The notes beneath the pieces are model-generated. The model was not told where the DNA came from and made no database searches. It saw nothing but the letters and a program-made list of their open reading frames with translations. Source: an uncultured Verrucomicrobiae bacterium (GTDB taxonomy: Bacteria > Verrucomicrobiota > Verrucomicrobiia > Palsa-1439). Taken from it: DNA of 64,000 nt. Below are positions 1 through 64,000 of this stretch, in pieces. Numbering within the stretch: the stretch's first letter is position 1; each line of letters opens with the position of its first letter. The stretch lies in NCBI GenBank assembly GCA_963842185.1, contig CAWJFL010000018.1, forward strand, positions 1,262-65,261, written 5' to 3'. A program made the position numbers and the translations under genes.

Positions 1-581
1 TTGTTCGAGGCGGACAGCGGCAGCGGCACCATCTACGAATTCACCCCGAGCGGATCGCAAAGCACGTTGCCTCCGGGCTGAATCACCCGGCTGGTCTGGC
101 CTTTAACAGCGCCGGCAATTTGTTCGAGGCGGATCAGGGCAGCGGCAACATCTATGAATTCACCCCGAGCGGATCGAAAAGCACGTTTGCCTCCGGGTTG
201 ATCCCGATTAATCTGGCTTTCGACAGCGCCGGCAATCTGTTCGAGACGGATGCGGGCACCTTCGGCATCTATAAATTCACCCCGGGCGGAGCGCAAAGCT
301 CGTTTGCCTCCGGGTTAAGTTTCCCTAATGGCCTGGCTTTTAACAACGCGGGCACTCTGTTTGAGGCGGACGGGGGCCCCGGCACGGCCACGGCGACATC
401 AACGAATTCACGCCGGGCGGGGCAAAAAGCGCGTTTGTCTCCGCCGGGGTGGATCAACCTTTCTAGTCTGGCCTTCCAAGGCGTAACATTGCCCGTTCCC
501 GAACCAACCACTTGGTCGTTGCTGGTTCTGGGCGCAGTCGCGCTCCTCGGCGGTCTGCAACGGCGTCGCCGCTCCCTGTAA
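1..581 (+). CDS. PEP-CTERM surface protein with ~40-aa beta-propeller-type repeats (5'-partial, apparent indels)
   Basis: Repeats LFEADxGxGxIYEFTPxGxxSxFASGL. C-terminus VPEPTTWSLLVLGAVALLGGLQRRRR. The repeat register shifts frame near nt 68 and near 390-460. Confidence 0.8.
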   Translation, partial: VRGGQRQRHHLRIHPERIAKHVASGLNHPAGLAFNSAGNLFEADQGSGNIYEFTPSGSKSTFASGLIPINLAFDSAGNLFETDAGTFGIYKFTPGGAQSSFASGLSFPNGLAFNNAGTLFEADGGPGTATATSTNSRRAGQKARLSPPGWINLSSLAFQGVTLPVPEPTTWSLLVLGAVALLGGLQRRRRSL

Positions 582-833
582 TCCGCCCTGCCCCGACATC
601 CCTTGTCGGGGTCGCGGTGCTCCGCCGGCCGTCATCCCGAGCCTGTCGAGGGATCTCTGTCGTGCCGCCTCCCCCTTGTCGCGCCGTAGCTTCAGCGAAG
701 GCGGATAGCGACGGCGGATGCCGACCCGACGCAATTGGGGAGCCTCCGCCAAGGGCGTGGGCCGTCGAGGGCCACGTCAAGCATGCTGGGCTAAAACGGT
801 GGAGTGATTGTGTGTTGCACGACTTGGGCGTAG

Positions 834-2174
834 CTATCTCTTGAGGCGCTTAGCGCCGACATTAAAGCCCGGCTGTGGTATAACGAAATTGGGTTTGCCG
901 ACGCTTCCTGTCTGATAGAGAAATCTATTGCGTTTGGCGATCAAATTGTCGGGGTCGATTTTCAGAACCTGGTCGCAGAGCCCGATTGCCTTGGGGAACT
1001 CATTCAAGTGTGCCCAACAGACGCCAAGATTAACGAGGTTGCAAACATTGTCAGCACGAATCGCAAGGGCTTTTTCCAAGTGTACTTTCGCCATTTCGTA
1101 ATGTCCTTCGGCCGCTAGTATTTCACCGAGCGTTGAGTGCAATTCGTCGGGCGGAAGGCATTTAACGTGAATTTCCGCGAGCCAGTGGATGCGCTTTGAG
1201 ACATTCCAAAGAGCTTTGGAAGCTTTGCATAGAATGGCCGTCAATAGGTGGACTGAAGCTTGTGCGAAATGCAGTGCGGCTTCCATAGGAAAGTACAAAA
1301 ACAACAGGGCAGACAAAACGAACTGATACCTCGCAGAAGTTGCAAACTCGCCGAGCCGATAGTGGACGTCTTGGAGGTCGCCAAGTAACTGAGGAGAATT
1401 TCCACGCACTGAGTATGCTTTTTCCAAATAAAACGCAGCTTGTTCGTACTTACCAAGGTGAAGCAGGGATCGGCCTAGGTAGTCGTCAACGAGCCAGCCC
1501 TTGGCGCCCTGTTGAATGGCCATTTCCATCTGACGGACGGCTTCGGCATGATTCCCTGACATTCCATAGGACGTTGACAGAAGCAAGCGCCAGTAGGGGT
1601 CGGGACGAAGTCGGCCTGTGCGTCTAAACCATCTTTGTGCGATGACGTGCTTCCCTTGGACATCGCGGAGTATTCCGATCGCTGCAAACAACGTGGCGTG
1701 CTTTCGGGCTGGCCCTTTCAGTGCTAGGAGTATTAATTGGCGGAGCTGCACAACCTGATCGAATGGCTCGATAGGCCCAGACTTGGTGGCCCACTGGCGG
1801 AAAGATCGGTCCAGCGCTAAGCAGACAAGGAGCATGACCAAGGACTCGGTGTCTCCTGGCTGCGACTGAAGGTTTGTAAGGAGATTTTTGATTAGGCCAC
1901 TGCGGGAGGTAGTGCGCTTGAGTTTGGATGCGATAACGGCGACCGGGAAATCGGGCAAGGCATCGGTCTGGATGAGTCGCGCTAATGTGTCAAATTGTTG
2001 TTGGTTTTCAGCGCTTTGCTGCTCGGAAGACCATATTCCGAAGATCGTTCCCAACAGGCCGGCGCTGGTCAGAAGTATACCCAAGACGGGGTGAAGACCG
2101 AAAATGATGCCGCCAACGCCCCCGACAATTGCCAAGGCGCTAAGGAGAAAACACGTGCGAATCCGAGTCCTCAT
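834..2174 (-). CDS. Membrane-anchored tetratricopeptide repeat protein
   Basis: 446-aa ORF with two N-terminal hydrophobic helices and TPR motifs (e.g. LVNLGVCWAHLNEFPKAIGLCDQVLKIDPDN). More AT-rich than its flanks. Confidence 0.75.
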   Translation of the reverse strand: MRTRIRTCFLLSALAIVGGVGGIIFGLHPVLGILLTSAGLLGTIFGIWSSEQQSAENQQQFDTLARLIQTDALPDFPVAVIASKLKRTTSRSGLIKNLLTNLQSQPGDTESLVMLLVCLALDRSFRQWATKSGPIEPFDQVVQLRQLILLALKGPARKHATLFAAIGILRDVQGKHVIAQRWFRRTGRLRPDPYWRLLLSTSYGMSGNHAEAVRQMEMAIQQGAKGWLVDDYLGRSLLHLGKYEQAAFYLEKAYSVRGNSPQLLGDLQDVHYRLGEFATSARYQFVLSALLFLYFPMEAALHFAQASVHLLTAILCKASKALWNVSKRIHWLAEIHVKCLPPDELHSTLGEILAAEGHYEMAKVHLEKALAIRADNVCNLVNLGVCWAHLNEFPKAIGLCDQVLKIDPDNLIAKRNRFLYQTGSVGKPNFVIPQPGFNVGAKRLKR

Positions 2175-2371
2175 AGTCCGATGAATATGAACGTGTGAGC
2201 GGAGCTTAACGGGAGCACAATCGTTGTCCAGACAGAACTGGGACGGGGCGTTGGAACTCGGGACGCGGCGCGGTGTGCTGAACTAAGGGGGCAGCTGCGG
2301 TAGTTGTTTGCGACAGGGTGTGAAGCGCAGTCGTTCGTCACGGGCGAAATGCGGTGGGCGTAGCGGCGAGG

Positions 2372-2416
2372 ATCAGTCCGCGCCGGGCTTCATCTCGACA
2401 CGCACGGGTCCCTCGA
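2372..2416. repeat. 45-bp direct repeat, copy 1 (duplicate of the mscS 3' end)
   Basis: atcagtccgcgccgggcttcatctcgacacgcacgggtccctcga is identical to 3307-3351. Confidence 0.95.
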
Positions 2417-2722
2417 TGTGGACGCCGCACTGTGCGTCGTCTCAGCATCCCAACCCGCCAGCTTCGCAAACCGTCCACCGCGGGGAGCCATTTTGAGAAG
2501 CCGCAATTGGGGAGCGAGGTAATGGACAGGATGCGCCACAGGGTCGAAACGGATTTGACTTCGGCATCGTTTGCGATTTAGAATTTTCAAAATGAATACG
2601 AATTGTCCCCTGCCGCACGAGCGTCGAGAAAGCACAGTCTCATCAATTCCATCACGCAAGCGTCCGCTGGCGGAGGCGGTTGGTCTTGGACAAATATTAG
2701 CTGTTGAGTCGAGGTGACACCC

Positions 2723-3286
2723 ATGATGCCGACGAAAAAAGGGTTGGTTGATTTGGAACATGGGCGCAGCGTAACCGAAGCGATGCGGCTCAAAATAAAG
2801 AACGGGGACTGGGATGGACACGCGACGATCCGGGCAACGGCGCGGCTGGTTGACGAGGCTCGCATCGAAGGACGGGTGGGTAAGTTCCACTTTACAGCGG
2901 ATGAACCGCCCGAACGAGGCGGGAAAGATGCCGCGCCCAGTCCGCTCCAGTTTTTTGTAATCGGGGCCGCATTCTGCATGGTCTCGCAGGTCGCGCAGTT
3001 CAGCCCCGAGTTCGATGTCGTTTTGGATGAGGTGAAAATCGACCTGCGCGCTGAGTTCGACTCCTCGGAAAAATATGGGTTTCCTGGCGCGGGGACGGCC
3101 TTCCAGAAGGCAACTGTAAAGTTGTCCATCGTCAGCCCATCGCCGATTGACCGGGTCCGGGCGTTGATCAAGCACGCTGAAAAAGGGTGTCACGCCGTAC
3201 AGTCGCTGCGCAACCCGGTTCCTGTTTCTTATGATTTCGATCTCAACGGCGAAACACTGAAACTGGAGCAAGGCCAACTCGCGTGA
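2723..3286 (+). CDS. OsmC/Ohr family protein
   Basis: ADEPPERGGKDAAPSPLQ..AAFC and KGCHAVQSLRNPV motifs, with the two conserved Cys. Confidence 0.85.
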   Translation: MMPTKKGLVDLEHGRSVTEAMRLKIKNGDWDGHATIRATARLVDEARIEGRVGKFHFTADEPPERGGKDAAPSPLQFFVIGAAFCMVSQVAQFSPEFDVVLDEVKIDLRAEFDSSEKYGFPGAGTAFQKATVKLSIVSPSPIDRVRALIKHAEKGCHAVQSLRNPVPVSYDFDLNGETLKLEQGQLA

Positions 3287-3307
3287 AAACCGCGTTACCC
3301 ATGACAA

Positions 3308-4183
3308 TCAGTCCGCGCCGGGCTTCATCTCGACACGCACGGGTCCCTCGACATGGAGACTGCGCTGCGGGAACGGGATCTCAATCCCGTTCTGCTTGAA
3401 CTTGTCCCAGATCGCAAAGTTCAGTTGGCTCTCCAGATTGCCCGGCCGATGCGCCATGTCCGCCGCCCAGACCCGCAGCTCAAAATTGAGCGAACTCTCG
3501 CCGAATTCCTTGAATGCGACGGACGGCGCCGGATCCTTCAGCACGTTCGGGTTCTCATTGGCAATTTCGAGTAACACCTTCTCCACCACGTGCGGGTCGC
3601 TGCCGTAGCCGACACCGATCCCCAGCCGCAACCGCACCCGCGGATCGATATGCGTCCAGTTCACCACTCGATTGGTCACAAAATTCGAGTTCGGCACGAT
3701 CACCATGATGTTGTCGTTGGTCAACACATGCGTCGCCCGCGCGCCAATGCGCACCACCTTGCCAACCGTGTTGTTGCCGAGATCGATGCGGTCGCCAATC
3801 TGAATCGGCCGCTCCGCCAGGATGATCAGGCCGCTGACGAAATCGTTGACGATGTTTTGCAGACCCAGCCCGATGCCGACACCCAGCGCGCCCGCGATCA
3901 CCACCAGCGAATTCAGATTGATGCCCACCGTCTCCACGCCAATGAGCAGCCCCAGCACCAACACCACATAACTGACGATCCGCGCGATCGCATACTGCTG
4001 GCCGACGTCCAACTTTGTGTGCGCCAGCACCCGCGCCCGCAACAGGTAGCGAATCAGACGCGACAGCAGCACGACAAGGCCGGTGACAACGACAAATTCC
4101 ACCATCGTCGCCAGCGATATCCACGTCTGCCCCAACTGGAACAAGGGCTTGGTGAACACTCCCAATATCTCAGTCCATGTCAT
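3308..4183 (-). CDS. mscS: Small-conductance mechanosensitive channel
   Basis: GALGVGIGLGLQNIVNDFVSGLIILAERPIQIGD signature and C-terminal GIEIPFPQR. Confidence 0.93.
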   Translation of the reverse strand: MTWTEILGVFTKPLFQLGQTWISLATMVEFVVVTGLVVLLSRLIRYLLRARVLAHTKLDVGQQYAIARIVSYVVLVLGLLIGVETVGINLNSLVVIAGALGVGIGLGLQNIVNDFVSGLIILAERPIQIGDRIDLGNNTVGKVVRIGARATHVLTNDNIMVIVPNSNFVTNRVVNWTHIDPRVRLRLGIGVGYGSDPHVVEKVLLEIANENPNVLKDPAPSVAFKEFGESSLNFELRVWAADMAHRPGNLESQLNFAIWDKFKQNGIEIPFPQRSLHVEGPVRVEMKPGAD

Positions 4184-4188
4184 CTAAG

Positions 4189-5325
4189 TCATTTCCCGAT
4201 GGAAATCCACCGGTGCATTTTGGCGGACTTCTCGACCGCCTCCAGCACGATCTGGTTGGCCAGACCGTCTTCAAACGTCGGCTGCACCGAGTGTTTGTCC
4301 GCGACCGCGTTGATGAAGTCCGCAATCGTGTGCACGAACGTGTGTTCGTAGCCGATGATGTGGCCCGGCGGCCACCAGTTGCCGACGTACGGGTGCACTC
4401 CGCCGCCCTGCGTGACCAGTATGTCGCGGAATCCGCGACGGTCCGCCGGATCGGCATCGTTGTAATACTTCAATCGGTTCATGTCTTCAAAATCAAACAC
4501 CAGCGAGCCCTTGCTGCCGTTGATCTCGATCTGGATGCCGTTCTTGCGGCCGAGGGCGAACCGCGTGGCCTCCAAATTCGCCAGCGCCCCGTTCGCAAAT
4601 CGCCCAATGAACATGACCGCGTCATCAACCGTGACTTTCCCCTTCTTGCTCGGCTCGCCGGGCAGCGGACGCTCTTTGACAAACGTCTCCATCTGGCCGC
4701 ACACCTCCGTGAATTCGCCGATCAGGTACCGACCCAGGTCGATGATGTGCGCGTCGATGTCGCCGTGCGTGCCCGATCCCGCAATCTTGCTCTGCAACCG
4801 CCACACCAGCGGGAAGTTCGGGTCCACGATCCAATCCTGCGCATACCGCGCCCGGTAATGATAGATCGTCCCGAGGTCGCCCGCGTCGATCATTCGTTTC
4901 GCCTGCACAATCGCCGGGATGCGCCGGTAATTGTGACACACCATGTTGACCACGCCGGCCTTGTTCACCGCTTCGACCATCTGCTTCGCCTGTTTCACAT
5001 CCATCGCCAGCGGCTTCTCGCAGAGGATCGCCTTGCCCGCCTTGGCGGCCGCAATCGCAATCTCGGCGTGCGTGTCGTTGGGCGTGTTGATGTCCACAAC
5101 GTCGATGGTCGCGTCCTCCACCACCTCGTGCCAGTCGGTGACGAACTGGTGCCAGCCCCAGCGCGTGCACGCGTTCATGACGCCGATTTTCTCGCGGCCA
5201 CAGATCACTTTCAGGACGGGCCTGGCCTTCAGGTCGAAAAACTTGTCCGCCTTCACCCACGCGTTGGTGTGGGCGCGGCCCATGAATTTGTAGCCGATCA
5301 TTCCGACATTCAGGGTTCTTGGCAT
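4189..5325 (-). CDS. Gfo/Idh/MocA family oxidoreductase
   Basis: Start MPRTLNVGMIGYKFMGRAH, CEKP motif, GTHGDIDAHIID. Confidence 0.92.
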   Translation of the reverse strand: MPRTLNVGMIGYKFMGRAHTNAWVKADKFFDLKARPVLKVICGREKIGVMNACTRWGWHQFVTDWHEVVEDATIDVVDINTPNDTHAEIAIAAAKAGKAILCEKPLAMDVKQAKQMVEAVNKAGVVNMVCHNYRRIPAIVQAKRMIDAGDLGTIYHYRARYAQDWIVDPNFPLVWRLQSKIAGSGTHGDIDAHIIDLGRYLIGEFTEVCGQMETFVKERPLPGEPSKKGKVTVDDAVMFIGRFANGALANLEATRFALGRKNGIQIEINGSKGSLVFDFEDMNRLKYYNDADPADRRGFRDILVTQGGGVHPYVGNWWPPGHIIGYEHTFVHTIADFINAVADKHSVQPTFEDGLANQIVLEAVEKSAKMHRWISIGK

Positions 5326-5424
5326 AGGCTCATCCCTCACTCGCAAAAAAGGTTGAGATTTGGCGGGAAACATTATACTCATTGGCTTGCCCCGTTTGTC
5401 ACGAGAAAAGAGAGGAAATTGCCC

Positions 5425-6507
5425 ATGATGAAGCCGCACGTTAAGTTGTTTATCCCTGGCCCTGTGGAGGTTAGCGAGGATACGTTCCAGGCGATGAGCC
5501 AGCCCATGATCGGGCACCGCGGAACGGGCTTCCAGGACCTTTACGCCGCCATCCAGCCGAAATTGCAGGCCATTCTCTATACGAAGAATCCCGTCTTCAT
5601 TTCCACGTCGTCGGCCTGGGGCGTCATGGAAGCCGCCATCCGCAATCTCGTCGCCAAGAAGGTCCTCAACTGCTGCTGCGGCGCCTTCTCCGATAAGTGG
5701 TTCGATGTGAGCAAACGTTGCGGCAAGGAGGCCGAGGCCCTCAAGGTCGATTGGGGTCAACCGATCCTGCCCGAGGCGGTCGACGCGAAGCTCAAGACCG
5801 GTCAGTTCGACGCCATCACGCTCATCCACAACGAGACCTCCACGGGGTTGATGAATCCGCTCGCCGACATCGCGAAGGTCGTGCGCAAGTATCCCGAGGT
5901 CATGTTCATCGTCGACAGCGTCAGTTCCATGACCGCCGTGAAGATCGACACCGATGCGTTGGGCATCGACGTCCTGCTCGCCGGCACGCAAAAGGCGTGG
6001 GCGATGCCGCCGGGCCTCGCGGTGTTCGCCGTCAGCGACCGCGCGTTGAAGAAAGCCGAGACGATTCCCGGTCGCGGTTACTATTTCGATTTCCTCGAGT
6101 TCAAGGCCAACCATGACAAGAACATGACGCCGTCGACCCCGAGCATTGCGCACATCTACGGATTAAAGTTCAAACTCGACCAGTTTGAGAAGGAAGGCAT
6201 CGAGAACCGCTACGCCCGCCACGCCAAGATGGCGCAGAAGACCCGCGAATGGGCGAAGTCGCGCGGTTTCGAGCTCTTCCCGAAAGCCGGTTATGAATCC
6301 CTCACGCTGACCTGCATAAAGAACAACAAGAACATCGACGTGGCCAAGTTGCAGAAGGCGCTCAAGGACAAATACAAGGTCCAGATCGACGGCGGTTACG
6401 GCCAGATCAAGGGCAAGACGTTCCGCCTCGCCCACATGGGCGACGAGACGCTCGACACCGTGTCGCAATTGCACGTCATGATCGATGATTGCCTGAAGTC
6501 GTTGTGA
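5425..6507 (+). CDS. Class V PLP aminotransferase (serine-pyruvate/alanine-glyoxylate type)
   Basis: LFIPGPVEV, HNETSTG, VDSVSS, GTQKAW (PLP lysine), FRLAHMG. Confidence 0.92.
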   Translation: MMKPHVKLFIPGPVEVSEDTFQAMSQPMIGHRGTGFQDLYAAIQPKLQAILYTKNPVFISTSSAWGVMEAAIRNLVAKKVLNCCCGAFSDKWFDVSKRCGKEAEALKVDWGQPILPEAVDAKLKTGQFDAITLIHNETSTGLMNPLADIAKVVRKYPEVMFIVDSVSSMTAVKIDTDALGIDVLLAGTQKAWAMPPGLAVFAVSDRALKKAETIPGRGYYFDFLEFKANHDKNMTPSTPSIAHIYGLKFKLDQFEKEGIENRYARHAKMAQKTREWAKSRGFELFPKAGYESLTLTCIKNNKNIDVAKLQKALKDKYKVQIDGGYGQIKGKTFRLAHMGDETLDTVSQLHVMIDDCLKSL

Positions 6508-7016
6508 CAATCACAAAACAAGCTGTGCTCGACGCCGTCGCATCCTTGATGCGGCGGCGTTTCAACGTGGTCGCCGAACGCAACAAAGCGTTCGCTTGGG
6601 GCGATACCACGATTACCGCCGACCTGTATCTTCCCGACCCGCTCCATTGCATCGTGCAATTCGACGACGCATCCCATTGCACCCGCGAACGCGCCGAGAC
6701 CTTCGCGAATTATCCATCCGACACGCCGCTCAACTTCGACGTGCGCCGCTACCATGCCGACCAATCTCCCGGCGATGCCGTCCTCGCCCAATCCGACATG
6801 CTCGCCGATCTTCTTCCGCCCAAGCATGGCCTCAACCCAACCGTCCGCATCCGGTTTGATGAAATCGAGGAGTTGAACGGTCCGTTGCCCGATCGCATCG
6901 AGTCCCTGCTCTCCAAGCGCTTCGCCTGCCACGCCGGCACCACCTTCCACATCATGGTCGATAACGCCGGCGCCAAGCCCCATTCGCAAATGATGCACAA
7001 CAACCTATCTGACTAG
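6504..7016 (+). CDS. Hypothetical protein, possibly a degenerate PD-(D/E)XK/Vsr-like fold
   Basis: GTG start overlaps the upstream stop. ADLYLP..IVQFDDASH resembles the D..(E)xD..H core of Vsr/DUF559-like nucleases. Confidence 0.55.
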   Translation: MTITKQAVLDAVASLMRRRFNVVAERNKAFAWGDTTITADLYLPDPLHCIVQFDDASHCTRERAETFANYPSDTPLNFDVRRYHADQSPGDAVLAQSDMLADLLPPKHGLNPTVRIRFDEIEELNGPLPDRIESLLSKRFACHAGTTFHIMVDNAGAKPHSQMMHNNLSD

Positions 7017-7020
7017 CGTC

Positions 7021-7059
7021 TTGACAATCTCCACCTGATACCACACATTTGTGTGGTAT
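7021..7059 (+). promoter_or_regulatory. dinB promoter (-35 TTGACA) with an overlapping perfect palindrome
   Basis: TTGACA at 7021-7026. ATACCACACA-TT-TGTGTGGTAT at 7038-7059. Confidence 0.65.
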
Positions 7060-8458
7060 GATGGCGCGATACCAGCGAATCCTTCATGTTGACGGCGATT
7101 CGTTCTTTGCGTCATGCGAGATCGCGCTGGACCCGAAGCTAAAAAAAGTGCCCGTGTTTGTGGGCGGCGGACGACGCGGCGACGGCATCGTGATCGCTGC
7201 CAACTACCTCGCGAAAGCCTACGGCATCATCACCGGCATGGCGTGCTTCGAGGCCAAACACAAATGCCCCGACGGCGTGCTGGTGCGTCCGCACTACGAT
7301 GAATACCGCCGCCTCTCCCTGGAAATTTTCCGCCGCGTGCGCCATTACACTCCCCTGCTCGTGCCCACCTCCATCGACGAAGGCTTCCTCGATTTCACCG
7401 ATTCGCCCGCCGTGTTTCGCTGTCGCACCCCGGCGGAACTGATCACGCGCATGCGGCACGAACTCAAGGAAGAAGTCGGCGTGCCGGTATCGATGGGTCT
7501 TGGTTCCTCACGCTGGCTGGCAAAGTTGGCGACCGAACATTGCAAGCCCGACAACTTCTGCGAAGTCCCGGAAGACGAAGACAAGGAACGCGAGTTCCTG
7601 AAAAACATCCCCGTCCAGAAACTGGCCGGCATTGCCAAGCGCCGCGCGTTATCACTCCGGGCGCTCGGCATCTGGACACTCGGCGACGTGGCGCACCTGC
7701 CGTTGGGATTGTTGGAGAAACGCTACGGATTTTTCGGACTCGAACTCTGGCTGCTGGCCACAGGACAATTTCGCGAACGCTTGTCGTTGGCCAACAAACC
7801 CCGCACCTGCATCGGCAGCGCCACCACCCTGCCCTACGACGAGCCCGACTACGAAACCGCCCTGCTCTTCCTGCTCGACCAGACCGAGCGCACCGTGACG
7901 ACGTTCTTTCGCGAGAACCTTAAGGCCCGCGAGATGGGCGTGTACGTCCGCTTCAAAAACATGGAAGGCAACGGCCTGAGCGTGAAATTTCCCGCCGCGC
8001 AGTTCGAGCCGCGCCGGATCAATCCGCACGTGGAACAATTATTCCGTCAACTCGTCGCCCATCAGGAACAGCCGATCCGCCAGGTCTGCATCAATTTCTG
8101 GAACATGCAGCCGCTGGAACTCGAACCCGACATGTTTAACAACGACGTGGAGTACAAGCGCCGCGAATTGCATCATGCGTTGGAGGATATTGAAGCGCGT
8201 TACGGCAAACGTAGCGTCAAAACCGGCACACGCTTGCTGCTGGAACGGGAAGCGGCGTATCTGGTCGGCGAGAAAGCCAAATGTCCGTTCATCCCGCAAC
8301 GCGAGATGGAAATCAAGATGGACAATATCCCCGAGCCGATGCTCGATCTGGTGTACGAGGACGAATGGCAACCGTTGGAAAACACTCTGCCCGCCGCGCC
8401 GCTTCCCCTGCCCCGCACTTGGGGCCGCTCCACCAGCCGCACGTCGAAGTTTCGTTGA
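7058..8458 (+). CDS. dinB: Y-family DNA polymerase (Pol IV-like)
   Basis: ILHVDGDSFFASCE, ANYLAKAYGIITGM, SIDEGFLD catalytic motifs and a little-finger domain. Confidence 0.9.
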   Translation: MMARYQRILHVDGDSFFASCEIALDPKLKKVPVFVGGGRRGDGIVIAANYLAKAYGIITGMACFEAKHKCPDGVLVRPHYDEYRRLSLEIFRRVRHYTPLLVPTSIDEGFLDFTDSPAVFRCRTPAELITRMRHELKEEVGVPVSMGLGSSRWLAKLATEHCKPDNFCEVPEDEDKEREFLKNIPVQKLAGIAKRRALSLRALGIWTLGDVAHLPLGLLEKRYGFFGLELWLLATGQFRERLSLANKPRTCIGSATTLPYDEPDYETALLFLLDQTERTVTTFFRENLKAREMGVYVRFKNMEGNGLSVKFPAAQFEPRRINPHVEQLFRQLVAHQEQPIRQVCINFWNMQPLELEPDMFNNDVEYKRRELHHALEDIEARYGKRSVKTGTRLLLEREAAYLVGEKAKCPFIPQREMEIKMDNIPEPMLDLVYEDEWQPLENTLPAAPLPLPRTWGRSTSRTSKFR

Positions 8459-9076
8459 CTACAACTTCCCCTTCGTGCTCGGCACGCCTTTGACGCGTGG
8501 GTCGCGTTGGCACGCTTGATCGAGCGCTTTCGCCAGCGCTTTGAAGATGGCTTCGACGACGTGATGCGGTTCGTCGCCGCGCAGTACATCCACGTGCAGA
8601 TTGCACCGCGCTTCGTTGGCAAAGCCCTGCAGAAATTCTTTCACCAAACCGACACGAAATTCGTTTTTCCGACCAAGCGACACGTTGGCGATGCGGTTCC
8701 AGTTCTTCGCCTTAAACACGAGGAACGGCCGATTGCTGAAATCCAGTGCGATGCGCGCCTGTGCCAGCGTCTCGTCCATCGGCACCAAGGCCCAGCCGTA
8801 ACGTCGAATCCCGCGTTTGTCGCCGAGCGCCTCCACGAACGCCTGCCCCAGCGCGATACCGATGTCTTCGACGGTATGATGCGCGTCTACATCAAGATCG
8901 CCCTTCGCCTTGACGGTCAAATCACACAATGAATGTTTCGCCAGCAACATCAGCATGTGATCGAAGAACGGAACGCCCGTCGACACGTTCGCCTTGCCGC
9001 TCCCATCAATCGTCAGGGCCAGCAAAATCTTCGTCTCCGCCGTATCGCGTTGAACCTTAGCGCTTCGCTTTTTCAA
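8459..9076 (-). CDS. hisB: Imidazoleglycerol-phosphate dehydratase
   Basis: [10 protein letters not shown] and [10 protein letters not shown] motifs, C-terminal [12 protein letters not shown] start inferred. Confidence 0.95.
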
Positions 9077-10127
9077 TGGTCTCCTTCGTGGATTCCAGAA
9101 ACTTGTCCATCTCCTCGTCCGTCCCAATCGTCACCCGCGCGAAATCGCGGATTCGATCAGCATCCCACCAGCGCACGAGTATCTTCCGCGTGCGCAGGCC
9201 GTCAAACCACTGTTTCGCGGTCACCGGTGCGGGCGGACGCGCAAACACGAAATTCGTTTGCGAAGGATAAACAAAGAACCCGAGTTTGGCGAGGGCCGAC
9301 ACGGTGCGCTCCCTCGTGGCGCAAATCTTTTTCACGTTTCCCTGGAAATAGTCCCACTCGTCCAGCGTGGCTTCCGCCCCGAGCTGACTGAGACGGCTCA
9401 CATTGTAGCTGTCCTTCACCTTGTGGAGCGCAGCGATCAACTCGCGCGATCCGGCGGCCCAGCCGATGCGCATCCCGGCAAACGAAAACGCCTTCGAAAA
9501 TGTTCGTGCTACGATCACGTTGTCGTATTCCCGCGCGAGGTCGAGGCAGTCCTCGGCGGCGAAATCGACGTATGCCTCATCGATCACGACCACCCCTTCG
9601 GCCTCTTCAATGACCCGTTGCAATGCGACGCGTTGCAGCCATACGCCGCTCGGCGCATTCGGCTGCGTGATGAATACCAGTTTGACACCCGCGAGCTTCG
9701 CCAGCAACGGCGGGTGCGCCGTGATCTGAAAGCTGTCGTCCAGCGGCAATTCCACCGGCGTCGCGCCCTGGATGTTTGCCAGCACGGGATACAGCGAATA
9801 GCTTGGCCAGAAATACGCCAGCTTCTCGCACTCACCGCAGAACGCGCGGACGCAGAGGTTCAAGATGTCATCGCAGCCGTTGCCAATGACAATCTCATCC
9901 GGATCGAAACCGTGTATCTTGCCCAGCTTCGTTCGCAATCCAGAAGACGTCGGATCGGGATACAACCGCAGTTTCCCGTCAATCGCCGCGCGCAATGTTT
10001 CCAGCACCTTCGGCGACGGTGGATACGGATTCTCGTTGGTATTGAGCTTGATGAGACCGGCGATCTTCGGCTGTTCGCCGGGAACATACGCGCTCATCCG
10101 CTCGACTTGGCGGCGGACCAGGCTCAT
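9057..10127 (-). CDS. hisC: Histidinol-phosphate aminotransferase
   Basis: [34 protein letters not shown]. Lies in the his operon. Confidence 0.95.
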
Positions 10128-11389
10128 GAGAACCGAATCCGCGCTGACGCCACGTGCGCGTCCAGGCCCTCGACGCTCCCAAACGCCTCAAGTGCCGGCA
10201 ACGATTTGTCGAGCGCCTTCCGCGACAGTTCCACCACGCTGGTGCGCCGCTGGAATTGATCGACGGTCAGTCCGGCGAACATCGTCCCGGCCCCGCCTGT
10301 CGGCAATTCGTGACTGGGGCCCGCGATATAGTCGCCCACGACGGTGGGCGTCCACGGTCCGAGAAAGATCGCGCCGGCCGTTTTGATTTGTCGAACCACT
10401 TTGGAATTGTTCTTCGTCATCAACTCACAGTGCTCGGGAGCAAACTGGTTGGTGATATCGATGGCCTGCTTGATGTCTTTGGCCAAAACGCAGACGCCGT
10501 TCTTGCGAAGCACATGCTCAACAAATGTGCGGCGTCTCAACCCACCAAACTGTTTCGCGATCTCAGTCTGCGTTACTTCCAATACTCTCTCGGAAGTCGT
10601 GACCAGCCACAAGCGTTCAAAACCGCTGCCATGCTCTGCTTGCGCCAGTATATCCGCGGCAATAAGACAGGGTTTGGCTGTGTCATCCGCGATCACCAGT
10701 AACTCGCTTGGCCCCGCGAGCAGATCGATGCCGACATGACCGAAAAGCAGTTTCTTCGCGGCGGTTACATAAGCGTTGCCCGGGCCGAAAATCTTCACGA
10801 CCCGCTTGATGGAAGGGGTTCCCAAGGCCATCGCCGCGATCGCTTGTGCTCCACCAACTTGATAGATCTCGGTTGCTCCCGCCACATGCGCGGCGTACAG
10901 CAGTGCCGGATCGATTGGAGGCGGTGAACACACCACTATTTCCGGACAGCCTGCCACTTTTGCCAAAGTCACCGTCATCAACACTGTCGAAACCAGGGGC
11001 GCGGTTCCACCGGGCACATAGATGCCGACGCGTTGAAGCGGATCGAACTTTTCTCCGACTCGTCCCCCCTGCGCATTACGCATCGACCAATCCTTGCGCA
11101 AGGATTGCTTGGCAAAAGCCGCGACATTCTTGTGCGAAGCCGCGATTGCCCGCGCCAGCTTCGATTCCGGCTTAGATGGCTTGCTGCTGATATGAAACTC
11201 CGACGGTTTCAGTTGCACACGATCAAAGCTCTTAGTGAAACGCACCAGCGCGTCGTCGCCCCCCTCCCGCACGTCATCGATAAGTTTGCGCACATAATTT
11301 TCCATTTTCGGAACAAAAAGGCTCGATGCGGCGCATGCCTCGGCGATGGCGCGCGCGAAATCCGGTTGGTCGTACCGCAGGGTCTTCAT
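10124..11389 (-). CDS. hisD: Histidinol dehydrogenase
   Basis: GIYVPGG, GPGNAYV, AGPSE, QAEH, APEH, GDYIAGPSHELPT. Confidence 0.96.
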   Translation of the reverse strand: MKTLRYDQPDFARAIAEACAASSLFVPKMENYVRKLIDDVREGGDDALVRFTKSFDRVQLKPSEFHISSKPSKPESKLARAIAASHKNVAAFAKQSLRKDWSMRNAQGGRVGEKFDPLQRVGIYVPGGTAPLVSTVLMTVTLAKVAGCPEIVVCSPPPIDPALLYAAHVAGATEIYQVGGAQAIAAMALGTPSIKRVVKIFGPGNAYVTAAKKLLFGHVGIDLLAGPSELLVIADDTAKPCLIAADILAQAEHGSGFERLWLVTTSERVLEVTQTEIAKQFGGLRRRTFVEHVLRKNGVCVLAKDIKQAIDITNQFAPEHCELMTKNNSKVVRQIKTAGAIFLGPWTPTVVGDYIAGPSHELPTGGAGTMFAGLTVDQFQRRTSVVELSRKALDKSLPALEAFGSVEGLDAHVASARIRFS

Positions 11390-11574
11390 GCAGCGAGGAT
11401 GTTACTCGACGGTGAGGTACAGGGCAAGCACCCCAGATGCAATTCGCACTTCGCGTCTCGCGATCAACATGCTATCTGCTGGCCCCGATGAAACTCGCGA
11501 CCGCCCCTCCTCGCGCCCTCATTCATACAAACCGGCGGGAACCAAGACAATCCTCAGGGAAGCAAGAAACCGGG

Positions 11575-11604
11575 AAAAAAAGACTGGCCGGAGCCGGGCC
11601 TCTT
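11575..11604 (-). terminator. Possible intrinsic terminator of the TPR-exbB-exbD-tonB operon
   Basis: Imperfect GC stem followed on the minus strand by a T run, right after the stop at 11604. Confidence 0.4.
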
Positions 11605-12413
11605 CAATGCTGTGACGCCGCCGTGTCGCTATTGGTCACCGACGGCGGTTGAGTCGCCCAGAGAAACCGCAAGATACCCCATGTCAGCGGGGGCGTGCTG
11701 CTGACGTGTTCCGCTTCGAAACGAAATTGCCGCACAATGTCCAGGGCCTGGGTGTCCACACCATCATCCCCGCTGGATCGATCCAGCAGAGCGTAGAGGA
11801 CCAGACCGTCCGGGTTTACACCCACGCGAATCTGGGTGGGCGTAAGCGGCGCGGAGCTGTTAATCGTCGGCAGGGATGGTACAGACGCGACACTTCGATT
11901 CTCCAGCGCCCCGAGGACGCGGTAGACAGATCGATTGATTGAGATCGGCGCTTCGGGCTGTTCGCTGTCGTTCGACTCTTCGGAAAGCGCCGGGGTTTTC
12001 TCGGCCGCGGATAGTACCGCCGCATCTACCGGCACCGGCTGCAGGAGCGGCGGTGGCACACCGGGAGCCGTGACACCAAGAAACGCCGGCTGTTCGTTCC
12101 AACCCAAATCGCGTTGGCTGGCCTCAATTTTTCGTGACCATAAGTGCTTGGAAAAACCATGTGCACTGGGCAATGACATCAGGCTCGGGTCGAACACGTC
12201 GGCAACGACGTACGCAGGGTCCTGCGCCAACAATGGGGCCTGACGGGGCGTCGGCATGAAATTGATACGGGGAACTTCCCGAGGGGCTGCGGTAAGGGAA
12301 ACGCCTGAAACCCGGAAGAAAAGAAACATCGATCCAAACGCCACGATGGACCCGGCCAGAATCCACAGCATCAGTTGCCCTTGCGCGAAGGACAGCTTGG
12401 GGACGCGCCTCAT
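11604..12413 (-). CDS. TonB-like energy transducer
   Basis: N-terminal TM helix, Pro-rich linker and a TonB_C-like end (VGVNPDGLV..RSSGDDGVDTQALDIVRQFRF). Follows exbBD. Confidence 0.7.
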   Translation of the reverse strand: MRRVPKLSFAQGQLMLWILAGSIVAFGSMFLFFRVSGVSLTAAPREVPRINFMPTPRQAPLLAQDPAYVVADVFDPSLMSLPSAHGFSKHLWSRKIEASQRDLGWNEQPAFLGVTAPGVPPPLLQPVPVDAAVLSAAEKTPALSEESNDSEQPEAPISINRSVYRVLGALENRSVASVPSLPTINSSAPLTPTQIRVGVNPDGLVLYALLDRSSGDDGVDTQALDIVRQFRFEAEHVSSTPPLTWGILRFLWATQPPSVTNSDTAASQH

Positions 12414-12419
12414 GGCAAC

Positions 12420-12848
12420 TTAGTTCGCCGGCGCCGCCGCAGGCCCCTCCGGCCGTGCAGCCATATTGACCGTCGTAATGCCGGCCCGGTTCGCGGCGCT
12501 CATGATTTCAGTCTCGGTTCCAATGGAGACTTGCTTATCGGCTCGAATGATCAGCTCGCGCGCCCGCGTTCGTTGGACGGCCTCCCGCAACGTCTGCTCC
12601 AGCTTGTCAATGGGAACGGGTTGATCGTTAAAGAAGAGCAGATCGTCCCGGGCCGCGGTGACGACGAGCGTTTGAAAATTGCCGGTCAACGGCGTACTCC
12701 CCGCCCCGGGCAGGGATACGCCAAAGCCCGACTGCATGACCAGAGACGAGTTGAGGATAAAGAACAGCAGGAGCAAAAACACCACGTTCACCAATGGGGC
12801 TGGATCTACCATCCCCTTGGACATCTGGCAGTGCGTCTTGAACGTCAT
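12420..12848 (-). CDS. exbD: Biopolymer transporter ExbD/TolR
   Basis: PAPLVNVVFLLLLFF TM (Asn where Asp is usual) and IIRADK motif. Confidence 0.85.
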   Translation of the reverse strand: MTFKTHCQMSKGMVDPAPLVNVVFLLLLFFILNSSLVMQSGFGVSLPGAGSTPLTGNFQTLVVTAARDDLLFFNDQPVPIDKLEQTLREAVQRTRARELIIRADKQVSIGTETEIMSAANRAGITTVNMAARPEGPAAAPAN

Positions 12849-13489
12849 CGCATCTCCACCACTTTCGCCGACTGCTCGCCGCCTTCTTCCTTGCGGGCCA
12901 GATACTGGACCGTCTCATTGGCGGCTTTCTCCATATCGAGCACCAGATTCTGCACACGACTGACAAGATAGTTATACGCAATGTAACTGGGAATCGCCAC
13001 GACCAGCCCGCCGGCCGTTGTCAGCAACGCCTGCCAGACGCCACCGGCGAGTTGTCCGGCGGTCGTCGCCTGCGTTATCTCAATCACCATGAACACCCGA
13101 ATCATGCCCCACACCGTGCCGAGAAAACCGATCAACGGCGCAACCTGGGCAATGGTCACCAGAATGGGGAGGTTGCGCTCCAAGCGCGTCACTTCCGTGC
13201 GCGCGGTGTCTTGAACGGCTTCGCGAATCTCATCGCGTGATCGGTCGTGGTTGAGCACCGCCGCCATGACCACCTGTGCCACCGGCCCGGCGGTGTCCCG
13301 GCAGGTGTCGATGGCCTCTTTGACATTGCCGCGCTTCAGGGAATTCAGGATCCCCTTTACGAAGTCATCGGTGTGAATTTGCGCGCGGTGGTAATGGAAC
13401 AGCCGCTCGCAAAACACCGCAATCGCCAGGATGGCGCTGATGAGGATGAACCACATCAACGGACCGCCTTTTGCCATGATCGTCAGCAT
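12845..13489 (-). CDS. exbB: MotA/TolQ/ExbB proton channel
   Basis: APLIGFLGTVWGMI and ALLTTAGGLVVAIP motifs. Confidence 0.92.
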   Translation of the reverse strand: MLTIMAKGGPLMWFILISAILAIAVFCERLFHYHRAQIHTDDFVKGILNSLKRGNVKEAIDTCRDTAGPVAQVVMAAVLNHDRSRDEIREAVQDTARTEVTRLERNLPILVTIAQVAPLIGFLGTVWGMIRVFMVIEITQATTAGQLAGGVWQALLTTAGGLVVAIPSYIAYNYLVSRVQNLVLDMEKAANETVQYLARKEEGGEQSAKVVEMR

Positions 13490-13552
13490 ATCTTTCCTTT
13501 GCTTACCTCAGTAATGCCACAGTTTCAACGATAAACCGAGCAAGTTGCGTGC

Positions 13553-16066
13553 TCAGAACAGAATCAGATGCTCGACGCGCAGCTTGCGAACGCTTTCCTC
13601 GATAGACGGTTTCATGTCGGGACACAGATCCGCGAGTTTCTGATAGAGAATAATGGCATCGCGCCACTGTTGCCGCTGCTCCTTGATTCCACCAGCGGCC
13701 AGACCCGCCTTGCACATCCAGAAACGCTCGGGCGGCGCGTTCGGATCCGGCGCGACCGCTTGCTCATACACCGCCTTACTGTACCACTCGAACGCATCCT
13801 CAAGTTTCGCCGCTTTTTCGAAAGACCGGCCGATTTTGTAGTACAACTGGTTGCGCAGCGCCGGGTCGCCCTCCCGCGCCGTGTCCAGGGCCCGGCGATA
13901 ACTCGGAATGGCTTCGTCAAACCGGCCCAGTGTGAATTGCATGTCCCCTTTGCGCCCATACGCCTCGGACAGGAGATAGCAGTCGGGAAAATCCTTGGTC
14001 AACGCATCGAATACAACCAGCGCGTCGCCAAACTTGTTGAGGTCGCTCAGCGCATCGCCTTCCCCGAACCGGGCGTCGCAGCGCCACCCGGAGCTGGGAA
14101 AGTTCTTGATCAGCGCCGCGTACAAATCAATGGCCGTCGTGTAATCCTGGCGCAGATAGGCGGCGCGTCCGGCCATGTACTGTCCGCTGTCGGCCCACTT
14201 GCTGGTCGCGTAGTTCTTGACGAGGAATTGGAATTGTTCCTGCGCCTTGATGTAGTCCTTTTGCTTCATGTAGTAGTTTGCCACCCAAAACTCGACGTCC
14301 GGCGCGAGCACGGATTCGGGATATTTCTTCAGGAAATCAGTAAAATCCGCAAGCGTCTTCTCCGGTTGCCCCTTCTGCGCGTAGCACCAGCCCCGATTGT
14401 AAAACGCGCGCTGGCCCAACTCGGTATCGGGCGCCGTAGCGATGAGCTTCTCGAATTCGACCGCCGCGTCGTCGTATTTGCCCTCGCGTTGGAACGATTC
14501 GCCGACGGCCAGACCGGCCTTGGCCGCCCATTCACTCTGCGGATAGTTCGCCACCACCACTCCAAATGCGGCTCGCGCATCCGGTTCCTTGCCCAAGCCG
14601 CCGTCGATCACCCCGATGCTAAACTGCGATTCGGCCGCGTGCGCGCTGTTGGGGAACTGTTGGACGAGCGACTCGAACACATGGATAGCCGCCTCACCGT
14701 TATGCGTGCGTTGGTACGACTGACCGAGTTGGAACATGGCGCGGTCGAGAAGCTTGGTATCGGGGTACGTGCTGATCAGCCGCTGGTAATCGGAAATCGC
14801 ATCCGTGTACTGGCCGAGAGCGAATTCGGCGTCGCCCGACTTGAACAGCGCCTCGGCCGCAATGGCCGGATCCGTGGCGAGCGCGGTTGCCTGGTGGAAA
14901 TACGGAAGCGCGTCGGACATCTTGTCGAGCTTCCACGCGCACCAACCCGCATTGAGATTGGCTTTGGCCACCAGCGTGCTCTGCGGATATTTGTCGATCA
15001 AGTTGGCATATTCCGGCAAGGCATTGGTGAAGTCGTTGCTGGCGAACAACAGATCTCCAATCGTCATCTGGATTTCGTCAGCCAGCGGGTCGTTCGGCGT
15101 GGATTGAAGGTACGCCTTCAATTTCGCCACGCCATCGGCCAGTTGTCCAGCCCGGACGTAGGATTCGCCCAGCTTGAGCATCGCCTCACGCTTCAGGCCA
15201 CGATCCTGCGCGAGCGCCAGCGCCTGGGAAAACGATTGGGCGGCATCGTTGAATTTCTGCTGACCCCAATACACCCAGCCTTCGCCGCGCCAGGCCTTGG
15301 CGGCCAGTTCGCCCGTCACGGGTTTGTTGGGGCTGGACTTGTAGGAATCGATGACCGCCCCGTAGCGCTTCAGTGCTTCGCCGGCCTGCTTCCGTTGCGA
15401 GAGTGATTCGCCCAACCAGATGTCGGCGCGAAACGCCGCGCGTGTATTCGGATACTTGTTGACGACGCTGGCGAGTACGGTTTCCGCCTTGTCAAACTGC
15501 TGGAGCGCGAGATGGATCTGACCGCGGAGGAGTTCCCCTTCCTGCGCGAGATCCGGCTTCGGGCCGAGCTTGTCGAACTCATCCAGCGCCTGCATCGCCG
15601 GCTTGAAATGACCAAGCTTGAACCGCGCGAATGCGAGGCCGTAGAACGCCTGGGGTCGATAGGCGCTGTGGGGATACTTTTCGATGACCTCCGAATACCG
15701 CTGCACGGCCTCGATGTAGCGTTCGCCGCGCGACAGCGCTTCCGCCAGCCAGAACCGAAAACCGTCCGGACGTTTTTCGGTGGGCCACTTGGCCAATGCG
15801 TCCTCCAGTGTCTTGACCGCAGCTTCCCATCTCCCCTGATTCAACTGCGCCTGGGCCAGGTCCAACACGACGCCATCGGCGCGATCCGAATCGGGGAATT
15901 GGGCCAGATACTCGGCAAATTGTCGTTCGGCGAGATCGTTGAGTCCGTCTTTGAACGCGGCTTCCGCGACGCGGTACATCCGCGTCTCGTCCGGCGTCGC
16001 CGCCGCGACGCGAAACACCGCGCCGCAGGACAACAACACCGCCAGAATGATGTACCCCCTCCTCAT
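13553..16066 (-). CDS. Secreted multi-TPR protein (YbgF/BamD-like repeats)
   Basis: Signal peptide followed by many TPRs ending in ...YPxS. First gene of the exb operon. Confidence 0.88.
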   Translation of the reverse strand: MRRGYIILAVLLSCGAVFRVAAATPDETRMYRVAEAAFKDGLNDLAERQFAEYLAQFPDSDRADGVVLDLAQAQLNQGRWEAAVKTLEDALAKWPTEKRPDGFRFWLAEALSRGERYIEAVQRYSEVIEKYPHSAYRPQAFYGLAFARFKLGHFKPAMQALDEFDKLGPKPDLAQEGELLRGQIHLALQQFDKAETVLASVVNKYPNTRAAFRADIWLGESLSQRKQAGEALKRYGAVIDSYKSSPNKPVTGELAAKAWRGEGWVYWGQQKFNDAAQSFSQALALAQDRGLKREAMLKLGESYVRAGQLADGVAKLKAYLQSTPNDPLADEIQMTIGDLLFASNDFTNALPEYANLIDKYPQSTLVAKANLNAGWCAWKLDKMSDALPYFHQATALATDPAIAAEALFKSGDAEFALGQYTDAISDYQRLISTYPDTKLLDRAMFQLGQSYQRTHNGEAAIHVFESLVQQFPNSAHAAESQFSIGVIDGGLGKEPDARAAFGVVVANYPQSEWAAKAGLAVGESFQREGKYDDAAVEFEKLIATAPDTELGQRAFYNRGWCYAQKGQPEKTLADFTDFLKKYPESVLAPDVEFWVANYYMKQKDYIKAQEQFQFLVKNYATSKWADSGQYMAGRAAYLRQDYTTAIDLYAALIKNFPSSGWRCDARFGEGDALSDLNKFGDALVVFDALTKDFPDCYLLSEAYGRKGDMQFTLGRFDEAIPSYRRALDTAREGDPALRNQLYYKIGRSFEKAAKLEDAFEWYSKAVYEQAVAPDPNAPPERFWMCKAGLAAGGIKEQRQQWRDAIILYQKLADLCPDMKPSIEESVRKLRVEHLILF

Positions 16067-16497
16067 GCCACTCCTTGGACTCCAGTTATGGCAGAATGTT
16101 CACCCCGCCGCAAGAATGGAAGTCAGCATCCGAACAAAAGACGATCCTCCTTGTCATGCCGCGCTGCTACCCTGAATTAAACACCAGCGACCGCCTCCGG
16201 TTGCGTCGTCTCCCCGTCAACCATCTTCCTGCTTGCCCTGAGCTTTATCCGGCGCACACGGACCGTCGAATGGGCTCCGACGCCATGGCGGAAACAGCGC
16301 GCGGCGCGGTGAGCGGCAAGGGCCCGGAGGCGAACCCGGAGTCTATTCCCCGTACGACTTAACGTGCTCTGTCACGCCTGCTAACAGCTTCTCCCTCGAA
16401 ACCTAGACTTGTCGAGCGCCCCCGGACCAGTTAGAGTACTTGACCTGCAGACGAGGCTATCGTCAACCCATACGATGAAGAAGTAGATCTGTCGAAG

Positions 16498-17001
16498 ATG
16501 CCTGCTTTACCTCACAACTTTCCCACACTTCGACATGAAAATGCCGGAGACCAGCGAACTTCTCTGCTGACCATCGGCGCAGGTATGTCACGCGACACCG
16601 TTCCGATGCACGGCCAGTTGTTCGCTGACAAAAGGCTTACGGCGGAGAACTCCTTGCACTGCACGACAACGCCAGCGGCAGACGATCTTTACAAGTGGGC
16701 GGACGAGATCGTGACTCAGCGAAGAGCGCAAGGGGATCGCAACCCAAAGCTTTCACTCGCGAAGTCCATTGGTCTTATCGACGACCTCTGTTGGAGGGGC
16801 AGCGTATCCACCGTGCGGAACACACCACGGCACCGCGTAATCGCGCGATTTGCCCGCGAGAGCCTATGGGAACAAATATGGTCATTGAACTGGGACTGCG
16901 TACAGGAGAGCGCGCTGGAAAACGTCGGCATCACTCAAGGCATAGAGCCAGCACTCGACTCCCCTCCGCCCTATGCTAAAAATTTAGCCCCCCCACGCTG
17001 A
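16498..17001 (+). pseudogene. Truncated SIR2-like (SIR2_2) domain protein
   Basis: LLTIGAGMS and IWSLNWDCVQESAL match the GAGxS and (T/S)xNxD sirtuin motifs. The ORF ends before the expected KxHG motif, just upstream of IS630. Confidence 0.6.
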
Positions 17002-17012
17002 ACCCGACCCGT

Positions 17013-18016
17013 TAGAGCGGTTTAAATAAAACTGTAGCCACAACGCTTGGTCCCTGGTAGGGTGCGTTCATGCGAACCCTATCACTGGATCTGCGGGAAC
17101 GGATCTTGGCGTCTTACGACCACGGCGAGGGCACCCGCGACAAGGTTGCGGCTCGCTACCAGGTTTCGCTCGGGATGGTCAAGAAACTCTTGCAGCAGCG
17201 TCGGCGCACCGGCCAGATCGGCCCGCGCCACCATTTCTCGGGACGCAAGCCGATGATTCTGGACATCCATCATCGCCAGTTGCGAGCGCTGCTGAGCCAC
17301 AAGCCGGACCTGACCTTGCGCGAGCTGCGCCAGGCCGTGGCCCTGAAGTGCTCACTGCCGGCCATCCACTACGCCTTGGCGAAGATGGGGCTGACATATA
17401 AAAAAAGACGCTCCGCGCCAGCGAGCAAGACCGCCTGGATATCGCCCGCGCGCGCCGCACGTGGCGGCGCTACCAAACGGGCTTCGATCCCGCCAAGTTG
17501 ATCTTCCTTGACGAGTCGGGTGCCACGACCAACCTGACCCGCTTGTGCGGCCGTGCGCCGCGGGGTCTGCGCGTCCACGCCAGCGCTCCCCAAGGTCATT
17601 GGCAAACCACCACCCTGATCGGGGCGTTGCGACTGGATGGCTCAACCGCCTGCATGGCAATCGAGGGAACCGCCGATACGGAGGTGTTTCGGGCCTATGT
17701 CCGCCACGTCCTGTGCCCCACGCTGCACCCGGGCGACGTGGTGATCTTGGACAACCTCGCCCCGCACAAGAGCCAGCCGACCCTCTCTTTGATCGAAGCG
17801 GCGGGCGCCGCGATTCGTTTTCTGCCGGCCTACTCGCCGGACCTCAACCCGATCGAGAAACTGTGGAGCAAAGTCAAAGCCAGCCTGCGGACAGCCGAAG
17901 CACGAACGCAGCCAACGCTGGTTCAAGCGATGGCGGTCGCTTTGGAGGGCGTGACACGCCAAGATGCCAGGAATTGGTTTGCCTCGTGTGGCTACAGTTT
18001 TATTTAAACCGCTCTA
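17013..18016 (+). mobile_element. IS630-family insertion sequence
   Basis: Perfect 30-bp inverted termini, TA included: tagagcggtttaaataaaactgtagccaca (17013-17042) and its complement (17987-18016). Confidence 0.95.
17070..18007 (+). CDS. IS630 transposase (two frames joined by a -1 shift at AAAAAAAG near 17400)
   Basis: HTH ORF 17070-17501. The -1 frame gives KKTLRASEQDR..LIFLDESG..LDNLAPHK..YSPDLNPIE (DDE). Confidence 0.92.
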
Positions 18017-18113
18017 GCCACGTTAGCCGACCGGCTTCACCCAAGCACAACCATTCTTGGGGCCGAACGGGCGACTGGACTTGGAGCTATCCGCCGGCGG
18101 AGTCGAAAAACAA

Positions 18114-20981
18114 CTAGGCCGGGGCGAATTCTCGTGCCAGTAACTTCTTGAGAAACTCCCCCGTGTATGACTGCTTGCTCTGGGCCACCTGCTCGGGCGT
18201 CCCTTCCGCGACCACGCGACCGCCCGCGTCACCGCCTTCAGGGCCGAGATCGATGATCCAGTCGGCAGATTTGACGACGTCGAGGTTGTGTTCGATGACG
18301 AGGACGGTATTGCCGGCGTCACGGAGTTTGTTGAGCACTTCAAGCAGCTTGGCGATGTCGGCGAAATGCAGGCCGGTGGTCGGTTCATCGAGAATATACA
18401 ACGTGCGGCCGGTGGCTTTCTTGGCCAATTCCGTGGACAGCTTCACCCGTTGCGCTTCGCCGCCGCTGAGCGTGGTCGCTTGCTGGCCAATCTTGAGATA
18501 TCCGAGCCCCACTTCCTGAAGCGTCTGAAGAATGTCGCGAATCTTCGGCACCGCGCGGAAGAATTCCTCGGCTTCGTCAACGGTCAGGTCGAGAACATCG
18601 GCGATGTTGCGGCCCTTGTACGTAATCTCGAGCGTCTCGCGGCTGTAGCGTTTGCCGCCGCACTGTTCGCAGGTGACATACACATCCGGCAGGAAGTGCA
18701 TTTCAATCTTGATGATGCCGTCGCCCTGGCAGGTCTCGCAACGCCCGCCTTTCACATTGAAACTGAATCGGCCCGGGCCGTAGCCGCGGACGCGAGCGTT
18801 CGGCAGTTGCGCGAACAGCGTGCGGATGTGGTTGAACGCGCCCGTGTACGTGGCGGGATTCGAGCGCGGAGTGCGACCGATGGGCGATTGGTCGATGACG
18901 ATGACTTTGTCGAGTTCTTCCAGGCCGACAATCGCCTCGTGCGCGCCGGGCCGGTCCTTGGCCCGATAGAATTTTCGGAACAACGCCTTCCGCAGAATGT
19001 CGTCCACCAGCGTGCTTTTGCCCGAACCGCTCACGCCGGTCACGCACGTGAACAACCCGAGCGGAAATCGCGCGTCGATCTTCTTGAGGTTGTTCTCGCG
19101 CGCGCCGCGAACGGTCAGCCAGCCGCGCTTCGGCGCGTGGCGCGTCTTCGGCACGGGTATCTGCAGTTCGCCCCGCAGGTAACGGCCCGTGAGTGACTTC
19201 GGCGAGTCGAGAATGGTCTGGAGCGGACCCGCGGCCACGAGATAGCCGCCGTGCAATCCCGCCCCAGGACCGAGATCGACGATATAATCCGCCGCGCGAA
19301 TCGTGTCTTCATCGTGCTCGACGACAATCACCGTGTTGCCGAGGTCGCGCAACCCTTTCAGCGTATCGAGCAGGCGATGGTTGTCGCGCTGATGCAGCCC
19401 AATGCTCGGTTCGTCGAGCACATACAACACGCCGACCAGACCCGCGCCGACTTGCGTGGCCAGCCGAATCCGTTGCGCCTCGCCACCCGACAGCGTATCG
19501 CTCTGGCGGTCAAGCGTGAGGTACGACAAACCGACGTTTTGCAGGAACGTCAACCGCGAGCGCACTTCCTTCACGATTTCGCCCGCGACAGTTTCTTCAA
19601 ATTCCGACAACGCCAGCGATCCGAGGAAGACCAGGGCTTCCTCAATGCTCATGCGCGTCATGTCGATGATGGATTTGCCGCTGACCGTGACCGCCAGGCT
19701 CTCCGGGCGCAGCCGCGCCCCCTTGCAGTCGGGACACTGCATCCCGACCATGAATTGTTGCAGGCGGACCTTGGTAAACTCGCTATCGGTCTCTTCGTAC
19801 AGCCGCTCCAGATTCGGGACGACGCCCTCGAACACCTTGGTCATCTTGCGCCACGCGCCCTTGCGCCAGTATGTAAACTCGATTTCCTCGCCGCCAGACC
19901 CGTGAAGTAATTCCTTCTGCACCTTTTCCGGCAAATCCTTGAACGGTACCTCGAAATCCACGCCATAATGCTTCGCGAGGCCCCGCAGGAGCATCTTGTA
20001 ATAGATCAGCAAACGCCGACCGCCGCGCCGCCACGCCAGGATGGCGCCATTGGCCACGGACTTGTTGCGGTCGGGTACGACCAGATCGGGATCAAAGAAC
20101 AGCTTGGTCCCGAGCCCGTGGCAGGTCCGGCACGCGCCGTCGGGCGAGTTGAATGAGAAATGGCGCGGCGTGAATTCCCCGTAACTGATCCCACACTCGG
20201 GACAGGCGTTCTGGCTGCTGAAGAGCCGCTCCGACCACGGCACGGTCACGGGCGTCGTCGCCGTGCGGTACAGCACCATCAACAGACCCGAGCCCCATTT
20301 CAGCGTCGTCTCCACGGAGTCCGCAAGGCGCGCCCGCGTTTTGGGGGCGGCGATCAGGCGGTCAACGACCAACTCGATGCTGTGGTTGCGGCGCTTGTCG
20401 AGTTTGACCGGCTCGGTCACGTCGACAATCTCACCGTCGACCCGCGCCCGCACGAACCCCTCGCGTTTGATGCGGGCGAACACATCGCGAAACTCGCCTT
20501 TGCGTCCGCGGATGAGCGGGGCAAGGAGCATGAGCTGCGCGCCCTCGCCCAACCCGAGGATTTGGTCGACAATCTGGCTGGTGGTCTGGGTGGTGATCGG
20601 CCGCCCGCAGCGGTAGCAGTGGGGCTTGCCGATGTTGGCAAAGAGCAACCGCAAATACTCGTAGATCTCGGTGGTGGTGGCGATGGTCGATCGCGGATTG
20701 TTGCCGGCAAATCGCTGCTCGATGGCGATGGCGGGAGACAGGCCCTCGATGTAATCGACGTCGGGCTTCTGGAGTTGCTCCAGGAACTGGCGGGCGTAGG
20801 CGGAGAGGCTTTCGACGTATTTTCGCTGGCCTTCGGCGTAAATCGTGTCAAAAGCGAGACTGGACTTCCCGGACCCACTCAACCCCGTTACCACAATCAA
20901 CTTCTCACGGGGGAGATTGAGATGGATGTTCTTAAGGTTGTGCTCGCGCGCACCGGCAATAATGATGGTGTCTTTGGACAT
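18114..20981 (-). CDS. uvrA: Excinuclease ABC subunit A
   Basis: GAREHNLK, two Walker A motifs, zinc fingers, LSGGEAQR twice. Confidence 0.98.
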
Positions 20982-21071
20982 GGCCTAAACCCCCGAAATC
21001 TGGAGGTTCTCAAAGTTTCTACTATACCACGGGGAATTCCCCTATCCTAGCGAAATCCCGCCGAAACTCGC

Positions 21072-21087
21072 TGGCATATCACCTGCT
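21072..21087 (+). promoter_or_regulatory. Sigma-54 (-24/-12) promoter
   Basis: TGGCATATCACCTGCT (GG-N10-GC), about 65 bp upstream of the ORF at 21153. Confidence 0.65.
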
Positions 21088-21152
21088 CAAGGTATGGGTG
21101 TCGTGGTTTACGCCACGCAAGAAAACAATGAACCCAAGGGAAATAGGGAACC

Positions 21153-21476
21153 ATGGATGCCTCGGCAGCAGAATTTGAACAAGGTGTCATGAAGCAAAAC
21201 GATAAACAGTCGGAACAGTTGCAAAAGCAGATGGAAGCGCTGTACCAGAACCTGCGCACGGTCCGCCACGCCATCAACAACAACGTCGCCGTCATCATGG
21301 CGATGGCTGAATTGACCCAGCGCAACCCGGCCCAGTGCCAAAAACTCAGCCAGCTCTGCCTCGAAAAGGCCCCCCAGATCGCGGCGACCATCGGTGGCTT
21401 CACCGAGCTGTTTGAGGGCGCCGTCAACCTGCAGGAAGAACTGGAACACCAGGTCCCTGCCCAGACGAACTCGTAG
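21153..21476 (+). CDS. Small stand-alone HisKA/DHp-like protein
   Basis: LRTVRHAINNNVAVIMAMAEL resembles an H-box helix. No ATPase domain. Confidence 0.6.
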   Translation: MDASAAEFEQGVMKQNDKQSEQLQKQMEALYQNLRTVRHAINNNVAVIMAMAELTQRNPAQCQKLSQLCLEKAPQIAATIGGFTELFEGAVNLQEELEHQVPAQTNS

Positions 21477-21523
21477 CCGTTGCTGTCGATTACCGCGCGA
21501 CCGCCGGCGGACGCGCCGGCGGG

Positions 21524-23131
21524 ATGCACAATCGCGCGTGGGATAGGAATTCCGTGAGCACAGCGAAAGGCAAATCCGAGGACAACGCGCACGAGCAGGT
21601 GCGCGATTGGGAAAAGGTCAACCGGCTCAAAGCCGAGTTTCTGGCCAATGTCAGCCACGAACTTCGCACGCCCATCCACGCGATCATCGGCTATACCGAA
21701 TTGCTGCTCGACAGCGTGTACGGCCAGATCACCGATGAACAGGAAGACGCCGTTGGTTTCATCCGCGAAAGCGCCCAGGATCTCCTCAGTCTCGTCAACA
21801 ATCTCCTCGATCTTTCCCGCATCGAAAGCGGCCGCGCCGACCTGATTCTCCAATCGTTCGACCTGCGCGACCTCGTGAGCGAGGTGATCGGCCAGCTCAA
21901 GCCCGTCGCCGACGGCAAACACAACTCGCTGACTTCGGCCGTGCTCATCGACAATCCCGCCATTCGCACTGACCGCGGCAAGCTGAAACAAATCCTCATC
22001 AATCTCGTCGATAACGCGATCAAGTTTACCGACCACGGGAAGGTGACGATCGCGATCACCGCCGACCCGAATGCCAAGTCGGGCGACAACGACACGGCCC
22101 CCCGCGTCTCCATCTCGGTTCAGGACACCGGCATCGGCATTCCTGCCGATAAGCTGGGACAGATCTTTGAGAAGTTCTATCAGGTGGACAGCTCGGCGCA
22201 ACGTTCGCACGAGGGCACCGGCCTCGGTCTCTACATCACCAAACAGTTGCTGGATCTTCTCTCCGGGCGCGTGGACATTCACAGCACACCCGCCAAGGGC
22301 ACGACGGTTACAATCTCCCTTCCCCACAACTTCGAGGAAATCGAAGGCATTCAACGCTTACGCTCGCGGATTGCCGCGGCCAGCTCGGCGACACCGTCGA
22401 CAGGCGGTGGCGAAAAACGCCTCGTGCTCGTCGTCAGCGAGCAGCCCGACATTGCCCGCATCCTCGCGGCTGGACTCGGTTCGCGTGAATATCAGGTCCG
22501 CACCGCGCGCGACGGCGAAGAGGCTGTCGCGCTCGCCGTCAAGCTGCACCCGTTGGTGGTTCTGCTCGACGCGCACGCCTCCTCGGCTGAACTCTGGTCG
22601 GTGTTCCAGGAGTTGAAGACCAAACCCGAGACCAACAACATCCCCATCATTTTCCTGTCCAACGACGCCACGAGCGCCTTGGGGACGCCATCAATGGTCG
22701 CCACCGCGCCCAGCCCGCGCGACGTGTTGCGTAGTGTCCGCACCGCGGCGATCAACGGCAGGAAAAACGTGCTGATTGTGGACGACGAAGAGAGCTTTCG
22801 CGATGTGCTCAAGTGCGTCCTGGATGGAGAAGGTTACCGTCTTTACGAAGCCGCCACGGGTCGGGAAGCGATCGCCAAGTTGGAGGCCGACAAACCCGAT
22901 CTGGTCCTCCTCGATTTGAACCTGCCCGATACGGATGGCTGGGGTGTCATGCAATACATGACGCAACGCCCCAAGTTCAAGGACGTGGAAGTACTGATCA
23001 TCTCGGGCCTGATGCTCGATGAGCGCGAGACCGCGGAAATCGAGACCCGCGAATACGAATACATCTACAAGGGTGAGTTCAAGGTGGACCATGTGCTGGA
23101 ACGGGTCGCTGACCTCTTGGAGGTGAACTGA
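21524..23131 (+). CDS. Cytoplasmic hybrid histidine kinase (HisKA-HATPase-REC-REC)
   Basis: FLANVSHELRTP, NLVDNAIKFT, DTGIGI, GTGLGL and two receiver domains. No TM or sensor domain. Confidence 0.93.
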   Translation: MHNRAWDRNSVSTAKGKSEDNAHEQVRDWEKVNRLKAEFLANVSHELRTPIHAIIGYTELLLDSVYGQITDEQEDAVGFIRESAQDLLSLVNNLLDLSRIESGRADLILQSFDLRDLVSEVIGQLKPVADGKHNSLTSAVLIDNPAIRTDRGKLKQILINLVDNAIKFTDHGKVTIAITADPNAKSGDNDTAPRVSISVQDTGIGIPADKLGQIFEKFYQVDSSAQRSHEGTGLGLYITKQLLDLLSGRVDIHSTPAKGTTVTISLPHNFEEIEGIQRLRSRIAAASSATPSTGGGEKRLVLVVSEQPDIARILAAGLGSREYQVRTARDGEEAVALAVKLHPLVVLLDAHASSAELWSVFQELKTKPETNNIPIIFLSNDATSALGTPSMVATAPSPRDVLRSVRTAAINGRKNVLIVDDEESFRDVLKCVLDGEGYRLYEAATGREAIAKLEADKPDLVLLDLNLPDTDGWGVMQYMTQRPKFKDVEVLIISGLMLDERETAEIETREYEYIYKGEFKVDHVLERVADLLEVN

Positions 23132-23133
23132 CC

Positions 23134-23889
23134 ATGCCAACCCTCTTGCTGGTGGAAGACAATCTCCACATTCAACGGATTTTTCAGGACAAGCTCCAGC
23201 GCGAGGGCTTCCGCGTCTCGACGGCCGACGATGGCGCTGCCGGTTTGGAACGCGCGGCGGAAACTCACCCCGACGCGATCTTGCTCGACATCATGCTGCC
23301 GAAGCTCGACGGATTCCAAGTGCTCACGAAACTGCGTGAGGACCCGGCGCTCTGCAACATCCCCGTGTTCATGCTGTCGAACCGCGCCTCCAACAACGAC
23401 GTGCAGCATGCCACGTCACTCGGCGCTCGCCATTTCTTCGCCAAGGGCACCTCCAAGCTCCAGGACATCGCCCTCCACCTCCGGTCGGCGTGCGGACTGA
23501 AGAAGATCCTCCTGTTCACCAGCAGCGCCCAGACCGCCGCGCCCATCATAAGCGCCGTCGATCACCCGCAGGTCCTCTGCTCCGTTGTCACCGTCCTGTT
23601 GGAAACTGTTGGCGCCGCCGAACGCGGCACTCCCGACTTGATCATCATCGACGGGCGCGCGCCGAACGCGTTCACCCTTCTGCAGCAACTCAAAACGAGC
23701 CCCCAAGCGCGGACGGTGTCGCTCATCGCCATCCGGGACCACAGCCAGACACAACATCGCCTCGACGAATTCATCGACAGCGACCGGATTGACACTGACC
23801 TCCGACCTCTCGTGCTCAAAAGATTGGGACTGGCAGAACCGGCCGCAGCGACGCCGTCTCATCCGGAGCCGGCCATCGCGTCCGTGTAG
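23134..23889 (+). CDS. Response regulator (REC plus degenerate REC)
   Basis: LLLVEDN..LLDIMLPKLDG..FAKG. Confidence 0.88.
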   Translation: MPTLLLVEDNLHIQRIFQDKLQREGFRVSTADDGAAGLERAAETHPDAILLDIMLPKLDGFQVLTKLREDPALCNIPVFMLSNRASNNDVQHATSLGARHFFAKGTSKLQDIALHLRSACGLKKILLFTSSAQTAAPIISAVDHPQVLCSVVTVLLETVGAAERGTPDLIIIDGRAPNAFTLLQQLKTSPQARTVSLIAIRDHSQTQHRLDEFIDSDRIDTDLRPLVLKRLGLAEPAAATPSHPEPAIASV

Positions 23890-23927
23890 ACGTCGCACCG
23901 ATACGGACGACAAGTTGCTTGTCGCGC

Positions 23928-24533
23928 TCAGCTCCGCGCCCGGTGACCAATGCCGAGCCGATGTGCGAACGCCAATCCGCAAAGGCCCACACCCACCAGC
24001 CAGAGAGAGCCGGGTTCTGGAACCACGAGTTCCAAGCATGGCTCGTTGGGTTTGCATCCCGAATCCGTAAGGTCGGGACCCGAACCGTCGCACTCGACGA
24101 TCCACTGCCACGTGTTCGGATTGTGCGGGTTCTCAACCTTATAGGTAATGAAGCTGTCCATGCTCCAGCCAGGAAGCGTGTTCCCCGGGCCACCCGATGT
24201 GTTGCCACTCCCGTAGTTGTCGCCGTTCACGTAATCAAACCCGGAGTAACCCGGAAGGCTGTCCTTCCCCCCCGTCGGAGTAAACTCTACCGAGCTGCCA
24301 CATTGCTGCAGTTGGAGGGACGTGGAGAAGTCAAGGACATCAAAACTATCTTCAAAATCCCACCGCCCCGATGGCGACGTGAACTCTCCTCCGCCGGTTA
24401 GCCCGGTGCCGCAGATCGTCAGCGCGAACGACGTGGTGGAATCGCTGGACCACGTGACGACCGCGAAAGCGCGCGACGCGACGCAGGCAAACGCCACACT
24501 CGAACTCAGCAGGATTAATCGCAGATTTTTCAT
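23928..24533 (-). CDS. PEP-CTERM secreted protein
   Basis: Signal peptide. C-terminus VPEPGSLWLVGVGLCGLAFAHR. Confidence 0.8.
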   Translation of the reverse strand: MKNLRLILLSSSVAFACVASRAFAVVTWSSDSTTSFALTICGTGLTGGGEFTSPSGRWDFEDSFDVLDFSTSLQLQQCGSSVEFTPTGGKDSLPGYSGFDYVNGDNYGSGNTSGGPGNTLPGWSMDSFITYKVENPHNPNTWQWIVECDGSGPDLTDSGCKPNEPCLELVVPEPGSLWLVGVGLCGLAFAHRLGIGHRARS

Positions 24534-25110
24534 AAGTCGGATTCGACGGTCCCCTTTACAACGTTGAGATTACTTCTTAGTGGCAGGGGAACTGAAGACG
24601 TTCGGTCACGCCCAGTGAGGGCATACCAAACGCAGAGAGGAACAACACTTCGCCCGTGTCGCAGTTCATAGATCCCTATTTCCCTACCACGATACTGCCG
24701 TGAGCCCACCTCAGGCTCGCGGTGATAATAGCACACTCCGCCCTTTGTATCAAGTGAGGGCCAAACAAGCCACCAGTGTAGAAAATCTACAGCTCTACTC
24801 ACGGCATTGCAACCATCTACCGCGCAAGCACTAACGATCAATGTCGCCACACCGATTGGTCTCCTCAAAAAAAATCTCAGCAACATGGCCCGCGGGCGGG
24901 AACCCTGTACGCTGCCCACGTTTCGCCGGCCCAACCCGCCAGACACCACGATGGAGCCCTCGGTCACGTGGCGACGCCGAGTTCTGCCAGAAGGCAACCA
25001 CGATGTGCCCGGGCACGACTCGCTGTCCCCATTTGCAATTGACCCACGATTTGGACATAGTATTGTCAACCTCGGATGGGTGGCGGTCAAAACCTCCGCC
25101 AAGTTGAGTT

Positions 25111-25950
25111 GTGGGAAGCAGGGAAGGTCGGTTGAACTCAAAGAGCTTTTTTTTGTCGTTGGTGATGGCACTCGGGTTTTTGGGGACTGCGCAGGCCCAG
25201 ATCTATTTCGTCTCCACGCCCGTGAATGGTTACGTCCAACTCGCTGTCGAAGACGCGGCGGGCTCCGCGTCGGCTTGCAGCTCGGGCAATGCCGGGTTCG
25301 GCACCCTCAACGACACCGTGTATCTCGACCTAAATGCCGACACAATCCGCGAAGTCGGCTCCGTGTCGCTCGGAGGAGGCGGAAGCTTTTCGTTCGACGA
25401 TGGCCGGATTGTGGACGGGTCCAACGGCCTGCAATTCGTCGCCGCCAACGTCACCCTTAACCTGAGCGTGCCGAGCGCCCTGTCCTTCGACACAGGCGTT
25501 CAACCGTTACTCTGGGTTCCCGCCATCCAAGGCTACGAATTCACCGCCCCGCTCGGGTCGGTTCCGGTCACCGGCACTTATTCCGTGGTGACCGGAGGCC
25601 AAACGTATAACGGAGCGTTGAACTACAATCTGTATACGGGAATGCTCCTGCTGTTTCAGCAAATCTCCACCTCGGGCTATCCGGTCTTCGTCACCCTCGC
25701 CGGCCTCAACGGCGGTGAACTCCAACACCCCGGCCCGCAACTGGTCTATTTCACCGCGTTGGACGGGCTCAACATCGAACTTCAGGCGGGCGAGCAGGAC
25801 GGCACCTACAGTTACGGGTGGAACCTCAATCCCTTTGAGATTGAGGCCGATCTCGTTCCCGAACCCGGCACCGTTGCACTCGTTGCTCTCGGCACGTGCA
25901 CGCTCATCGCGCTCCATCCCCGGCGTCGACGTCGCCGCCGGGAATCCTGA
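25111..25950 (+). CDS. PEP-CTERM secreted protein
   Basis: Signal peptide ending AQA. C-terminus VPEPGTVALVALGTCTLIALHPRRRRRR. Confidence 0.82.
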   Translation: MGSREGRLNSKSFFLSLVMALGFLGTAQAQIYFVSTPVNGYVQLAVEDAAGSASACSSGNAGFGTLNDTVYLDLNADTIREVGSVSLGGGGSFSFDDGRIVDGSNGLQFVAANVTLNLSVPSALSFDTGVQPLLWVPAIQGYEFTAPLGSVPVTGTYSVVTGGQTYNGALNYNLYTGMLLLFQQISTSGYPVFVTLAGLNGGELQHPGPQLVYFTALDGLNIELQAGEQDGTYSYGWNLNPFEIEADLVPEPGTVALVALGTCTLIALHPRRRRRRRES

Positions 25951-26043
25951 CGGCCCGTTGGACGTCGGCAGATAGCTGAAAAGCCGTGGCGACTCGATTC
26001 GCCATTGGAATCGGTCGGGATGCCCACCGTTTCCTCCAACCAG

Positions 26044-27063
26044 CTACTGTCCCGTGGTAAGTACTACCCGAAACCGGGCTTTGCCGCCCATCATACGCTC
26101 ATACGCTTCGCCCGCTCGCTCCAGCGGATACACTTCATTCATCGACCGCACTCCGCTGAACGCACTGAATGCCAGCGCCTCCTGCGAATCAATCGACGTA
26201 CCGGAATACCAGCCTTTCACCGACCGCCGTCCCGTAATGAGCAGGCCCGGTGACACCTCGACCGACTTGGGAGCCCCGACGACAAGCAATGTTCCATTCA
26301 CGCCCAGGCCACCCAGCGTCGCGGTCATCGCCTCGCCGTTGGTCACCGTGGCAAGAATGACTTTGGCGCCTCCCAACTTCGCCAGTTCCGCCGCCGGATC
26401 CTGCGTCTGGCTGTCGATGTAATGCCACGCACCCAGTTTCCGGGCCAGCGCTTCTTTGTCCTTCCCGCGCGCGATGCCCACCGTCTTGAAACCCATCTTC
26501 GCGGAGAACTGCACGCCCAGATGACCGAGTCCGCCGAGCCCGAGAATGGCGACGACATCACCCGCTCGCGCCCCGCTGTTCCGCAACGCGTTGAACGTCG
26601 TGACGCCCGCGCACATCAGCGGCGCGGCCTCCACGCCCGACAACCCGTCGGGGACCGCCGCCAGCCCTTCGACGGGAGCGATCATGTAGTCGGCGTACCC
26701 GCCGTCGTATGTGATGCCCGTAACCTGCAGGGCCAGTTGACACGCAAAGAAATCGCCGCGCCGGCACGAATCGCACCGCCCACAGTGTCCGCCATGCCAA
26801 CCCACTCCCACCCGCTGGCCCACCGTCCAGCCCGCCACGCCCGGCCCGACCGCATCCACCACCCCGACCACCTCATGCCCCGGCACGCGTGGGTACTGAA
26901 GCCCCGGCCAACGGCCCTCTTTCGCCAACGAGTCGCTATGGCACACGCCACAGGCCTGCACCTTGATGCGCACCGTTCCCGTGCGCGGCACCGGGATCTC
27001 GCGTTCCACCATTTCCAGCGCTCCCCCCGCCCGCGCCACTTGTACGGCTCTCATCTTCGCCAT
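26044..27063 (-). CDS. Zinc-dependent alcohol dehydrogenase
   Basis: GVCHSD, PGHE, CGRCDSC..C structural zinc site, GLGGLG. Confidence 0.95.
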   Translation of the reverse strand: MAKMRAVQVARAGGALEMVEREIPVPRTGTVRIKVQACGVCHSDSLAKEGRWPGLQYPRVPGHEVVGVVDAVGPGVAGWTVGQRVGVGWHGGHCGRCDSCRRGDFFACQLALQVTGITYDGGYADYMIAPVEGLAAVPDGLSGVEAAPLMCAGVTTFNALRNSGARAGDVVAILGLGGLGHLGVQFSAKMGFKTVGIARGKDKEALARKLGAWHYIDSQTQDPAAELAKLGGAKVILATVTNGEAMTATLGGLGVNGTLLVVGAPKSVEVSPGLLITGRRSVKGWYSGTSIDSQEALAFSAFSGVRSMNEVYPLERAGEAYERMMGGKARFRVVLTTGQ

Positions 27064-27119
27064 AATTGCCTCCAGTCGCTTTCTGGTCCGGAACGTTTCT
27101 GCCCTGTGGCAATGCCTCG

Positions 27120-27658
27120 CTAGGAATTCCGTCCCAAAGTCACACCAGCTCGTTTGAGTTTGGCTCTGAGTTCTTCAGTTGCACGCTTCTGCACTTCTCC
27201 ATTATCGGTATAATTTCCTCTTTCGGCCGAAGTTCCCACAAGGAAAACATCGTAGGTCAACGTCTCTCCGCCCCGTGTAGATGCGTGAGTAGATAAACCG
27301 GAAAGAAACGGTTTGTTGGGATCAGCGTCGTCATCCGTTTCAGTCTGAACTCGTTTACCGGCGTAGTCCGTAGCCGATAACTTGAACCACCGATTTGGAG
27401 GTATGGACTTCCTCACAAGAAGAAGGCCGATTCCGGAGGAACGATGATCCGAATCTTGCCCTGTTGCTCAACCAGTTCTTCACTCCGACTCAAGTCATGC
27501 ACCACGTAAATGTACCCGTGATAGTTTGGCGGTAGCACAAACTCCAAAGTTAGCTGGGGCGGCTCACACCCATGACACAGGATGGCCGTGAACACCATGG
27601 CAACCCACTTGGCGACAATTCGAGGGGGTCGTGCTGATTTGGAGCCAGGTCTGGTCAT
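27120..27658 (-). CDS. Hypothetical lipoprotein, apparently frameshifted near 27415-27430
   Basis: Lipobox-like ILCHGC followed by EFVLPPNYHGYIYVV. Continues in the overlapping ORF 27120-27416. Confidence 0.5.
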
Positions 27659-27681
27659 TGCAGTAACTTGGCTCTCACTTG

Positions 27682-29516
27682 CTACCCCGCCGCCGCGTCC
27701 ACTTCCAACTCATCCAGCCGTTCTTCAATCGTCACCGCCGTGGATTGGACACGACACAAGTTCGCGTACAGGCCGCCGAGGGCCATCAATTCCTCGTGTG
27801 TGCCGCGTTCGATGATGTGACCGGCCTTCAACACGAGGATCTGGTCGGCGTTGCGGACCGTGGATAGCCGATGCGCAATGACGAAGCTCGTGCGGTGCGC
27901 CATCAACCGTTCGAGCGCTTCCTGAATCAGTTTCTCCGTCGCGGTGTCGACGCTCGCGGTCGCTTCGTCCAGAATCAGAATCGGCGGGTCTTTCAGCAGC
28001 GCCCGCGCGATGCTCACCCGTTGTTTCTCGCCCACACTGAGCTTCACGCCGCGTTCGCCCACGCGCGAATCGTATTTCTCGGGCAACCGCATGATGAACT
28101 CGTGGCAGTTCGCCGCCATCGCCGCCTCGATCATCTCCGCCTCGCTCGCGTCGAGCCGGCCATACAAAATGTTCTCGCGAATCGTGCCGTTGAACAGAAA
28201 CGCCTCCTGCGACACGATGCCGATCTGTCGCCGCAACGATTCCAGCGTCACCTCGCGAATGTCCTGCCCATCGATGAGAATCTGTCCCTGCGTCACGTCG
28301 TAGAACCGGGGCAGCAGATTCACAATCGTGCTCTTGCCCGCGCCCGTCGGGCCGACCAATGCGACCGTCTCGCCAGGCCGTGCGTGAATGTCGATCCCGC
28401 TCAGCACCGTCAGGTTCGCCCGATACTCGAATCCGACGTGGCGAAATTCGACCTCGCCGCGTACGCGCCCGCTCAACGTGGCTGCGCCTTGTTTCTCGCC
28501 AACCTCGACCGGCGCATCGAGAATATCAAAGACGCGTTCGCCCGCCGCCCGCCCCGCCTGGAACATCTGGTTCAGGCCGTGCAAGGCGCGCACCGGATCG
28601 TAGAACATGCCGAGATAGACTAGGAAACCGACAAACTGTCCCAGCGTCAGCCGGTCCGCGATCACCGCGCGTCCGCCGAACCACAACACGATGACGTATC
28701 CCAGCGCGCCCGCAAACGTCATCGCCGGCGAATAAATCGACCACGCGCGTCATCACCTTGAGCGTGGCGGTACGAAGATTGTCCGCCTTCCGCTCAAATC
28801 TCGACAACTCGTGCGGTTCCCGCGCCAAATCCCTTGATCTGGCGGATGCCCTGCAGGTTGTCGAGCAGCAGCGCGTTCAACGCCGAGGTCGCCTGCCGCA
28901 CGAGCCGATAGCGTTTGTGCGCCGTCAGCGTGTACATCAATCCGCCGGCCGCCAGCAGCGGGATCGGCAGGATCGCCAGTGCGGCCAGATGCGGGTTGAA
29001 CCGAAACATCATATAGCCCACACCGACAATACTCAGCACCGCGACCGTGCCCTGTTCGATGCCGTCAATCAGCACGCGCTCGACGGCGTTGACATCGTCG
29101 ATCACGCGCGTCATCAGGTCCCCCGAGGCGCGTTGGTCGTAATACTTGACCGACAGCCGCTGGAGTTTGTCGTACAAATCCCGCCGCAAATCGAAGATCA
29201 CCCGTTGCTCGAAGCGGTTGTTGAGCTGGAGGCGCAACGCGTTGAACAGGTCGCGCAGGAAAAATGACAACAGCACGAGCCCGGTGTACAGCGCCAGCAA
29301 CCCGCCCCGCTTGGCGCGGATCACTTCGTCAATGACCAACTGCGTCAACTTCGGAAATGCCAGGGTGGACAGGGTCGTCACCACCGCGCACCCCATCGTT
29401 CCGACTGCGTACCACGGATAACGGCGCACGTAGGCGAAGATGCGCGTGAAAATCTCCCGCGCACTGCGCCGCCGCGCCACCATCGTCTCGTCGTTGACCG
29501 TATCGTGCCGGTGCAT
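27682..29516 (-). CDS. ABC exporter permease/ATPase (MsbA/MdlB-like), frameshifted near 28740-28830
   Basis: TMD in 28794-29516, bridging frame 28526-28828 (AREPHELSRF), NBD with GPTGAGKST, LSVGEKQR and LDEAT. Confidence 0.88.
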
Positions 29517-29678
29517 TTCCGTTTAGATTAACCGAGACCGCCAAACGGTTGCACGGAGATTCAGATTTTTGACGGCATGAACCCGACTCACCGTGACATC
29601 GTCGACGACGGCATGTGTCACAGCCAGGCCATCGGACCCCTTCCGCGGATTATTCCACCGTGGCGCGCCTTGCGCGCC

Positions 29679-30132
29679 CTACTTCTCTTCCAGCCAATCG
29701 AGCACCTTGCTGGGCTCGCTACCGAAGAGCACGCGGACCGCGATGCGGATTTCGTCACGGGATGACGGGGAGCGCTGCCATCGTTGCCGGAGCCCTTGGA
29801 ACCATGGGTCGTACGGTTTGACGGTGCGATAGACGCCGTGTCGTTCGGCGACCTTGGGCGTGCGGCCGCCCGACAGGAGCTTGCGCATCTGGTCGAGCTT
29901 GATCGGCTTCGCGGTGAACGTCTCGGCCGGGCAGGCCCAGACGATAGGCGATGGATTCAATCCCTTTCATCGACGGCAGGCGATTGCCGGAGCTGAAATC
30001 GCTCACGGACCCCTGGCTGATGCCAAGTTCCGCGGCGGCCTCCATCTGCGTCCAGTCCGCCGCCTCCATCAGCATGCGGAAGTTGGCTGTGAATAGACGG
30101 CGTGAATCGGAATCTGATTTTGATCTTGACAT
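29679..30132 (-). CDS. XRE-family HTH repressor-like protein, frameshifted near 29930
   Basis: WTQMEAAAELGISQGSVSDFSSGNRLP HTH. C-terminal part is in the 29679-29960 frame. Confidence 0.7.
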
Positions 30133-30365
30133 GGTTATCTCCTTTCGATATGCGGAGCTATGATATGACGTATGTGTGCTTGCATCGGCTTGCTGTGGAA
30201 GCCAACCACAATCCCCCCGCCAATTCAAGCACGAAACGACGAAAGTTTAAATTCCGATAGCCCCCGGGTCCACAACGACTGATGCGCCGCGCGACAAAGA
30301 GAGCCAAGTACGGGAAATTGCCGAAGTCAGGGTCATCCGTTTTCCGACAATTGTGGTTCGTCCAC

Positions 30366-30593
30366 ATGACCCCCTCGCCCGACAATTCTGAAGTTCATCT
30401 GCGCCTGGAACGGCCCGCCGCCTGGGTGTGCGTGGTGGACGCGTCGGAATTGATCACCTGCTCCGTCCAAAAAGTCCACAACCTTTGCGAGGAAGGATCC
30501 TTGGAATGGCGATGGCTCGACCACAAAGGCGCCGGCGGCAAGAAACTCATTCTCGTTGACTCGATCCAGCGCTATATCGCAAAAAAATCCTAG
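30366..30593 (+). CDS. Small excisionase-like HTH protein
   Basis: VCVVDASELITCSVQKVHNLCEEGSL..ILVDSIQRYI resembles HTH_17. Confidence 0.55.
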   Translation: MTPSPDNSEVHLRLERPAAWVCVVDASELITCSVQKVHNLCEEGSLEWRWLDHKGAGGKKLILVDSIQRYIAKKS

Positions 30594-30790
30594 CGCCAGA
30601 CCGTCCCACGAACAACCCGCGCGGCGCTGGCCAGTATCCGCGCGTTGCCACCGGTTCGACAAACTGTCCTGTCGGACATGCCGCCCATGCCATCGTGTCA
30701 GCCGTGCCGACAGCACGAATGCACAGGTTCTTCGTGCAATCTCCTTCACCTGAGGGGCTTGCATCACCACACAAAAGGGTTCCATCGCGC

Positions 30791-30806
30791 TGGCACTGGC
30801 TATGCA
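30791..30806 (+). promoter_or_regulatory. Sigma-54 promoter
   Basis: TGGCACTGGCTATGCA, with TGCCATCGTGTCA upstream at 30688-30700. Confidence 0.7.
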
Positions 30807-30853
30807 GTAACTATCAACGTTGCGGGAGTATATTGTCAGGAAGCGTAAAGTTT

Positions 30854-31075
30854 ATGAGTCAACATGTGCTGAAAATCTCGACTCCGGTGTTCCGTGCGCT
30901 GCGGCAACGAGCCCCTCTGTTTGTCACTTGGTCTGACGAAAAACCGGGTTCCACACAACAAATCGTCCTCGACGACGACGTCTACAACGAAATCATCGAC
31001 CGAGCCATTGCCAAACGAAAGACGATCGACGACGTCTTTCTGGAAGCCTGTGCGAGAAACTGTGGACGCTCCTGA
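30854..31075 (+). CDS. Hypothetical protein (73 aa)
   Basis: ATG ORF about 50 bp after a sigma-54 promoter, with protein-like composition. Confidence 0.55.
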   Translation: MSQHVLKISTPVFRALRQRAPLFVTWSDEKPGSTQQIVLDDDVYNEIIDRAIAKRKTIDDVFLEACARNCGRS

Positions 31076-31299
31076 CCCGGGCAACCGGCTCGGATAGCGG
31101 CGCAGAACCGCTCTGCCAGGGAGTTTCCCCCGCACGGCGACAGACGCCAACAAGAGACCACAGTGTGCCGCACTTTTGGAGCGCCACCCGTTGCACTTTC
31201 TAGCCGCCCTTTACGCCTCTGGGCTGACCACCTCAATTGGCCAGCGCAGGATTGGGTTGGGCATCGCCGTCGCACCCAATACAGATAGGACCAACGGCT

Positions 31300-31788
31300 T
31301 CACGGCTTCCATGGTGGCCTCCGTATCACGACAATCGACTCAGGCGTATTCGTTTCGCCACCCGTCTGGATGGTCCCATCGCCAATGAGGATGAACCTTC
31401 TCAAGCTTCGTGCGGCCCCGGTTGGATCGACTTTCTCGGGTACGCCACCCCCGGGGTCACATTCATCGAGTTGGCGCGAGTAATGGTAAGCGACGGCCAT
31501 CTCGGTGAGTTGTCGCTTGAGTTTTCCCAGCCGCAAGTCGCGCTCTTGCTTCGCCAGATCACATGCGTGCCGACGAGCCACGGGATTGGCAATCGCCTCA
31601 GCGGCCTCTAATCGGGCTTGATAGTCGTTTTCAATGAACGCGCTTTGCACCTCGCCATACCCTTCGATCAAGAGGGAAAACGCCCTGTCCTGATTCTCCA
31701 ATTCCGGCGCGGCTTCGACCGGCACGCAGAGGAACAGCGTTGTCACGACGGTGGCCACAAGAAACGGCCTGAATAGCACTGCGTTCAC
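31300..31788 (-). CDS. Hypothetical secreted protein
   Basis: Signal-like N-terminus (RPFLVATVVTTLFLCVPVEA), helical body. Confidence 0.5.
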   Translation of the reverse strand: MNAVLFRPFLVATVVTTLFLCVPVEAAPELENQDRAFSLLIEGYGEVQSAFIENDYQARLEAAEAIANPVARRHACDLAKQERDLRLGKLKRQLTEMAVAYHYSRQLDECDPGGGVPEKVDPTGAARSLRRFILIGDGTIQTGGETNTPESIVVIRRPPWKP

Positions 31789-31825
31789 AATAATCCCCTC
31801 GTCGAGCCCGAATACGTCACAGGAA

Positions 31826-32296
31826 TCAGCGAAAGATTTCGGCGATGAAACCCTGAATGCATTGTTCAAGTTTCTCCGCGTCCAGTTCGGATAGTTCAAT
31901 CTCCTCCAACTGGAGTTTCGCATCACGCAAATATTCGGTGAATATAACCACCCGGAACGTCGTTTTCTTCAGACAAAACTCCAATTTCGGGCAAGGTTGA
32001 CGCAGCCGGCGAATGCGTACACCGGGTTTCTGGGCAACGACCATTTCGACACTCACAACGAATGGCCGCTCCTCGGTATACTCATGCCGATGGATTTCAA
32101 CCGCACAACTCTCTTTTAACAACTCCGCCGCTTTGTTGAATATCGGAATGATGCCGGACTCGACGATCTGATTGAATCGCGCGACCGCTCTCTTCTCCAT
32201 CTGTTCCGACTGTTCGACGGCGGCAACCGCCCGTTCCCGGCGCTTGCGGTAAGCATTGACGGTACCCCTGACTCTTTCCTCAAATTGCAGACTCAT
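31826..32296 (-). CDS. Hypothetical protein
   Basis: 156-aa ORF in a tightly packed co-oriented gene run. Confidence 0.55.
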   Translation of the reverse strand: MSLQFEERVRGTVNAYRKRRERAVAAVEQSEQMEKRAVARFNQIVESGIIPIFNKAAELLKESCAVEIHRHEYTEERPFVVSVEMVVAQKPGVRIRRLRQPCPKLEFCLKKTTFRVVIFTEYLRDAKLQLEEIELSELDAEKLEQCIQGFIAEIFR

Positions 32297-32340
32297 GTCC
32301 TGAGAATCCTTTCCCCAGATCAAGCACGCGCACACGGCCA

Positions 32341-32643
32341 TCAGCGCTTCGCCCGGAACGGTAGTGTCGCTTCATCTTTCCTTTGTTGTGAAACTCTGTG
32401 CGTCACCAGCGCGTCCAGAGCCTCTTCGACACGCTTTCGGAATTCCTCACAGCAGGTAATGACTTCCATGCTGAAATCGTCGAAACTTTCACCCGCCATC
32501 TCCACCTTGGCGTTGGTGAAGTGGTGGGGACACTGCATCTGTGAAGCCAGGCCCGCACAGCTTCGTTTGACCCGCTCGAATTCGGCGTCGAACTGTCCGC
32601 TCAATCCGATCCCCCCCTTTACCGCATACCGATCCCTTGACAT
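32341..32643 (-). CDS. Hypothetical protein with CPHH and CC motifs
   Basis: QMQCPHH..VITCCEEF. Starts 1 nt after the stop of the RlpA-like gene. Confidence 0.55.
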   Translation of the reverse strand: MSRDRYAVKGGIGLSGQFDAEFERVKRSCAGLASQMQCPHHFTNAKVEMAGESFDDFSMEVITCCEEFRKRVEEALDALVTHRVSQQRKDEATLPFRAKR

Positions 32644-32644
32644 C

Positions 32645-33070
32645 TCATTGCCTTCTTACCGTTACGTCGATGAGGCCGAGATCAAGGTCGGCCAGTTTCG
32701 CGAATGCGGCGCGGCTCAGGTCGATCTTTCGACCCTCCTTAACCAGGAATTTGGCTGGGCCGCGATCCGTGATTTCTACGATCACGCTCCGGTTCTCGTG
32801 CGTCACGACGACCTTCGTGCCGAGATCGTAAAACCACGATGCCGCCGTGAGCTTGTCGGGATCGAATCGCTGGCCATTGGCCATCAGTAAACCGCGATGC
32901 CTTTCGCCATACCATGATGCCCGGTCGGCGGCCTGACAGGCCAGACACGAAACCAGCAAGAACGTGGCGAGCACCGCCCCTGTCGATGTGAATCGACTGC
33001 GTGACCTCCGCTTCCACTGGCGGGCACGTTGCCGGATTCGATCCTCTGTCGAGCAACTCACATTCATCAC
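32645..33070 (-). CDS. RlpA-like double-psi beta-barrel lytic transglycosylase
   Basis: ASWYG..MANGQRFD..TAAS..ITDRGP..IDLSRAAF. Confidence 0.88.
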   Translation of the reverse strand: MMNVSCSTEDRIRQRARQWKRRSRSRFTSTGAVLATFLLVSCLACQAADRASWYGERHRGLLMANGQRFDPDKLTAASWFYDLGTKVVVTHENRSVIVEITDRGPAKFLVKEGRKIDLSRAAFAKLADLDLGLIDVTVRRQ

Positions 33071-33097
33071 GCACCTCCTGGATGAAGTTGTTTGCCG

Positions 33098-33520
33098 CTA
33101 CGCTACCTGGTCCGACATTTTCCCGGATCGGGAACAGGCCTTTGATTGCCGACCGTGTTGCCAGTCATGACCCAACGCAAATAATTCTGCGGGCATGGAC
33201 GGCAACCCAAAATTCGCCGCGTCTCGATTGGCATAATCGATCTGTTCGATCTCGGCCATCGAAAGCAACAAATCAACTCGGGCGGCTTTCGAGTTGAAAA
33301 AGTTGCCCATCACCTTGCGGACGTGGAGCTCGCCTTTCTTATCTCGCTTCAAAATGGCATAGTTCCAACCCGCCACGCTTTCGCCTTGGGCAATCGTACC
33401 GAGTAGCGTTCCCGAACGATTGGAAAACCATTCAACCTGATCCACCATCAAGTTCTCGACGGCGGCGTTTTGAGGCAGTAACCGGTCAAACTCGGGACGG
33501 GAGATGGTTCTAATACTCAT
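33098..33520 (-). CDS. Hypothetical protein (paralogue A)
   Basis: Closely similar to 36081-36413 (EFDRLLP..VEWFSNRSG.LLGTIA..WNYAIL.RDK.G). Confidence 0.75.
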   Translation of the reverse strand: MSIRTISRPEFDRLLPQNAAVENLMVDQVEWFSNRSGTLLGTIAQGESVAGWNYAILKRDKKGELHVRKVMGNFFNSKAARVDLLLSMAEIEQIDYANRDAANFGLPSMPAELFALGHDWQHGRQSKACSRSGKMSDQVA

Positions 33521-33797
33521 TTTGTTGCATCCTTTTCTTGGAGGGGCAGCGCGCGCCCCCTGCGATCTCCTGGCAATCTAGAGTCATCATACAGTTGCCG
33601 CAATTGGCAGAATTCTGAATTTCGCCTAGGAAACGCTCCTATCCCGTCAGTTTCGACCAGACGAACTGCCGGGAATAATTTTCCGTGTCGAGTTACTCCG
33701 AAATGTGTTCGTTTGTTCATCGCCCAAGCCAACCGTCCTCCAGTAGCCAGATACTCAGTGTCTCCCGTCGCACTCTCATATCGATCACGCATGGTGT

Positions 33798-34472
33798 TTA
33801 GCGATGCGGGTTCGCCGTGTTGATCATGTAGTCGATGACTTTTTCACTCACGCCACCGTGCTTCAGGTCGATGATCTCAGCTGTCGTCAAATGATAGACC
33901 GCTTGCGAATTGCGAATCTGGCTGAGAATGACTTCGTCACTGAGCCCCGCCTTTACCAACGCTTTCACATCCGCCAAGCTAAGCGTTCTCAGCGTTTGGC
34001 TGGCAGAGCCATGCGGAGTTGCGCCTGGCGCTGGTGACGACGAATCGCGATCCGCAACGACCGCTGAAGGCGGAGGGTTAACATCCGGTACCGCCGCGGC
34101 CGGCGGTGCACTGTAGACCGTTTGCGGCGAGTCGTACACGGGCGGCGGGTAGTCGTTGTAATCGTAGGGGTAGTCATACCCGTAGTAATAAGGCCAACCA
34201 TATGCGTAGTACGGATAGCCGCCCCAGCCCCAGCCCCAGCCGTAGCCGCCCCACCCACCGTACCCATAACGCCCGTATCCGCCGTGGTACCCACCGTAAT
34301 AGCCACCGCCGCTTCCGCCGAATCCACCGTGTCCGCCGAATCCACCGTGGCCACCCCCGCCACCTCCGCCGTGTCCACCCCCGCCGCCGAAGGCGAACGC
34401 CGTTGTGGAAACCAAAACACTGAGGCAGATCGTAATGACTGCCACACCGAGAATTTTGGCTGCTTGTTTCAT
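33798..34472 (-). CDS. Secreted Gly/Tyr-rich protein with a C-terminal helical domain
   Basis: Signal peptide, GGH/GGY repeats, Pro-rich linker, DVKALVKAGLSDEVILSQI..GVSEKVIDYMI. Confidence 0.8.
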   Translation of the reverse strand: MKQAAKILGVAVITICLSVLVSTTAFAFGGGGGHGGGGGGGHGGFGGHGGFGGSGGGYYGGYHGGYGRYGYGGWGGYGWGWGWGGYPYYAYGWPYYYGYDYPYDYNDYPPPVYDSPQTVYSAPPAAAVPDVNPPPSAVVADRDSSSPAPGATPHGSASQTLRTLSLADVKALVKAGLSDEVILSQIRNSQAVYHLTTAEIIDLKHGGVSEKVIDYMINTANPHR

Positions 34473-34491
34473 AGGGCGCTCCTTTCCATTG

Positions 34492-35028
34492 TCAATCCCC
34501 CACCCTGAAATTCCTCAGCCTGCCCCACCGTTTGATTTCCCTAAGTTGGTCCTCTCGACCTGTCACCCCATGCAAGTCCAGTTCATTCCATTCAATCCGG
34601 CCGCCGAGAAGAGGTTGCAAGCCGGAGGACAATTTCCTGCATGTGTTTGAGACCACCTGCTCGACATCGACGGCAGGTATACCCCTCGTGCTCATAAGGG
34701 TCTCCTTCGTTGACCCATCCTTGCGGAAGAACTTATTCGCGATGTGCATGTCAAACAAAGCCGTTGCATCCCTCCACACGATGAAGATGACAAAAACCAT
34801 CGCCGTGCCGTTGGTTAGCCCAATCTCGCCGCTGTGTCGTATCGAGTAAAAGCGGTCAGCGACTTTGAGAACCAAAAAGTCGGGTTTGTCGAAGTCATCC
34901 GCTTTGAAATACATGCTGCCGCGCGTTGACCGTGTGTGGGAGAAATCTGCTGTCTCCGCCCTCTTCATCACCGCGTCAGCCTGCGAGTAAGCACCGTAAC
35001 CGGCGACTTCGGTGTCTCTATCTTTCAT
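34492..35028 (-). CDS. Hypothetical protein
   Basis: 178-aa ORF directly downstream of a sigma-54 promoter. Confidence 0.55.
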   Translation of the reverse strand: MKDRDTEVAGYGAYSQADAVMKRAETADFSHTRSTRGSMYFKADDFDKPDFLVLKVADRFYSIRHSGEIGLTNGTAMVFVIFIVWRDATALFDMHIANKFFRKDGSTKETLMSTRGIPAVDVEQVVSNTCRKLSSGLQPLLGGRIEWNELDLHGVTGREDQLREIKRWGRLRNFRVGD

Positions 35029-35048
35029 AAGTCACTTCCATCTTCATG

Positions 35049-35260
35049 GTGAACCACCGCTATGTGCATTCGCACAGGCAATGCCAATCGCGCCGGGCGT
35101 GATGTAACTGGTTGCGATACAAACAGAAAGGATGGCGCCAATGGAAAGCGGATTCAGGTTGTAAAGCCAGTCTGGCAGCCTCACGGCTAGCGGCGTGTGC
35201 CACCATGGCAGAATCGTCGAGGAGATCTCGCCCCGGCAGTGAACAGCGGGGTTTGGTCAA
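35049..35260 (-). promoter_or_regulatory. Sigma-54 promoter/enhancer module, copy 1
   Basis: TGGCATTGCCTGTGC at 35086-35072. Palindromes at 35165-35177 and 35198-35210. Homologous to 36594-36807. Confidence 0.75.
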
Positions 35261-35280
35261 ACCCCGACCAAGTGAAACAA

Positions 35281-35949
35281 TCAGAGATTGAGACTGAAAA
35301 CTTGGGTGCCCTTGGGAGGAGAAAACTCTCCGATCTCGGTGATCAGGCCGTGCTTAAGCGCATCGTCCGCCGCAAACCAAAACTCCTTGTTTCTGAAGTC
35401 CGACCATTGAGCTTCGGAAAAGTCGAGATGCGACCGCAAAATACTGTTCAGTCTTTGTTCGTCGATTTTGAGCGAGGTCAAAACCGATTCTAGTTCGTCT
35501 GTTGTCATGAGCTGCGGTGCGCATGTTGGCCGATGGAGCATAAACATGGCATGACGGCTGGCGACGCGCCGTTTGCCGGCCAGAAAACAGATGACCGCCG
35601 CTGATTGCACGCTACCTGAATTGTAAACAGAAACGTCTAGCGGTGCCGATTTTAAGAAATTATACAGCGCGATTCCGTCGCTGATCGTGCCGCCGTTTGA
35701 CTGAATTAGTAAATGAAGATGCTTATTCTGCGTCTTTTGTTGCGTGACGAGGGCAAAATTGTTGAAGAATTTCTGCACGGTATTCTGATCTATTACTCCT
35801 GAAAACAGAGCAAAGAAGTCTTGAGAAGGACGAAGGTTGGGGTCGGAAACCGTTTCTGCTCTTTGCTGGAAATTGCGGACTGCTGCCGACCTGGGGATTT
35901 CGGTCGGACCTTCCAGTACTCGACCTGCTCCATGCAATAGCGTTGTCAT
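35281..35949 (-). CDS. ClpP-like protease subunit
   Basis: LIQSNGG..GIALYN..VQSAA..FMLHRP..FAADDALKHGLITEI. Confidence 0.85.
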   Translation of the reverse strand: MTTLLHGAGRVLEGPTEIPRSAAVRNFQQRAETVSDPNLRPSQDFFALFSGVIDQNTVQKFFNNFALVTQQKTQNKHLHLLIQSNGGTISDGIALYNFLKSAPLDVSVYNSGSVQSAAVICFLAGKRRVASRHAMFMLHRPTCAPQLMTTDELESVLTSLKIDEQRLNSILRSHLDFSEAQWSDFRNKEFWFAADDALKHGLITEIGEFSPPKGTQVFSLNL

Positions 35950-36080
35950 AACAGCTCCCTTCCTTATGCGACATCCGTCGCTTTTTGCAGCGCCCTCATT
36001 GCGACGGAGTCAATCGCGGCCCGTCGCAGAGGAAGGAACTGCGGGCAAACGCCAACGGCGTCCCGTGTTTGTTGTCCCAG

Positions 36081-36413
36081 TCATCGCATGGCAAATGGTT
36101 TCCGCAGGTAAACCCGCCACTTTTCAATGGGCGAGTTATCGATCTCCGCCATCGAAAGCAACAATTCGACCCTGGCAGCCATCAGGCTGGAAACATTGTT
36201 CATCATCTTGCGGACGTGGGAACCGCCGTTCTTATCCCGCCTCAAAATGGCATAATTCCAGCCCTCCGCGCTTTCGTCTTTGGCAATCGTACCGAGCAGG
36301 TATCCTGACCGATTGGAAAACCATTCGACCTCTTCCCCCATCAAGTTCTCCAAGGTGGCATTGCGTGGCAGCAACCGGTCAAACTCGGTCCGATGGATGG
36401 CTCTAATGCTCAT
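36081..36413 (-). CDS. Hypothetical protein (paralogue B)
   Basis: Paralogue of 33098-33520. Confidence 0.75.
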   Translation of the reverse strand: MSIRAIHRTEFDRLLPRNATLENLMGEEVEWFSNRSGYLLGTIAKDESAEGWNYAILRRDKNGGSHVRKMMNNVSSLMAARVELLLSMAEIDNSPIEKWRVYLRKPFAMR

Positions 36414-36593
36414 CTTTTGCAAAGAAAGCGACGGTTTCACGTTGATCCGTTACGACGACGGGGGTTCAGCGCACAATACGTTACACGCATTCGGCGAGTC
36501 GTTGGTGCCACACGTGAAGCGTCGCATGTTTTGGTAATGCCCCCCGCCGCGCTGTTGATCCTTAACTCTTATGAAGCCTCTTGTTTCTGTCTG

Positions 36594-36807
36594 GTGAACA
36601 ACCGCGTTGTGTACTTGCACAGCCGATGCCAATCGCGCCGGGCTTGATGTAACAGGTTGCGGTCCAAGTGGAAAAATTGCCGCCGACGGCAAGCGGATTT
36701 ATGTTGGTGAGCCAGTCTGGCAGTTTCACGGCCAACGGCCTGTGCCGCCATGGCAGAATGTGGAGAAGATTTCGGACCGCAGTATGGACCACGGCGGGTT
36801 TGGTCAA
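36594..36807 (-). promoter_or_regulatory. Sigma-54 promoter/enhancer module, copy 2
   Basis: TGGCATCGGCTGTGC at 36631-36617. Palindromes at 36710-36722 and 36743-36755. Confidence 0.75.
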
Positions 36808-37193
36808 GAAGCTGGTGGCGCGAGTACGCGGTCGATCGTGGCGAGCAGTCGCTGGGTGTCCACTGGTTTCTCCAAGAACGCGGTCGCGCCCAGTTGATAC
36901 GATTCCGTCTTCGCCTCGGGACTCCCAAAGGCCGTGATGATGATCACCGGCACCTCGGGATAGGCCTGCTTGACACCGCGCAGGATGCCCATTCCGTCGA
37001 TCACTGGCATCCGCAGGTCGGTGATGATCAAGTCGAAGTACTGTTGCCCGTTGCTCAAGAACTTCACCGCCGCCTCGGCGCTTGACGCGCTGGCCACCAT
37101 GCACCCTTCGCCGCTCAACACCCTGTTGAGTGCCCGCAGCATTCCCACGTCATCGTCAATGATCAACACGGATCTGTTTCCAATCTTTCCCAT
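36804..37193 (-). CDS. Single-domain response regulator
   Basis: VLIIDDD..ITDLRMPVIDG..ITAFG..FLEKP. Confidence 0.9.
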   Translation of the reverse strand: MGKIGNRSVLIIDDDVGMLRALNRVLSGEGCMVASASSAEAAVKFLSNGQQYFDLIITDLRMPVIDGMGILRGVKQAYPEVPVIIITAFGSPEAKTESYQLGATAFLEKPVDTQRLLATIDRVLAPPAS

Positions 37194-37207
37194 GCCCGTT
37201 CCCGTTA

Positions 37208-37347
37208 GCACCGCCAGTGCCACACTCCTGAATTGGTGTGCAATTGTCTGCGGGAGAACCGTATCCACCGTTCCGCATCACGTTCTCCAGCCGTCCGGTT
37301 GAAGGACGTTATGCCACAACGGCAGCCTGCATACTGCCAGTTCGGCG
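37208..37347 (-). promoter_or_regulatory. Sigma-54 promoter with upstream activator-like sites
   Basis: TGGCACTGGCGGTGC at 37222-37208. TGCCACAACGGCA (37312-37324) and TGCCAGTTCGGCG (37335-37347). Confidence 0.65.
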
Positions 37348-37352
37348 GAACC

Positions 37353-38723
37353 CTACTTCGCCGAGTCGGAGAAGTGACGGTACATGGTGCGTGGGGGGAT
37401 ACCGAGAATGCGGGCGGCTTTGAGCTTGTTGCCGTCGCACTGTCGAATCGTGGCTTCCACCAACCGCTTGGTGGCCTCGTCCACAGTCGTGCCGATGGGA
37501 ATCGAAATGGCCGGCCCACCCGGCGTATTCGATGCCGTTTCGACAACGCCACCGGCCGCGGGGCTGAACGAGAACCTGGTGATCGTGTCGCCGGTTGCCA
37601 GTGCCACCGCCCGCTGGATGACGTGTTCGAGTTCGCGGACGTTGCCCGGCCACGAGTATCCCCGCAGCTGATCGAGCGCGGCGGGCGCAATGGAGCGCAC
37701 GTCCTTGCCCATCTCCGTGGCACAGTCTATGAGGAAATGCTCCGCCAGTAGCAGGATGTCCTCACCGCGTTCCCGCAGCGGCGACAGCGAAATCTCGATG
37801 GTGTTGATTCGATAGTAAAGGTCGGACCGGAACCTGCCAGCGGTGATCGCCTTCGGAATGTCGGTGTGTGTCGCGCTCAGCAATCGCACGTCCGCGTGGA
37901 GCTCCTTCGTACTGCCCAACCGCTGGAAGCTCCCGTCCTGCAGCACGCGGAGCAGTTTGGCTTGCAGTTGGGGACTCATCTCCGCGATCTCGTCCAGCAG
38001 CAACGTCCCGCCGTTGGCCAACTCGAACTTGCCGGGCTTGGCGGCGGTCGCGCCTGTGAAGGCGCCGCGTTCGTGCCCGAACAGCTCGCTTTCCAGAAGC
38101 GTATCGGGAATCGCCGCGCAACTGATCTTCCGCAGCGGTTTGTCGTGGCGGTCGCTGAGAAGGTGGATCGCGTCGGCGACGATCTCTTTCCCGGTGCCAC
38201 TCTCACCGGTGATCAGTACGCCAACGTTGGTCGGCGCGATCTGGCGAATGATCTGTTTGACGGCTGCCAAGGCGGGGCTGTCCCCAATCAGCCCGACGAT
38301 CCCGCGTTGCCGCTGGAGTTGCCGTCGCAGATGAATGTTCTCGGCGGCCAGGCGTTGTTTGGCCAATGCGTTGGCGACCGTTTTCAACAGCGCCACGCTG
38401 TCGAGCGGTTTCTCGATGAAATCGTACGCGCCAAGCTTCATCGCTTCGACCGCTTTCTCGACATTGCCGTGCCCGGTGATCATCACCACCTCCACTTCCG
38501 GGCGTCGCTCCCGAATCTGCTGCAACAACGCGTTTCCATCGAGGTCGGGCAGGAATAAATCGGAAATCACCAGCCCCACGCCGGGCTCCTGCAACAACTC
38601 CAGCGCTTCCCGCCCCGAGCCGGCGCGGGTCACCTGGTAGCCCTCGGCGGAGAGCACTTTGCCCGCGGCAGTGCGCAGACGCTCGTCGTCGTCCACCAGC
38701 AGGATATTCGCTCGGTTTGCCAT
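37353..38723 (-). CDS. Sigma-54-dependent response regulator (NtrC/AtoC/ZraR family)
   Basis: REC, GESGTGKE, GAFTGA, WPGNVREL and a Fis-type HTH. Confidence 0.95.
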   Translation of the reverse strand: MANRANILLVDDDERLRTAAGKVLSAEGYQVTRAGSGREALELLQEPGVGLVISDLFLPDLDGNALLQQIRERRPEVEVVMITGHGNVEKAVEAMKLGAYDFIEKPLDSVALLKTVANALAKQRLAAENIHLRRQLQRQRGIVGLIGDSPALAAVKQIIRQIAPTNVGVLITGESGTGKEIVADAIHLLSDRHDKPLRKISCAAIPDTLLESELFGHERGAFTGATAAKPGKFELANGGTLLLDEIAEMSPQLQAKLLRVLQDGSFQRLGSTKELHADVRLLSATHTDIPKAITAGRFRSDLYYRINTIEISLSPLRERGEDILLLAEHFLIDCATEMGKDVRSIAPAALDQLRGYSWPGNVRELEHVIQRAVALATGDTITRFSFSPAAGGVVETASNTPGGPAISIPIGTTVDEATKRLVEATIRQCDGNKLKAARILGIPPRTMYRHFSDSAK

Positions 38724-38724
38724 C

Positions 38725-39846
38725 TCAGGATCCCTCGTCAAGCGGAAGGTAGATTGTGAACGTGCTGCCTTTCCCGACAGCACTGGAGCACTCGATGTGG
38801 CCGCCATGTTCGGTTACGATCTGCTGCGCCAGTGTCAACCCCAAACCCGTTCCTTTGGCTTTCGTGCTGAGAAACGGCTTGAAGACCTGTCGTGCCTGTT
38901 TCTCGCTCATTCCCGCGCCGGTGTCTGTGACCCTCAAGAGCACCTGATCACCATCACGCTGTGTGCTGACAGTCATCACGCCGCCATTCGGCATCGCTTC
39001 CAAGCCGTTGCGGATCAGGTTGAGCATGGCTTGCCACAACTGATCGCCGTCAACGTTGACAGGGCCTAGGGACGCGTCGAACTCCGTCCGCTCTTCCACG
39101 TTGGCCTCGTCAAACGCGGCTTGCATGAAGGCGAGCTTTTGATCGAGAAACTCATTTAACGCCAGGGGCTTTCGTTGCGCCTTCGGAAGTCGGGCGAACT
39201 GCAGGTACTCTTCAATCACGTGTTGGATGCGATGAACCTCCTCACGCATTTCATTGACAAGTCCACGACCTTCCTCCGGAGAACGGCTGGCCGATTCGGC
39301 CAGCTTGTCAATCTCCTTGCGAATCAGGTCGAGATTCAACGTGATCGATCCCAGCGGATTGCGGACCTCGTGGGCGACTTCTGCGGCCATTGTGCCGGCC
39401 GTGGCGAGACGCTCGGCTTGAAGCTTGGCCGCTTCGGCGCGCTCACGCTGCGCGATTTCTGCCTGGAGCGCCGCCGTCCGTTGCTGGACGGTTTCCTCCA
39501 GATAATCGTGGGCGGTTTGGAAGGCCGACAACAGATACACCACGACGACGAAAAATGCGAACAGCATCAGGCCGTTCCAATACAGAATGACAGGATGCCC
39601 CGGGGTGTAGACGCTCATCCGATAGGCGATTAACCAAACGGCCGTGGCGACCGCCGCCATGAACAAGCCCGTCTTGCGTCCCACTGTCCAGCAGACCCAG
39701 CTAATCGGTATCAAATAGAATGCGGTAACATGAACTTCCGACCCCATCCGGTAATCCACCACACCGATCGACGCGACCAATACCAGGGCCAACGCCATGA
39801 CAGTCTGCTTTGGCAGTAACAACGGACGCTGGATCAGCCTTCTCAT
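38725..39846 (-). CDS. Membrane sensor histidine kinase
   Basis: Four TM helices, AHEVRNPL, NLIRNGLEA, DTGAGM, GTGLGL. Confidence 0.92.
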   Translation of the reverse strand: MRRLIQRPLLLPKQTVMALALVLVASIGVVDYRMGSEVHVTAFYLIPISWVCWTVGRKTGLFMAAVATAVWLIAYRMSVYTPGHPVILYWNGLMLFAFFVVVVYLLSAFQTAHDYLEETVQQRTAALQAEIAQRERAEAAKLQAERLATAGTMAAEVAHEVRNPLGSITLNLDLIRKEIDKLAESASRSPEEGRGLVNEMREEVHRIQHVIEEYLQFARLPKAQRKPLALNEFLDQKLAFMQAAFDEANVEERTEFDASLGPVNVDGDQLWQAMLNLIRNGLEAMPNGGVMTVSTQRDGDQVLLRVTDTGAGMSEKQARQVFKPFLSTKAKGTGLGLTLAQQIVTEHGGHIECSSAVGKGSTFTIYLPLDEGS

Positions 39847-40299
39847 GGCCGTTATATCGACCCATCGAATTCGATTTGCTGGAGTGCTGCGGCCCGCTTC
39901 ACGGGTACGGTCACCGTGTCTCCCAGCAACGCCGTCGAACACTCGACTTGCTGCATTTCCCGCATCACATCACAGAGCGGGGTCTAGGGATTCTGGCAAT
40001 CGGCAGCGGTTGTAAGAAAATCGCCTGTGCTGCACTGTTTTCATAACACTGCAAACCTGCCACAGGTATGCTTGTGTGCAAGTTTCTGAAGGAATTTTAA
40101 TCTGGCTCATGTGACCTGTCTGTGGCCGCTTCCCCCTGCTGTAATGATTTGGTTTGCTGTGTTCGTACGGCGAGGCCTCCAGCGGCAACAAAGCGGGAGT
40201 ATGCGAAGCTCGGGGAGTTGACAGCGCGACGAAACAATCTACACTATTCTCGTTACAGAGTCGCAGGCAACGCGTTCCGACTCGGAAAGGAGCATCCGT

Positions 40300-40797
40300 A
40301 TGATCGCTCATTTACGGTCACTCATGGCTGCGGGATTTCTCTCCCTGGCAGCCGCGTGCACGACACCGCAAGCCATCGTATTGCACAACTCCGTCGGCCC
40401 CGATCCGATGGGCCAGGCTCGGTCGACATCGAATGGATTCTTGACGGTTTACACCGCCATGAAAACCTACCCGGTGGACGACGAAACGTACTATCGTGTT
40501 CATACCGATTACGGCATCTATGATATGACCGGCCATCGAGTGATGAGCGTTCGCAATGCGGCGACCTATCATGACCCGAGACCCAGGACGGTCGCATTGC
40601 CCGAAGGCCGCTACACGATCGAGGGCTGGGCCGACGGGTATCAGTTGCTCAAAGTGCCCGTTGTGATTAGAGCGGGTCGCGTGACCACTGTGAACCTGGA
40701 AGCCAACAAGCGGAACCTGTTCTTGGGAGCCAGGGACAATGACGTCGTGCGAGCACCCGATGGCCACATCATCGGTTGGTCGGCCCACGAGTCGTAA
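40300..40797 (+). CDS. Hypothetical lipoprotein
   Basis: RBS AGGAG. Lipobox LAAAC. Confidence 0.7.
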   Translation: MIAHLRSLMAAGFLSLAAACTTPQAIVLHNSVGPDPMGQARSTSNGFLTVYTAMKTYPVDDETYYRVHTDYGIYDMTGHRVMSVRNAATYHDPRPRTVALPEGRYTIEGWADGYQLLKVPVVIRAGRVTTVNLEANKRNLFLGARDNDVVRAPDGHIIGWSAHES

Positions 40798-40930
40798 AGA
40801 TCACATGGGTAAGCCGATCTCGTCACACGGAGCGGCGTTGCGCGACTGTTCGGGCTGACGCCAACGGAGTGGATGCCCGGGGTTGCCAACCCGCACTCTG
40901 GCAAAGCACACGGAATGGGGTGATACTGGG

Positions 40931-43315
40931 ATGTCTCGGACCATGGAACCTGCGCCACCAACCGCTGTCGCGAGCGAACCGGCCGGGCCGCCGTGCGCCG
41001 ATGCGCCCGGCCTGACCGCCGCCGAAGCCCGACTGCGTCTTGCGCAGGTCGGTCCCAACGCCGTGCGCGAGGAACAACCCCATCCGCTCCGTCAATTCTT
41101 GCGCCGGTTCTGGACGCCGATTCCGTGGCTGCTGGAAGCGACCATCCTCATCCAACTCTTTCTTGGCGAACGGGTCGAGGCGAGCGTCATCGGGGGGCTA
41201 CTGGTGTTGAATGCGGTCCTGAGCTTTCTGCAAGAAGGTCGCGCCCAAAAGGCGCTGGCGCTGCTGCGGCAGCAACTCCACGTCGAGGCCCGCGTCCGGC
41301 GCGACAGCCAGTGGAACACCATCAGCGCGGAGGACCTGGTGCCCGACGACCTGATTCATCTACGCCAAGGCGGCATCGTGCCTGCCGACGTGCGGGTGTG
41401 CGACGGTTCGCTGCTGGTGGACCAGTCGGCGCTCACCGGCGAATCCGCTGCTGTCCAAATCCCGCAGGGTAAAACCGCCTACGCCGGCGCGTTGGTGCGG
41501 GGCGGTGAAGCCACGGGCATCGTCACCGCGACCGGCGCGCGCACCTTTTTTGGCAAAACGGCGGAATTGGTGCGCACCGCCCATGTTGTCAATCGGCAGG
41601 AGCACGAGATCGTCCGCGTCGTGCGCGATCTGTTCGTGTTGAACGCGGGCCTGATCGTCATCGTCTTTGGCGTGGCGCATGTCCGGGGGCTGACGTTGGT
41701 GTACACGCTGCCGCTGGTGCTGACGATCCTGCTGGCATCCATTCCCGTCGCGCTGCCGGCGACATTCACGCTCGCCGCGGCGCTCGGCTCGTTGGAGTTG
41801 TCGAGGTTCGGCGTGTTGGTGACGCGCCTGAGCGCGCTGCACGACATCGCCTCGATGACCGTGTTGTGCACCGACAAAACCGGCACGCTCACGCGCAACG
41901 AGGCAACCCTCAGCACGTTGCGTCCCGCGGACGGATTCACCGAGGAGCAGTTGCTGCGGGCCGCGTGGCTTGCCAGCGATCCGGCGGGGCACGACCCCGT
42001 GGACGGCGCGATGGTGCGCGCGGCGGTAGCGCGGGGTCTGGCGGGCAACGGCTCGATGCGTGTCGAGTTCAAGCCGTTCGACCCCGCGACGAAGCGCGCC
42101 GAAGCCGCGTATCACGAGGCCGATGGCGTGCGCCGCTACACGAAAGGCGCGCCCGCTGTCGTCGCCGAACTCTGCGGCGTGCCGGAGCCCGTGTGGCTGC
42201 CGCGAGAACAGGAACTGGCCGCGCGCGGCCAGCGCGTGCTGGGTGTGGCTACCGGCGAGGACGGCCAACTGCGGTTCGCCGGTTTGGTCAGCCTCGAGGA
42301 TGCGGTGCGCGACGATTCCCGCGCGGTTGTCCAAGCGATCCACGACGCCGGCGTGCGTGTGGTGATGGTAACGGGCGACAACACGCTCACCGCCCGCGCC
42401 GTGGCCGAGCAGGTGGGGATTCCATCGCAGGTGTGTCCGCCCGCCGACCCACATGGCGACCTCAGCGATGGCGCGTTGGAAAACAGCGTGTTCGCGGGTG
42501 TGTTTCCCGAAGACAAATTCAAGCTGGTCCGCGCCTTCCAACGGCAAGGGGCGGTGGTGGGCATGAGCGGCGACGGGGTGAATGACGCGCCCGCGTTGCG
42601 CCAGGCCGAGGCGGGCGTGGCCGTGGCCAACGCCACCGATGTGGCCAAGGCCGCCGCCGCCATCGTGCTGACCCGTCCCGGACTGGCCGACGTGGTGCCG
42701 GCCATCGAAGCGAGCCGGCGGGTGTTCCAGCGCGTGATGACCTACACCCTCAACATGCTCGCCAAGAAAATCGAGCTCATGCTGCTGCTGGTCATCGGCT
42801 TCCTCCTGACCGGCCACAGGCTCCTCACGCCCTTGCTGATGGTGCTGATCATCTTCCTCAACGACTTCCTCACGATGTCACTCACCACCGATCGCATGAG
42901 CGTGTCGGCACAGCCCAATCAATGGCGAACCCGCGCCGTCGTGACCGCCAGCACCGCGCTCGCCTTCTGCAAACTGGTTTTCAGCCTGGGGGTGTTTCTG
43001 CTGGCAGACTACGTCCTGCGCCTGGACCCGGCGCGGCTGCAAACGCTGACGTTTGCGACGCTGATTCTGACGTCCCAAGCGGGTGTGTATCTGTTGCGCG
43101 AGCGCCACCACTGCTGGACCTCGCCTCCCAGCCGCGACATGCTCGGGAGCACGGTCTTCGGCCTGGGCGTGACGGCGGCGCTTGCGCTGTCGGGTTGGCA
43201 CGTGCCCGCCATCCGCCCGGCCTTGCTTGCCGTCGTCGCCGTCGCTGCGGTTCTGTATTTCCTGGCGCTGGATTGGTTCAAAGTCTGGCTGTTTGCGCGG
43301 CTGCGCCTGCGGTGA
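40931..43315 (+). CDS. P-type ATPase, P3A (proton-efflux) type
   Basis: PIPWLLEA, LTGES, SIPVALP (TM4), DKTGTLT, GDGVNDAPAL, FLNDF (TM6 Asp). Confidence 0.85.
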   Translation: MSRTMEPAPPTAVASEPAGPPCADAPGLTAAEARLRLAQVGPNAVREEQPHPLRQFLRRFWTPIPWLLEATILIQLFLGERVEASVIGGLLVLNAVLSFLQEGRAQKALALLRQQLHVEARVRRDSQWNTISAEDLVPDDLIHLRQGGIVPADVRVCDGSLLVDQSALTGESAAVQIPQGKTAYAGALVRGGEATGIVTATGARTFFGKTAELVRTAHVVNRQEHEIVRVVRDLFVLNAGLIVIVFGVAHVRGLTLVYTLPLVLTILLASIPVALPATFTLAAALGSLELSRFGVLVTRLSALHDIASMTVLCTDKTGTLTRNEATLSTLRPADGFTEEQLLRAAWLASDPAGHDPVDGAMVRAAVARGLAGNGSMRVEFKPFDPATKRAEAAYHEADGVRRYTKGAPAVVAELCGVPEPVWLPREQELAARGQRVLGVATGEDGQLRFAGLVSLEDAVRDDSRAVVQAIHDAGVRVVMVTGDNTLTARAVAEQVGIPSQVCPPADPHGDLSDGALENSVFAGVFPEDKFKLVRAFQRQGAVVGMSGDGVNDAPALRQAEAGVAVANATDVAKAAAAIVLTRPGLADVVPAIEASRRVFQRVMTYTLNMLAKKIELMLLLVIGFLLTGHRLLTPLLMVLIIFLNDFLTMSLTTDRMSVSAQPNQWRTRAVVTASTALAFCKLVFSLGVFLLADYVLRLDPARLQTLTFATLILTSQAGVYLLRERHHCWTSPPSRDMLGSTVFGLGVTAALALSGWHVPAIRPALLAVVAVAAVLYFLALDWFKVWLFARLRLR

Positions 43316-43470
43316 CGAGGCCTATCAGCCGCCGCCGCCGCTGTTCCATGCAGAAACCAATCCCCATTGGGCCGCCACTCTCTCTGCCTGGTCGTGGTTG
43401 AGTAGGGGTTGCCACCGAAAACCGCATGAGGCCCGTGCTGCGGAACTGGCGCCCCCCGGCCAGCGCGACA

Positions 43471-43499
43471 TTGACGCAACTCACAACCGGTGGTACAAG
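43471..43499 (+). promoter_or_regulatory. Sigma-70-like promoter of the original tRNA-Leu locus
   Basis: TTGACG-N17-TACAAG with extended TG, 9 bp before the tRNA 5' fragment. Confidence 0.6.
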
Positions 43500-43508
43500 T
43501 GCGCCGTC

Positions 43509-43547
43509 GCCGCCGTGGCGGAACTGGCAGACGCGCTGGACTCAAAA
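43509..43547 (+). repeat. att site: 39-bp copy of the tRNA-Leu 5' half
   Basis: gccgccgtggcggaactggcagacgcgctggactcaaaa is identical to 61821-61859. Confidence 0.95.
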
Positions 43548-43689
43548 GACATTTTTCACGATTTTCGCTCCAATTAGCCACGGTATGCTTGAAGCCTCTA
43601 TGCTTGCACACGCCAATATTTACAAGGCTTTTAAGATGGTTGGTTCGTATGCTCGGCTTAGCACGAGTTCTCCCATGTTTTGTTGATCG

Positions 43690-43713
43690 GGTTGCAACCA
43701 CGGGTTGCAACCA
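43690..43713. repeat. Putative integrase arm-type sites
   Basis: GGTTGCAACCA-cg-GGTTGCAACCA, matched by GGTTACAACTT-cg-GGTTGCAACCA at 61743-61766. Confidence 0.7.
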
Positions 43714-43809
43714 AGGAGTGTAACGATGTTTGCTGCGAGTAAGGAATGCAGCGTGGGTGATCAAGACGATGGCCGTTGACATCTGGTAGCATTATGCTAC
43801 CTTTTCTGC

Positions 43810-44193
43810 ATGAGTCAACCAGTGAAGCTTTCAGATGCGTTGGTCTTGGACGCCCGTCTGGCCGGGAAAACGGTTGAGCGCTCCATTGCGGGACAAGTGG
43901 AATTCTGGGCCAGAATCGGCAGGGCTATCGAGCCGTTGCTTCAGGGCACGCAGGTGCTCACCTTGTGCCGTAATGCCGCGACGCGCCCGTTGTCCGAGTG
44001 CCTGAAATCCGTGGATTCGCCCGCTGGTCGCCGCCGCGTGACTGAATTTCTCCAAGGTCAGCCGTATCCCCACTACGAACCCCACCCAGACCAACCCGGC
44101 GTGCTTATCCGCATTGAAGCGAACGGGAAGCGCGCGGTCGGGCGATTCGTCAACCGCCAGTTCCAGCCGGTCAAGGTGAAAGCCGCGCGGTGA
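43810..44193 (+). CDS. ParD-like antitoxin
   Basis: VKLSDALVLDARLAG..RSIAGQVEFWARIGR ribbon-helix-helix pattern. Confidence 0.75.
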   Translation: MSQPVKLSDALVLDARLAGKTVERSIAGQVEFWARIGRAIEPLLQGTQVLTLCRNAATRPLSECLKSVDSPAGRRRVTEFLQGQPYPHYEPHPDQPGVLIRIEANGKRAVGRFVNRQFQPVKVKAAR

Positions 44194-44771
44194 TGAGCCT
44201 GCCGCTCGACCGCCGCCCAGTCATCGTTGCACTCGCGGGGCCGAATGGCGCAGGCAAAACCACTTTCTACCATGCCCATCTCCAGCCTGCCGGGCTGCGT
44301 CTTGTTAACGCCGACGTACTGGCGCGGGAACTGAACCTCGATCCCTACGCAGCCGCGGACTTGGCCGAGGCGCTCCGGCGGCAACTGGTGGAACAACGCG
44401 AAAGTTTCGTGTTTGAAACCGTGTTCTCTGACCCGGTCGGCGACAAGCTGACTTTCCTGAAAGAAGCGGCGGCAACCGGCTACAACGTCGTTCTGTGCTT
44501 CATTGGAATTTTCGGCCCGGAAGTTTCCGAAGAGCGCGTCGCGATGCGCGTCTCGCAAGGCGGACATGATGTACCCGCCGAAAAGTTGGTCTCGCGATTT
44601 CCTCGCACGCTGGCGAACCTCAAGACCGCCATCCGAGAGCTTCCGCATGTGTGGATTTTCGACAACGACGATTTGCGGACTCCATTCCGTCAAGTGGCTG
44701 TTTTTGAAAACGGCCAGCGGGTGAGCCTGAATGAGCCGGTGCCTGCGTGGCTTACGCCGTTGCTGGCGTAG
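44190..44771 (+). CDS. Zeta-toxin-like P-loop ATPase/kinase
   Basis: AGPNGAGKTT, VNAD, FETVFS, RVSQGGHDVP. Confidence 0.82.
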   Translation: MMSLPLDRRPVIVALAGPNGAGKTTFYHAHLQPAGLRLVNADVLARELNLDPYAAADLAEALRRQLVEQRESFVFETVFSDPVGDKLTFLKEAAATGYNVVLCFIGIFGPEVSEERVAMRVSQGGHDVPAEKLVSRFPRTLANLKTAIRELPHVWIFDNDDLRTPFRQVAVFENGQRVSLNEPVPAWLTPLLA

Positions 44772-44835
44772 GGTTGTGCACTGCGAATTTTACGGCCAGG
44801 AGCTGCGCGTGCCTGACGCCGGCCTGTCATTACGC

Positions 44836-45585
44836 TTAGACAAACAGTGATACGCACACCGACTCCGGGTGGCGATGATCCAGCCGCAACCGGCAGCCAA
44901 ACACAGCAGACATGCTTTCTTCTGTAAGTACCTCAACAGGTCGCCCTGCCATTGCCAAGCGGCCTTGAGCGAGCAGAAAGGCATGGTCCACAAACATTGG
45001 TGCAAATAACAAATCGTGGCAGACCATCAGCACCGTACAACCTCCCGCTGCCAAGGTTTGGGCCAACCGGTACACTTCGAGTTGGTGAGCGATGTCGAGG
45101 TGGCTGGACGGCTCGTCCAACAACAATACCGGCGTTGCTTGCGCTAACGCCCGTGCGATCACCACGCGCTGCCGTTCACCACCACTCAACTCGTCGAAGG
45201 GACGCTCCGACAATTCCGCCGCACCCACGCGCGTCAGGCTTGCCTCGATCACGGCTGCATCCTCGTCGCCGAGCGCGAACCGTCCTAATGCGACCATCTC
45301 CCGTGCCGTCAACGGCACGCCACGTGGCGTCTCCTGTGGCACGACGGCGATCCGCCGAGCCACCTCGCGCGGCGTGAGCGCATCAACCTGCTGGTCATCA
45401 CACCACGCCGTGCCCGACTGCGGCCGCAACGCGCCGGTCAGGCATCGCAACAACGTGCTCTTGCCGCTTCCGTTCGGCCCGAACAAGCCGGTGACCTTGC
45501 CGGTTGCGATTTCAAGATTCAACTCCCGCAACACCGGCGTGCCGGTTCGGTAGGCGAAACTCAGATTCTCGACGCGCAAGTTCAC
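44836..45585 (-). CDS. Iron-chelate/cobalamin-class ABC transporter ATPase
   Basis: GPNGSGKST, LSGGERQR, LDEPSSHLDIAHQ. Confidence 0.92.
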   Translation of the reverse strand: MNLRVENLSFAYRTGTPVLRELNLEIATGKVTGLFGPNGSGKSTLLRCLTGALRPQSGTAWCDDQQVDALTPREVARRIAVVPQETPRGVPLTAREMVALGRFALGDEDAAVIEASLTRVGAAELSERPFDELSGGERQRVVIARALAQATPVLLLDEPSSHLDIAHQLEVYRLAQTLAAGGCTVLMVCHDLLFAPMFVDHAFLLAQGRLAMAGRPVEVLTEESMSAVFGCRLRLDHRHPESVCVSLFV

Positions 45586-46559
45586 AGCGTTATCTTCCTC
45601 CGCAGCAGCCACAGAAAGACCGGCGCGCCGACCAGCGCCGTGAGAATGCCGACCGGGATTTCCGCTGGGGCGGCGAGCGTCCGTGCCAGTGTGTCGGCTA
45701 CCAACAACAGCAACGCGCCCCCGAGGGCCGTGGCTGGCACGAGACGGCGATGGTCACCGCCAACCGCCAGCCGCAGCAGGTGCGGCACGATCAGGCCAAT
45801 GAATCCGATCACGCCGGTCAGACTCACCGCCGCCGAGGCCGTGATGGCGATGAGCAGCAGCAACGCGTATTGAAGCCGTGGGACGTTCACGCCGAGGTCG
45901 CGCGCCGACGTTTCGCCGACGAGCGCGACGTTGAGCGAGCGGGCGAGCATTACCATTGTGACGAACGCGCCGAGCGCGACCGGCAACATCACCAGCACGG
46001 CCCGGCCATTGGCTTGCCAAAGACCACCCATCAACCAGAAGATGACCGCCGGCAGGCGTTCACCCGCAAGGTAGAGCGCGCCGGTGGTCAGCGCCGAGCA
46101 GAGTGCCGCGATGGCGATGCCGGCCAGTAGCAGGCTTTGACCGAAGAACGTTCCGCGCCGGCCCAGCGTGAACACGAGAGCGGTCACAGCCAGCCCGGCA
46201 GCGAAACTACCGATCGGCACCGCGACACCGGCCAGCATTGCGGCAACCGCACCGAGGGCTGCGCCGTTGGAGACACCGATGATCGAGGGCGTGGCGAGCG
46301 GATTGCGAAAGAGCGTCTGAGCGGCGAGCCCGCTCAATGCCAGCGCGGCACCGACACTACTGGCCAGCACAATGCGCGGCAGCCGGACAGTTAGCAGGAT
46401 TTGGTCGGCGGTGTCGCCTTTGGCCCGACCGCATGCGGCGCGGAATAGCCGTCCGGCCACTTCGCCTGCCGGGATGTAGACGCTGCCGACCCCGAACGCG
46501 ATGACGGCAACGCCGAGCAAAGCGATGAACAGGCCGAGTTGTAACGTGTTGCGGTTCAT
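45582..46559 (-). CDS. FecCD/BtuC-family permease
   Basis: VRLPR, QTLFRNPLA, GETSARDLGV, GVIGFIGLIVPH, EIPVG. Confidence 0.93.
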   Translation of the reverse strand: MNRNTLQLGLFIALLGVAVIAFGVGSVYIPAGEVAGRLFRAACGRAKGDTADQILLTVRLPRIVLASSVGAALALSGLAAQTLFRNPLATPSIIGVSNGAALGAVAAMLAGVAVPIGSFAAGLAVTALVFTLGRRGTFFGQSLLLAGIAIAALCSALTTGALYLAGERLPAVIFWLMGGLWQANGRAVLVMLPVALGAFVTMVMLARSLNVALVGETSARDLGVNVPRLQYALLLLIAITASAAVSLTGVIGFIGLIVPHLLRLAVGGDHRRLVPATALGGALLLLVADTLARTLAAPAEIPVGILTALVGAPVFLWLLRRKITL

Positions 46560-47293
46560 GCGATCTGACGCACGGCGAAGCGGTCGTCGCGCGGCACGAG
46601 GTTCAACGCTTCTTCAACGGTGAGATGCGAGGCGTCCACCTTGTCCAGATGCTGACGGCAAACCGTCACAGCTTGCTCCATCTGCGCCGCGGTCGGACGC
46701 GGGAACGGTTGGCCGGGCACGGGGATGTACCCCATGATGTGAAAGGGAATAGTCCGGTCGAGCGCTGCCACCCACGCGGCGACGGCTTCGACTTGATCGA
46801 GGTCCACGAAGCGGGGAATGAATACGATGTTGGCGCGCATCTCCAGACCACCGCGATAAGCGGCAGCGAAGTTGTCGAAGAACGGCTGGCGTTCGCGACC
46901 GGTGTAGCGGCGGTGAACCTCGTCGTCCCACGCCTTGAGGCCAACGTTGGCGCCATCGAGATTCGGCAATGGCAACCGCAAACCAATCGTGTGACCGAGA
47001 AAGGTGCGAACGCCGAGTTCCTGCTTGCAGAACGCGAGCGCTTCCGGCAGTTCGGTGGCGACCGTAGGTTCGCCGCCCATAAAGTTTACTTTCTCGACTG
47101 GCACGCTGCGCAGGGCGCGGCGCACCTCGTCCATGCTGAGGAACCGGGTCGGACGCGGCGTGATCTGGCCGGGACGTCCGTTCGGGCCACTGCGAAGTTT
47201 GTAACTGCAGGTGGGACAACGCAGCGTGCAGCCGAAGTTGTGGACGGTGGCGAACTGGTGTTTCTCATTGTACGTGATTCTGTGGAAAGACAC
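46556..47293 (-). CDS. Radical SAM enzyme (activase-like partial barrel)
   Basis: CTLRCPTC (CxxxCxxC) and FMGGEPT. RBS AAGGAG precedes the GTG start. Confidence 0.9.
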   Translation of the reverse strand: MSFHRITYNEKHQFATVHNFGCTLRCPTCSYKLRSGPNGRPGQITPRPTRFLSMDEVRRALRSVPVEKVNFMGGEPTVATELPEALAFCKQELGVRTFLGHTIGLRLPLPNLDGANVGLKAWDDEVHRRYTGRERQPFFDNFAAAYRGGLEMRANIVFIPRFVDLDQVEAVAAWVAALDRTIPFHIMGYIPVPGQPFPRPTAAQMEQAVTVCRQHLDKVDASHLTVEEALNLVPRDDRFAVRQIA

Positions 47294-47295
47294 GG

Positions 47296-48145
47296 TCAGT
47301 TCTCCTTTCCGTCGGCGCGATGGATAATCGCGCGCAATTGCTCTACGGAGGCGGACAACTGGCTGCCAGCCACCAAACAATTGCGGCCGACGCCGTAAAC
47401 GGCACCGCGACGGACGGCGCGCAGTTTGGCGAAGCCGGGACGTTGGCTGATGGCGTCGGCAGTGGTAAAGCCGTTGACGAAAAGAATTACATCCGGTTCG
47501 GCGGCAATGAGTTGCTCCGGCGAAAACACAACGCTGCCGCGCGCCACGCCCGCGGCGATGTTCGTGCCGCCGGCCAGGGTGATGAGGTCGTTGACATAGC
47601 TGTCACCGCCTACGGTCTTGAAGGCACCGTAGAGTTCGAGATACACGCGCGGCGGATTGGCGGGCGCGTTGGTGTGCAAGTATAGGAACGCGACAAGGTC
47701 ATCCGCAAGCCGGTCGGTGAGAGCTTCGCGTCCGACGCGTTGGCCAATGAGCCGAACTGGTGCCCGGTAACTCGGCGACGTGACCGGCACGGATGCGCAC
47801 TACTGGAACCGACAGTTCCCCGAGCAGCTTCGCCGCGTCGTCCTGATACCACCAGATAAACGCGAGGTCCATGCGCCGTGCGAGAACTTCTTCGCGCGAG
47901 AGCGCGCTGCCTTTGGCAATGACTGGTATGTTGGTCGCGCCGGGTACGACGCGACTGTACTCATCGATGGCCGCCAACTGGTCGCGCGCGCCGACAGCCA
48001 GCAGCACGTCCGTGGCGGTGGTGCAGAGGCTGAGGATACGTCGTGGCGGCTCGGCCAAGCCATTGGGAGAAAAAACGAAACCAAGCAATACGAGACCAAA
48101 TGTCGAAAGAAACAACCGCCCGATTGAAGTGAGAGCGCGCATCAT
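47296..48145 (-). CDS. BtuF-like (helical backbone) substrate-binding protein, frameshift near 47760
   Basis: Signal peptide, PRRILSLCTTATDVLLAVG, then in the second frame GGDSYVNDLITLAGGTN and SPEQLIAAEPDVI. Confidence 0.85.
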
Positions 48146-49593
48146 GGCACCAACAGGCGAACGCGATAGTAGCGGGCTGGACCGTTCGTGGCCCCCCCAC
48201 GATCAGTTGCGTTAGTCAGGACGTTGCCGAGCGTGGTAATGATATTGGTGAGACCCGTGCTCGCGAAATTATCCGTGAAACCTTCCCGGGCGTCGCCCGC
48301 AGCGTATTCCAATATGTTGGTCTTGCCCTGCCCAAACAAACCACTTGGATCCCCACCGGATGTCTTCCACGTGATTTGAACGTCGTTGCCTTGGGGGACC
48401 TCGCTTGTGATAGCGAACACGGACGCTGGATTGGTCGGGTTCAACCCGAGTAGGAATTGGTTGGTATTGCTGATGCCCTTGCCGTAAGGGTCGGCATTGG
48501 CTTGGGCCCGGGGGCAGTTCGTGCAGTTGAAGTAGAGCATCTGCCACTGCTGCCACGGCGTCAGCACCGTTGGTCCCGTGATGGTCAGCACGGCAATTTG
48601 CGGTCGCAATCTGGATGCCACCGGCGACGGCACGTCAGCAGAGCACACGGAGAAGGTGATGTTGTTGCTGAAACTGGCCACGCAGGAGGTGACATTGAAG
48701 TCCACGATGCTCGGTCCGTAGTCCAAGCCGGTGGCCGACGGGTCCCACTCAGCGACACCGTCTCCTCCAAATTGAGTGCCGTTGAAATAGAGACGGTTGT
48801 TTTGACCGTCGGGAGCGTATGTATATAGCGCCTGCAATGCAGCAGAATTCACTTGGGCGATGTTGAGGCTACCGAAGGCCACTGTGCGGCTGCAAACTTC
48901 ACCGCTGGTCGGCACATTATAGATGTCGCCGCTACCCTCAGCGATGGCGTACTGAAATTGGTTGCTCAGCGCGCTCTGTTGATAGATGGATAGAAGCGAC
49001 ACTTGCATGATACGGCCATCGAATGAGTTGGATGTCGTAACCGTGATGGCGACCAAGTTGGAGGACCCGTCGGTATGCAGGTAGTTGGTATTGACCGGCA
49101 ACCCGACGAGCCAGACGCCGTACCCGCTACCGTACACAGACGGTTGGGTCGCGCTGAAGGAAGCATTGGTGTCGCTCGTCGAACCGAAATTCAGGCCACC
49201 GGACGCAAGAGCATTGCTGTTAACAGAGACGCTGAGGTTGGCGGTGTAATCGGGGGTGCCGCCCCAAAGAGTGAGAACGAGACGGCCGGTAACAACGTTG
49301 TCACAGGGTGGCAGGGCAAAGCTTACCGGCACGTTGTACGGCTGGCCAACCGCCGGGTTCCAGGCCATGTTTGTCCAAGTCGCCGAGGTCCCCATGTAAA
49401 GCGAGGCGTTGGCAACCGTGCCGCTGAGCACGGTCTGCATCCCTTGCCCGGCGAAATTGTACGTCGCGTTGCAGTGCGGTGCAGCCAACACAAACACCCC
49501 GACAGCAAGCGCGTCGATGAAGCCGCGTCGCCGACGATTCGGTCGTATTCGCCACGGCCGACAGCCACTCTTGCTTGCATGAAGCGAAATCAT
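48142..49593 (-). CDS. Secreted DUF3344-like beta-rich protein with a verrucomicrobial C-terminal domain
   Basis: RRRRGF plus hydrophobic signal (Tat-like). WGG, VYGSGYGVW and FDGRI segments recalled as DUF3344-like. C-terminus PWQQWQMLYF..ADPYGKG..ARYYRVRL. Confidence 0.65.
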   Translation of the reverse strand: MISLHASKSGCRPWRIRPNRRRRGFIDALAVGVFVLAAPHCNATYNFAGQGMQTVLSGTVANASLYMGTSATWTNMAWNPAVGQPYNVPVSFALPPCDNVVTGRLVLTLWGGTPDYTANLSVSVNSNALASGGLNFGSTSDTNASFSATQPSVYGSGYGVWLVGLPVNTNYLHTDGSSNLVAITVTTSNSFDGRIMQVSLLSIYQQSALSNQFQYAIAEGSGDIYNVPTSGEVCSRTVAFGSLNIAQVNSAALQALYTYAPDGQNNRLYFNGTQFGGDGVAEWDPSATGLDYGPSIVDFNVTSCVASFSNNITFSVCSADVPSPVASRLRPQIAVLTITGPTVLTPWQQWQMLYFNCTNCPRAQANADPYGKGISNTNQFLLGLNPTNPASVFAITSEVPQGNDVQITWKTSGGDPSGLFGQGKTNILEYAAGDAREGFTDNFASTGLTNIITTLGNVLTNATDRGGATNGPARYYRVRLLVP

Positions 49594-50279
49594 TGTGAGG
49601 CATCCCAATCTTGCTTTGTGGTCGTGGTTCTTCGCTCGACGTGTCCGTCGAAAAACAAAGCGTCGAAACTGTTCCCCGCGTGCCGGTAATTCACATCCAC
49701 GACTGGATCGCTGAAAATGCCACCGCCTCCGCAGTAGTACTTCCCCGGGGTACAATCGGCGATGAAGATCGTCCCGGAAGGTCGGGCGATGTTCCGCTCC
49801 TTGACGCCGTACCATAAGCAGTATGGTATGCCCGCGAAATTGAAAGAGTTGATTCCATAGCTGAGCGTGATCTGTAAGTCCCAAGTGCAAGGAATTGCTT
49901 TCAGATCTGCAGGACAACGAAACACGCCGGATTGCTTTGGAATCAACGGTTTGATCAGGTCCATCCACCGACATGAGGCGTTGATATACGCGGGCGGCGT
50001 CACCCCGCAGTCATCCAGGTACAGGCGCATCGCCAGTCCAATCTGATGCAGGTTGCTCAAGCAAGCGGCCCCCTGCGCTGTGCGCTTCGCGCGACCGAGA
50101 GCTGGAACAAGCATTCCCGCCAGCACTGTGATGATCGCAATCACCACGAGCAACTCGATGAGGGTAAACCCGGGTTGACCGTTCTTTGCACACCCTCCGT
50201 TGGGGAAAGGGCGCATGCGGCCCGGTTTCTGAAGAAGACCTTTGTCAAGCGAGATGCCGAAGCGGGTGACTCCTTTCAT
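49590..50279 (-). CDS. Prepilin-type N-terminal cleavage/methylation protein (PVC H-X9-DG-like family)
   Basis: G|FTLIELLVVIAII, CLSNLHQIGLAM..Y, FRCPAD, RHAGNSFDALFFDGHVE. Confidence 0.9.
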   Translation of the reverse strand: MKGVTRFGISLDKGLLQKPGRMRPFPNGGCAKNGQPGFTLIELLVVIAIITVLAGMLVPALGRAKRTAQGAACLSNLHQIGLAMRLYLDDCGVTPPAYINASCRWMDLIKPLIPKQSGVFRCPADLKAIPCTWDLQITLSYGINSFNFAGIPYCLWYGVKERNIARPSGTIFIADCTPGKYYCGGGGIFSDPVVDVNYRHAGNSFDALFFDGHVERRTTTTKQDWDASQ

Positions 50280-50280
50280 C

Positions 50281-50308
50281 GTGTGACGAGTATTATGATA
50301 CGTAACAC
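50281..50308. promoter_or_regulatory. NikR-type operator overlapping the leftward promoter
   Basis: GTGTGAC-N14-GTAACAC (28 bp). Minus-strand TTGACG-N17-AATACT promoter at 50317-50289. Confidence 0.78.
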
Positions 50309-50431
50309 CACCGTCAAGCCCATTCGCGCTCATTGCACCACAACAACGCGGGCGTTTCCGGTGACAACCCGACGATTTCCGGAGCTACGCACAATCAACC
50401 GCTCCGGGGCTATGCAATTCGCGCTTGACAG

Positions 50432-50459
50432 ATGTTACGACCATTTATACACGTAACAC
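50432..50459. promoter_or_regulatory. NikR-type operator overlapping the rightward promoter
   Basis: ATGTTAC-N14-GTAACAC (28 bp) directly after TTGACA (50425-50430). Confidence 0.8.
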
Positions 50460-50502
50460 CAAAACAAATCGTCGCACATCAATATCGAAGGAAACCACTG
50501 TT

Positions 50503-51738
50503 ATGAAGAAACAACAAACCTACTTCACCGTACTCGCAACCACGCTGTTTCTATTCAGCGGGGGTGCCGCCCGGGCCCAGTTCACCTTGATCGAGTCGTT
50601 TAGCGGCACGAGTGGGGCCAGTCCTGGAGCGAATCCATATTACGGCGCGCCGGCCATTTCCGGATCAACTCTCTACGGAGTGACCGACTACGGCGGCAGC
50701 ACCGGCAAGGGCGTGGTCTATTCGATGAACACCGATGGCAGCGACTACACAATCCTGCATACGTTTACCGGCTCTACGTCCGACGGTTATGGTCCTCTCG
50801 GTTCGGTGGTGCTGAGCGGCTCGACCCTCTACGGGACGACCTACTACGGTGGCAGTGCCAACGACGGCGTTATCTACTCGGTCAATACCGATGGCTCCGG
50901 GTACCAAACGTTGTACAGTTTTACGACCGGTGCTGGCTACAAGCCATACAGTACTTTGCTGATGAACGGCTCGACCGTCTACGGGACGACCTACTACAGT
51001 AATGGCGGCCTCGGCTCGATCTTCTCGTTCAACACCTCCAGTTCCAGTTATAGCAATCTTTACACCTTTACCGGCGGTCCTGGGAGTGGCTCCAGTCCTC
51101 TTGGTGGTGGGTTGATAATGAACGGTTCAACGCTCTACGGAATGGCCACACACGGAGGCTCCAGTACCGTCAGCAGCAAGGATGGGGTTGTCTTCCAAAT
51201 CAACCCGAACGGCAGCGGGTACACCAACCTAGTCAACTTCGCCGGCGGATCGGATGGCGCCAATCCCTACGGCGGGCTGACGCTGGCCGGCTCGACTCTC
51301 TATGGAATGACCCGGATCGGCGGCAGCGCCAACGATGGCACGATATTCTCGGTCAATCTCGATGGCACCGGTTACACCAATCTGTACAGCTTCAGCGGCG
51401 GCGCACCGAGTGGCGCCAACCCCAACGGTTCGCTGACGTTGGCTGGCTCGACTCTCTATGGAACGACCAAGAGCGGTGGCAGCGCGAATGATGGCACAGT
51501 GTTCGGGATCAATCTTGATGGCACTGGTTACACCAATCTGTACAGCTTCGCCGGCGGAGCGGATGGCAAGAATCCGGACGGTGATCTCTCGGCGGTCGGC
51601 AACACCCTCTATGGATGGACTTCCGCGGGTGGCAGCGCGGGTGACGGCACGGTCTTCGCAATAACGATTCCGGAGCCGTCCAGCTACTCATTGCTCGGTT
51701 GCGGGTTGGCAATCTTGTTGTTCCTTCGCCGCCGATAG
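50503..51738 (+). CDS. GloVer-type tandem-repeat beta-propeller protein with PEP-CTERM
   Basis: Signal peptide, about 7 repeats of GSTLYGTTxxGGSANDGTVF..DGTGYTNLYSF, and IPEPSSYSLLGCGLAILLFLRRR. Confidence 0.88.
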   Translation: MKKQQTYFTVLATTLFLFSGGAARAQFTLIESFSGTSGASPGANPYYGAPAISGSTLYGVTDYGGSTGKGVVYSMNTDGSDYTILHTFTGSTSDGYGPLGSVVLSGSTLYGTTYYGGSANDGVIYSVNTDGSGYQTLYSFTTGAGYKPYSTLLMNGSTVYGTTYYSNGGLGSIFSFNTSSSSYSNLYTFTGGPGSGSSPLGGGLIMNGSTLYGMATHGGSSTVSSKDGVVFQINPNGSGYTNLVNFAGGSDGANPYGGLTLAGSTLYGMTRIGGSANDGTIFSVNLDGTGYTNLYSFSGGAPSGANPNGSLTLAGSTLYGTTKSGGSANDGTVFGINLDGTGYTNLYSFAGGADGKNPDGDLSAVGNTLYGWTSAGGSAGDGTVFAITIPEPSSYSLLGCGLAILLFLRRR

Positions 51739-51764
51739 CGCCAGTGCCAGAGCGTAGCGGTGCA

Positions 51765-52187
51765 TCATCCCGGCAAATCTTTTCCGGTGCCGGTGATGGT
51801 GAGCTTGCCGTGTTTGACGCCCTTGGCGGCGATGAGTTCGTCGGCCAGTCTTTTGATGTCAACGGCCTTGCCGCGCACCGCGAGGATTTCAAGGCAGTTG
51901 TCGTGGTCGAGATGACAGTGCAGCGCGGAGATAATCACCTCGCGGTGCTCGTGCTGGAGGTCGGTTAGCAAGTCCTGCAAGTGGTGCTTGTGATGGTCAT
52001 ACACGAGGGTAATGCTGCCCGCGATCTCGCCCCGGCCCAACTGTTGCCGGTGTTCGACCAGATGGGCGCGGATCATGTCCGCAATAGCCAGCGACCGATT
52101 GTCGTAGCCTTTCTCGCCGCACATGCGATCAAGTTCGTGCAGGAGTTTCTTGTCGAGCGAAACGCTGAAACGGGTGACCTTTTCCAT
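51765..52187 (-). CDS. nikR: Nickel-responsive transcriptional regulator
   Basis: RFSVSL RHH strand, YDNRSLAIADMIR, YDHH, QH, HCHLDHDNCLE nickel ligands. Confidence 0.96.
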   Translation of the reverse strand: MEKVTRFSVSLDKKLLHELDRMCGEKGYDNRSLAIADMIRAHLVEHRQQLGRGEIAGSITLVYDHHKHHLQDLLTDLQHEHREVIISALHCHLDHDNCLEILAVRGKAVDIKRLADELIAAKGVKHGKLTITGTGKDLPG

Positions 52188-52467
52188 AGTGTTACGGTTT
52201 CTCATGAGTAGTATTATTATGAGCGCCTGCGTCAAGCGTTTTTTGCGGCGTGACGTTTTCGTGGGAAGAACCTGTGCAGGACCAGTCCGTTCTCCGTCGG
52301 CGAAATTCGGACGCCACCGAAGTCTGCGCTGCAACCCCCGCCGCGCGCGCCAGCAGCGGGCAACTGCCTTGCCGCCCATTCTGTGTCTCGGCGGCGGCGG
52401 TGCCAGATGCTCGGAGTTCCCTGTCGACGCGTCCGCGATAGGCGATTGTTGGCTATGTCACTGCTGA

Positions 52468-53508
52468 TTATTCGACGGCGCAACCCACCCGAAAACCGTG
52501 AATGTCCTTCTGGTCATGCGGTGCATCGCCATCTCGATAGGCGGAGCATATGCGGTAGAACGGATGCATCCATCCATCCCCTTTGTTCGACCGACAACCG
52601 CCCGTAGGCGGCCCAACGGGATCGACCACGGCATCACGCGTGAACGGTGCATACCAGTCGGCCACCCATTCACGTGCATTTCCGATCATGTCGTACAATC
52701 CCCATGGATTCGGCGGGAACGAGCCAATCGGTGCCGTGTATTCATAACCGTCGTCTGCCCAGTGAAGATGAGTCTTCTCACTGCTGCGGGGTCCGCCAAT
52801 GTTCGCCTTGGTGCGATCCTCAACGTTGTCACCCCAGTACGTTAGGTTCGTGGTGCCGGCGCGGCAGGCATATTCCCACTGCGCCTCGGTAGGCAGGCCG
52901 TACAGATGGCCCTCTTTCTCCGACAACCAGCGGCAGAATAGTTGCGCCTCTTGCCACGTAACGGGCTGTACCGGGTGGTTGTCGCCATCGGTCCCCTCTT
53001 GATAAAACGGGCGGCGATGTTTGTGCTGTGTGTCGTACAGCTCGAATTGCTTGTTCGACACTTCAAATGCACCGATGATATACGGCTTGGTCAGCGTCAC
53101 TTGATGCTGCAGGTACATCGGACCGTCCTGACGCTCAGGGCCTCCACCCCGTGGGGCGGTCGGTCCGACGGAGTTGGTCATATTGTCCGGCAGCCCCATC
53201 AGGAATGTGCCGGGTTCGATGCGCACCAGCTTCATGCCGATGGAATTGACGAAGTACGTGACCTTGGCCGGTTTCATCCCCTCCGGCGCAGCGGTTTGGA
53301 CCTCAACGGTTTCGTTTGACCACGCAACAGGCGGGTTGGGCCATTGCGAACGATCCACCGGCGGCAAGTCTTGCATCGTCAGATCGACATGCCACTGCTG
53401 ACGATACCAAAAATTCACCCGATCAATGGCTCTCCACACAGCCGCGATCACGACCAACGCTATGACAATCTGGAGGATCCATTTCTTGGCCTTGCTTGGT
53501 GTGGACAT
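52468..53508 (-). CDS. Formylglycine-generating enzyme (SUMF1)-fold protein, membrane-anchored
   Basis: NSIGMKLVRIEPGTFLMG, LPTEAQWEYACRAG, NPWGLYDMIGNAREW, GFRV. Confidence 0.9.
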   Translation of the reverse strand: MSTPSKAKKWILQIVIALVVIAAVWRAIDRVNFWYRQQWHVDLTMQDLPPVDRSQWPNPPVAWSNETVEVQTAAPEGMKPAKVTYFVNSIGMKLVRIEPGTFLMGLPDNMTNSVGPTAPRGGGPERQDGPMYLQHQVTLTKPYIIGAFEVSNKQFELYDTQHKHRRPFYQEGTDGDNHPVQPVTWQEAQLFCRWLSEKEGHLYGLPTEAQWEYACRAGTTNLTYWGDNVEDRTKANIGGPRSSEKTHLHWADDGYEYTAPIGSFPPNPWGLYDMIGNAREWVADWYAPFTRDAVVDPVGPPTGGCRSNKGDGWMHPFYRICSAYRDGDAPHDQKDIHGFRVGCAVE

Positions 53509-53653
53509 TTGCAATTGAGAATAGTCGTGCTCTTGCATTTGTGTCAAGCATGTCCAGCGGGGGAGAGCACACAACCGTCACGGCGCGGAGGTTGAAAATG
53601 GGAGGCCCAGGTTAGGCGGCTTCCAACTTACTCAAGCTGCCAGAGCGCCCCAG

Positions 53654-53685
53654 GGGGCTCGACGTGACGGTCCACGTCGAGCCCC
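53654..53685. terminator. 13-bp perfect hairpin (terminator or mRNA stabiliser)
   Basis: GGGGCTCGACGTG-acggtc-CACGTCGAGCCCC. Confidence 0.6.
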
Positions 53686-53719
53686 TTCCCCCAGTTCGGA
53701 AACAACCAGTATGGTCCGC

Positions 53720-54730
53720 CTAGAAGTGATAGCTCACGTAGGTCTTCAAGAGCCACCGCGCGACCAACTGATCGCCACGAAAATCCATGAACACGGGCAC
53801 TTCGACATCCGTGTAGAAGCTGATCGGATGAACATCCACCTCGATACCAGGGGATACCAGAATCCGCTGGTAGCCGGAGGCCACGGGGTGGGCGGACTCT
53901 GCACCGTGGTCGCTGGTGCGTTCGGAAGCAATTACCTGGGCCAACGGCGTGACATGCGCGTTGTGGATCATCCAGCCTTTTGGGTAGAGGCCAGCGGCAA
54001 CATCGAGTTCGGTTCCCGGTGCGTACTGATTTCGTGTAATGATCGGCTGGTCCAACAACGCCTGTGCGAACCAGGTCAGACCGATGTCACCCGGGAGATT
54101 CCCTTGATGATAGCCGCCAAGAAGAATATCGGTGCTCCCCGTCCCGAGTTCCGAGTCACGATCGATGTCCCCAAATGCGTCGTTGTGGGTATAGTCGCCG
54201 GTCGGCAGTTTGAAACCGAAGTTTATGCCGGTGGACATATCCGGGGAAAACCCCGTGTAGATGCCTTCGACCCGAATGTCGCCAAGACTCGCCCAGTTGA
54301 GAGATACGATGTCACTGCCGGAGGCACCGCCGGTTGTCTTGAAGTATCGTTCGTCATACGGCACCTCGACCTGAAATCCCCAACTGCGGTCGAACATGTA
54401 CTGGAAGCCGGCGGTAACGAAGTGGGTGCGTATTTCCTTGTCATCATTATCGCCTCCTGGCGCCGGCGAGGTTCCATGCCAATTCTGATGCTGATCCTGG
54501 TAGTCATAATTGACATAGGCCATTCCACCTGCGCCTTGAGGAAGCATCAAGCCTGTGCCCACGTCGAAAACACCACATCCACACGCACACGCCCAGCCAA
54601 CTCGGGGCGTCAGAGCCACTCCCAACAACAATGCCAGACCAATCACCTTATTCACTGCACCGAAGCTTGTCTTCCGGTTGTTCATCTGTGTAACAACCGA
54701 CATCGAAACAATTGTGTTCTTCATTTTCAT
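53720..54730 (-). CDS. Outer-membrane beta-barrel protein with an N-terminal CACGC motif
   Basis: Signal peptide ending GWA|CACGCG, amphipathic strands, GLGDI-like and KLPTG motifs, terminal YxF. Confidence 0.72.
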   Translation of the reverse strand: MKMKNTIVSMSVVTQMNNRKTSFGAVNKVIGLALLLGVALTPRVGWACACGCGVFDVGTGLMLPQGAGGMAYVNYDYQDQHQNWHGTSPAPGGDNDDKEIRTHFVTAGFQYMFDRSWGFQVEVPYDERYFKTTGGASGSDIVSLNWASLGDIRVEGIYTGFSPDMSTGINFGFKLPTGDYTHNDAFGDIDRDSELGTGSTDILLGGYHQGNLPGDIGLTWFAQALLDQPIITRNQYAPGTELDVAAGLYPKGWMIHNAHVTPLAQVIASERTSDHGAESAHPVASGYQRILVSPGIEVDVHPISFYTDVEVPVFMDFRGDQLVARWLLKTYVSYHF

Positions 54731-54836
54731 TCTTGAATTCAAAGTTGCGAGAAACCGCAATGCGCGGCCCTCAGTTTACAGAGTCAAAACCATGCCTGCG
54801 CGACAACACACCACAAGCAACGACACAACAACAGTT

Positions 54837-55217
54837 TTAGGCGCAGCTCGCGCGCGGTGGGGGCGTCGGCGGTTGTTGGGAGAGAGACTCAACAAACTCG
54901 CTGCCGATCGACACAAGTTGAAAACGTGTGGGTGCAACCAACAGCAACAATTGCGTCGTAAGAGGAAATTCGAGCTTCGTCAATGGCTGGGGAAATTCCA
55001 TGCGCTTCTCGGACCTCTTCGCACTGGCGATGACTTTGCAAAGGGAGCATGGATGTTGGCCGTCAAACGTTCGCGAGACAGCGTCGGCAAAGGAAGAGCT
55101 GCGGAGGTTTTCGGCGAGCATCCGGGTCCACGCCACGGATTGCAACGCACCCCAGTGTGCGCCGGTCCCCGCCAGCAGCACGAGGATCAATAAAACGTTG
55201 CGCACCCGATTCGTCAC
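54837..55217 (-). CDS. Small membrane protein, DUF2946-like (CxxC plus Pro-rich C-terminus)
   Basis: TM segment with HW, HPCSLC, and PPTPPPR at the C-terminus. Confidence 0.65.
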   Translation of the reverse strand: MTNRVRNVLLILVLLAGTGAHWGALQSVAWTRMLAENLRSSSFADAVSRTFDGQHPCSLCKVIASAKRSEKRMEFPQPLTKLEFPLTTQLLLLVAPTRFQLVSIGSEFVESLSQQPPTPPPRASCA

Positions 55218-55430
55218 CGTTAGACTTCTCGCAGATTAGCCACGTCGAGTCAAGGGCGTTTGGTTGGCCGGTAGAAAGGTCGGGAAGCTTTGGGACACAA
55301 TCTTCGAATGGAGTCAGACCCGCGTTCACGACCAATCCATCCCGCGATGCAAACATGACCCAAGTTCGACCGGGCCGGCATTGAAAACAATCTAAGTTCG
55401 AGTGTCCTAGCGCGGCAACAATCTGGCACC

Positions 55431-55790
55431 CTACGACTGCTCTCTGCTGATCGTGGTGATGCTGATGGACGCGACAAAGGGTCTGACGCGGTCGAGATCG
55501 GCATAGCGTTTGGGTAGCACGTGGACCGTGGCGAGGTCGTTTTCGCGGAGCAAATCGGCCAGCCGACCGAGACGCCAGCCCAAGATCACCACGTCAGCGG
55601 TGGAGAAAGCCAGCGCGAGTTTTTGCGGTGGCGCGTTCTTGTCCTCGCCGGCGTCCGGGTTGGGTTCCAGGGTGTAATCAATCAACTGACTGGTGTGGAA
55701 GCCACGCCGGCGCTCCTCGTCGAGATGGAACTCGATGCAGGCGCAATACTTGACGGAGGTGGTGTAGCAGTCGTCTTTGGTGGGGTGCAT
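55431..55790 (-). CDS. Hypothetical protein downstream of the relaxase
   Basis: 119-aa ORF co-oriented with and adjacent to the relaxase. Confidence 0.6.
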   Translation of the reverse strand: MHPTKDDCYTTSVKYCACIEFHLDEERRRGFHTSQLIDYTLEPNPDAGEDKNAPPQKLALAFSTADVVILGWRLGRLADLLRENDLATVHVLPKRYADLDRVRPFVASISITTISREQS

Positions 55791-55812
55791 GGTGTGTTGA
55801 GGGGTTGAGAGT

Positions 55813-58800
55813 TCAGACACCAATGCCGCGAGAGTGGCCGATGCTTCCAGGCGGGGTGATGCCCCGACGCAGCTTGCGGCGGGTGGACTGCTCTTGCTGC
55901 AGAGCTTCTTTGACCGTGCGAGATCGTTTGAGGCCGCTGGTTCGTTTGACGGAGTCAGCCAGTTTGACGGATTCAGCCTGTTTTATGGACTCAGCTTGTT
56001 TGATGGACTCGGTTTGCTCAAACTTGGTCGTGACAGTTTCCTTTTGCTCAATGACGGACCGTTCGCGAAGCCATCGCTGCACATCTTCGGCCACCTGTGC
56101 GAGCCGTTGCACCGGAGACAAACGCGTGGCGCGGAACACTCGCGGCGACTGACGCATCGGGCGCACCGTGCGAAAATCTTGGTGCACCGTGGACACCGGG
56201 GTGCCGATATTTTGCTCTTGCTGCGGTTGTCGCAGGAAACCGAGTTTGGCCAGGTCATCGCGCAGGCCTTGGAGTTCGACGGCAGCCTTGCGTTCGCGCG
56301 AATCGGTCACGCGACGCGCGAGCAGTTCGACATCATCGGTGAAGACCTGGACGTGTTTACGCCCGCGAGAAATGGAAACGTAGAACTGTTCGCGGTTCAC
56401 CGCGCCGAAGGAACGCGACGATGCGACCAGGAGCACGTCATCGACGGTCTTGCTTTGTGATGAGTGCGAGGTGACGGCGTAGCCGTGGGTGAAGGTGTTG
56501 AAGGTGCCGGGCAGCACCCGGCCGTCGGTGAGCGTGATGCGGCCGCCGCTGATCTCCCGCACCTGAACGCGCTCGCCGTTAATGAACTCTTTGCCGTGAT
56601 TGGCTTGCAGCAACAGCCAATCGCCAGCGGCGACTTTCAACTCGCGGGACACGCCCACGTCGAACGAGGCGGCAGCACTGGCCGGGATAAAATCCACTTC
56701 CATTCCATCGGGACGGCGAACGCGCAGTCCGTTTTCGAGAACGGCTCGGATTTCGACCGTCTCGCCCCGATCAAAGTCGCGCGTTTTTCTGACAAAGCGC
56801 AGGCGTTGACCCGGTTCGTACTGGTTCGTATTCTTCTTTTGCGCTTGCGTCCACGAGAGCGAATCGAAAACGCACACTGTCTGCTCATCCTGGCTGACGA
56901 CACCCTCAACTTTCAGAGCCTCGCGCACCTTCTCCGTGACCGCTTCAATCTCGCCCCAAGTGGGTGAGACCAACAGTGCGGACCGTCCTTGTTTGGTCGC
57001 CGACAGGTATGCCTCAGCCGCCCGCTGGTAAAGCTGCCCATCCTCCGTCGCCGCCTCCGTGACCGCGCCAAGTTCCACGAGCTTGGCAAACGCCTTGTCG
57101 GTCTGTTTGGCGGCAGCCAGTTCGACCACCTGACGGAAGGCGGCGGGTTTCTGGCGACGGATGGTGGTCAATTCGCTGAAGCGGTAGGAGGAATACTGTT
57201 CGAGGATGCGGAGCGCATCCCCACGAGCAACGGAAGCGTGCTGGCCGGTGTCGCCGGAGAGCACCACACGAGCGCCGTTACTAACGGCCAGATCGAATAG
57301 TTTCACCATGTCATCGAGGCCAACAGCGCCGGCTTCATCCAGGACAATCACGCTGCGGGCGGAAAGTGTTCGCCGCATGGCCCAATCCGTCAGCAGCCTG
57401 GCGAGCGTGACCGATTCCAGCTTGTCCTTGCGCAGCGTATCGGCAGCGGCAGCAGTCGGAGCGCAGAACAGGGCCTCGAAACCTTCATTGTCGAGAATGC
57501 GGTTCAGTTCGACCAGAACCGTGCTTTTACCGGTGCCGGCCAAGCCACGAAACCCCGTGAAGCGGTCCGGGCTGGTGAGCAACATGTTCCAACGCCTTGC
57601 GCTGATCCGGGCCGAGATGAGACGCCGGTTCATAACGGCTGGTGATCGGGGCGATAGTGTCGATGGCGGCGTTGACCGTGCGAATCAACGAAAGCTCCTT
57701 GGTGAGGATGTCGCGGGTCGAGAACTCCGAACCGACGCGCACCAGTTCGGAGCGTTCCGCCAGCGCATTCTTGAGCAGCGGCAGGTCCAGTTGGCCGCAG
57801 CCGTTGACCAGGGCGGCTTCCAGAATCTTGTGTTGCGGCGCGACCGAGGCGCGCTCGAAAACGTGCGCGATGCCGTGGTCAACAGCCTCGCGCATCGTGA
57901 CCAAGTGGGCGAAATCCTCCGACTGACCATTGGCCGCTTCGACCACTTTGCGCAGCGCCCGTTTCTCGAAGAAACCGATCTCACCAAGCTGCTGTCGGCG
58001 CACTTGATCATCGGACGCGCCCTTGAGCTTCTTGGGGCGGGACTGGTGGACGACGTGAGCGATCTCCTGCTTGGTCAGTTTGCGACCGAGCTTCGCCTCC
58101 TGACGTTTGACGGCCAGGTCCCGTTGCTGCGACCGTTTCGAGAACCGGTCAATCAACTCAGGCGCGACGCCCTCGATCTCGAACCCGTTGGCGGCCTTCC
58201 GGGTGCGGTAGCCGAGCCGGTGGAGCCGCTTGGCCAGTTCGTTGCGATAGACGGCTGTGCCGTAGTTGAGTGCGCCGAACATATCGCCGGTTTGCAGCGC
58301 CTTCCACCGCTTCTCGGTGTTGTCCCAGGTGCAGTTGAACAGGACGAAATGCGTGTGCAGTTGCGGGTCCAGGGCGCGGGAAGACGTGTGCAGGAACGCT
58401 GCGCCGACCAGGTTGCCGGTGGTGCGATCCTGATCCTCGATGCCGCCCTTGCGAATGCGCGTGGCGGCGAACTGCTCAAGCTCGCGCAAGCGCCATCGTG
58501 GAGGCCTCTTGGTGTGCTTCGATGATGCGATGGTCATTCATCGTGACCGCAAGAATCGACACCGACTTGGGCGGCGAGCAGACGAAGTCGAAGTAGAGCC
58601 GACGGTCCCGGAACTGCTGCGGCGTGAGTCGTTCACCGGTCATCGGGTGCAGGTTGTCGCAGAGGCGCAGGAACACTTCGCGGGTGACAGGCTCACCTGG
58701 CTGCAAACCCAACCGTTCCGCGCCGATGCCAATCCAATGACCACCTTGATCGTGGGCCAAGACTTCGCCCTGGGTGTAGTAATCGTTGTGCGACAGGTGC

Positions 58801-58856
58801 TCGTCGAAATACGTCGTGGCGGCGACTCGATTCTTTTGTGGAATGGCGCTGAACAT
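55813..58856 (-). CDS. MobF (TrwC/TraI-type) relaxase-helicase, two frameshifts (~58490, ~57585)
   Basis: TYF..NDYY tyrosines, FSPPKSVS-like motif, HTSSRALDPQLHTH HUH, GLAGTGKS, DEAG, YAVTSHSSQSKT, YVSISR. Confidence 0.9.
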
Positions 58857-59322
58857 GGTCGGGGAGCTTACCGAAACCGTGCTGCAAAGTTGTTCCGAAA
58901 TGGGAACAACATTCCAAGGGTCCGTGTGGTGATATAGGCGGCGATGAAAGGATCGTTTGTCATCGCTGGAGTCTGGCACGAAAGCCGGCTTGTGTTGTGT
59001 ATGTCGTACACAAGCTCGCGAGACCCAAGGGCTATAACGCCACCGATGTCAGCTGGTTTCATGCGACTCACTGTAACCAGAAACAGTGGATAGATTGTTC
59101 GCTAGCGCGTTCAAACTGAGCAGGCCAAGTGTGGCATAGAAAAGGGAAAAATGAGCAGGACACTTACCCCTCCTAGCCCGAGTGGCGGGCTGCTGGAGGC
59201 CGGTGCGCTTGGCTGCTCGCCGCCAAGTGCCAAGGCTGCTTGGACAAACATTCAACGGCGAGTCAAACGTTGTCGGTGAAATCATCCAATCGCCGACGGC
59301 AGAAAAGTGGAAGGAATTCAGT

Positions 59323-59721
59323 ATGAGCACACGCATGGATTACACGCAGATCGCCGCGAAGCTGGATTACGCGGCGTTGGAGAAAAAACTGGAACAGTTG
59401 ACGCAACGCGAGCCGCCGAGGAAGCGCAAGACTGCTGCCGACGTGCTGGAGCCGCTGCGCGAACGGTTGCTGGCGTTGCGCGGCAAAGGCTGGAAGATTG
59501 GCGAATTGGCAGAGGAGTTGAAGGTGGCCGGTGTGCCGGTGAGTCCGGCGTGCTTGCGCGAGTGCCTGAGCCGCTGGACTGCGGGCGGAGACGCCGCCAC
59601 CAAGTCGCGCACGCGCCGCCGACCGAAATACGCTCCGTCAAACACCCAGCCGACGATTACAACGGGTCATGCCGGACGGAGCAATGACAGTCAGACCGGT
59701 CAGCGGGTGACGACGCGGTGA
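59323..59721 (+). CDS. Hypothetical DNA-binding protein, possible relaxosome accessory factor
   Basis: RBS AAGGA. HTH-like RERLLALRGKGWKIGELAEELKVAGVPVSPACLRECL. Divergent from the relaxase. Confidence 0.55.
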   Translation: MSTRMDYTQIAAKLDYAALEKKLEQLTQREPPRKRKTAADVLEPLRERLLALRGKGWKIGELAEELKVAGVPVSPACLRECLSRWTAGGDAATKSRTRRRPKYAPSNTQPTITTGHAGRSNDSQTGQRVTTR

Positions 59722-60298
59722 ACGCATCCACGTGGAATCTTTGCCGGTCATTCACCGGCAGAATGCTGTCAGACCCGGCGTGGCGGTCGCTCATAGCGCG
59801 TACCGCTCGCCGCGTCTGCCGCGCTGTCAAGGCGCATCGATCATGCGACACTGTCCGTGGCTGCGCGGTGCTCGCCACCGACAGCCGGGATGTGACGCTC
59901 AGTTGCCGGTCACGCTATTCACACACAGTCCGTAGTCACGGTCATACTCTGTCCACGCAGTATCCGCTCACAGACTCCAATCATTGCACTCGCCGTCTCG
60001 GGGCCGGTTGCCGGGCAGTGCTCCAAACATCTTGTGTACTTGCTACACAATCAGGCGACTTCCCTGTGCTATCGGTGGTCGAATGATTGCGCCTTATCAG
60101 TCATCGACTTTGCGTGACGTGCCGTTTCGATTGTACGGCTCGCGGCGCGCCGTCAATGTATTGCTCGCAACGCTGCGCTCCACATTGCACCGCGCTTGCT
60201 CCGCCGCCGGCCCTGCTCGTATGGCTTCACGCAGGAGTAATCGTCGTCAAGAGGTTCTTGAGACATGAAGGGTTGTAACGCAGAAACAGGAGATCACC

Positions 60299-60490
60299 AT
60301 GCAGACAAACAATAAGGAAATTCGACTCGCGCTGACACGACAGGAAACGGCGAGAGCCTTGGGCGTGACACCGATAACGGTTGACCGCTTGGTTGCTCGC
60401 GGACTACTGCGACCTTGCCGCGCATTGCGGCGACCGCTGTTTCCGCTCCCCGAGATCGAACGATTTCTGAAAGAAACGACTGTTGAATAG
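60299..60490 (+). CDS. Excisionase/HTH_17 protein
   Basis: ALTRQETARALGVTPITVDRLVARGLL..IERFL. RBS AGGAG. Confidence 0.8.
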   Translation: MQTNNKEIRLALTRQETARALGVTPITVDRLVARGLLRPCRALRRPLFPLPEIERFLKETTVE

Positions 60491-60577
60491 CGGTGTGCCA
60501 ACCAAGCCGCACTGTTCGCCATGCGGCCAGCCATGCGACTGACGGCGAACTCAGAATGACCCGGCCACCACCGGCCG

Positions 60578-61708
60578 TCAGGCGTTCGCCTTCGCCGCTC
60601 GCATCGGCACTACGTTATCGGCCTCAACCTTCACGGCGAGATTGATCTTACTTGCCATTTCCAAGGAGTGTTTGTCCTGGTGCGCGGCGTAGGTTCGCAG
60701 AAGAAGTGCGCCGCCATCCTTGTGCCGCAACCAGCCAGCCAGGGTGCGAATCGGAACGCCTTGCTCCATGCAACGGGTAGTGAAGTATCGGCGCATATCG
60801 TGATGCGTGAAAGTCCGGCGCAGCTTGGCCTCGCGGCATGCGGTTTTAAGTGCATCCCTGCAACGGTTGACGCGCATGATACGGTCGCCGGGTTTGATAC
60901 CCTCGATTTTTCCTGTCTGGCGCGCTTGACGGATTTTCAAGAGCAGTTCGCGCATGGCTGGGAATAGCGGCACAACGTCCCGTTCGGTTTCATCGTGGCC
61001 CTTGCCGGCGATGTAGAACATGCCCCTGTCAAAGTCCACGTCTTGCCACTTCAACCCGCAAGCCTCCGACACGCGCAGCCCCGAGTAAGCCATGAGTTCG
61101 ACGAGATCGCCAGCGTCGCGGTCACGGTGACTGCGGAGGGTGACAACCAGCCGTCGAAACTCGTCTGCCGTGGGCGGATCCGGGTTCGGGCGGGGAATCT
61201 TGTGACGCTTCAGCTTGGCCGTGGGGTCGTGCATCATCCAACCGTTATCACGGGCATAACCCAGGAGGTCACGCAGAGTGCCGATTTCGTTGTTCATACG
61301 CTGGGGGTGAAGCATGGCGGTACGACGGCTGTGCCACACCTCGACCTTCTCCCGGCTGATCGACCGTAACGGGTCCTTGGTAAAGCCGCTGTGTTTGAGC
61401 AGCGCCTTGACGCGCCATCTGTAATCAGCCAAAGCCGTCGGTCTAAGATCGCGGCCGGGAAGACAGTTGCTCTCAAACCGAGCGGCCAATTCAGCGAAAC
61501 TGCGGGGCGGTTTTTGGTTGGCCTGATCAATTCCACCATCCTGGAAACTCTTCTCCAAATCGCGCAGCTTGCGTTTGGCAATGGCATAATCGTCGGTCTT
61601 GAGGCTTTGCTTAACCTGGTGTCCGCGCACCTTGATGACGGCGTAGTAGCGACCGCTCTCTTGACTCTTGTACAGGTTTTGCGATACTCGACTCAATGTT
61701 TGACGCAT
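60578..61708 (-). CDS. Tyrosine recombinase/integrase
   Basis: SGLRVSE (R), HDMRR (HxxR), LRH..LLRTY (H, Y). Adjacent to the tRNA. Confidence 0.93.
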   Translation of the reverse strand: MRQTLSRVSQNLYKSQESGRYYAVIKVRGHQVKQSLKTDDYAIAKRKLRDLEKSFQDGGIDQANQKPPRSFAELAARFESNCLPGRDLRPTALADYRWRVKALLKHSGFTKDPLRSISREKVEVWHSRRTAMLHPQRMNNEIGTLRDLLGYARDNGWMMHDPTAKLKRHKIPRPNPDPPTADEFRRLVVTLRSHRDRDAGDLVELMAYSGLRVSEACGLKWQDVDFDRGMFYIAGKGHDETERDVVPLFPAMRELLLKIRQARQTGKIEGIKPGDRIMRVNRCRDALKTACREAKLRRTFTHHDMRRYFTTRCMEQGVPIRTLAGWLRHKDGGALLLRTYAAHQDKHSLEMASKINLAVKVEADNVVPMRAAKANA

Positions 61709-61820
61709 GGCTATTGGACTCCTGTGATGGTTGGAATATACTGGTTACAACTTCGGGTTGCAACCAGTATTTTTGGCCTTGCGTTGTACTTAGTCTTAAG
61801 TGCTTGTAGATAAGCATGTT

Positions 61821-61907
61821 GCCGCCGTGGCGGAACTGGCAGACGCGCTGGACTCAAAATCCAGTACCAGCAATGGTGTGTGGGTTCGATTCCCTCCGGC
61901 GGTACCA
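61821..61907 (+). tRNA. tRNA-Leu (CAA)
   Basis: Cloverleaf with a long variable arm, anticodon arm ctgga-ctCAAaa-tccag, GGTTCGATT and encoded CCA. Confidence 0.96.
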
Positions 61908-61951
61908 CCCTCGTAATTCACCCACGCCTCAGATTCGGAAACTTTCCGCGG

Positions 61952-62383
61952 CTAGGAACCGGGCCCGAGGTCGAGGTGCTGCGGCGGATTCGGCGGGAGC
62001 TTCCACACAATCTCACCGTGTTTGGTCGCGGTATGCATCTGATTGGCCAGATCAATCCCTTCCCGGTACGCCTTTTCAAACCCGGCAAAGTTCTTCGCGG
62101 CCACGTGCTGGTCGAGCGGGTCGAGTATCTTCTTCGTGTACTCCTCAACCATACTCTTGTATTTCGGCCGGGTCAGGTTGCCCTTTTGGAACAGACTGCG
62201 GACGCCGCGCAGTTGATAAGCCGCCAATTCCCAGTTACCACCCTTCGCCGCGTAGTAGGCGATCCAGTAACGGTCGCTCACGTCGCGCATCAACGTCCCC
62301 AACCCCGGTTGCAACTCCGCGATCTGATCCAGCGTCAGCTCGCCGTGCTTCGTCCGTCCGACAATCGGTTTCTCATTCGCCAT
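61952..62383 (-). CDS. Hypothetical four-helix-bundle protein (cytochrome c'-like, without CxxCH)
   Basis: PGLGTLM..GNWELAAYQL..LANQMH. Confidence 0.6.
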   Translation of the reverse strand: MANEKPIVGRTKHGELTLDQIAELQPGLGTLMRDVSDRYWIAYYAAKGGNWELAAYQLRGVRSLFQKGNLTRPKYKSMVEEYTKKILDPLDQHVAAKNFAGFEKAYREGIDLANQMHTATKHGEIVWKLPPNPPQHLDLGPGS

Positions 62384-62437
62384 AACCGCGACCTCCCATT
62401 CCATCCCAAGGTGACAAAACCACGCGACAAATCAATC

Positions 62438-62472
62438 CAAAACAAAACCCCGACACTTTCATGCCGGGGTTT
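62438..62472 (-). terminator. Intrinsic terminator
   Basis: aaaccccgaca/tgccggggttt stem followed by TTTTGTTTT on the minus strand. Confidence 0.65.
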
Positions 62473-62498
62473 GTCATCCGAAATGTGAACGGTAACTT

Positions 62499-62861
62499 CT
62501 ACGTCTTGTCTGTCTTCGTGCAGCTCGGATTCATGAACGGGCAGCCGCCGCCCTTCGCCGTCTTGTCGCCCATGGCTTTCCATTGCGCGAACTGATCGGG
62601 CGTCAGAATCTTCTCCAAGCCGCTCCTGAACAATTGATGGAACTCCGATGTCGAGGTCGCCTTGTGGCACTCCGTCATCAGCGTGTTTACCTTCGCCTTC
62701 TGATCGGGCGTGAGGTTCAACTTGCTAAACATGTCGCCACAGCATGCCCCACCCTTTGCGCTGCTCTTCGACATGCCTCCACAACAGCCTTCACCCGCGT
62801 ACACCGCTGCCGCGCTCATCACAACGACCGCAGCGACTACAAATGCTAAAAATCTCTTCAT
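62499..62861 (-). CDS. Secreted Cys-rich small protein with LTxxQ motifs
   Basis: Signal peptide, GCC and ACC, LNLTPDQ and ILTPDQ (Spy/CpxP-like), GCPF. Confidence 0.7.
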   Translation of the reverse strand: MKRFLAFVVAAVVVMSAAAVYAGEGCCGGMSKSSAKGGACCGDMFSKLNLTPDQKAKVNTLMTECHKATSTSEFHQLFRSGLEKILTPDQFAQWKAMGDKTAKGGGCPFMNPSCTKTDKT

Positions 62862-62928
62862 CTGCTCTCCTTTGTTTTGGTTCAGAAGCTTGGACGCAAC
62901 AATAGCATCATTCGTTCAACGAGCAATG

Positions 62929-63999
62929 CTATTTCTTGGCCAGAATCGCCGCCAATACGCGCTCCGGTGTGAACGGCGCTTTCTTCATGCGGACACCGCA
63001 GGCGTCGTAGATGGCGTTGGCGACGGCGGGCAGCGGGCCGTTGATGCCGATCTCGGCGATGCTCTTGGCGCCAAACGGGCCGGTCGGTTCGTAGGTTTCG
63101 ACAAGGATCGTGCGGATTTTCGGCGCGTCCACGGTCGTGAACAGCCGATAATCGAAAAAGCTCGGGTTGAGCATCCGGCCGCGTTCGTCGAACACCATCT
63201 GTTCGCACAACGCGTAGCTCAGGCCATTCATCGCCGCGCCTTCCATCTGGCCTTCGGCGAGTTTCGGATTGATCGCCACACCGCAATCGACCGCCGCGAC
63301 GTAATCCACCACGCGCACCTGACCCGTCTCGGTGTCGACTTCGACTTCCGCAAAGTGGGCGGCAAACGGCGGCGGTGAGACGTACGAAATGTGCGATGCT
63401 TCACCGTCGATCTGGAATTGGTTCTGGCCATACAGTGAGCGCTGGATGATATTCGGGTACGGCACTTCCTTGCCCGATTTGCTGATGACCTTGGCGTTCT
63501 CGCACCGCAGGTTTGCGACGTCGTCTTTCAGCATCTCGGCGGCAACCTTCAAAATCTTCTCCCGGCACGCTTCGGCCGCCTTCTTAACGGCCCCACCGGA
63601 GACATACGTTGTGCTCGACGCGTACGCGCCTTTGTCGAACGGTGTCATGTCCGTGTCGGACGAATACGTGAGAATTTTGTCGGTGCTAATTCCCAGGACC
63701 TGCGCCGCGATCTGCGCCAGCACCGTGTCGCTGCCCGTGCCGAGATCGGTCGCGCCCATCAACAAATTAAACGAGCCGTCCTCGTTCATCTTGATGCGCG
63801 CGGACGCCATGTCGATGCCCGCGATGCCCGAACCTTGCATCAGGCACGCCAGGCCGATGCCGCGCTTGACCTTCGCGTTCGGATCGCGCTTCTGGTACAA
63901 GCGATGTTTCTGGTTCCAGCCAATCGCCGCCGCCGCGCGGTCGATGCATTCGTCGAGTCCACAGCTCTCAATCGGGTTGTCGTGCCCTTCCTTCCCCTC
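62929..63999 (-). CDS. Xanthine dehydrogenase-family molybdopterin-binding subunit (5'-partial)
   Basis: DLGTGSDT, GAYASSTT, FAEVEVD, GQMEG, GPFGAKSIAE. The frame is open to the window edge. Confidence 0.92.
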   Translation of the reverse strand, partial: EGKEGHDNPIESCGLDECIDRAAAAIGWNQKHRLYQKRDPNAKVKRGIGLACLMQGSGIAGIDMASARIKMNEDGSFNLLMGATDLGTGSDTVLAQIAAQVLGISTDKILTYSSDTDMTPFDKGAYASSTTYVSGGAVKKAAEACREKILKVAAEMLKDDVANLRCENAKVISKSGKEVPYPNIIQRSLYGQNQFQIDGEASHISYVSPPPFAAHFAEVEVDTETGQVRVVDYVAAVDCGVAINPKLAEGQMEGAAMNGLSYALCEQMVFDERGRMLNPSFFDYRLFTTVDAPKIRTILVETYEPTGPFGAKSIAEIGINGPLPAVANAIYDACGVRMKKAPFTPERVLAAILAKK

Positions 64000-64000
64000 G

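Follow-up and report, generated by a model that had tools for sequence, protein, structure and literature searches.

A putative NikR-repressed module for uptake of an organic nickel complex on a mobile island of a soil or peat Verrucomicrobium

Anaerobic heme uptake loci carry radical SAM enzymes, ChuW and HutW, that set the metal free in the cytoplasm under anoxic conditions, and the release of nickel held in a macrocycle needs ring chemistry. In Helicobacter pylori, the nickel importer NiuBDE is described as NikR-linked, and the TonB-dependent receptors FrpB4 and FecA3 as NikR-repressed (PMC5140060). For delta-proteobacterial NikR, the operator consensus GTGTTAC-N14-GTAACAC has been predicted (PMC545781), while on plasmids of Methanoperedens extracellular DUF3344 proteins and a transporter of the ECF type are encoded after a NikR gene (bioRxiv 10.1101/2022.02.01.478723). 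Here we describe a locus within 64,000 nucleotides of DNA (the window) from an uncultured Verrucomicrobium of soil or peat, which we regard as, on balance, probably a self-contained NikR-repressed module that imports an organic nickel complex for processing by a cytoplasmic radical SAM enzyme.

The island, its operon and its operators

An 18.3-kb mobile island occupies a tRNA-Leu gene and contains an integrase, the uptake operon, a GloVer-repeat gene and nikR. An exact-match scan of the contig placed its ends at a 39-bp direct repeat of the tRNA-Leu (43509-43547 and 61821-61859), bearing out the original prediction that the locus lies inside an integrative element. Its features are, in window coordinates:

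43509-43547, plus strand: attL, the left island end, repeating the first 39 bp of tRNA-Leu exactly
43810-44193, plus strand: ParD-like antitoxin (PF11903, 3.6e-14)
44190-44771, plus strand: zeta-toxin-domain kinase (PF06414, 1.5e-13)
44836-45612, minus strand: ABC importer ATPase (PF00005, 1.3e-33)
45582-46559, minus strand: FecCD/BtuC-class permease (PF01032, 1.3e-83)
46556-47293, minus strand: radical SAM enzyme, 245 aa (PF04055, 3.7e-13; CxxxCxxC)
47296-48145, minus strand: class III (BtuF/heme-type) periplasmic binding protein (Peripla_BP_2)
48142-49593, minus strand: secreted DUF3344-like protein (six orthologues pass PF11824)
49590-50216, minus strand: prepilin-type DUF1559-subfamily protein (PF07963, the N_methyl motif; TIGR02532)
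50217-50279, minus strand: vestige of a nikR 5' end kept in frame, MKGVTRFGISLDKGLLQK..., between promoter and prepilin gene
50281-50308: predicted NikR box 1, GTGTGAC-N14-GTAACAC, one base off consensus
50432-50459: predicted NikR box 2, ATGTTAC-N14-GTAACAC, one base off consensus, upstream of the GloVer gene
50503-51738, plus strand: GloVer-repeat protein bearing a signal peptide and a PEP-CTERM anchor (TIGR03803, 3.2e-58, six stretches)
51765-52187, minus strand: nikR (NF003381, 180.7 bits, cut-off 105; PF08753, 2.1e-31)
52190-52196: single GTGTTAC half-site before nikR, the dyad broken by a 10-bp insertion
52468-53574, minus strand: membrane-anchored FGE-sulfatase-domain protein (PF03781, 3.2e-44)
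53720-54760, minus strand: 346-aa secreted protein, CACGCG motif after the signal peptide
55813-57633, minus strand: TraI/RecD-like helicase of the island (PF13604, 4.1e-39; PF22232, 1.1e-08)
60578-61708, minus strand: tyrosine integrase (PF00589, 1.3e-20)
61821-61907, plus strand: tRNA-Leu(CAA), its first 39 bases being attR

Profile matches confirmed the proposed content and order of the operon (44836-50216, minus strand), in which six translationally coupled genes, diverging from the GloVer/PEP-CTERM gene, encode the prepilin-like DUF1559 protein, the DUF3344-like secreted protein, the BtuF-class binding protein, the radical SAM enzyme, the FecCD permease and the ATPase. By their coordinates, neighbouring genes overlap by the 4 bp ATGA or by 31 nt, or stand 2 nt apart, this gap lying between the binding-protein stop and the GTG start of the radical SAM gene. 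One extra base at about 47757 splits the binding-protein gene; because this base is missing from the relatives L005, where the gene is intact, and L006, and from every covering contig in all four public runs checked (soil and freshwater sediment, all of one study), we attribute the split to an assembly error.

The adjacent nikR exceeds its curated cut-off, as listed, and its product aligns with the structure of P. horikoshii NikR (2.1e-41) and, at the nickel-site motifs H-x-H-x5-C and QH, with E. coli NikR. The 28-bp dyad claimed for both promoters was recovered as two boxes unique in the genome: at up to one mismatch, the delta-proteobacterial consensus occurs twice in all 4.18 Mb, both times in this 150-bp divergent region. 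Box 1 overlaps the spacer and -10 element of the operon promoter, TTGACG-17-AATACT (-35 at 50312-50317, -10 at 50289-50294), and a TTGACA at 50426-50431 directly precedes box 2. The nikR remnant beside the promoter came to light when its DNA was aligned with the 5' regions of nikR from the window and from locus L007.

Elsewhere on the island, the antitoxin and kinase (43810-44771) are likely its maintenance pair, and the FGE-sulfatase-domain gene also adjoins in L005. The 346-aa secreted protein, which has no Pfam or NCBIfam match, is a candidate outer-membrane component, with a 52% identical homologue encoded directly upstream of nikR in L007. Among the genes of the host genome (88% complete) are those for HypA and for the large subunit of a [NiFe] hydrogenase; within that assembly neither CbiM nor NiCoT was found.

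Two of the family assignments made for the envelope proteins hold in part. The label DUF3344-like stands through orthologues: in a scan of the window's protein and nine orthologues, six passed the cut-off, all of them orthologues, while the window's own protein has no Pfam match even at E<=5; alignment divides it into a core of about residues 43-340 and a C-terminal domain of about 140 aa, for which the genome holds 27 further matches, and its model (pLDDT 82.6) predicts two beta-sandwich domains. Likewise, the prepilin assignment stands on the class III signal G|FTLIELL and N_methyl motif, accompanied in the family alignment by a conserved RH-x10-DGH motif, and 22 of 24 family members match PF07596 (DUF1559) at E<=0.01; its description as an H-X-DG protein fares less well, the window copy scoring 16.6 bits on DUF1559 against a cut-off of 23.3 and the H-X9-DG model matching only 4 of 24. 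The divergent GloVer frame opens at 50425, with 50503 as the likely ATG, its weak PEP-CTERM signal just clears the TIGR02595 cut-off of 16 with 17.1 bits, and the gene is linked to the module only in the window and the near-identical L005.

The radical SAM enzyme and the company it keeps

At the centre of the operon stands a member of a highly conserved radical SAM family without a name, for which 500 relatives were found, the best 120 being 62-96% identical and nearly all 245 aa long. Cysteines C22, C26 and C29 are invariant in the family alignment; in the AF2 model (pLDDT 90.4), whose closest fold is pyruvate formate-lyase activating enzyme (PFL-AE; TM 0.70), the invariant histidines H18, H101, H127, H185 and H215 are placed where core strands end, or close by. 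By tblastn, the loci collected carry the same enzyme at 54-99% identity to the window's. It is the constant part of a widespread module of many anaerobic bacteria and archaea, in which it is linked to nikR and to energy-coupled importers of three kinds.

In 31 of 80 loci, spread over five lineages, a nikR gene is found no more than about 10 kb from the radical SAM gene. Of 37 loci, 17 have the exact dyad TTAC-N13-15-GTAA in the 400 bp that precede the prepilin gene, as against 47 of 5000 random windows, and sites with up to three mismatches to the full NikR consensus likewise occur in 17 of 37 against 74 of 3000. These linkage counts are lower bounds, many loci being short, with 49 of 80 showing no nikR and 20 of 37 no exact dyad. 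Together with the unique boxes and an archaeal hypA-nikR-larC locus, they lend sequence-level support to the NikR control and nickel function that had been proposed.

The importer differs among lineages. In the PVC bacteria, the enzyme follows a prepilin gene in 41 loci, with DUF3344 in 22 and a BtuFCD-like importer, and its gene has a fixed place between those of the binding protein and the permease, with codons overlapping or abutting. In Syntrophales, it directly follows an ECF module in 18 of 19 loci, a TonB-dependent receptor being present in 12; this version also has TonB, in the order nikR-tonB-receptor-ECF-radical SAM. The ECF part comprises an ATPase pair (TIGR04520, 357.6 bits, cut-off 315), a CbiQ-type T component and, immediately before the radical SAM gene, a 206-aa membrane protein in the S-component position that matches neither CbiM/NikM nor any other family. 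The verrucomicrobial locus L024 has a TonB-dependent receptor in place of the prepilin and DUF3344 proteins, and the best NCBIfam rows of its receptor and of those in Syntrophales are TonB-B12 and TonB-hemin. Among nine archaeal loci, the enzyme follows a binding protein-FecCD-ATPase set in L031 and stands beside hypA-nikR-larC plus an importer in L028; in six it has no importer within 7 kb, and it does not, then, strictly depend on one.

No protein partner is common to all these contexts, which leaves a small-molecule substrate, the cargo, as the simplest common factor. The conserved neighbours include no exporter, no further biosynthetic gene and no glycyl radical enzyme gene.

A proposed uptake route and its rivals

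When nickel is scarce, NikR would leave the two operators overlapping the divergent promoters, and the surface GloVer/PEP-CTERM protein and the six-gene operon would be made. The prepilin-like and DUF3344 proteins would then take hold of an organic nickel complex or let it through the outer envelope, a step that would fall to the TonB-dependent receptor in the Syntrophales version; the presence of that receptor in their operon place in Syntrophales and L024 supports, only indirectly, the suggestion that they act in outer-envelope capture. Import of the complex into the cytoplasm would be the task of the BtuF-class binding protein with the FecCD/ATPase importer, and there the 245-aa enzyme would act on it and make nickel available, for example to the host's [NiFe] hydrogenase, whose gene lies outside this locus. 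That nickel is the cargo, and that the enzyme acts on it, we infer from these linkages. Counting against the route are the binding protein, whose profile finds its closest PDB matches among iron-complex, heme and B12 binders (1.5e-28 to 6e-21) and is distant from the H. pylori nickel binder (1.7e-08), the loci lacking exact dyads or a visible nikR, the importer-free archaeal loci, the narrow linkage of GloVer, and the scores of the window's DUF3344-like and DUF1559-like proteins under their Pfam cut-offs.

A sharper form of this explanation, possible though unlikely, names the cargo as F430 or another kinetically inert nickel porphinoid from methanogens, whose ring the enzyme would open or alter anaerobically to free the nickel, by analogy with ChuW/HutW and heme; the need for ring chemistry would explain why the enzyme is obligatory. 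The transport parts do resemble tetrapyrrole systems, the best NCBIfam row of the permease being BtuC (2.6e-75), those of the ATPase heme, F420-0 and corrinoid ABC ATPases, and the binding-protein profile matching ShuT, a heme binder (3.2e-25), BtuF (6e-21) and HutB (4.1e-19), in line with the receptor rows; however, the permease, ATPase and receptor rows fall far under curated cut-offs and so show class, not specificity. Judged from record titles, the enzyme is carried by anaerobes of methanogenic settings (Smithella/Syntrophales, Victivallales, Methanomassiliicoccales, peat Planctomycetes), DNA of the window turns up again in sequencing runs from soil, peat and freshwater sediment, and of 7 Syntrophales loci tested, 3 have a riboswitch-controlled locus for B12 uptake abutting the module. 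Yet F430-making methanogens carry the enzyme too, often alone, which fits scavenging poorly, the neighbourhoods examined contain no F430 or tetrapyrrole gene, and among the enzyme's 11 NCBIfam rows there is no HemN/ChuW-type model, its closest fold being that of PFL-AE.

The same archaeal loci lend something to a quite doubtful reading in which the enzyme is biosynthetic or a maturase, making a small nickel chelator or helping to load nickel into a cofactor or enzyme under scarcity, while the importers bring in nickel that is free or loosely held, or else the chelate on its return. The enzyme stands alone in six of the nine archaeal loci, and NikR-box-like pairs lie upstream of its gene in 2 of 9 loci against 23 of 5000 background windows, so that it can be a nickel-regulon member by itself; L028 places it near the nickel insertion genes larC and hypA, and the modelled position of the invariant histidines would suit a metal-handling site. 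Against this stand the want of a conserved exporter or further biosynthetic gene beside it, and its fixed place between binding-protein and permease genes in PVC bacteria and after the ECF S-component in Syntrophales, a transport-coupled pattern. It is very improbable that the module imports a corrinoid, heme or iron chelate, with the NikR link incidental or a secondary layer of control, even though the class to which binding protein, permease, ATPase and receptors belong, and the adjoining B12 loci of some Syntrophales, would agree with it: no cobalamin riboswitch, a form of control set out beforehand as speaking against the nickel proposal, was found in the window or in any of 13 PVC loci tested, the riboswitches of Syntrophales precede a separate FecCD-ATPase set and second receptor downstream rather than the nikR-tonB-receptor-ECF-radical SAM genes, and the link to nikR or NikR boxes recurs in five lineages.

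Comparison with known systems

PFL-AE (PDB 3c8f) shares with the window's enzyme its size and, in the model, a minimal radical SAM fold at 15% identity, but the activase model TIGR02494 scores 23.9 against a cut-off of 174.35 and the conserved neighbours lack a glycyl radical enzyme gene. ChuW/HutW offer a working analogy, a radical SAM gene inside a metal-chelate uptake operon, although no sequence relation appears among the 11 NCBIfam rows of this minimal protein. The NikMNQO/CbiMNQO nickel/cobalt transporters of delta-proteobacteria, described with GTGTTAC-N13/14-GTAACAC NikR boxes, have the window's operator consensus and, like the Syntrophales module, are of the ECF type; the Syntrophales S-position protein, however, matches no CbiM/NikM model, the window has no ECF part, and the description in PMC545781 mentions no radical SAM enzyme.

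FecCD-class importers had been placed outside the classical NikR regulon, which is incomplete, since the NikR-linked NiuBDE of H. pylori is made up of a permease of the FecD type, an ATPase of the FecE type and a class III binding protein of the CeuE type (PMC5140060). This route resembles the module, and its TonB-dependent outer-membrane step the Syntrophales and L024 versions; as described, it differs in having no radical SAM, prepilin-like or DUF3344 protein, all present in the window's operon, whose binding protein is not close to NiuB/CeuE (1.7e-08, against 1.5e-28 for its best match). In Bacteroides, the surface accessory proteins BtuG and BtuH, which act with BtuB and are encoded with the importer, catch scarce vitamin B12 for the step across the outer membrane (PMC10404256), and a similar role may be proposed by analogy for the GloVer, DUF3344 and prepilin-like proteins, whose families are unrelated to them and whose operon has no TonB-dependent receptor and predicted control by NikR, not a riboswitch. 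Finally, the Methanoperedens plasmid region, in whose description no radical SAM enzyme is mentioned and the transporter is read as a possible biotin importer, provides on an archaeal plasmid an independent case of association between NikR, DUF3344 proteins and an importer.

A NikR-linked operon and the island that carries it

The six minus-strand genes at 44836-50216, the divergent GloVer-repeat gene and nikR are arranged as the original prediction had listed them. At four junctions within the operon neighbouring genes share an ATGA-type overlap or leave a 2-nt gap, and at the fifth they overlap by 31 nt; the six genes are therefore translationally coupled. The radical SAM gene itself begins at a GTG 2 nt past the preceding stop, with AAGGAG ahead of its start. 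With a permease, an ATPase and a Peripla_BP_2 binding protein in one operon, the transport genes encode a type II ABC importer of the BtuCD/FecCD class.

Features of the operon and its surroundings in the window
44836-45612, minus strand: ABC ATPase (PF00005, 1.3e-33)
45582-46559, minus strand: FecCD/BtuC-class permease (PF01032, 1.3e-83)
46556-47293, minus strand: radical SAM enzyme (PF04055, 3.7e-13)
47296-48145, minus strand: class III binding protein (Peripla_BP_2)
48142-49593, minus strand: secreted DUF3344-like protein (aligned orthologues)
49590-50216, minus strand: prepilin-type protein (cleavage/methylation motif G/FTLIELL)
50281-50308, no strand: NikR box 1 (predicted), GTGTGAC-N14-GTAACAC
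50432-50459, no strand: NikR box 2 (predicted), ATGTTAC-N14-GTAACAC
start ~50503, plus strand: GloVer-repeat protein with a weak PEP-CTERM end (TIGR03803, 3.2e-58)
51765-52187, minus strand: nikR (NF003381, 180.7 bits against a cut-off of 105)
53720-54760, minus strand: secreted protein of 346 aa without a known family; a CACGCG motif comes right behind the signal peptide

The binding-protein gene lies in two overlapping frames in the window, PF01497 (2.4e-10) matching the C-terminal half of its product. Decay of the operon into a pseudogene is ruled out by read evidence from public runs: every covering contig from four public DNA runs of one study omits one base at 47757 and is otherwise identical over 47300-48150, and the frameshift is therefore taken as an assembly error. 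Two near-identical relatives, the loci L005 and L006 around the radical SAM gene in another genome, likewise have one base fewer at the break, and the L005 orthologue is intact at 282 aa. L005 has similar breaks in three other genes, and a minus-strand ABC exporter of the window (27682-29516; ABC_membrane and ABC_tran) falls into two ORFs, probably through another single-base assembly error like that at 47757; the breaks in L005 and in the exporter fit error-prone consensus sequences.

The regulator combines a ribbon-helix-helix domain (PF01402, 1.2e-05) with a nickel-binding domain (PF08753, 2.1e-31) and, among solved NikR proteins, matches the Pyrococcus horikoshii structure at 2.1e-41. Its H-x-H-x5-C and QH motifs align with the nickel site of E. 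coli NikR ('lhchldhdnc' / 'lhvhinhddc' and 'qhehr' / 'qhhhh' in a phmmer comparison with 1q5v), whose high-affinity nickel ligands we take to be H76, H87, H89 and C95. When at most one mismatch is allowed to GTGTTAC-N13/14-GTAACAC, the NikR consensus predicted for delta-proteobacteria by Rodionov and colleagues (PMC545781), the whole 4.18-Mb genome contains two sites only, and these are boxes 1 and 2; both match the published predicted consensus, all regulatory sites named here being predictions. Box 1 overlaps the spacer and -10 element of an operon-strand promoter, TTGACG-17-AATACT, and TTGACA directly precedes box 2. The dyads originally noted in both promoters, with nikR adjacent, are thus borne out by boxes unique in the genome and by a regulator scoring above the NF003381 cut-off. 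Scans of the window with zero mismatches to the consensus, or with up to 3 mismatches to its N13 form, returned no site. A third candidate at 54669-54696, with 3 mismatches, was not counted, since the window has 3 such sites against ~1.1 expected by chance.

Box 1 and the prepilin gene are separated by a fossil of the 5' end of nikR, recognisable by its alignment with the 5' regions of the window's nikR and of the nikR in L007, a third verrucomicrobial locus; it comprises promoter, operator, ATG and ~20 codons. In L007 nikR stands directly before the prepilin gene, and the gene order in the window thus stems from a rearrangement in which the nikR promoter was duplicated. The fossil has kept the reading frame of the prepilin gene, and the operator of the window's own nikR has a 10-bp insertion and one half-site left. 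In the nikR-type promoters (50217-50279 and 52189-52230) ~8 nt separate the end of the -10 element from the ATG and a Shine-Dalgarno sequence is not apparent, so that nikR may be translated from a leaderless mRNA.

All of these genes lie in an integrative element, as had been proposed. An exact copy of the first 39 bases of tRNA-Leu (61821-61859) occurs at 43509-43547, the two direct repeats standing 18.3 kb apart, and a tyrosine integrase (PF00589) is encoded beside the tRNA gene. The island, 18.3 kb in size, holds a ParD/zeta pair, the operon, the GloVer gene, nikR, an FGE-domain protein, the 346-aa secreted protein, a TraI/RecD-like helicase and the integrase. The 346-aa protein, which may be the outer-membrane component of the nickel system, has a 52% identical homologue directly upstream of nikR in L007, and another contig (C7) of the window's own genome carries a copy 92% identical to it that seems to be frameshifted. 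Immediately left of the left-hand repeat, attL, a sigma-54 response regulator, a histidine kinase and a P-type cation ATPase are encoded (37353-43315). Further left, the segment 30001-36000 has a G+C content of 0.55-0.56 against ~0.60, carries a Clp protease gene, an HTH regulator and family-less ORFs, and may be another foreign segment.

A radical SAM enzyme kept across three architectures

The 245-aa enzyme belongs to the radical SAM superfamily by its CxxxCxxC motif, its PF04055 score (50.4 bits against a cut-off of 29.5) and its partial TIM-barrel. Besides its single cluster motif, a number of histidines never vary, H18, H101, H185 and H223 among them; C22, C26 and C29 are invariant among 24 aligned sequences, in which mean column identity is 79%. 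The structural model (pLDDT 90.4) is a minimal radical SAM barrel whose closest fold is PFL-AE (TM 0.70), with NifB, MoaA and viperin as further fold matches, and the only sequence matches in the PDB are MoaA and the GDGT-MAS lipid synthase 7tol. No HemN- or ChuW-type model appears among its 11 NCBIfam rows at E<=0.01, so homology to the haem-opening ChuW/HutW enzymes was not found. As a glycyl radical enzyme activase it scores 30.1 against 250.2 (TIGR04041) and 23.9 against 174.35 (TIGR02494), and its conserved neighbour clusters include no glycyl radical enzyme gene. It matches no curated NCBIfam family, and in a protein atlas the hits were confined to generic clusters labelled 'PFL-activating enzyme family / radical SAM'. 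A search turned up 500 relatives, the best 120 of which are 62-96% identical and nearly all exactly 245 aa long.

When species-representative genomes were scanned for the enzyme, 163 places were confirmed and 80 of these were kept as loci, from Verrucomicrobiota, Planctomycetota, Lentisphaerota, Syntrophales/Smithella, Methanomassiliicoccales, other Thermoplasmata and one Bathyarchaeota genome. The loci, with flanks of at most 10 kb, were compared by tblastn with the window's proteins and by clustering of every ORF up to 7 kb from the enzyme gene; all come from metagenome-assembled genomes in which mis-binning is possible, and clade labels follow record titles and cassette type. Three loci titled 'Anaerolineae' or 'Solirubrobacteraceae' (L011, L074 and L018) carry PVC-type cassettes, are probable mis-binned contigs and were grouped with the Planctomycetes; the L018 enzyme has the same sequence as one from an Isosphaeraceae record.

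By tblastn the enzyme is retained at 54-99% identity to the window's in Verrucomicrobiota, Planctomycetota, Lentisphaerota, Syntrophales and archaea, within a module of enzyme, importer and envelope genes that takes three architectures. PVC loci follow the order prepilin (41 loci), often DUF3344 (22), binding protein (50), enzyme, permease (47) and ATPase; DUF3344 is absent from most Lentisphaerota loci, relatives of the cultured Victivallis vadensis are among the carriers (L063 and L064), and in the verrucomicrobial locus L024 a TonB-dependent receptor takes the place of prepilin and DUF3344 protein. In 18 of 19 Syntrophales loci a 206-aa membrane protein without family assignment comes immediately before the enzyme and is itself preceded by a CbiQ-type T component and a fused ECF ATPase pair; fuller loci add tonB, exbBD, a TonB-dependent receptor (12 loci) and often nikR ahead of the ECF genes. 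One Syntrophales locus (L051) has group II intron domains between nikR and tonB at 2307-2912. Among the archaea the enzyme stands alone in six of nine loci. The neighbours in the methanomassiliicoccal L033 (ArsA ATPase, flavin reductase, lipocalin, MFS protein) are uninformative. In L031 nikR is followed further on by binding protein, permease, ATPase and enzyme, and in the Bathyarchaeota locus L028 hypA, nikR and larC, for a nickel insertion protein, stand in a row (14526-16644) beside the importer, with the enzyme adjoining. Several NikR-box-like dyads lie at 14002-15504 of L028.

A maximum-likelihood tree of the enzyme, whose root is arbitrary, was built from the window and 77 of the 80 loci, the other three having an ORF shorter than 235 aa or falling outside the cluster. 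The Syntrophales come out as a single clade (95/83), the archaea sit within Planctomycetota in a group that itself encloses Isosphaeraceae, and Verrucomicrobiota and Planctomycetota are interleaved, with 6 and 10 label changes. This pattern fits repeated transfer, in line with the island in the window. One verrucomicrobial genome carries three diverged cassettes, L005, L006 and L007, on three contigs, with enzymes 99, 96 and 92% identical to the window's; these may be paralogous islands or several strains in one bin.

The original prediction called for a comparison of neighbourhoods between nikR and B12 riboswitches, and the linkage is to nickel. nikR occurs in at least 31 of the 80 loci, a lower bound because many loci are short: 10 of 19 in Syntrophales, 7 of 18 in Lentisphaerota, 6 of 14 in Verrucomicrobiota, 5 of 20 in Planctomycetota and 3 of 9 in archaea. 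In the 400 bp upstream of the prepilin gene, sites with at most 3 mismatches to the full consensus occur in 17 of 37 loci against 74 of 3000 random windows, and the exact core TTAC-N13-15-GTAA in 17 of 37 against 47 of 5000, four loci being left out of both counts in which the prepilin gene is too close to the locus end. Upstream of the archaeal enzyme an exact GTAAC...GTTAC pair was found in two of nine regions; near matches seen by eye in L028 and L056 were not counted. No cobalamin riboswitch was detected in the window or in any of the 13 PVC loci tested. Three of seven Syntrophales loci tested have two each; these stand before a separate FecCD-ATPase and another receptor located downstream of the enzyme, and not before the genes from nikR to the enzyme. 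Control of the module by such a riboswitch, which would have spoken against a role in nickel uptake, was therefore not found in the window or in the PVC and Syntrophales loci tested. In the three Syntrophales genomes with riboswitches, the B12 uptake locus that these serve directly abuts the NikR-linked radical SAM operon (L039 12475-14697, L046 13436-15658 and L073 11845-14023).

Importer and surface proteins

The binding-protein profile is closest to solved binders of iron complexes, heme (ShuT, HutB) and B12 (BtuF). Orthology to the nickel binder NiuB/CeuE was not found, 4ino matching at only 1.7e-08 with 32 other solved binding proteins scoring better, and the BtuC, BtuD and BtuF rows all fell under their cut-offs. 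For the receptors of Syntrophales and L024 the best NCBIfam rows are B12 and hemin receptor families, all below cut-off.

The window's DUF3344-like protein has no PF11824 match at E<=5, and six of ten proteins scanned, all orthologues and 31-56% identical to it, score 46-62 bits where the cut-off is 27.2. PEP-CTERM or dockerin-like anchors are frequent at the end of orthologues and mark it as a surface protein. Its core was modelled as two beta-sandwich domains (pLDDT 82.6) with a general two-jelly-roll resemblance to malectin-like ectodomains, PNGase F and capsid proteins; at TM 0.2-0.3 these likenesses are too general for a function to be drawn. The C-terminal domain of ~140 aa (48142-48560, minus strand) has 27 more copies in the window's genome (G000) at 39-52% identity and looks like a lineage-specific surface-anchoring or sorting domain.

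The prepilin-type protein has the expected N-terminal motif (PF07963, 34.6 bits; TIGR02532, 29.9 bits against a cut-off of 16.3) and reaches 16.6 bits with DUF1559 (PF07596) against a cut-off of 23.3, a model that 22 of 24 family members match at E<=0.01. The H-X9-DG model TIGR04294 matches four of the 24, the motif here being RH-x10-DGH, and Cys, His and Trp residues are invariant. Judged from sequence, the family is a diverged DUF1559 subfamily. Complex prediction with alignments for the DUF3344 core (43-345) and prepilin body (40-208) gave 0.04 and 0.14 against a mark of 0.32, which speaks neither for nor against contact.

Proposed cargo and mechanism, and known systems

For a conserved, island-borne module linked to NikR and its predicted operators, the most likely mechanism begins with nickel limitation, under which NikR would leave both promoters. 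The surface proteins would then catch an organic nickel complex, the BtuFCD-like importer would bring it in, and the radical SAM enzyme would act on it to free nickel, for example for the [NiFe] hydrogenase and HypA encoded on contig 19 of the genome, which is 88% complete and in which neither CbiM nor NiCoT was found. Processing of the cargo by the enzyme is argued for by its being the sole part common to three importer types, with no protein partner shared, and by the position of its gene, wedged between transport genes. Set beside that placement, a biosynthetic or maturase role of the enzyme seems to us quite unlikely. A cargo other than nickel, towards which the iron-complex, heme and B12 likenesses of binding protein and receptors could be taken to lean, is very improbable beside the recurrence of nikR.

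In a sharper form of the main idea, anaerobes living where methane is produced would draw their nickel from tetrapyrroles that hold the metal in kinetically inert form (for example coenzyme F430 or products of its breakdown) by a dedicated, horizontally mobile pathway, in which a new minimal radical SAM enzyme dismantles the macrocycle and PVC bacteria use a pseudopilin-type DUF1559 protein and a DUF3344 surface protein instead of a TonB-dependent receptor. The transport parts are of a tetrapyrrole-like class, the carriers live in methanogenic habitats and the need for an enzyme would be accounted for, but methanogens also have the enzyme, and the proposal as a whole is rather unlikely. If true, it would provide the first function for two large families of unknown role, DUF1559 and DUF3344.

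On the broader reading, uptake of an organic nickel complex, the presence of the enzyme suggests that nickel arrives in a form needing radical chemistry, and it bears on the question of what natural nickelophores are. DUF1559 and DUF3344 proteins, for neither of which an assigned function was found under those names in the literature, gain a concrete setting in an operon position held in other lineages by a TonB-dependent receptor. Furthermore, the 18-kb island moves regulator, operators, importer and enzyme as one cargo, and, with an enzyme tree in which phyla and domains are intermixed, members of anoxic communities appear to exchange the capacity for nickel acquisition.

In keeping with the original statement that no such system was described, no paper was found that describes the enzyme, the prepilin link or the whole module, although supplementary regulon tables may list the enzyme. 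For Methanoperedens plasmids a NikR gene with DUF3344 surface proteins and an ECF transporter behind it has been noted (bioRxiv 10.1101/2022.02.01.478723); the one other appearance of DUF3344 in the literature found was an entry in a table of adhesin-like clusters. The premise that FecCD-class importers fall outside the classical NikR targets was incomplete, since Helicobacter pylori has TonB-dependent receptors repressed by NikR and a NikR-linked FecDE/CeuE-type importer, NiuBDE (PMC5140060). The window's binding protein is far from the nickel binder NiuB. A FecCD-class importer under NikR is thus not new in kind; what is new here is the obligatory radical SAM enzyme, the context for DUF1559 and DUF3344, and the mobility of the whole regulon.

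Follow-up and report, generated by a model that had tools for sequence, protein, structure and literature searches.

How does a pilin-like gene of a Verrucomicrobiae bacterium come to begin with codons that resemble the start of nikR, the gene of the nickel-dependent regulator NikR? The question was raised by a first-pass annotation of the stretch of DNA analysed here (64,000 nt of a metagenome-assembled genome, in the following referred to as the window), according to which a nikR promoter, its operator and about 22 codons had been fused to a pilin gene, an event by which the operon would have gained nickel regulation.

Start region of the pilin-like gene

The gene is encoded on the minus strand and extends from an ATG at 50279 to a stop codon at 49590; its product, counted from this first ATG, has 229 residues. 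The ATG (50279–50277) opens MKGVTRFGISLDKGLLQKPGRM, which reads in frame into the motif G|FTLIELL (Gly codon 50171–50169, Phe codon 50168–50166), as had been proposed and as was confirmed by reading the minus strand from 50279. The intact nikR of the window, found on this strand 1.9 kb further upstream, opens MEKVTRFSVSLDKKLLHELDRM; 13 of the first 22 residues are identical in the two proteins. At the DNA level, the local alignment of 50288–50242 with 52196–52150 has a score of 42, which none of 500 shuffled controls attained (mean 17.7, sd 2.1, maximum 30, with only the mononucleotide content preserved). When the 29-residue N-terminus of NikR was compared by tblastn with the 4.18 Mb genome, the leader of the pilin-like protein was the top non-self match among the matches listed, best first (27.3 bits, E 0.013; the subject next in rank had 21.2 bits). 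The proposed resemblance of the prepilin start to the NikR start thus holds for the protein as well as, against shuffled controls, for the DNA. Aligned without gaps over 66 nt, the NikR-like stretch, here called the stub, is 68% identical to nikR of the window and 77% identical to nikR of L021, one of the related loci.

The coding sequence can be divided into the stub, a native prepilin-type leader and the mature protein (Table 1). Codon 22 of the stub (ATG, 50216–50214) probably coincides with the original pilin start; the sequence past it resembles the native MRR or MTRR starts of related pilin-like proteins, and stub codons 19–22 match codons 19–22 of the nikR gene of L040, another related locus, at 9 of 12 bases. 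An origin of the stub residues KPG from the C-terminal LPG of NikR was also considered, and was dropped because the latter alignment is simpler. From ATG 50279, the full leader up to Gly-1 amounts to 37 residues, 22 of them NikR-like, followed by 15 others. Gly-1, Phe+1 and Glu+5 of the N-terminal methylation motif are all present (GFTLIELL), and Pfam N_methyl (PF07963) matches residues 33–57 (E 1.1e-08, 34.7 bits versus a cut-off of 21.2 bits). N_methyl was the only match of the window protein in a Pfam scan at E ≤0.01, while PF07596, which we take to be the family of DUF1559 or H-X9-DG pilin-like proteins, is precomputed on most of its close homologs. The genome has one Peptidase_A24 gene (83.5 bits), that is, one prepilin peptidase gene. 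Compared to the class III signal peptides of type IV prepilins and pseudopilins, the protein has the same Gly-1, Phe+1 and Glu+5 and the subsequent hydrophobic helix; it differs in its predicted leader of 37 residues, 21–22 of which stem from a transcription factor gene, the leaders annotated in close relatives having 7–34.

Since the stub is a fragment of a ribbon-helix-helix (RHH) domain, spanning its β-strand and the start of helix 1, the direction of the relationship is from nikR to pilin. The stub itself does not qualify as a NikR: only 22 codons are homologous, no RHH_1 match was found on the 229-residue protein at E ≤0.01, and NikR_C is absent, N_methyl being the sole Pfam match; there is, hence, neither a complete RHH domain nor NikR_C. 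A comparison of leader residues 1–40 with a set of 5.8 billion proteins retrieved the window's own cluster only, by a method that needs shared 5-residue words and is therefore uninformative on rarity.

Table 1 Features around the pilin-like gene (window coordinates; a dot marks features without strand)
Feature	Position	Strand	Basis or remark
nikR stub (start codon and 21 codons, corresponding to nikR codons 1–22)	50214..50279	-	DNA alignment, tblastn; stub alleles in L020 and P0002
Native prepilin-type leader RPFPNGGCAKNGQPG, last residue Gly-1	50169..50213	-	relatives begin MRR or MTRR here
Mature pilin-like protein and stop codon	49590..50168	-	N_methyl motif FTLIELL with Glu+5; relatives with PF07596
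-10-like hexamer AATACT	50289..50294	-	promoter scan, 9/12 consensus matches; 17 nt past TTGACG
Candidate proximal NikR box GTGTTAC-N14-GTCACAC	50281..50308	.	fits published NikR signal (PMC545781, as given there); overlaps -10 hexamer, one base short of ATG
-35-like hexamer TTGACG, pilin operon promoter	50312..50317	-	promoter scan; TTGAC(G/C) in 6/6 orthologous alleles
Candidate distal NikR box ATGTTAC-N14-GTAACAC	50432..50459	.	precedes divergent PEP-CTERM gene
Divergent repeat protein, weak PEP-CTERM-like end	50503..51738	+	between nikR and pilin operon
Intact nikR	51765..52187	-	RHH_1 and NikR_C (NikR_C E 9.8e-32); single match in genome
Orphan NikR half-site CGTAACAC, one base before nikR ATG	52189..52196	-	inspection; aligns with pilin-proximal half-site
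DUF3344-like gene	48142..49593	-	ATG overlaps pilin stop (ATGA)
Operon remainder: periplasmic binding protein (frameshifted), radical SAM enzyme, FecCD permease, ABC ATPase	44836..48145	-	

Candidate operators, promoter and neighboring genes

The half-site-like elements noted by the first-pass annotation one base before each of the two start codons, GTCACAC at the pilin-like gene and GTAACAC at nikR, are present and are half-sites of NikR boxes. GTCACAC forms the right arm of a 28-bp palindrome (50281–50308), and a second palindrome of this kind precedes the divergent gene (50432–50459); the half-site at nikR of the window (52189–52196) has, by inspection, no partner at N13 or N14. For delta-proteobacteria, Rodionov et al. 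(2004, PMC545781) predicted a NikR signal GTGTTAC-[N13/14]-GTAACAC in front of operons encoding nickel transporters, and they list the site of Geobacter sulfurreducens as GTGTTAC-[N14]-GTgACAC. Both boxes of the window are inverted repeats within the 27–28 bp of this signal and deviate from it by one mismatch each, and the proximal one has the same half-sites and 14-nt spacing as the G. sulfurreducens site as listed there; judged by their sequence, the two are candidate NikR operators of the published type. At most one mismatch allowed, a scan of the 4.18 Mb genome found two sites, namely these two boxes, versus one for the control pattern, and a relaxed NikR-box pattern likewise found two versus none for the control. 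At up to two mismatches, six sites versus 18 for the control were counted, and for this reason no further members of a regulon can be claimed.

What is shared with the delta-proteobacterial signal, as described in the cited work, is the 28-bp inverted repeat, which precedes a putative metal-uptake operon adjacent to nikR. The differences concern the host, here a Verrucomicrobiae, the position of the box, which here abuts the start codon, and the targets, which are pilin-like, DUF3344, BtuF/FecCD/ABC importer, radical SAM and PEP-CTERM-like genes, as opposed to nikMNQO in the operons given for that signal in PMC545781. For enterobacteria, the same source quotes the operator consensus GTATGAT-[N13/14]-ATCATAC of the nik operon and a nickel-dependent RHH repressor that binds a two-half-site palindrome over the promoter of a nickel importer; the palindrome over the promoter is common to both systems, whereas the half-site sequence quoted there differs and some relatives of the window have nikR-first operons. 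Upstream of the pilin-like gene of L006 (G018:C1) a hybrid box, GTGTTAC-N14-ATCATAC, was noticed by eye, with one half-site of the window type and the other of the enterobacterial type quoted in PMC545781. In L024, a palindrome GTTCACT-N13-AGTGAAC stands upstream of nikR (positions 1–46) in place of a NikR box.

Neither the regulator nor the operator is new in kind; what is unusual is the operon targeted, the phylum of the host and the presence of a regulator stub inside a prepilin leader. Within the literature library searched, nothing treats NikR and DUF1559 together, and a wider search found nothing on NikR in these phyla among the titles listed.

The upstream layouts of the two genes, which had been described as matching, do so in part: TTGACG and ATAATACT are present at both, but their spacings differ. 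In front of the pilin-like gene TTGACG is separated from ATAATACT by 15 nt and the half-site follows immediately, whereas at nikR the order is TTGACG, 12 nt, ATAATACT, 13 nt and the half-site. A consensus scan placed the -10 hexamer AATACT inside the proximal box, 9 nt away from ATG 50279. Six orthologous promoter alleles are available as DNA, those of the window, L020, L009 (identical to G001:C98), L021, L022 and L024 (L023 has the same allele as L024), in addition to three relatives represented by protein sequences only (P0002, P0003, P0004); all relatives are metagenome assemblies. In all six alleles TTGAC(G/C), the proximal box and the ATG one base after the box are kept. The proximal half-sites are identical in five of the six, with differing spacers in L020, L009, L021 and L022, and one of them is degenerate in L024; the distal box is conserved in L020, L009 and L021 and recognizable in L022 and L024. 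In the present-day organism, nickel-bound NikR acting in trans would bind the 28-bp boxes over the -10 regions and, by doing so, repress both the operon of pilin-like, DUF3344 and BtuCDF-like genes and the divergent gene.

The DUF3344-like protein has no Pfam match of its own, yet is 66% identical to the corresponding protein of L040, which matches DUF3344 at E 2.2e-17. The PEP-CTERM match of the divergent protein (E 0.0031, 18 bits) is below the cut-off of 20.7 bits. The gene for the BtuF-like periplasmic binding protein (47296–48145, minus strand) has a frameshift near 47757: residues 1–145 and 146–286 of its L040 homolog match it in different frames, while the gene is intact in L009, and the split copy is either a pseudogene or due to an assembly error. 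A P-type cation ATPase (E1-E2_ATPase, Hydrolase, Cation_ATPase_N) is encoded on the plus strand at 40883–43315, a few kb from the operon with the NikR box.

Origin of the NikR-like leader

The order of genes in related loci suggests how the stub may have come about. In L040 (identical to G001:C121), a NikR box GTATTAC-N14-GTAACAC is followed by a single base (t), the ATG of nikR and then the pilin-like gene, the start of which overlaps the nikR stop codon (ATGA); DUF3344 overlaps the pilin-like gene in the same manner (ATGA), and the gene for the periplasmic binding protein comes next. In L025, too, the nikR stop codon overlaps the pilin ATG. A promoter scan at the nikR box of L040 returned no consensus promoter. 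In a maximum-likelihood tree of the mature protein (21 rows, midpoint root, recombination ignored in a region that is recombinant), the clade of L025 is sister (99/99) to the one holding all stub alleles, and the stub-bearing P0002 is an early branch within the latter.

The stub therefore sits at the place of nikR in the L040 and L025 operons, and so a loss of the nikR body fits better than the capture of a foreign promoter. We consider it the best reading of these comparisons, with a probability of roughly 0.6, that the pilin-like gene has at its 5′ end a nikR fossil, left by an in-frame deletion in an operon that once began with nikR. The ancestral operon would have had nikR first, with the NikR box of the promoter abutting the nikR start codon and nikR overlapping the start of the pilin-like gene. 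In the lineage of the window a second copy of nikR would have been placed 1.9 kb upstream, on the far side of the PEP-CTERM gene, which has the opposite orientation; the nikR copy within the operon would then have lost codons 23–140 by a deletion joining the codon of Met22 to the pilin ATG. This would have spared the promoter together with the complete NikR box and, of the coding part, the start codon and a further 21 codons, which read in frame into the pilin gene. Such a deletion implies that nickel control was inherited rather than newly gained. It requires a preceding duplication of nikR, for which no intermediate was found among the relatives examined.

The reverse course, suggested by the first-pass annotation, is that the promoter, operator and first ~22 codons of nikR were duplicated onto a pilin gene that had previously been free of nickel control. 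Homology of promoter, operator, start codon and 22 codons bears out the notion of a nikR 5′ end fused to the pilin gene, but its capture from elsewhere is the less fitting explanation and in our view rather unlikely. It may appeal to the intact nikR 1.9 kb upstream on the same strand, which shares TTGACG, ATAATACT and the half-site-N-ATG arrangement with the pilin gene and whose promoter would fit a local duplication equally well; further, some duplication of nikR sequence is required by any model. However, the link of the pilin-like subfamily to nikR reaches well beyond the stub clade: nikR lies within the fetched flanks of 15 of 34 non-self loci, including six of the seven closest, and apart from the two nikR-first loci a divergent nikR adjoins the pilin-like gene in seven planctomycete loci (five distinct sequences). 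With a subfamily already tied to nikR in relatives, it is not supported that the operon gained nickel regulation by the fusion. Palindromes of the type GTATTAC-N13/14-GTAATAC were seen by eye between the divergent nikR and the pilin-like gene in the planctomycete-type contigs L030, L033 and L013; they indicate that the nikR link of the subfamily extends across PVC phyla.

The stub is located exactly at the nikR position of L040 and L025, and it is not closest to the supposed donor. The stubs of the window and of L020 are nearer to a nikR of the L021 type (77 and 82% identity, respectively, the latter over 66 nt) than to nikR of the window (68% each), the nikR genes being 74–92% identical among themselves; the NikR N-terminus of L020 itself, compared by eye, is markedly unlike the stub of L020. 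From TTGACG onward, the pilin promoter of L020 agrees with the nikR promoter of L021 in 25 of the first 29 positions by manual count, the variable spacer included. Moreover, a full box is found at the pilin gene and only a half-site at nikR of the window, which is the opposite of what would be expected of a recent copy from the latter. A likeness that arose by chance, or from nothing more than the operator common to both genes, is refuted by the sequence comparisons: although a match of 22 residues is short (E 0.013 taken alone), none of the 500 shuffles reached the DNA score, the similarity continues for 66 nt into the coding sequence past the box, and L020 and P0002 match NikR at partly different positions, with L020 82% identical in DNA to a nikR 5′ end.

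Start codon and fate of the stub

Whether the stub is translated depends on which of two ATG codons is used. Leaderless bacterial mRNAs begin at their start codon or a few bases ahead of it and have no Shine-Dalgarno motif. The pilin-like gene resembles them in that its start codon is situated a few bases past the transcript start predicted by the consensus scan, likewise without a Shine-Dalgarno motif. With the -10 hexamer as predicted, transcription would begin 2–4 nt before ATG 50279, the mRNA would be nearly leaderless, and the stub would be translated as the first 21–22 residues of a 37-residue leader, which, stub included, would be removed by the prepilin peptidase. We regard translation from this first ATG as reasonably probable. 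A start at the second ATG (50216), which would leave the stub as an untranslated relic and give an ordinary leader of 16 residues, is possible but clearly the weaker proposition. In its favor, the Met it encodes falls at the position where related proteins natively start with MRR or MTRR, and the stub evolves fast, with indels, and has lost its frame in L009; however, the predicted -10 hexamer leaves about 2–4 nt ahead of the first ATG, no Shine-Dalgarno-like motif was seen by inspection upstream of either ATG, the ATG homologous to the first one is the true nikR start in L040, and RNA folding of the 124-nt 5′ region gave nothing out of the ordinary (z 0.21). In L021 and L022, further, there is no second in-frame ATG (L021 has an in-frame TTG), which makes the ATG next to the box the only ATG start in these alleles.

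Contigs from RNA libraries (three metatranscriptome runs, in small shares) include identical 151-nt pieces at 49894–50179 and one piece at 50260–50410, although such contigs show neither starts, strand nor level and may stem from DNA carry-over; the latter piece even reaches upstream of the predicted promoter.

A search for the NikR-like leader in orthologs gave a mixed result. L020 and P0002 have it in frame and with 37 residues as in the window; in L021, L022 and L024 the leaders starting at the box-adjacent ATG are short (19 residues) and have no recognizable likeness to NikR. The box-adjacent ATG is thus in frame in five of the six alleles (leaders of 37, 37, 19, 19 and 19 codons), a retention of frame after indels that amounts to two of about three independent events and is not significant. 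The exception is L009, the closest named relative, where part of the stub is kept but the box-adjacent ATG is out of frame, with 79 nt to the Gly codon; there the second ATG is lost and a TGA lies ahead of the motif. This points either to a dispensable leader and a dead gene in L009 or to an assembly error. In the same genome (G001; L005/L009, G001:C98), the divergent PEP-CTERM-like gene is present as two open reading frames (L005 1–627 and 680–1216, minus strand) and is possibly interrupted, in addition to the frameshift in the pilin leader.

Between L020 and the window, the mature proteins are 97% identical (dS 0.08, dN/dS 0.18), and dN/dS of the mature protein versus relatives ranges from 0.06 to 0.18; the stubs of the two, in contrast, share 11 of 22 residues, and the stub has evolved at least as fast as neutral sites, with indels. 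Sliding identity shows the same: promoter and leader of L020 are 73–78% identical to those of the window between flanks of 97–100%, and in L009 the values are 42–73%, though nikR is 100% identical there. Versus L020, L009 and L021, both 50160–50460 and 51900–52260 (the 5′ two-thirds of nikR) stand out as islands of 40–78% identity in flanks of 97–100%; these islands suggest that divergent alleles have recombined, one edge being located at the conserved motif encoding FTLIELL. As judged from these alleles, the stub is not under constraint, and conservation is limited to the half-sites and the ATG, which argues against a function of a released peptide.

Such a function had been brought up by the first-pass annotation, which conceived that the peptide might interfere with NikR. 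The cleaved leader would then be a pro-peptide, the NikR β-strand/helix-1 fragment of which pairs with the RHH domain of NikR and modulates repression; freed in the cytoplasm by prepilin peptidase, it would, if real, act as a decoy by which each round of expression feeds back on the repressor. The idea is very improbable. The stub does comprise the RHH β-strand and the start of helix 1 and has kept an open, in-frame sequence in three alleles, those of the window, L020 and P0002, but only 11 of 22 residues are common to window and L020 next to mature proteins 97% identical, it is either deleted from L021, L022 and L024 or no longer recognizable there and has a frameshift in L009, and RHH_1 is not matched at E ≤0.01. 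Given that the stub changes far more quickly than the mature protein and that relatives have deleted it, a role of its peptide is not supported. It is probably a decaying leftover without a function of its own, in which the residues would be irrelevant and nothing would matter except the ATG next to the box and the reading frame.

If the nikR body was indeed lost from the operon, the locus provides a clean and datable example of how an autoregulated operon headed by its regulator becomes an operon regulated in trans. The operator, the start codon and a few codons would survive in such a case because the start codon adjoins the operator and the downstream gene lacks an initiation site of its own. 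It would also indicate that 21 residues of foreign origin can be accommodated in a prepilin leader. Within the very large family of PVC pilin-like proteins, there is a subfamily predicted to be consistently under the control of NikR and encoded beside a BtuCDF-like importer, a context that gives a testable link of the family to metal uptake.
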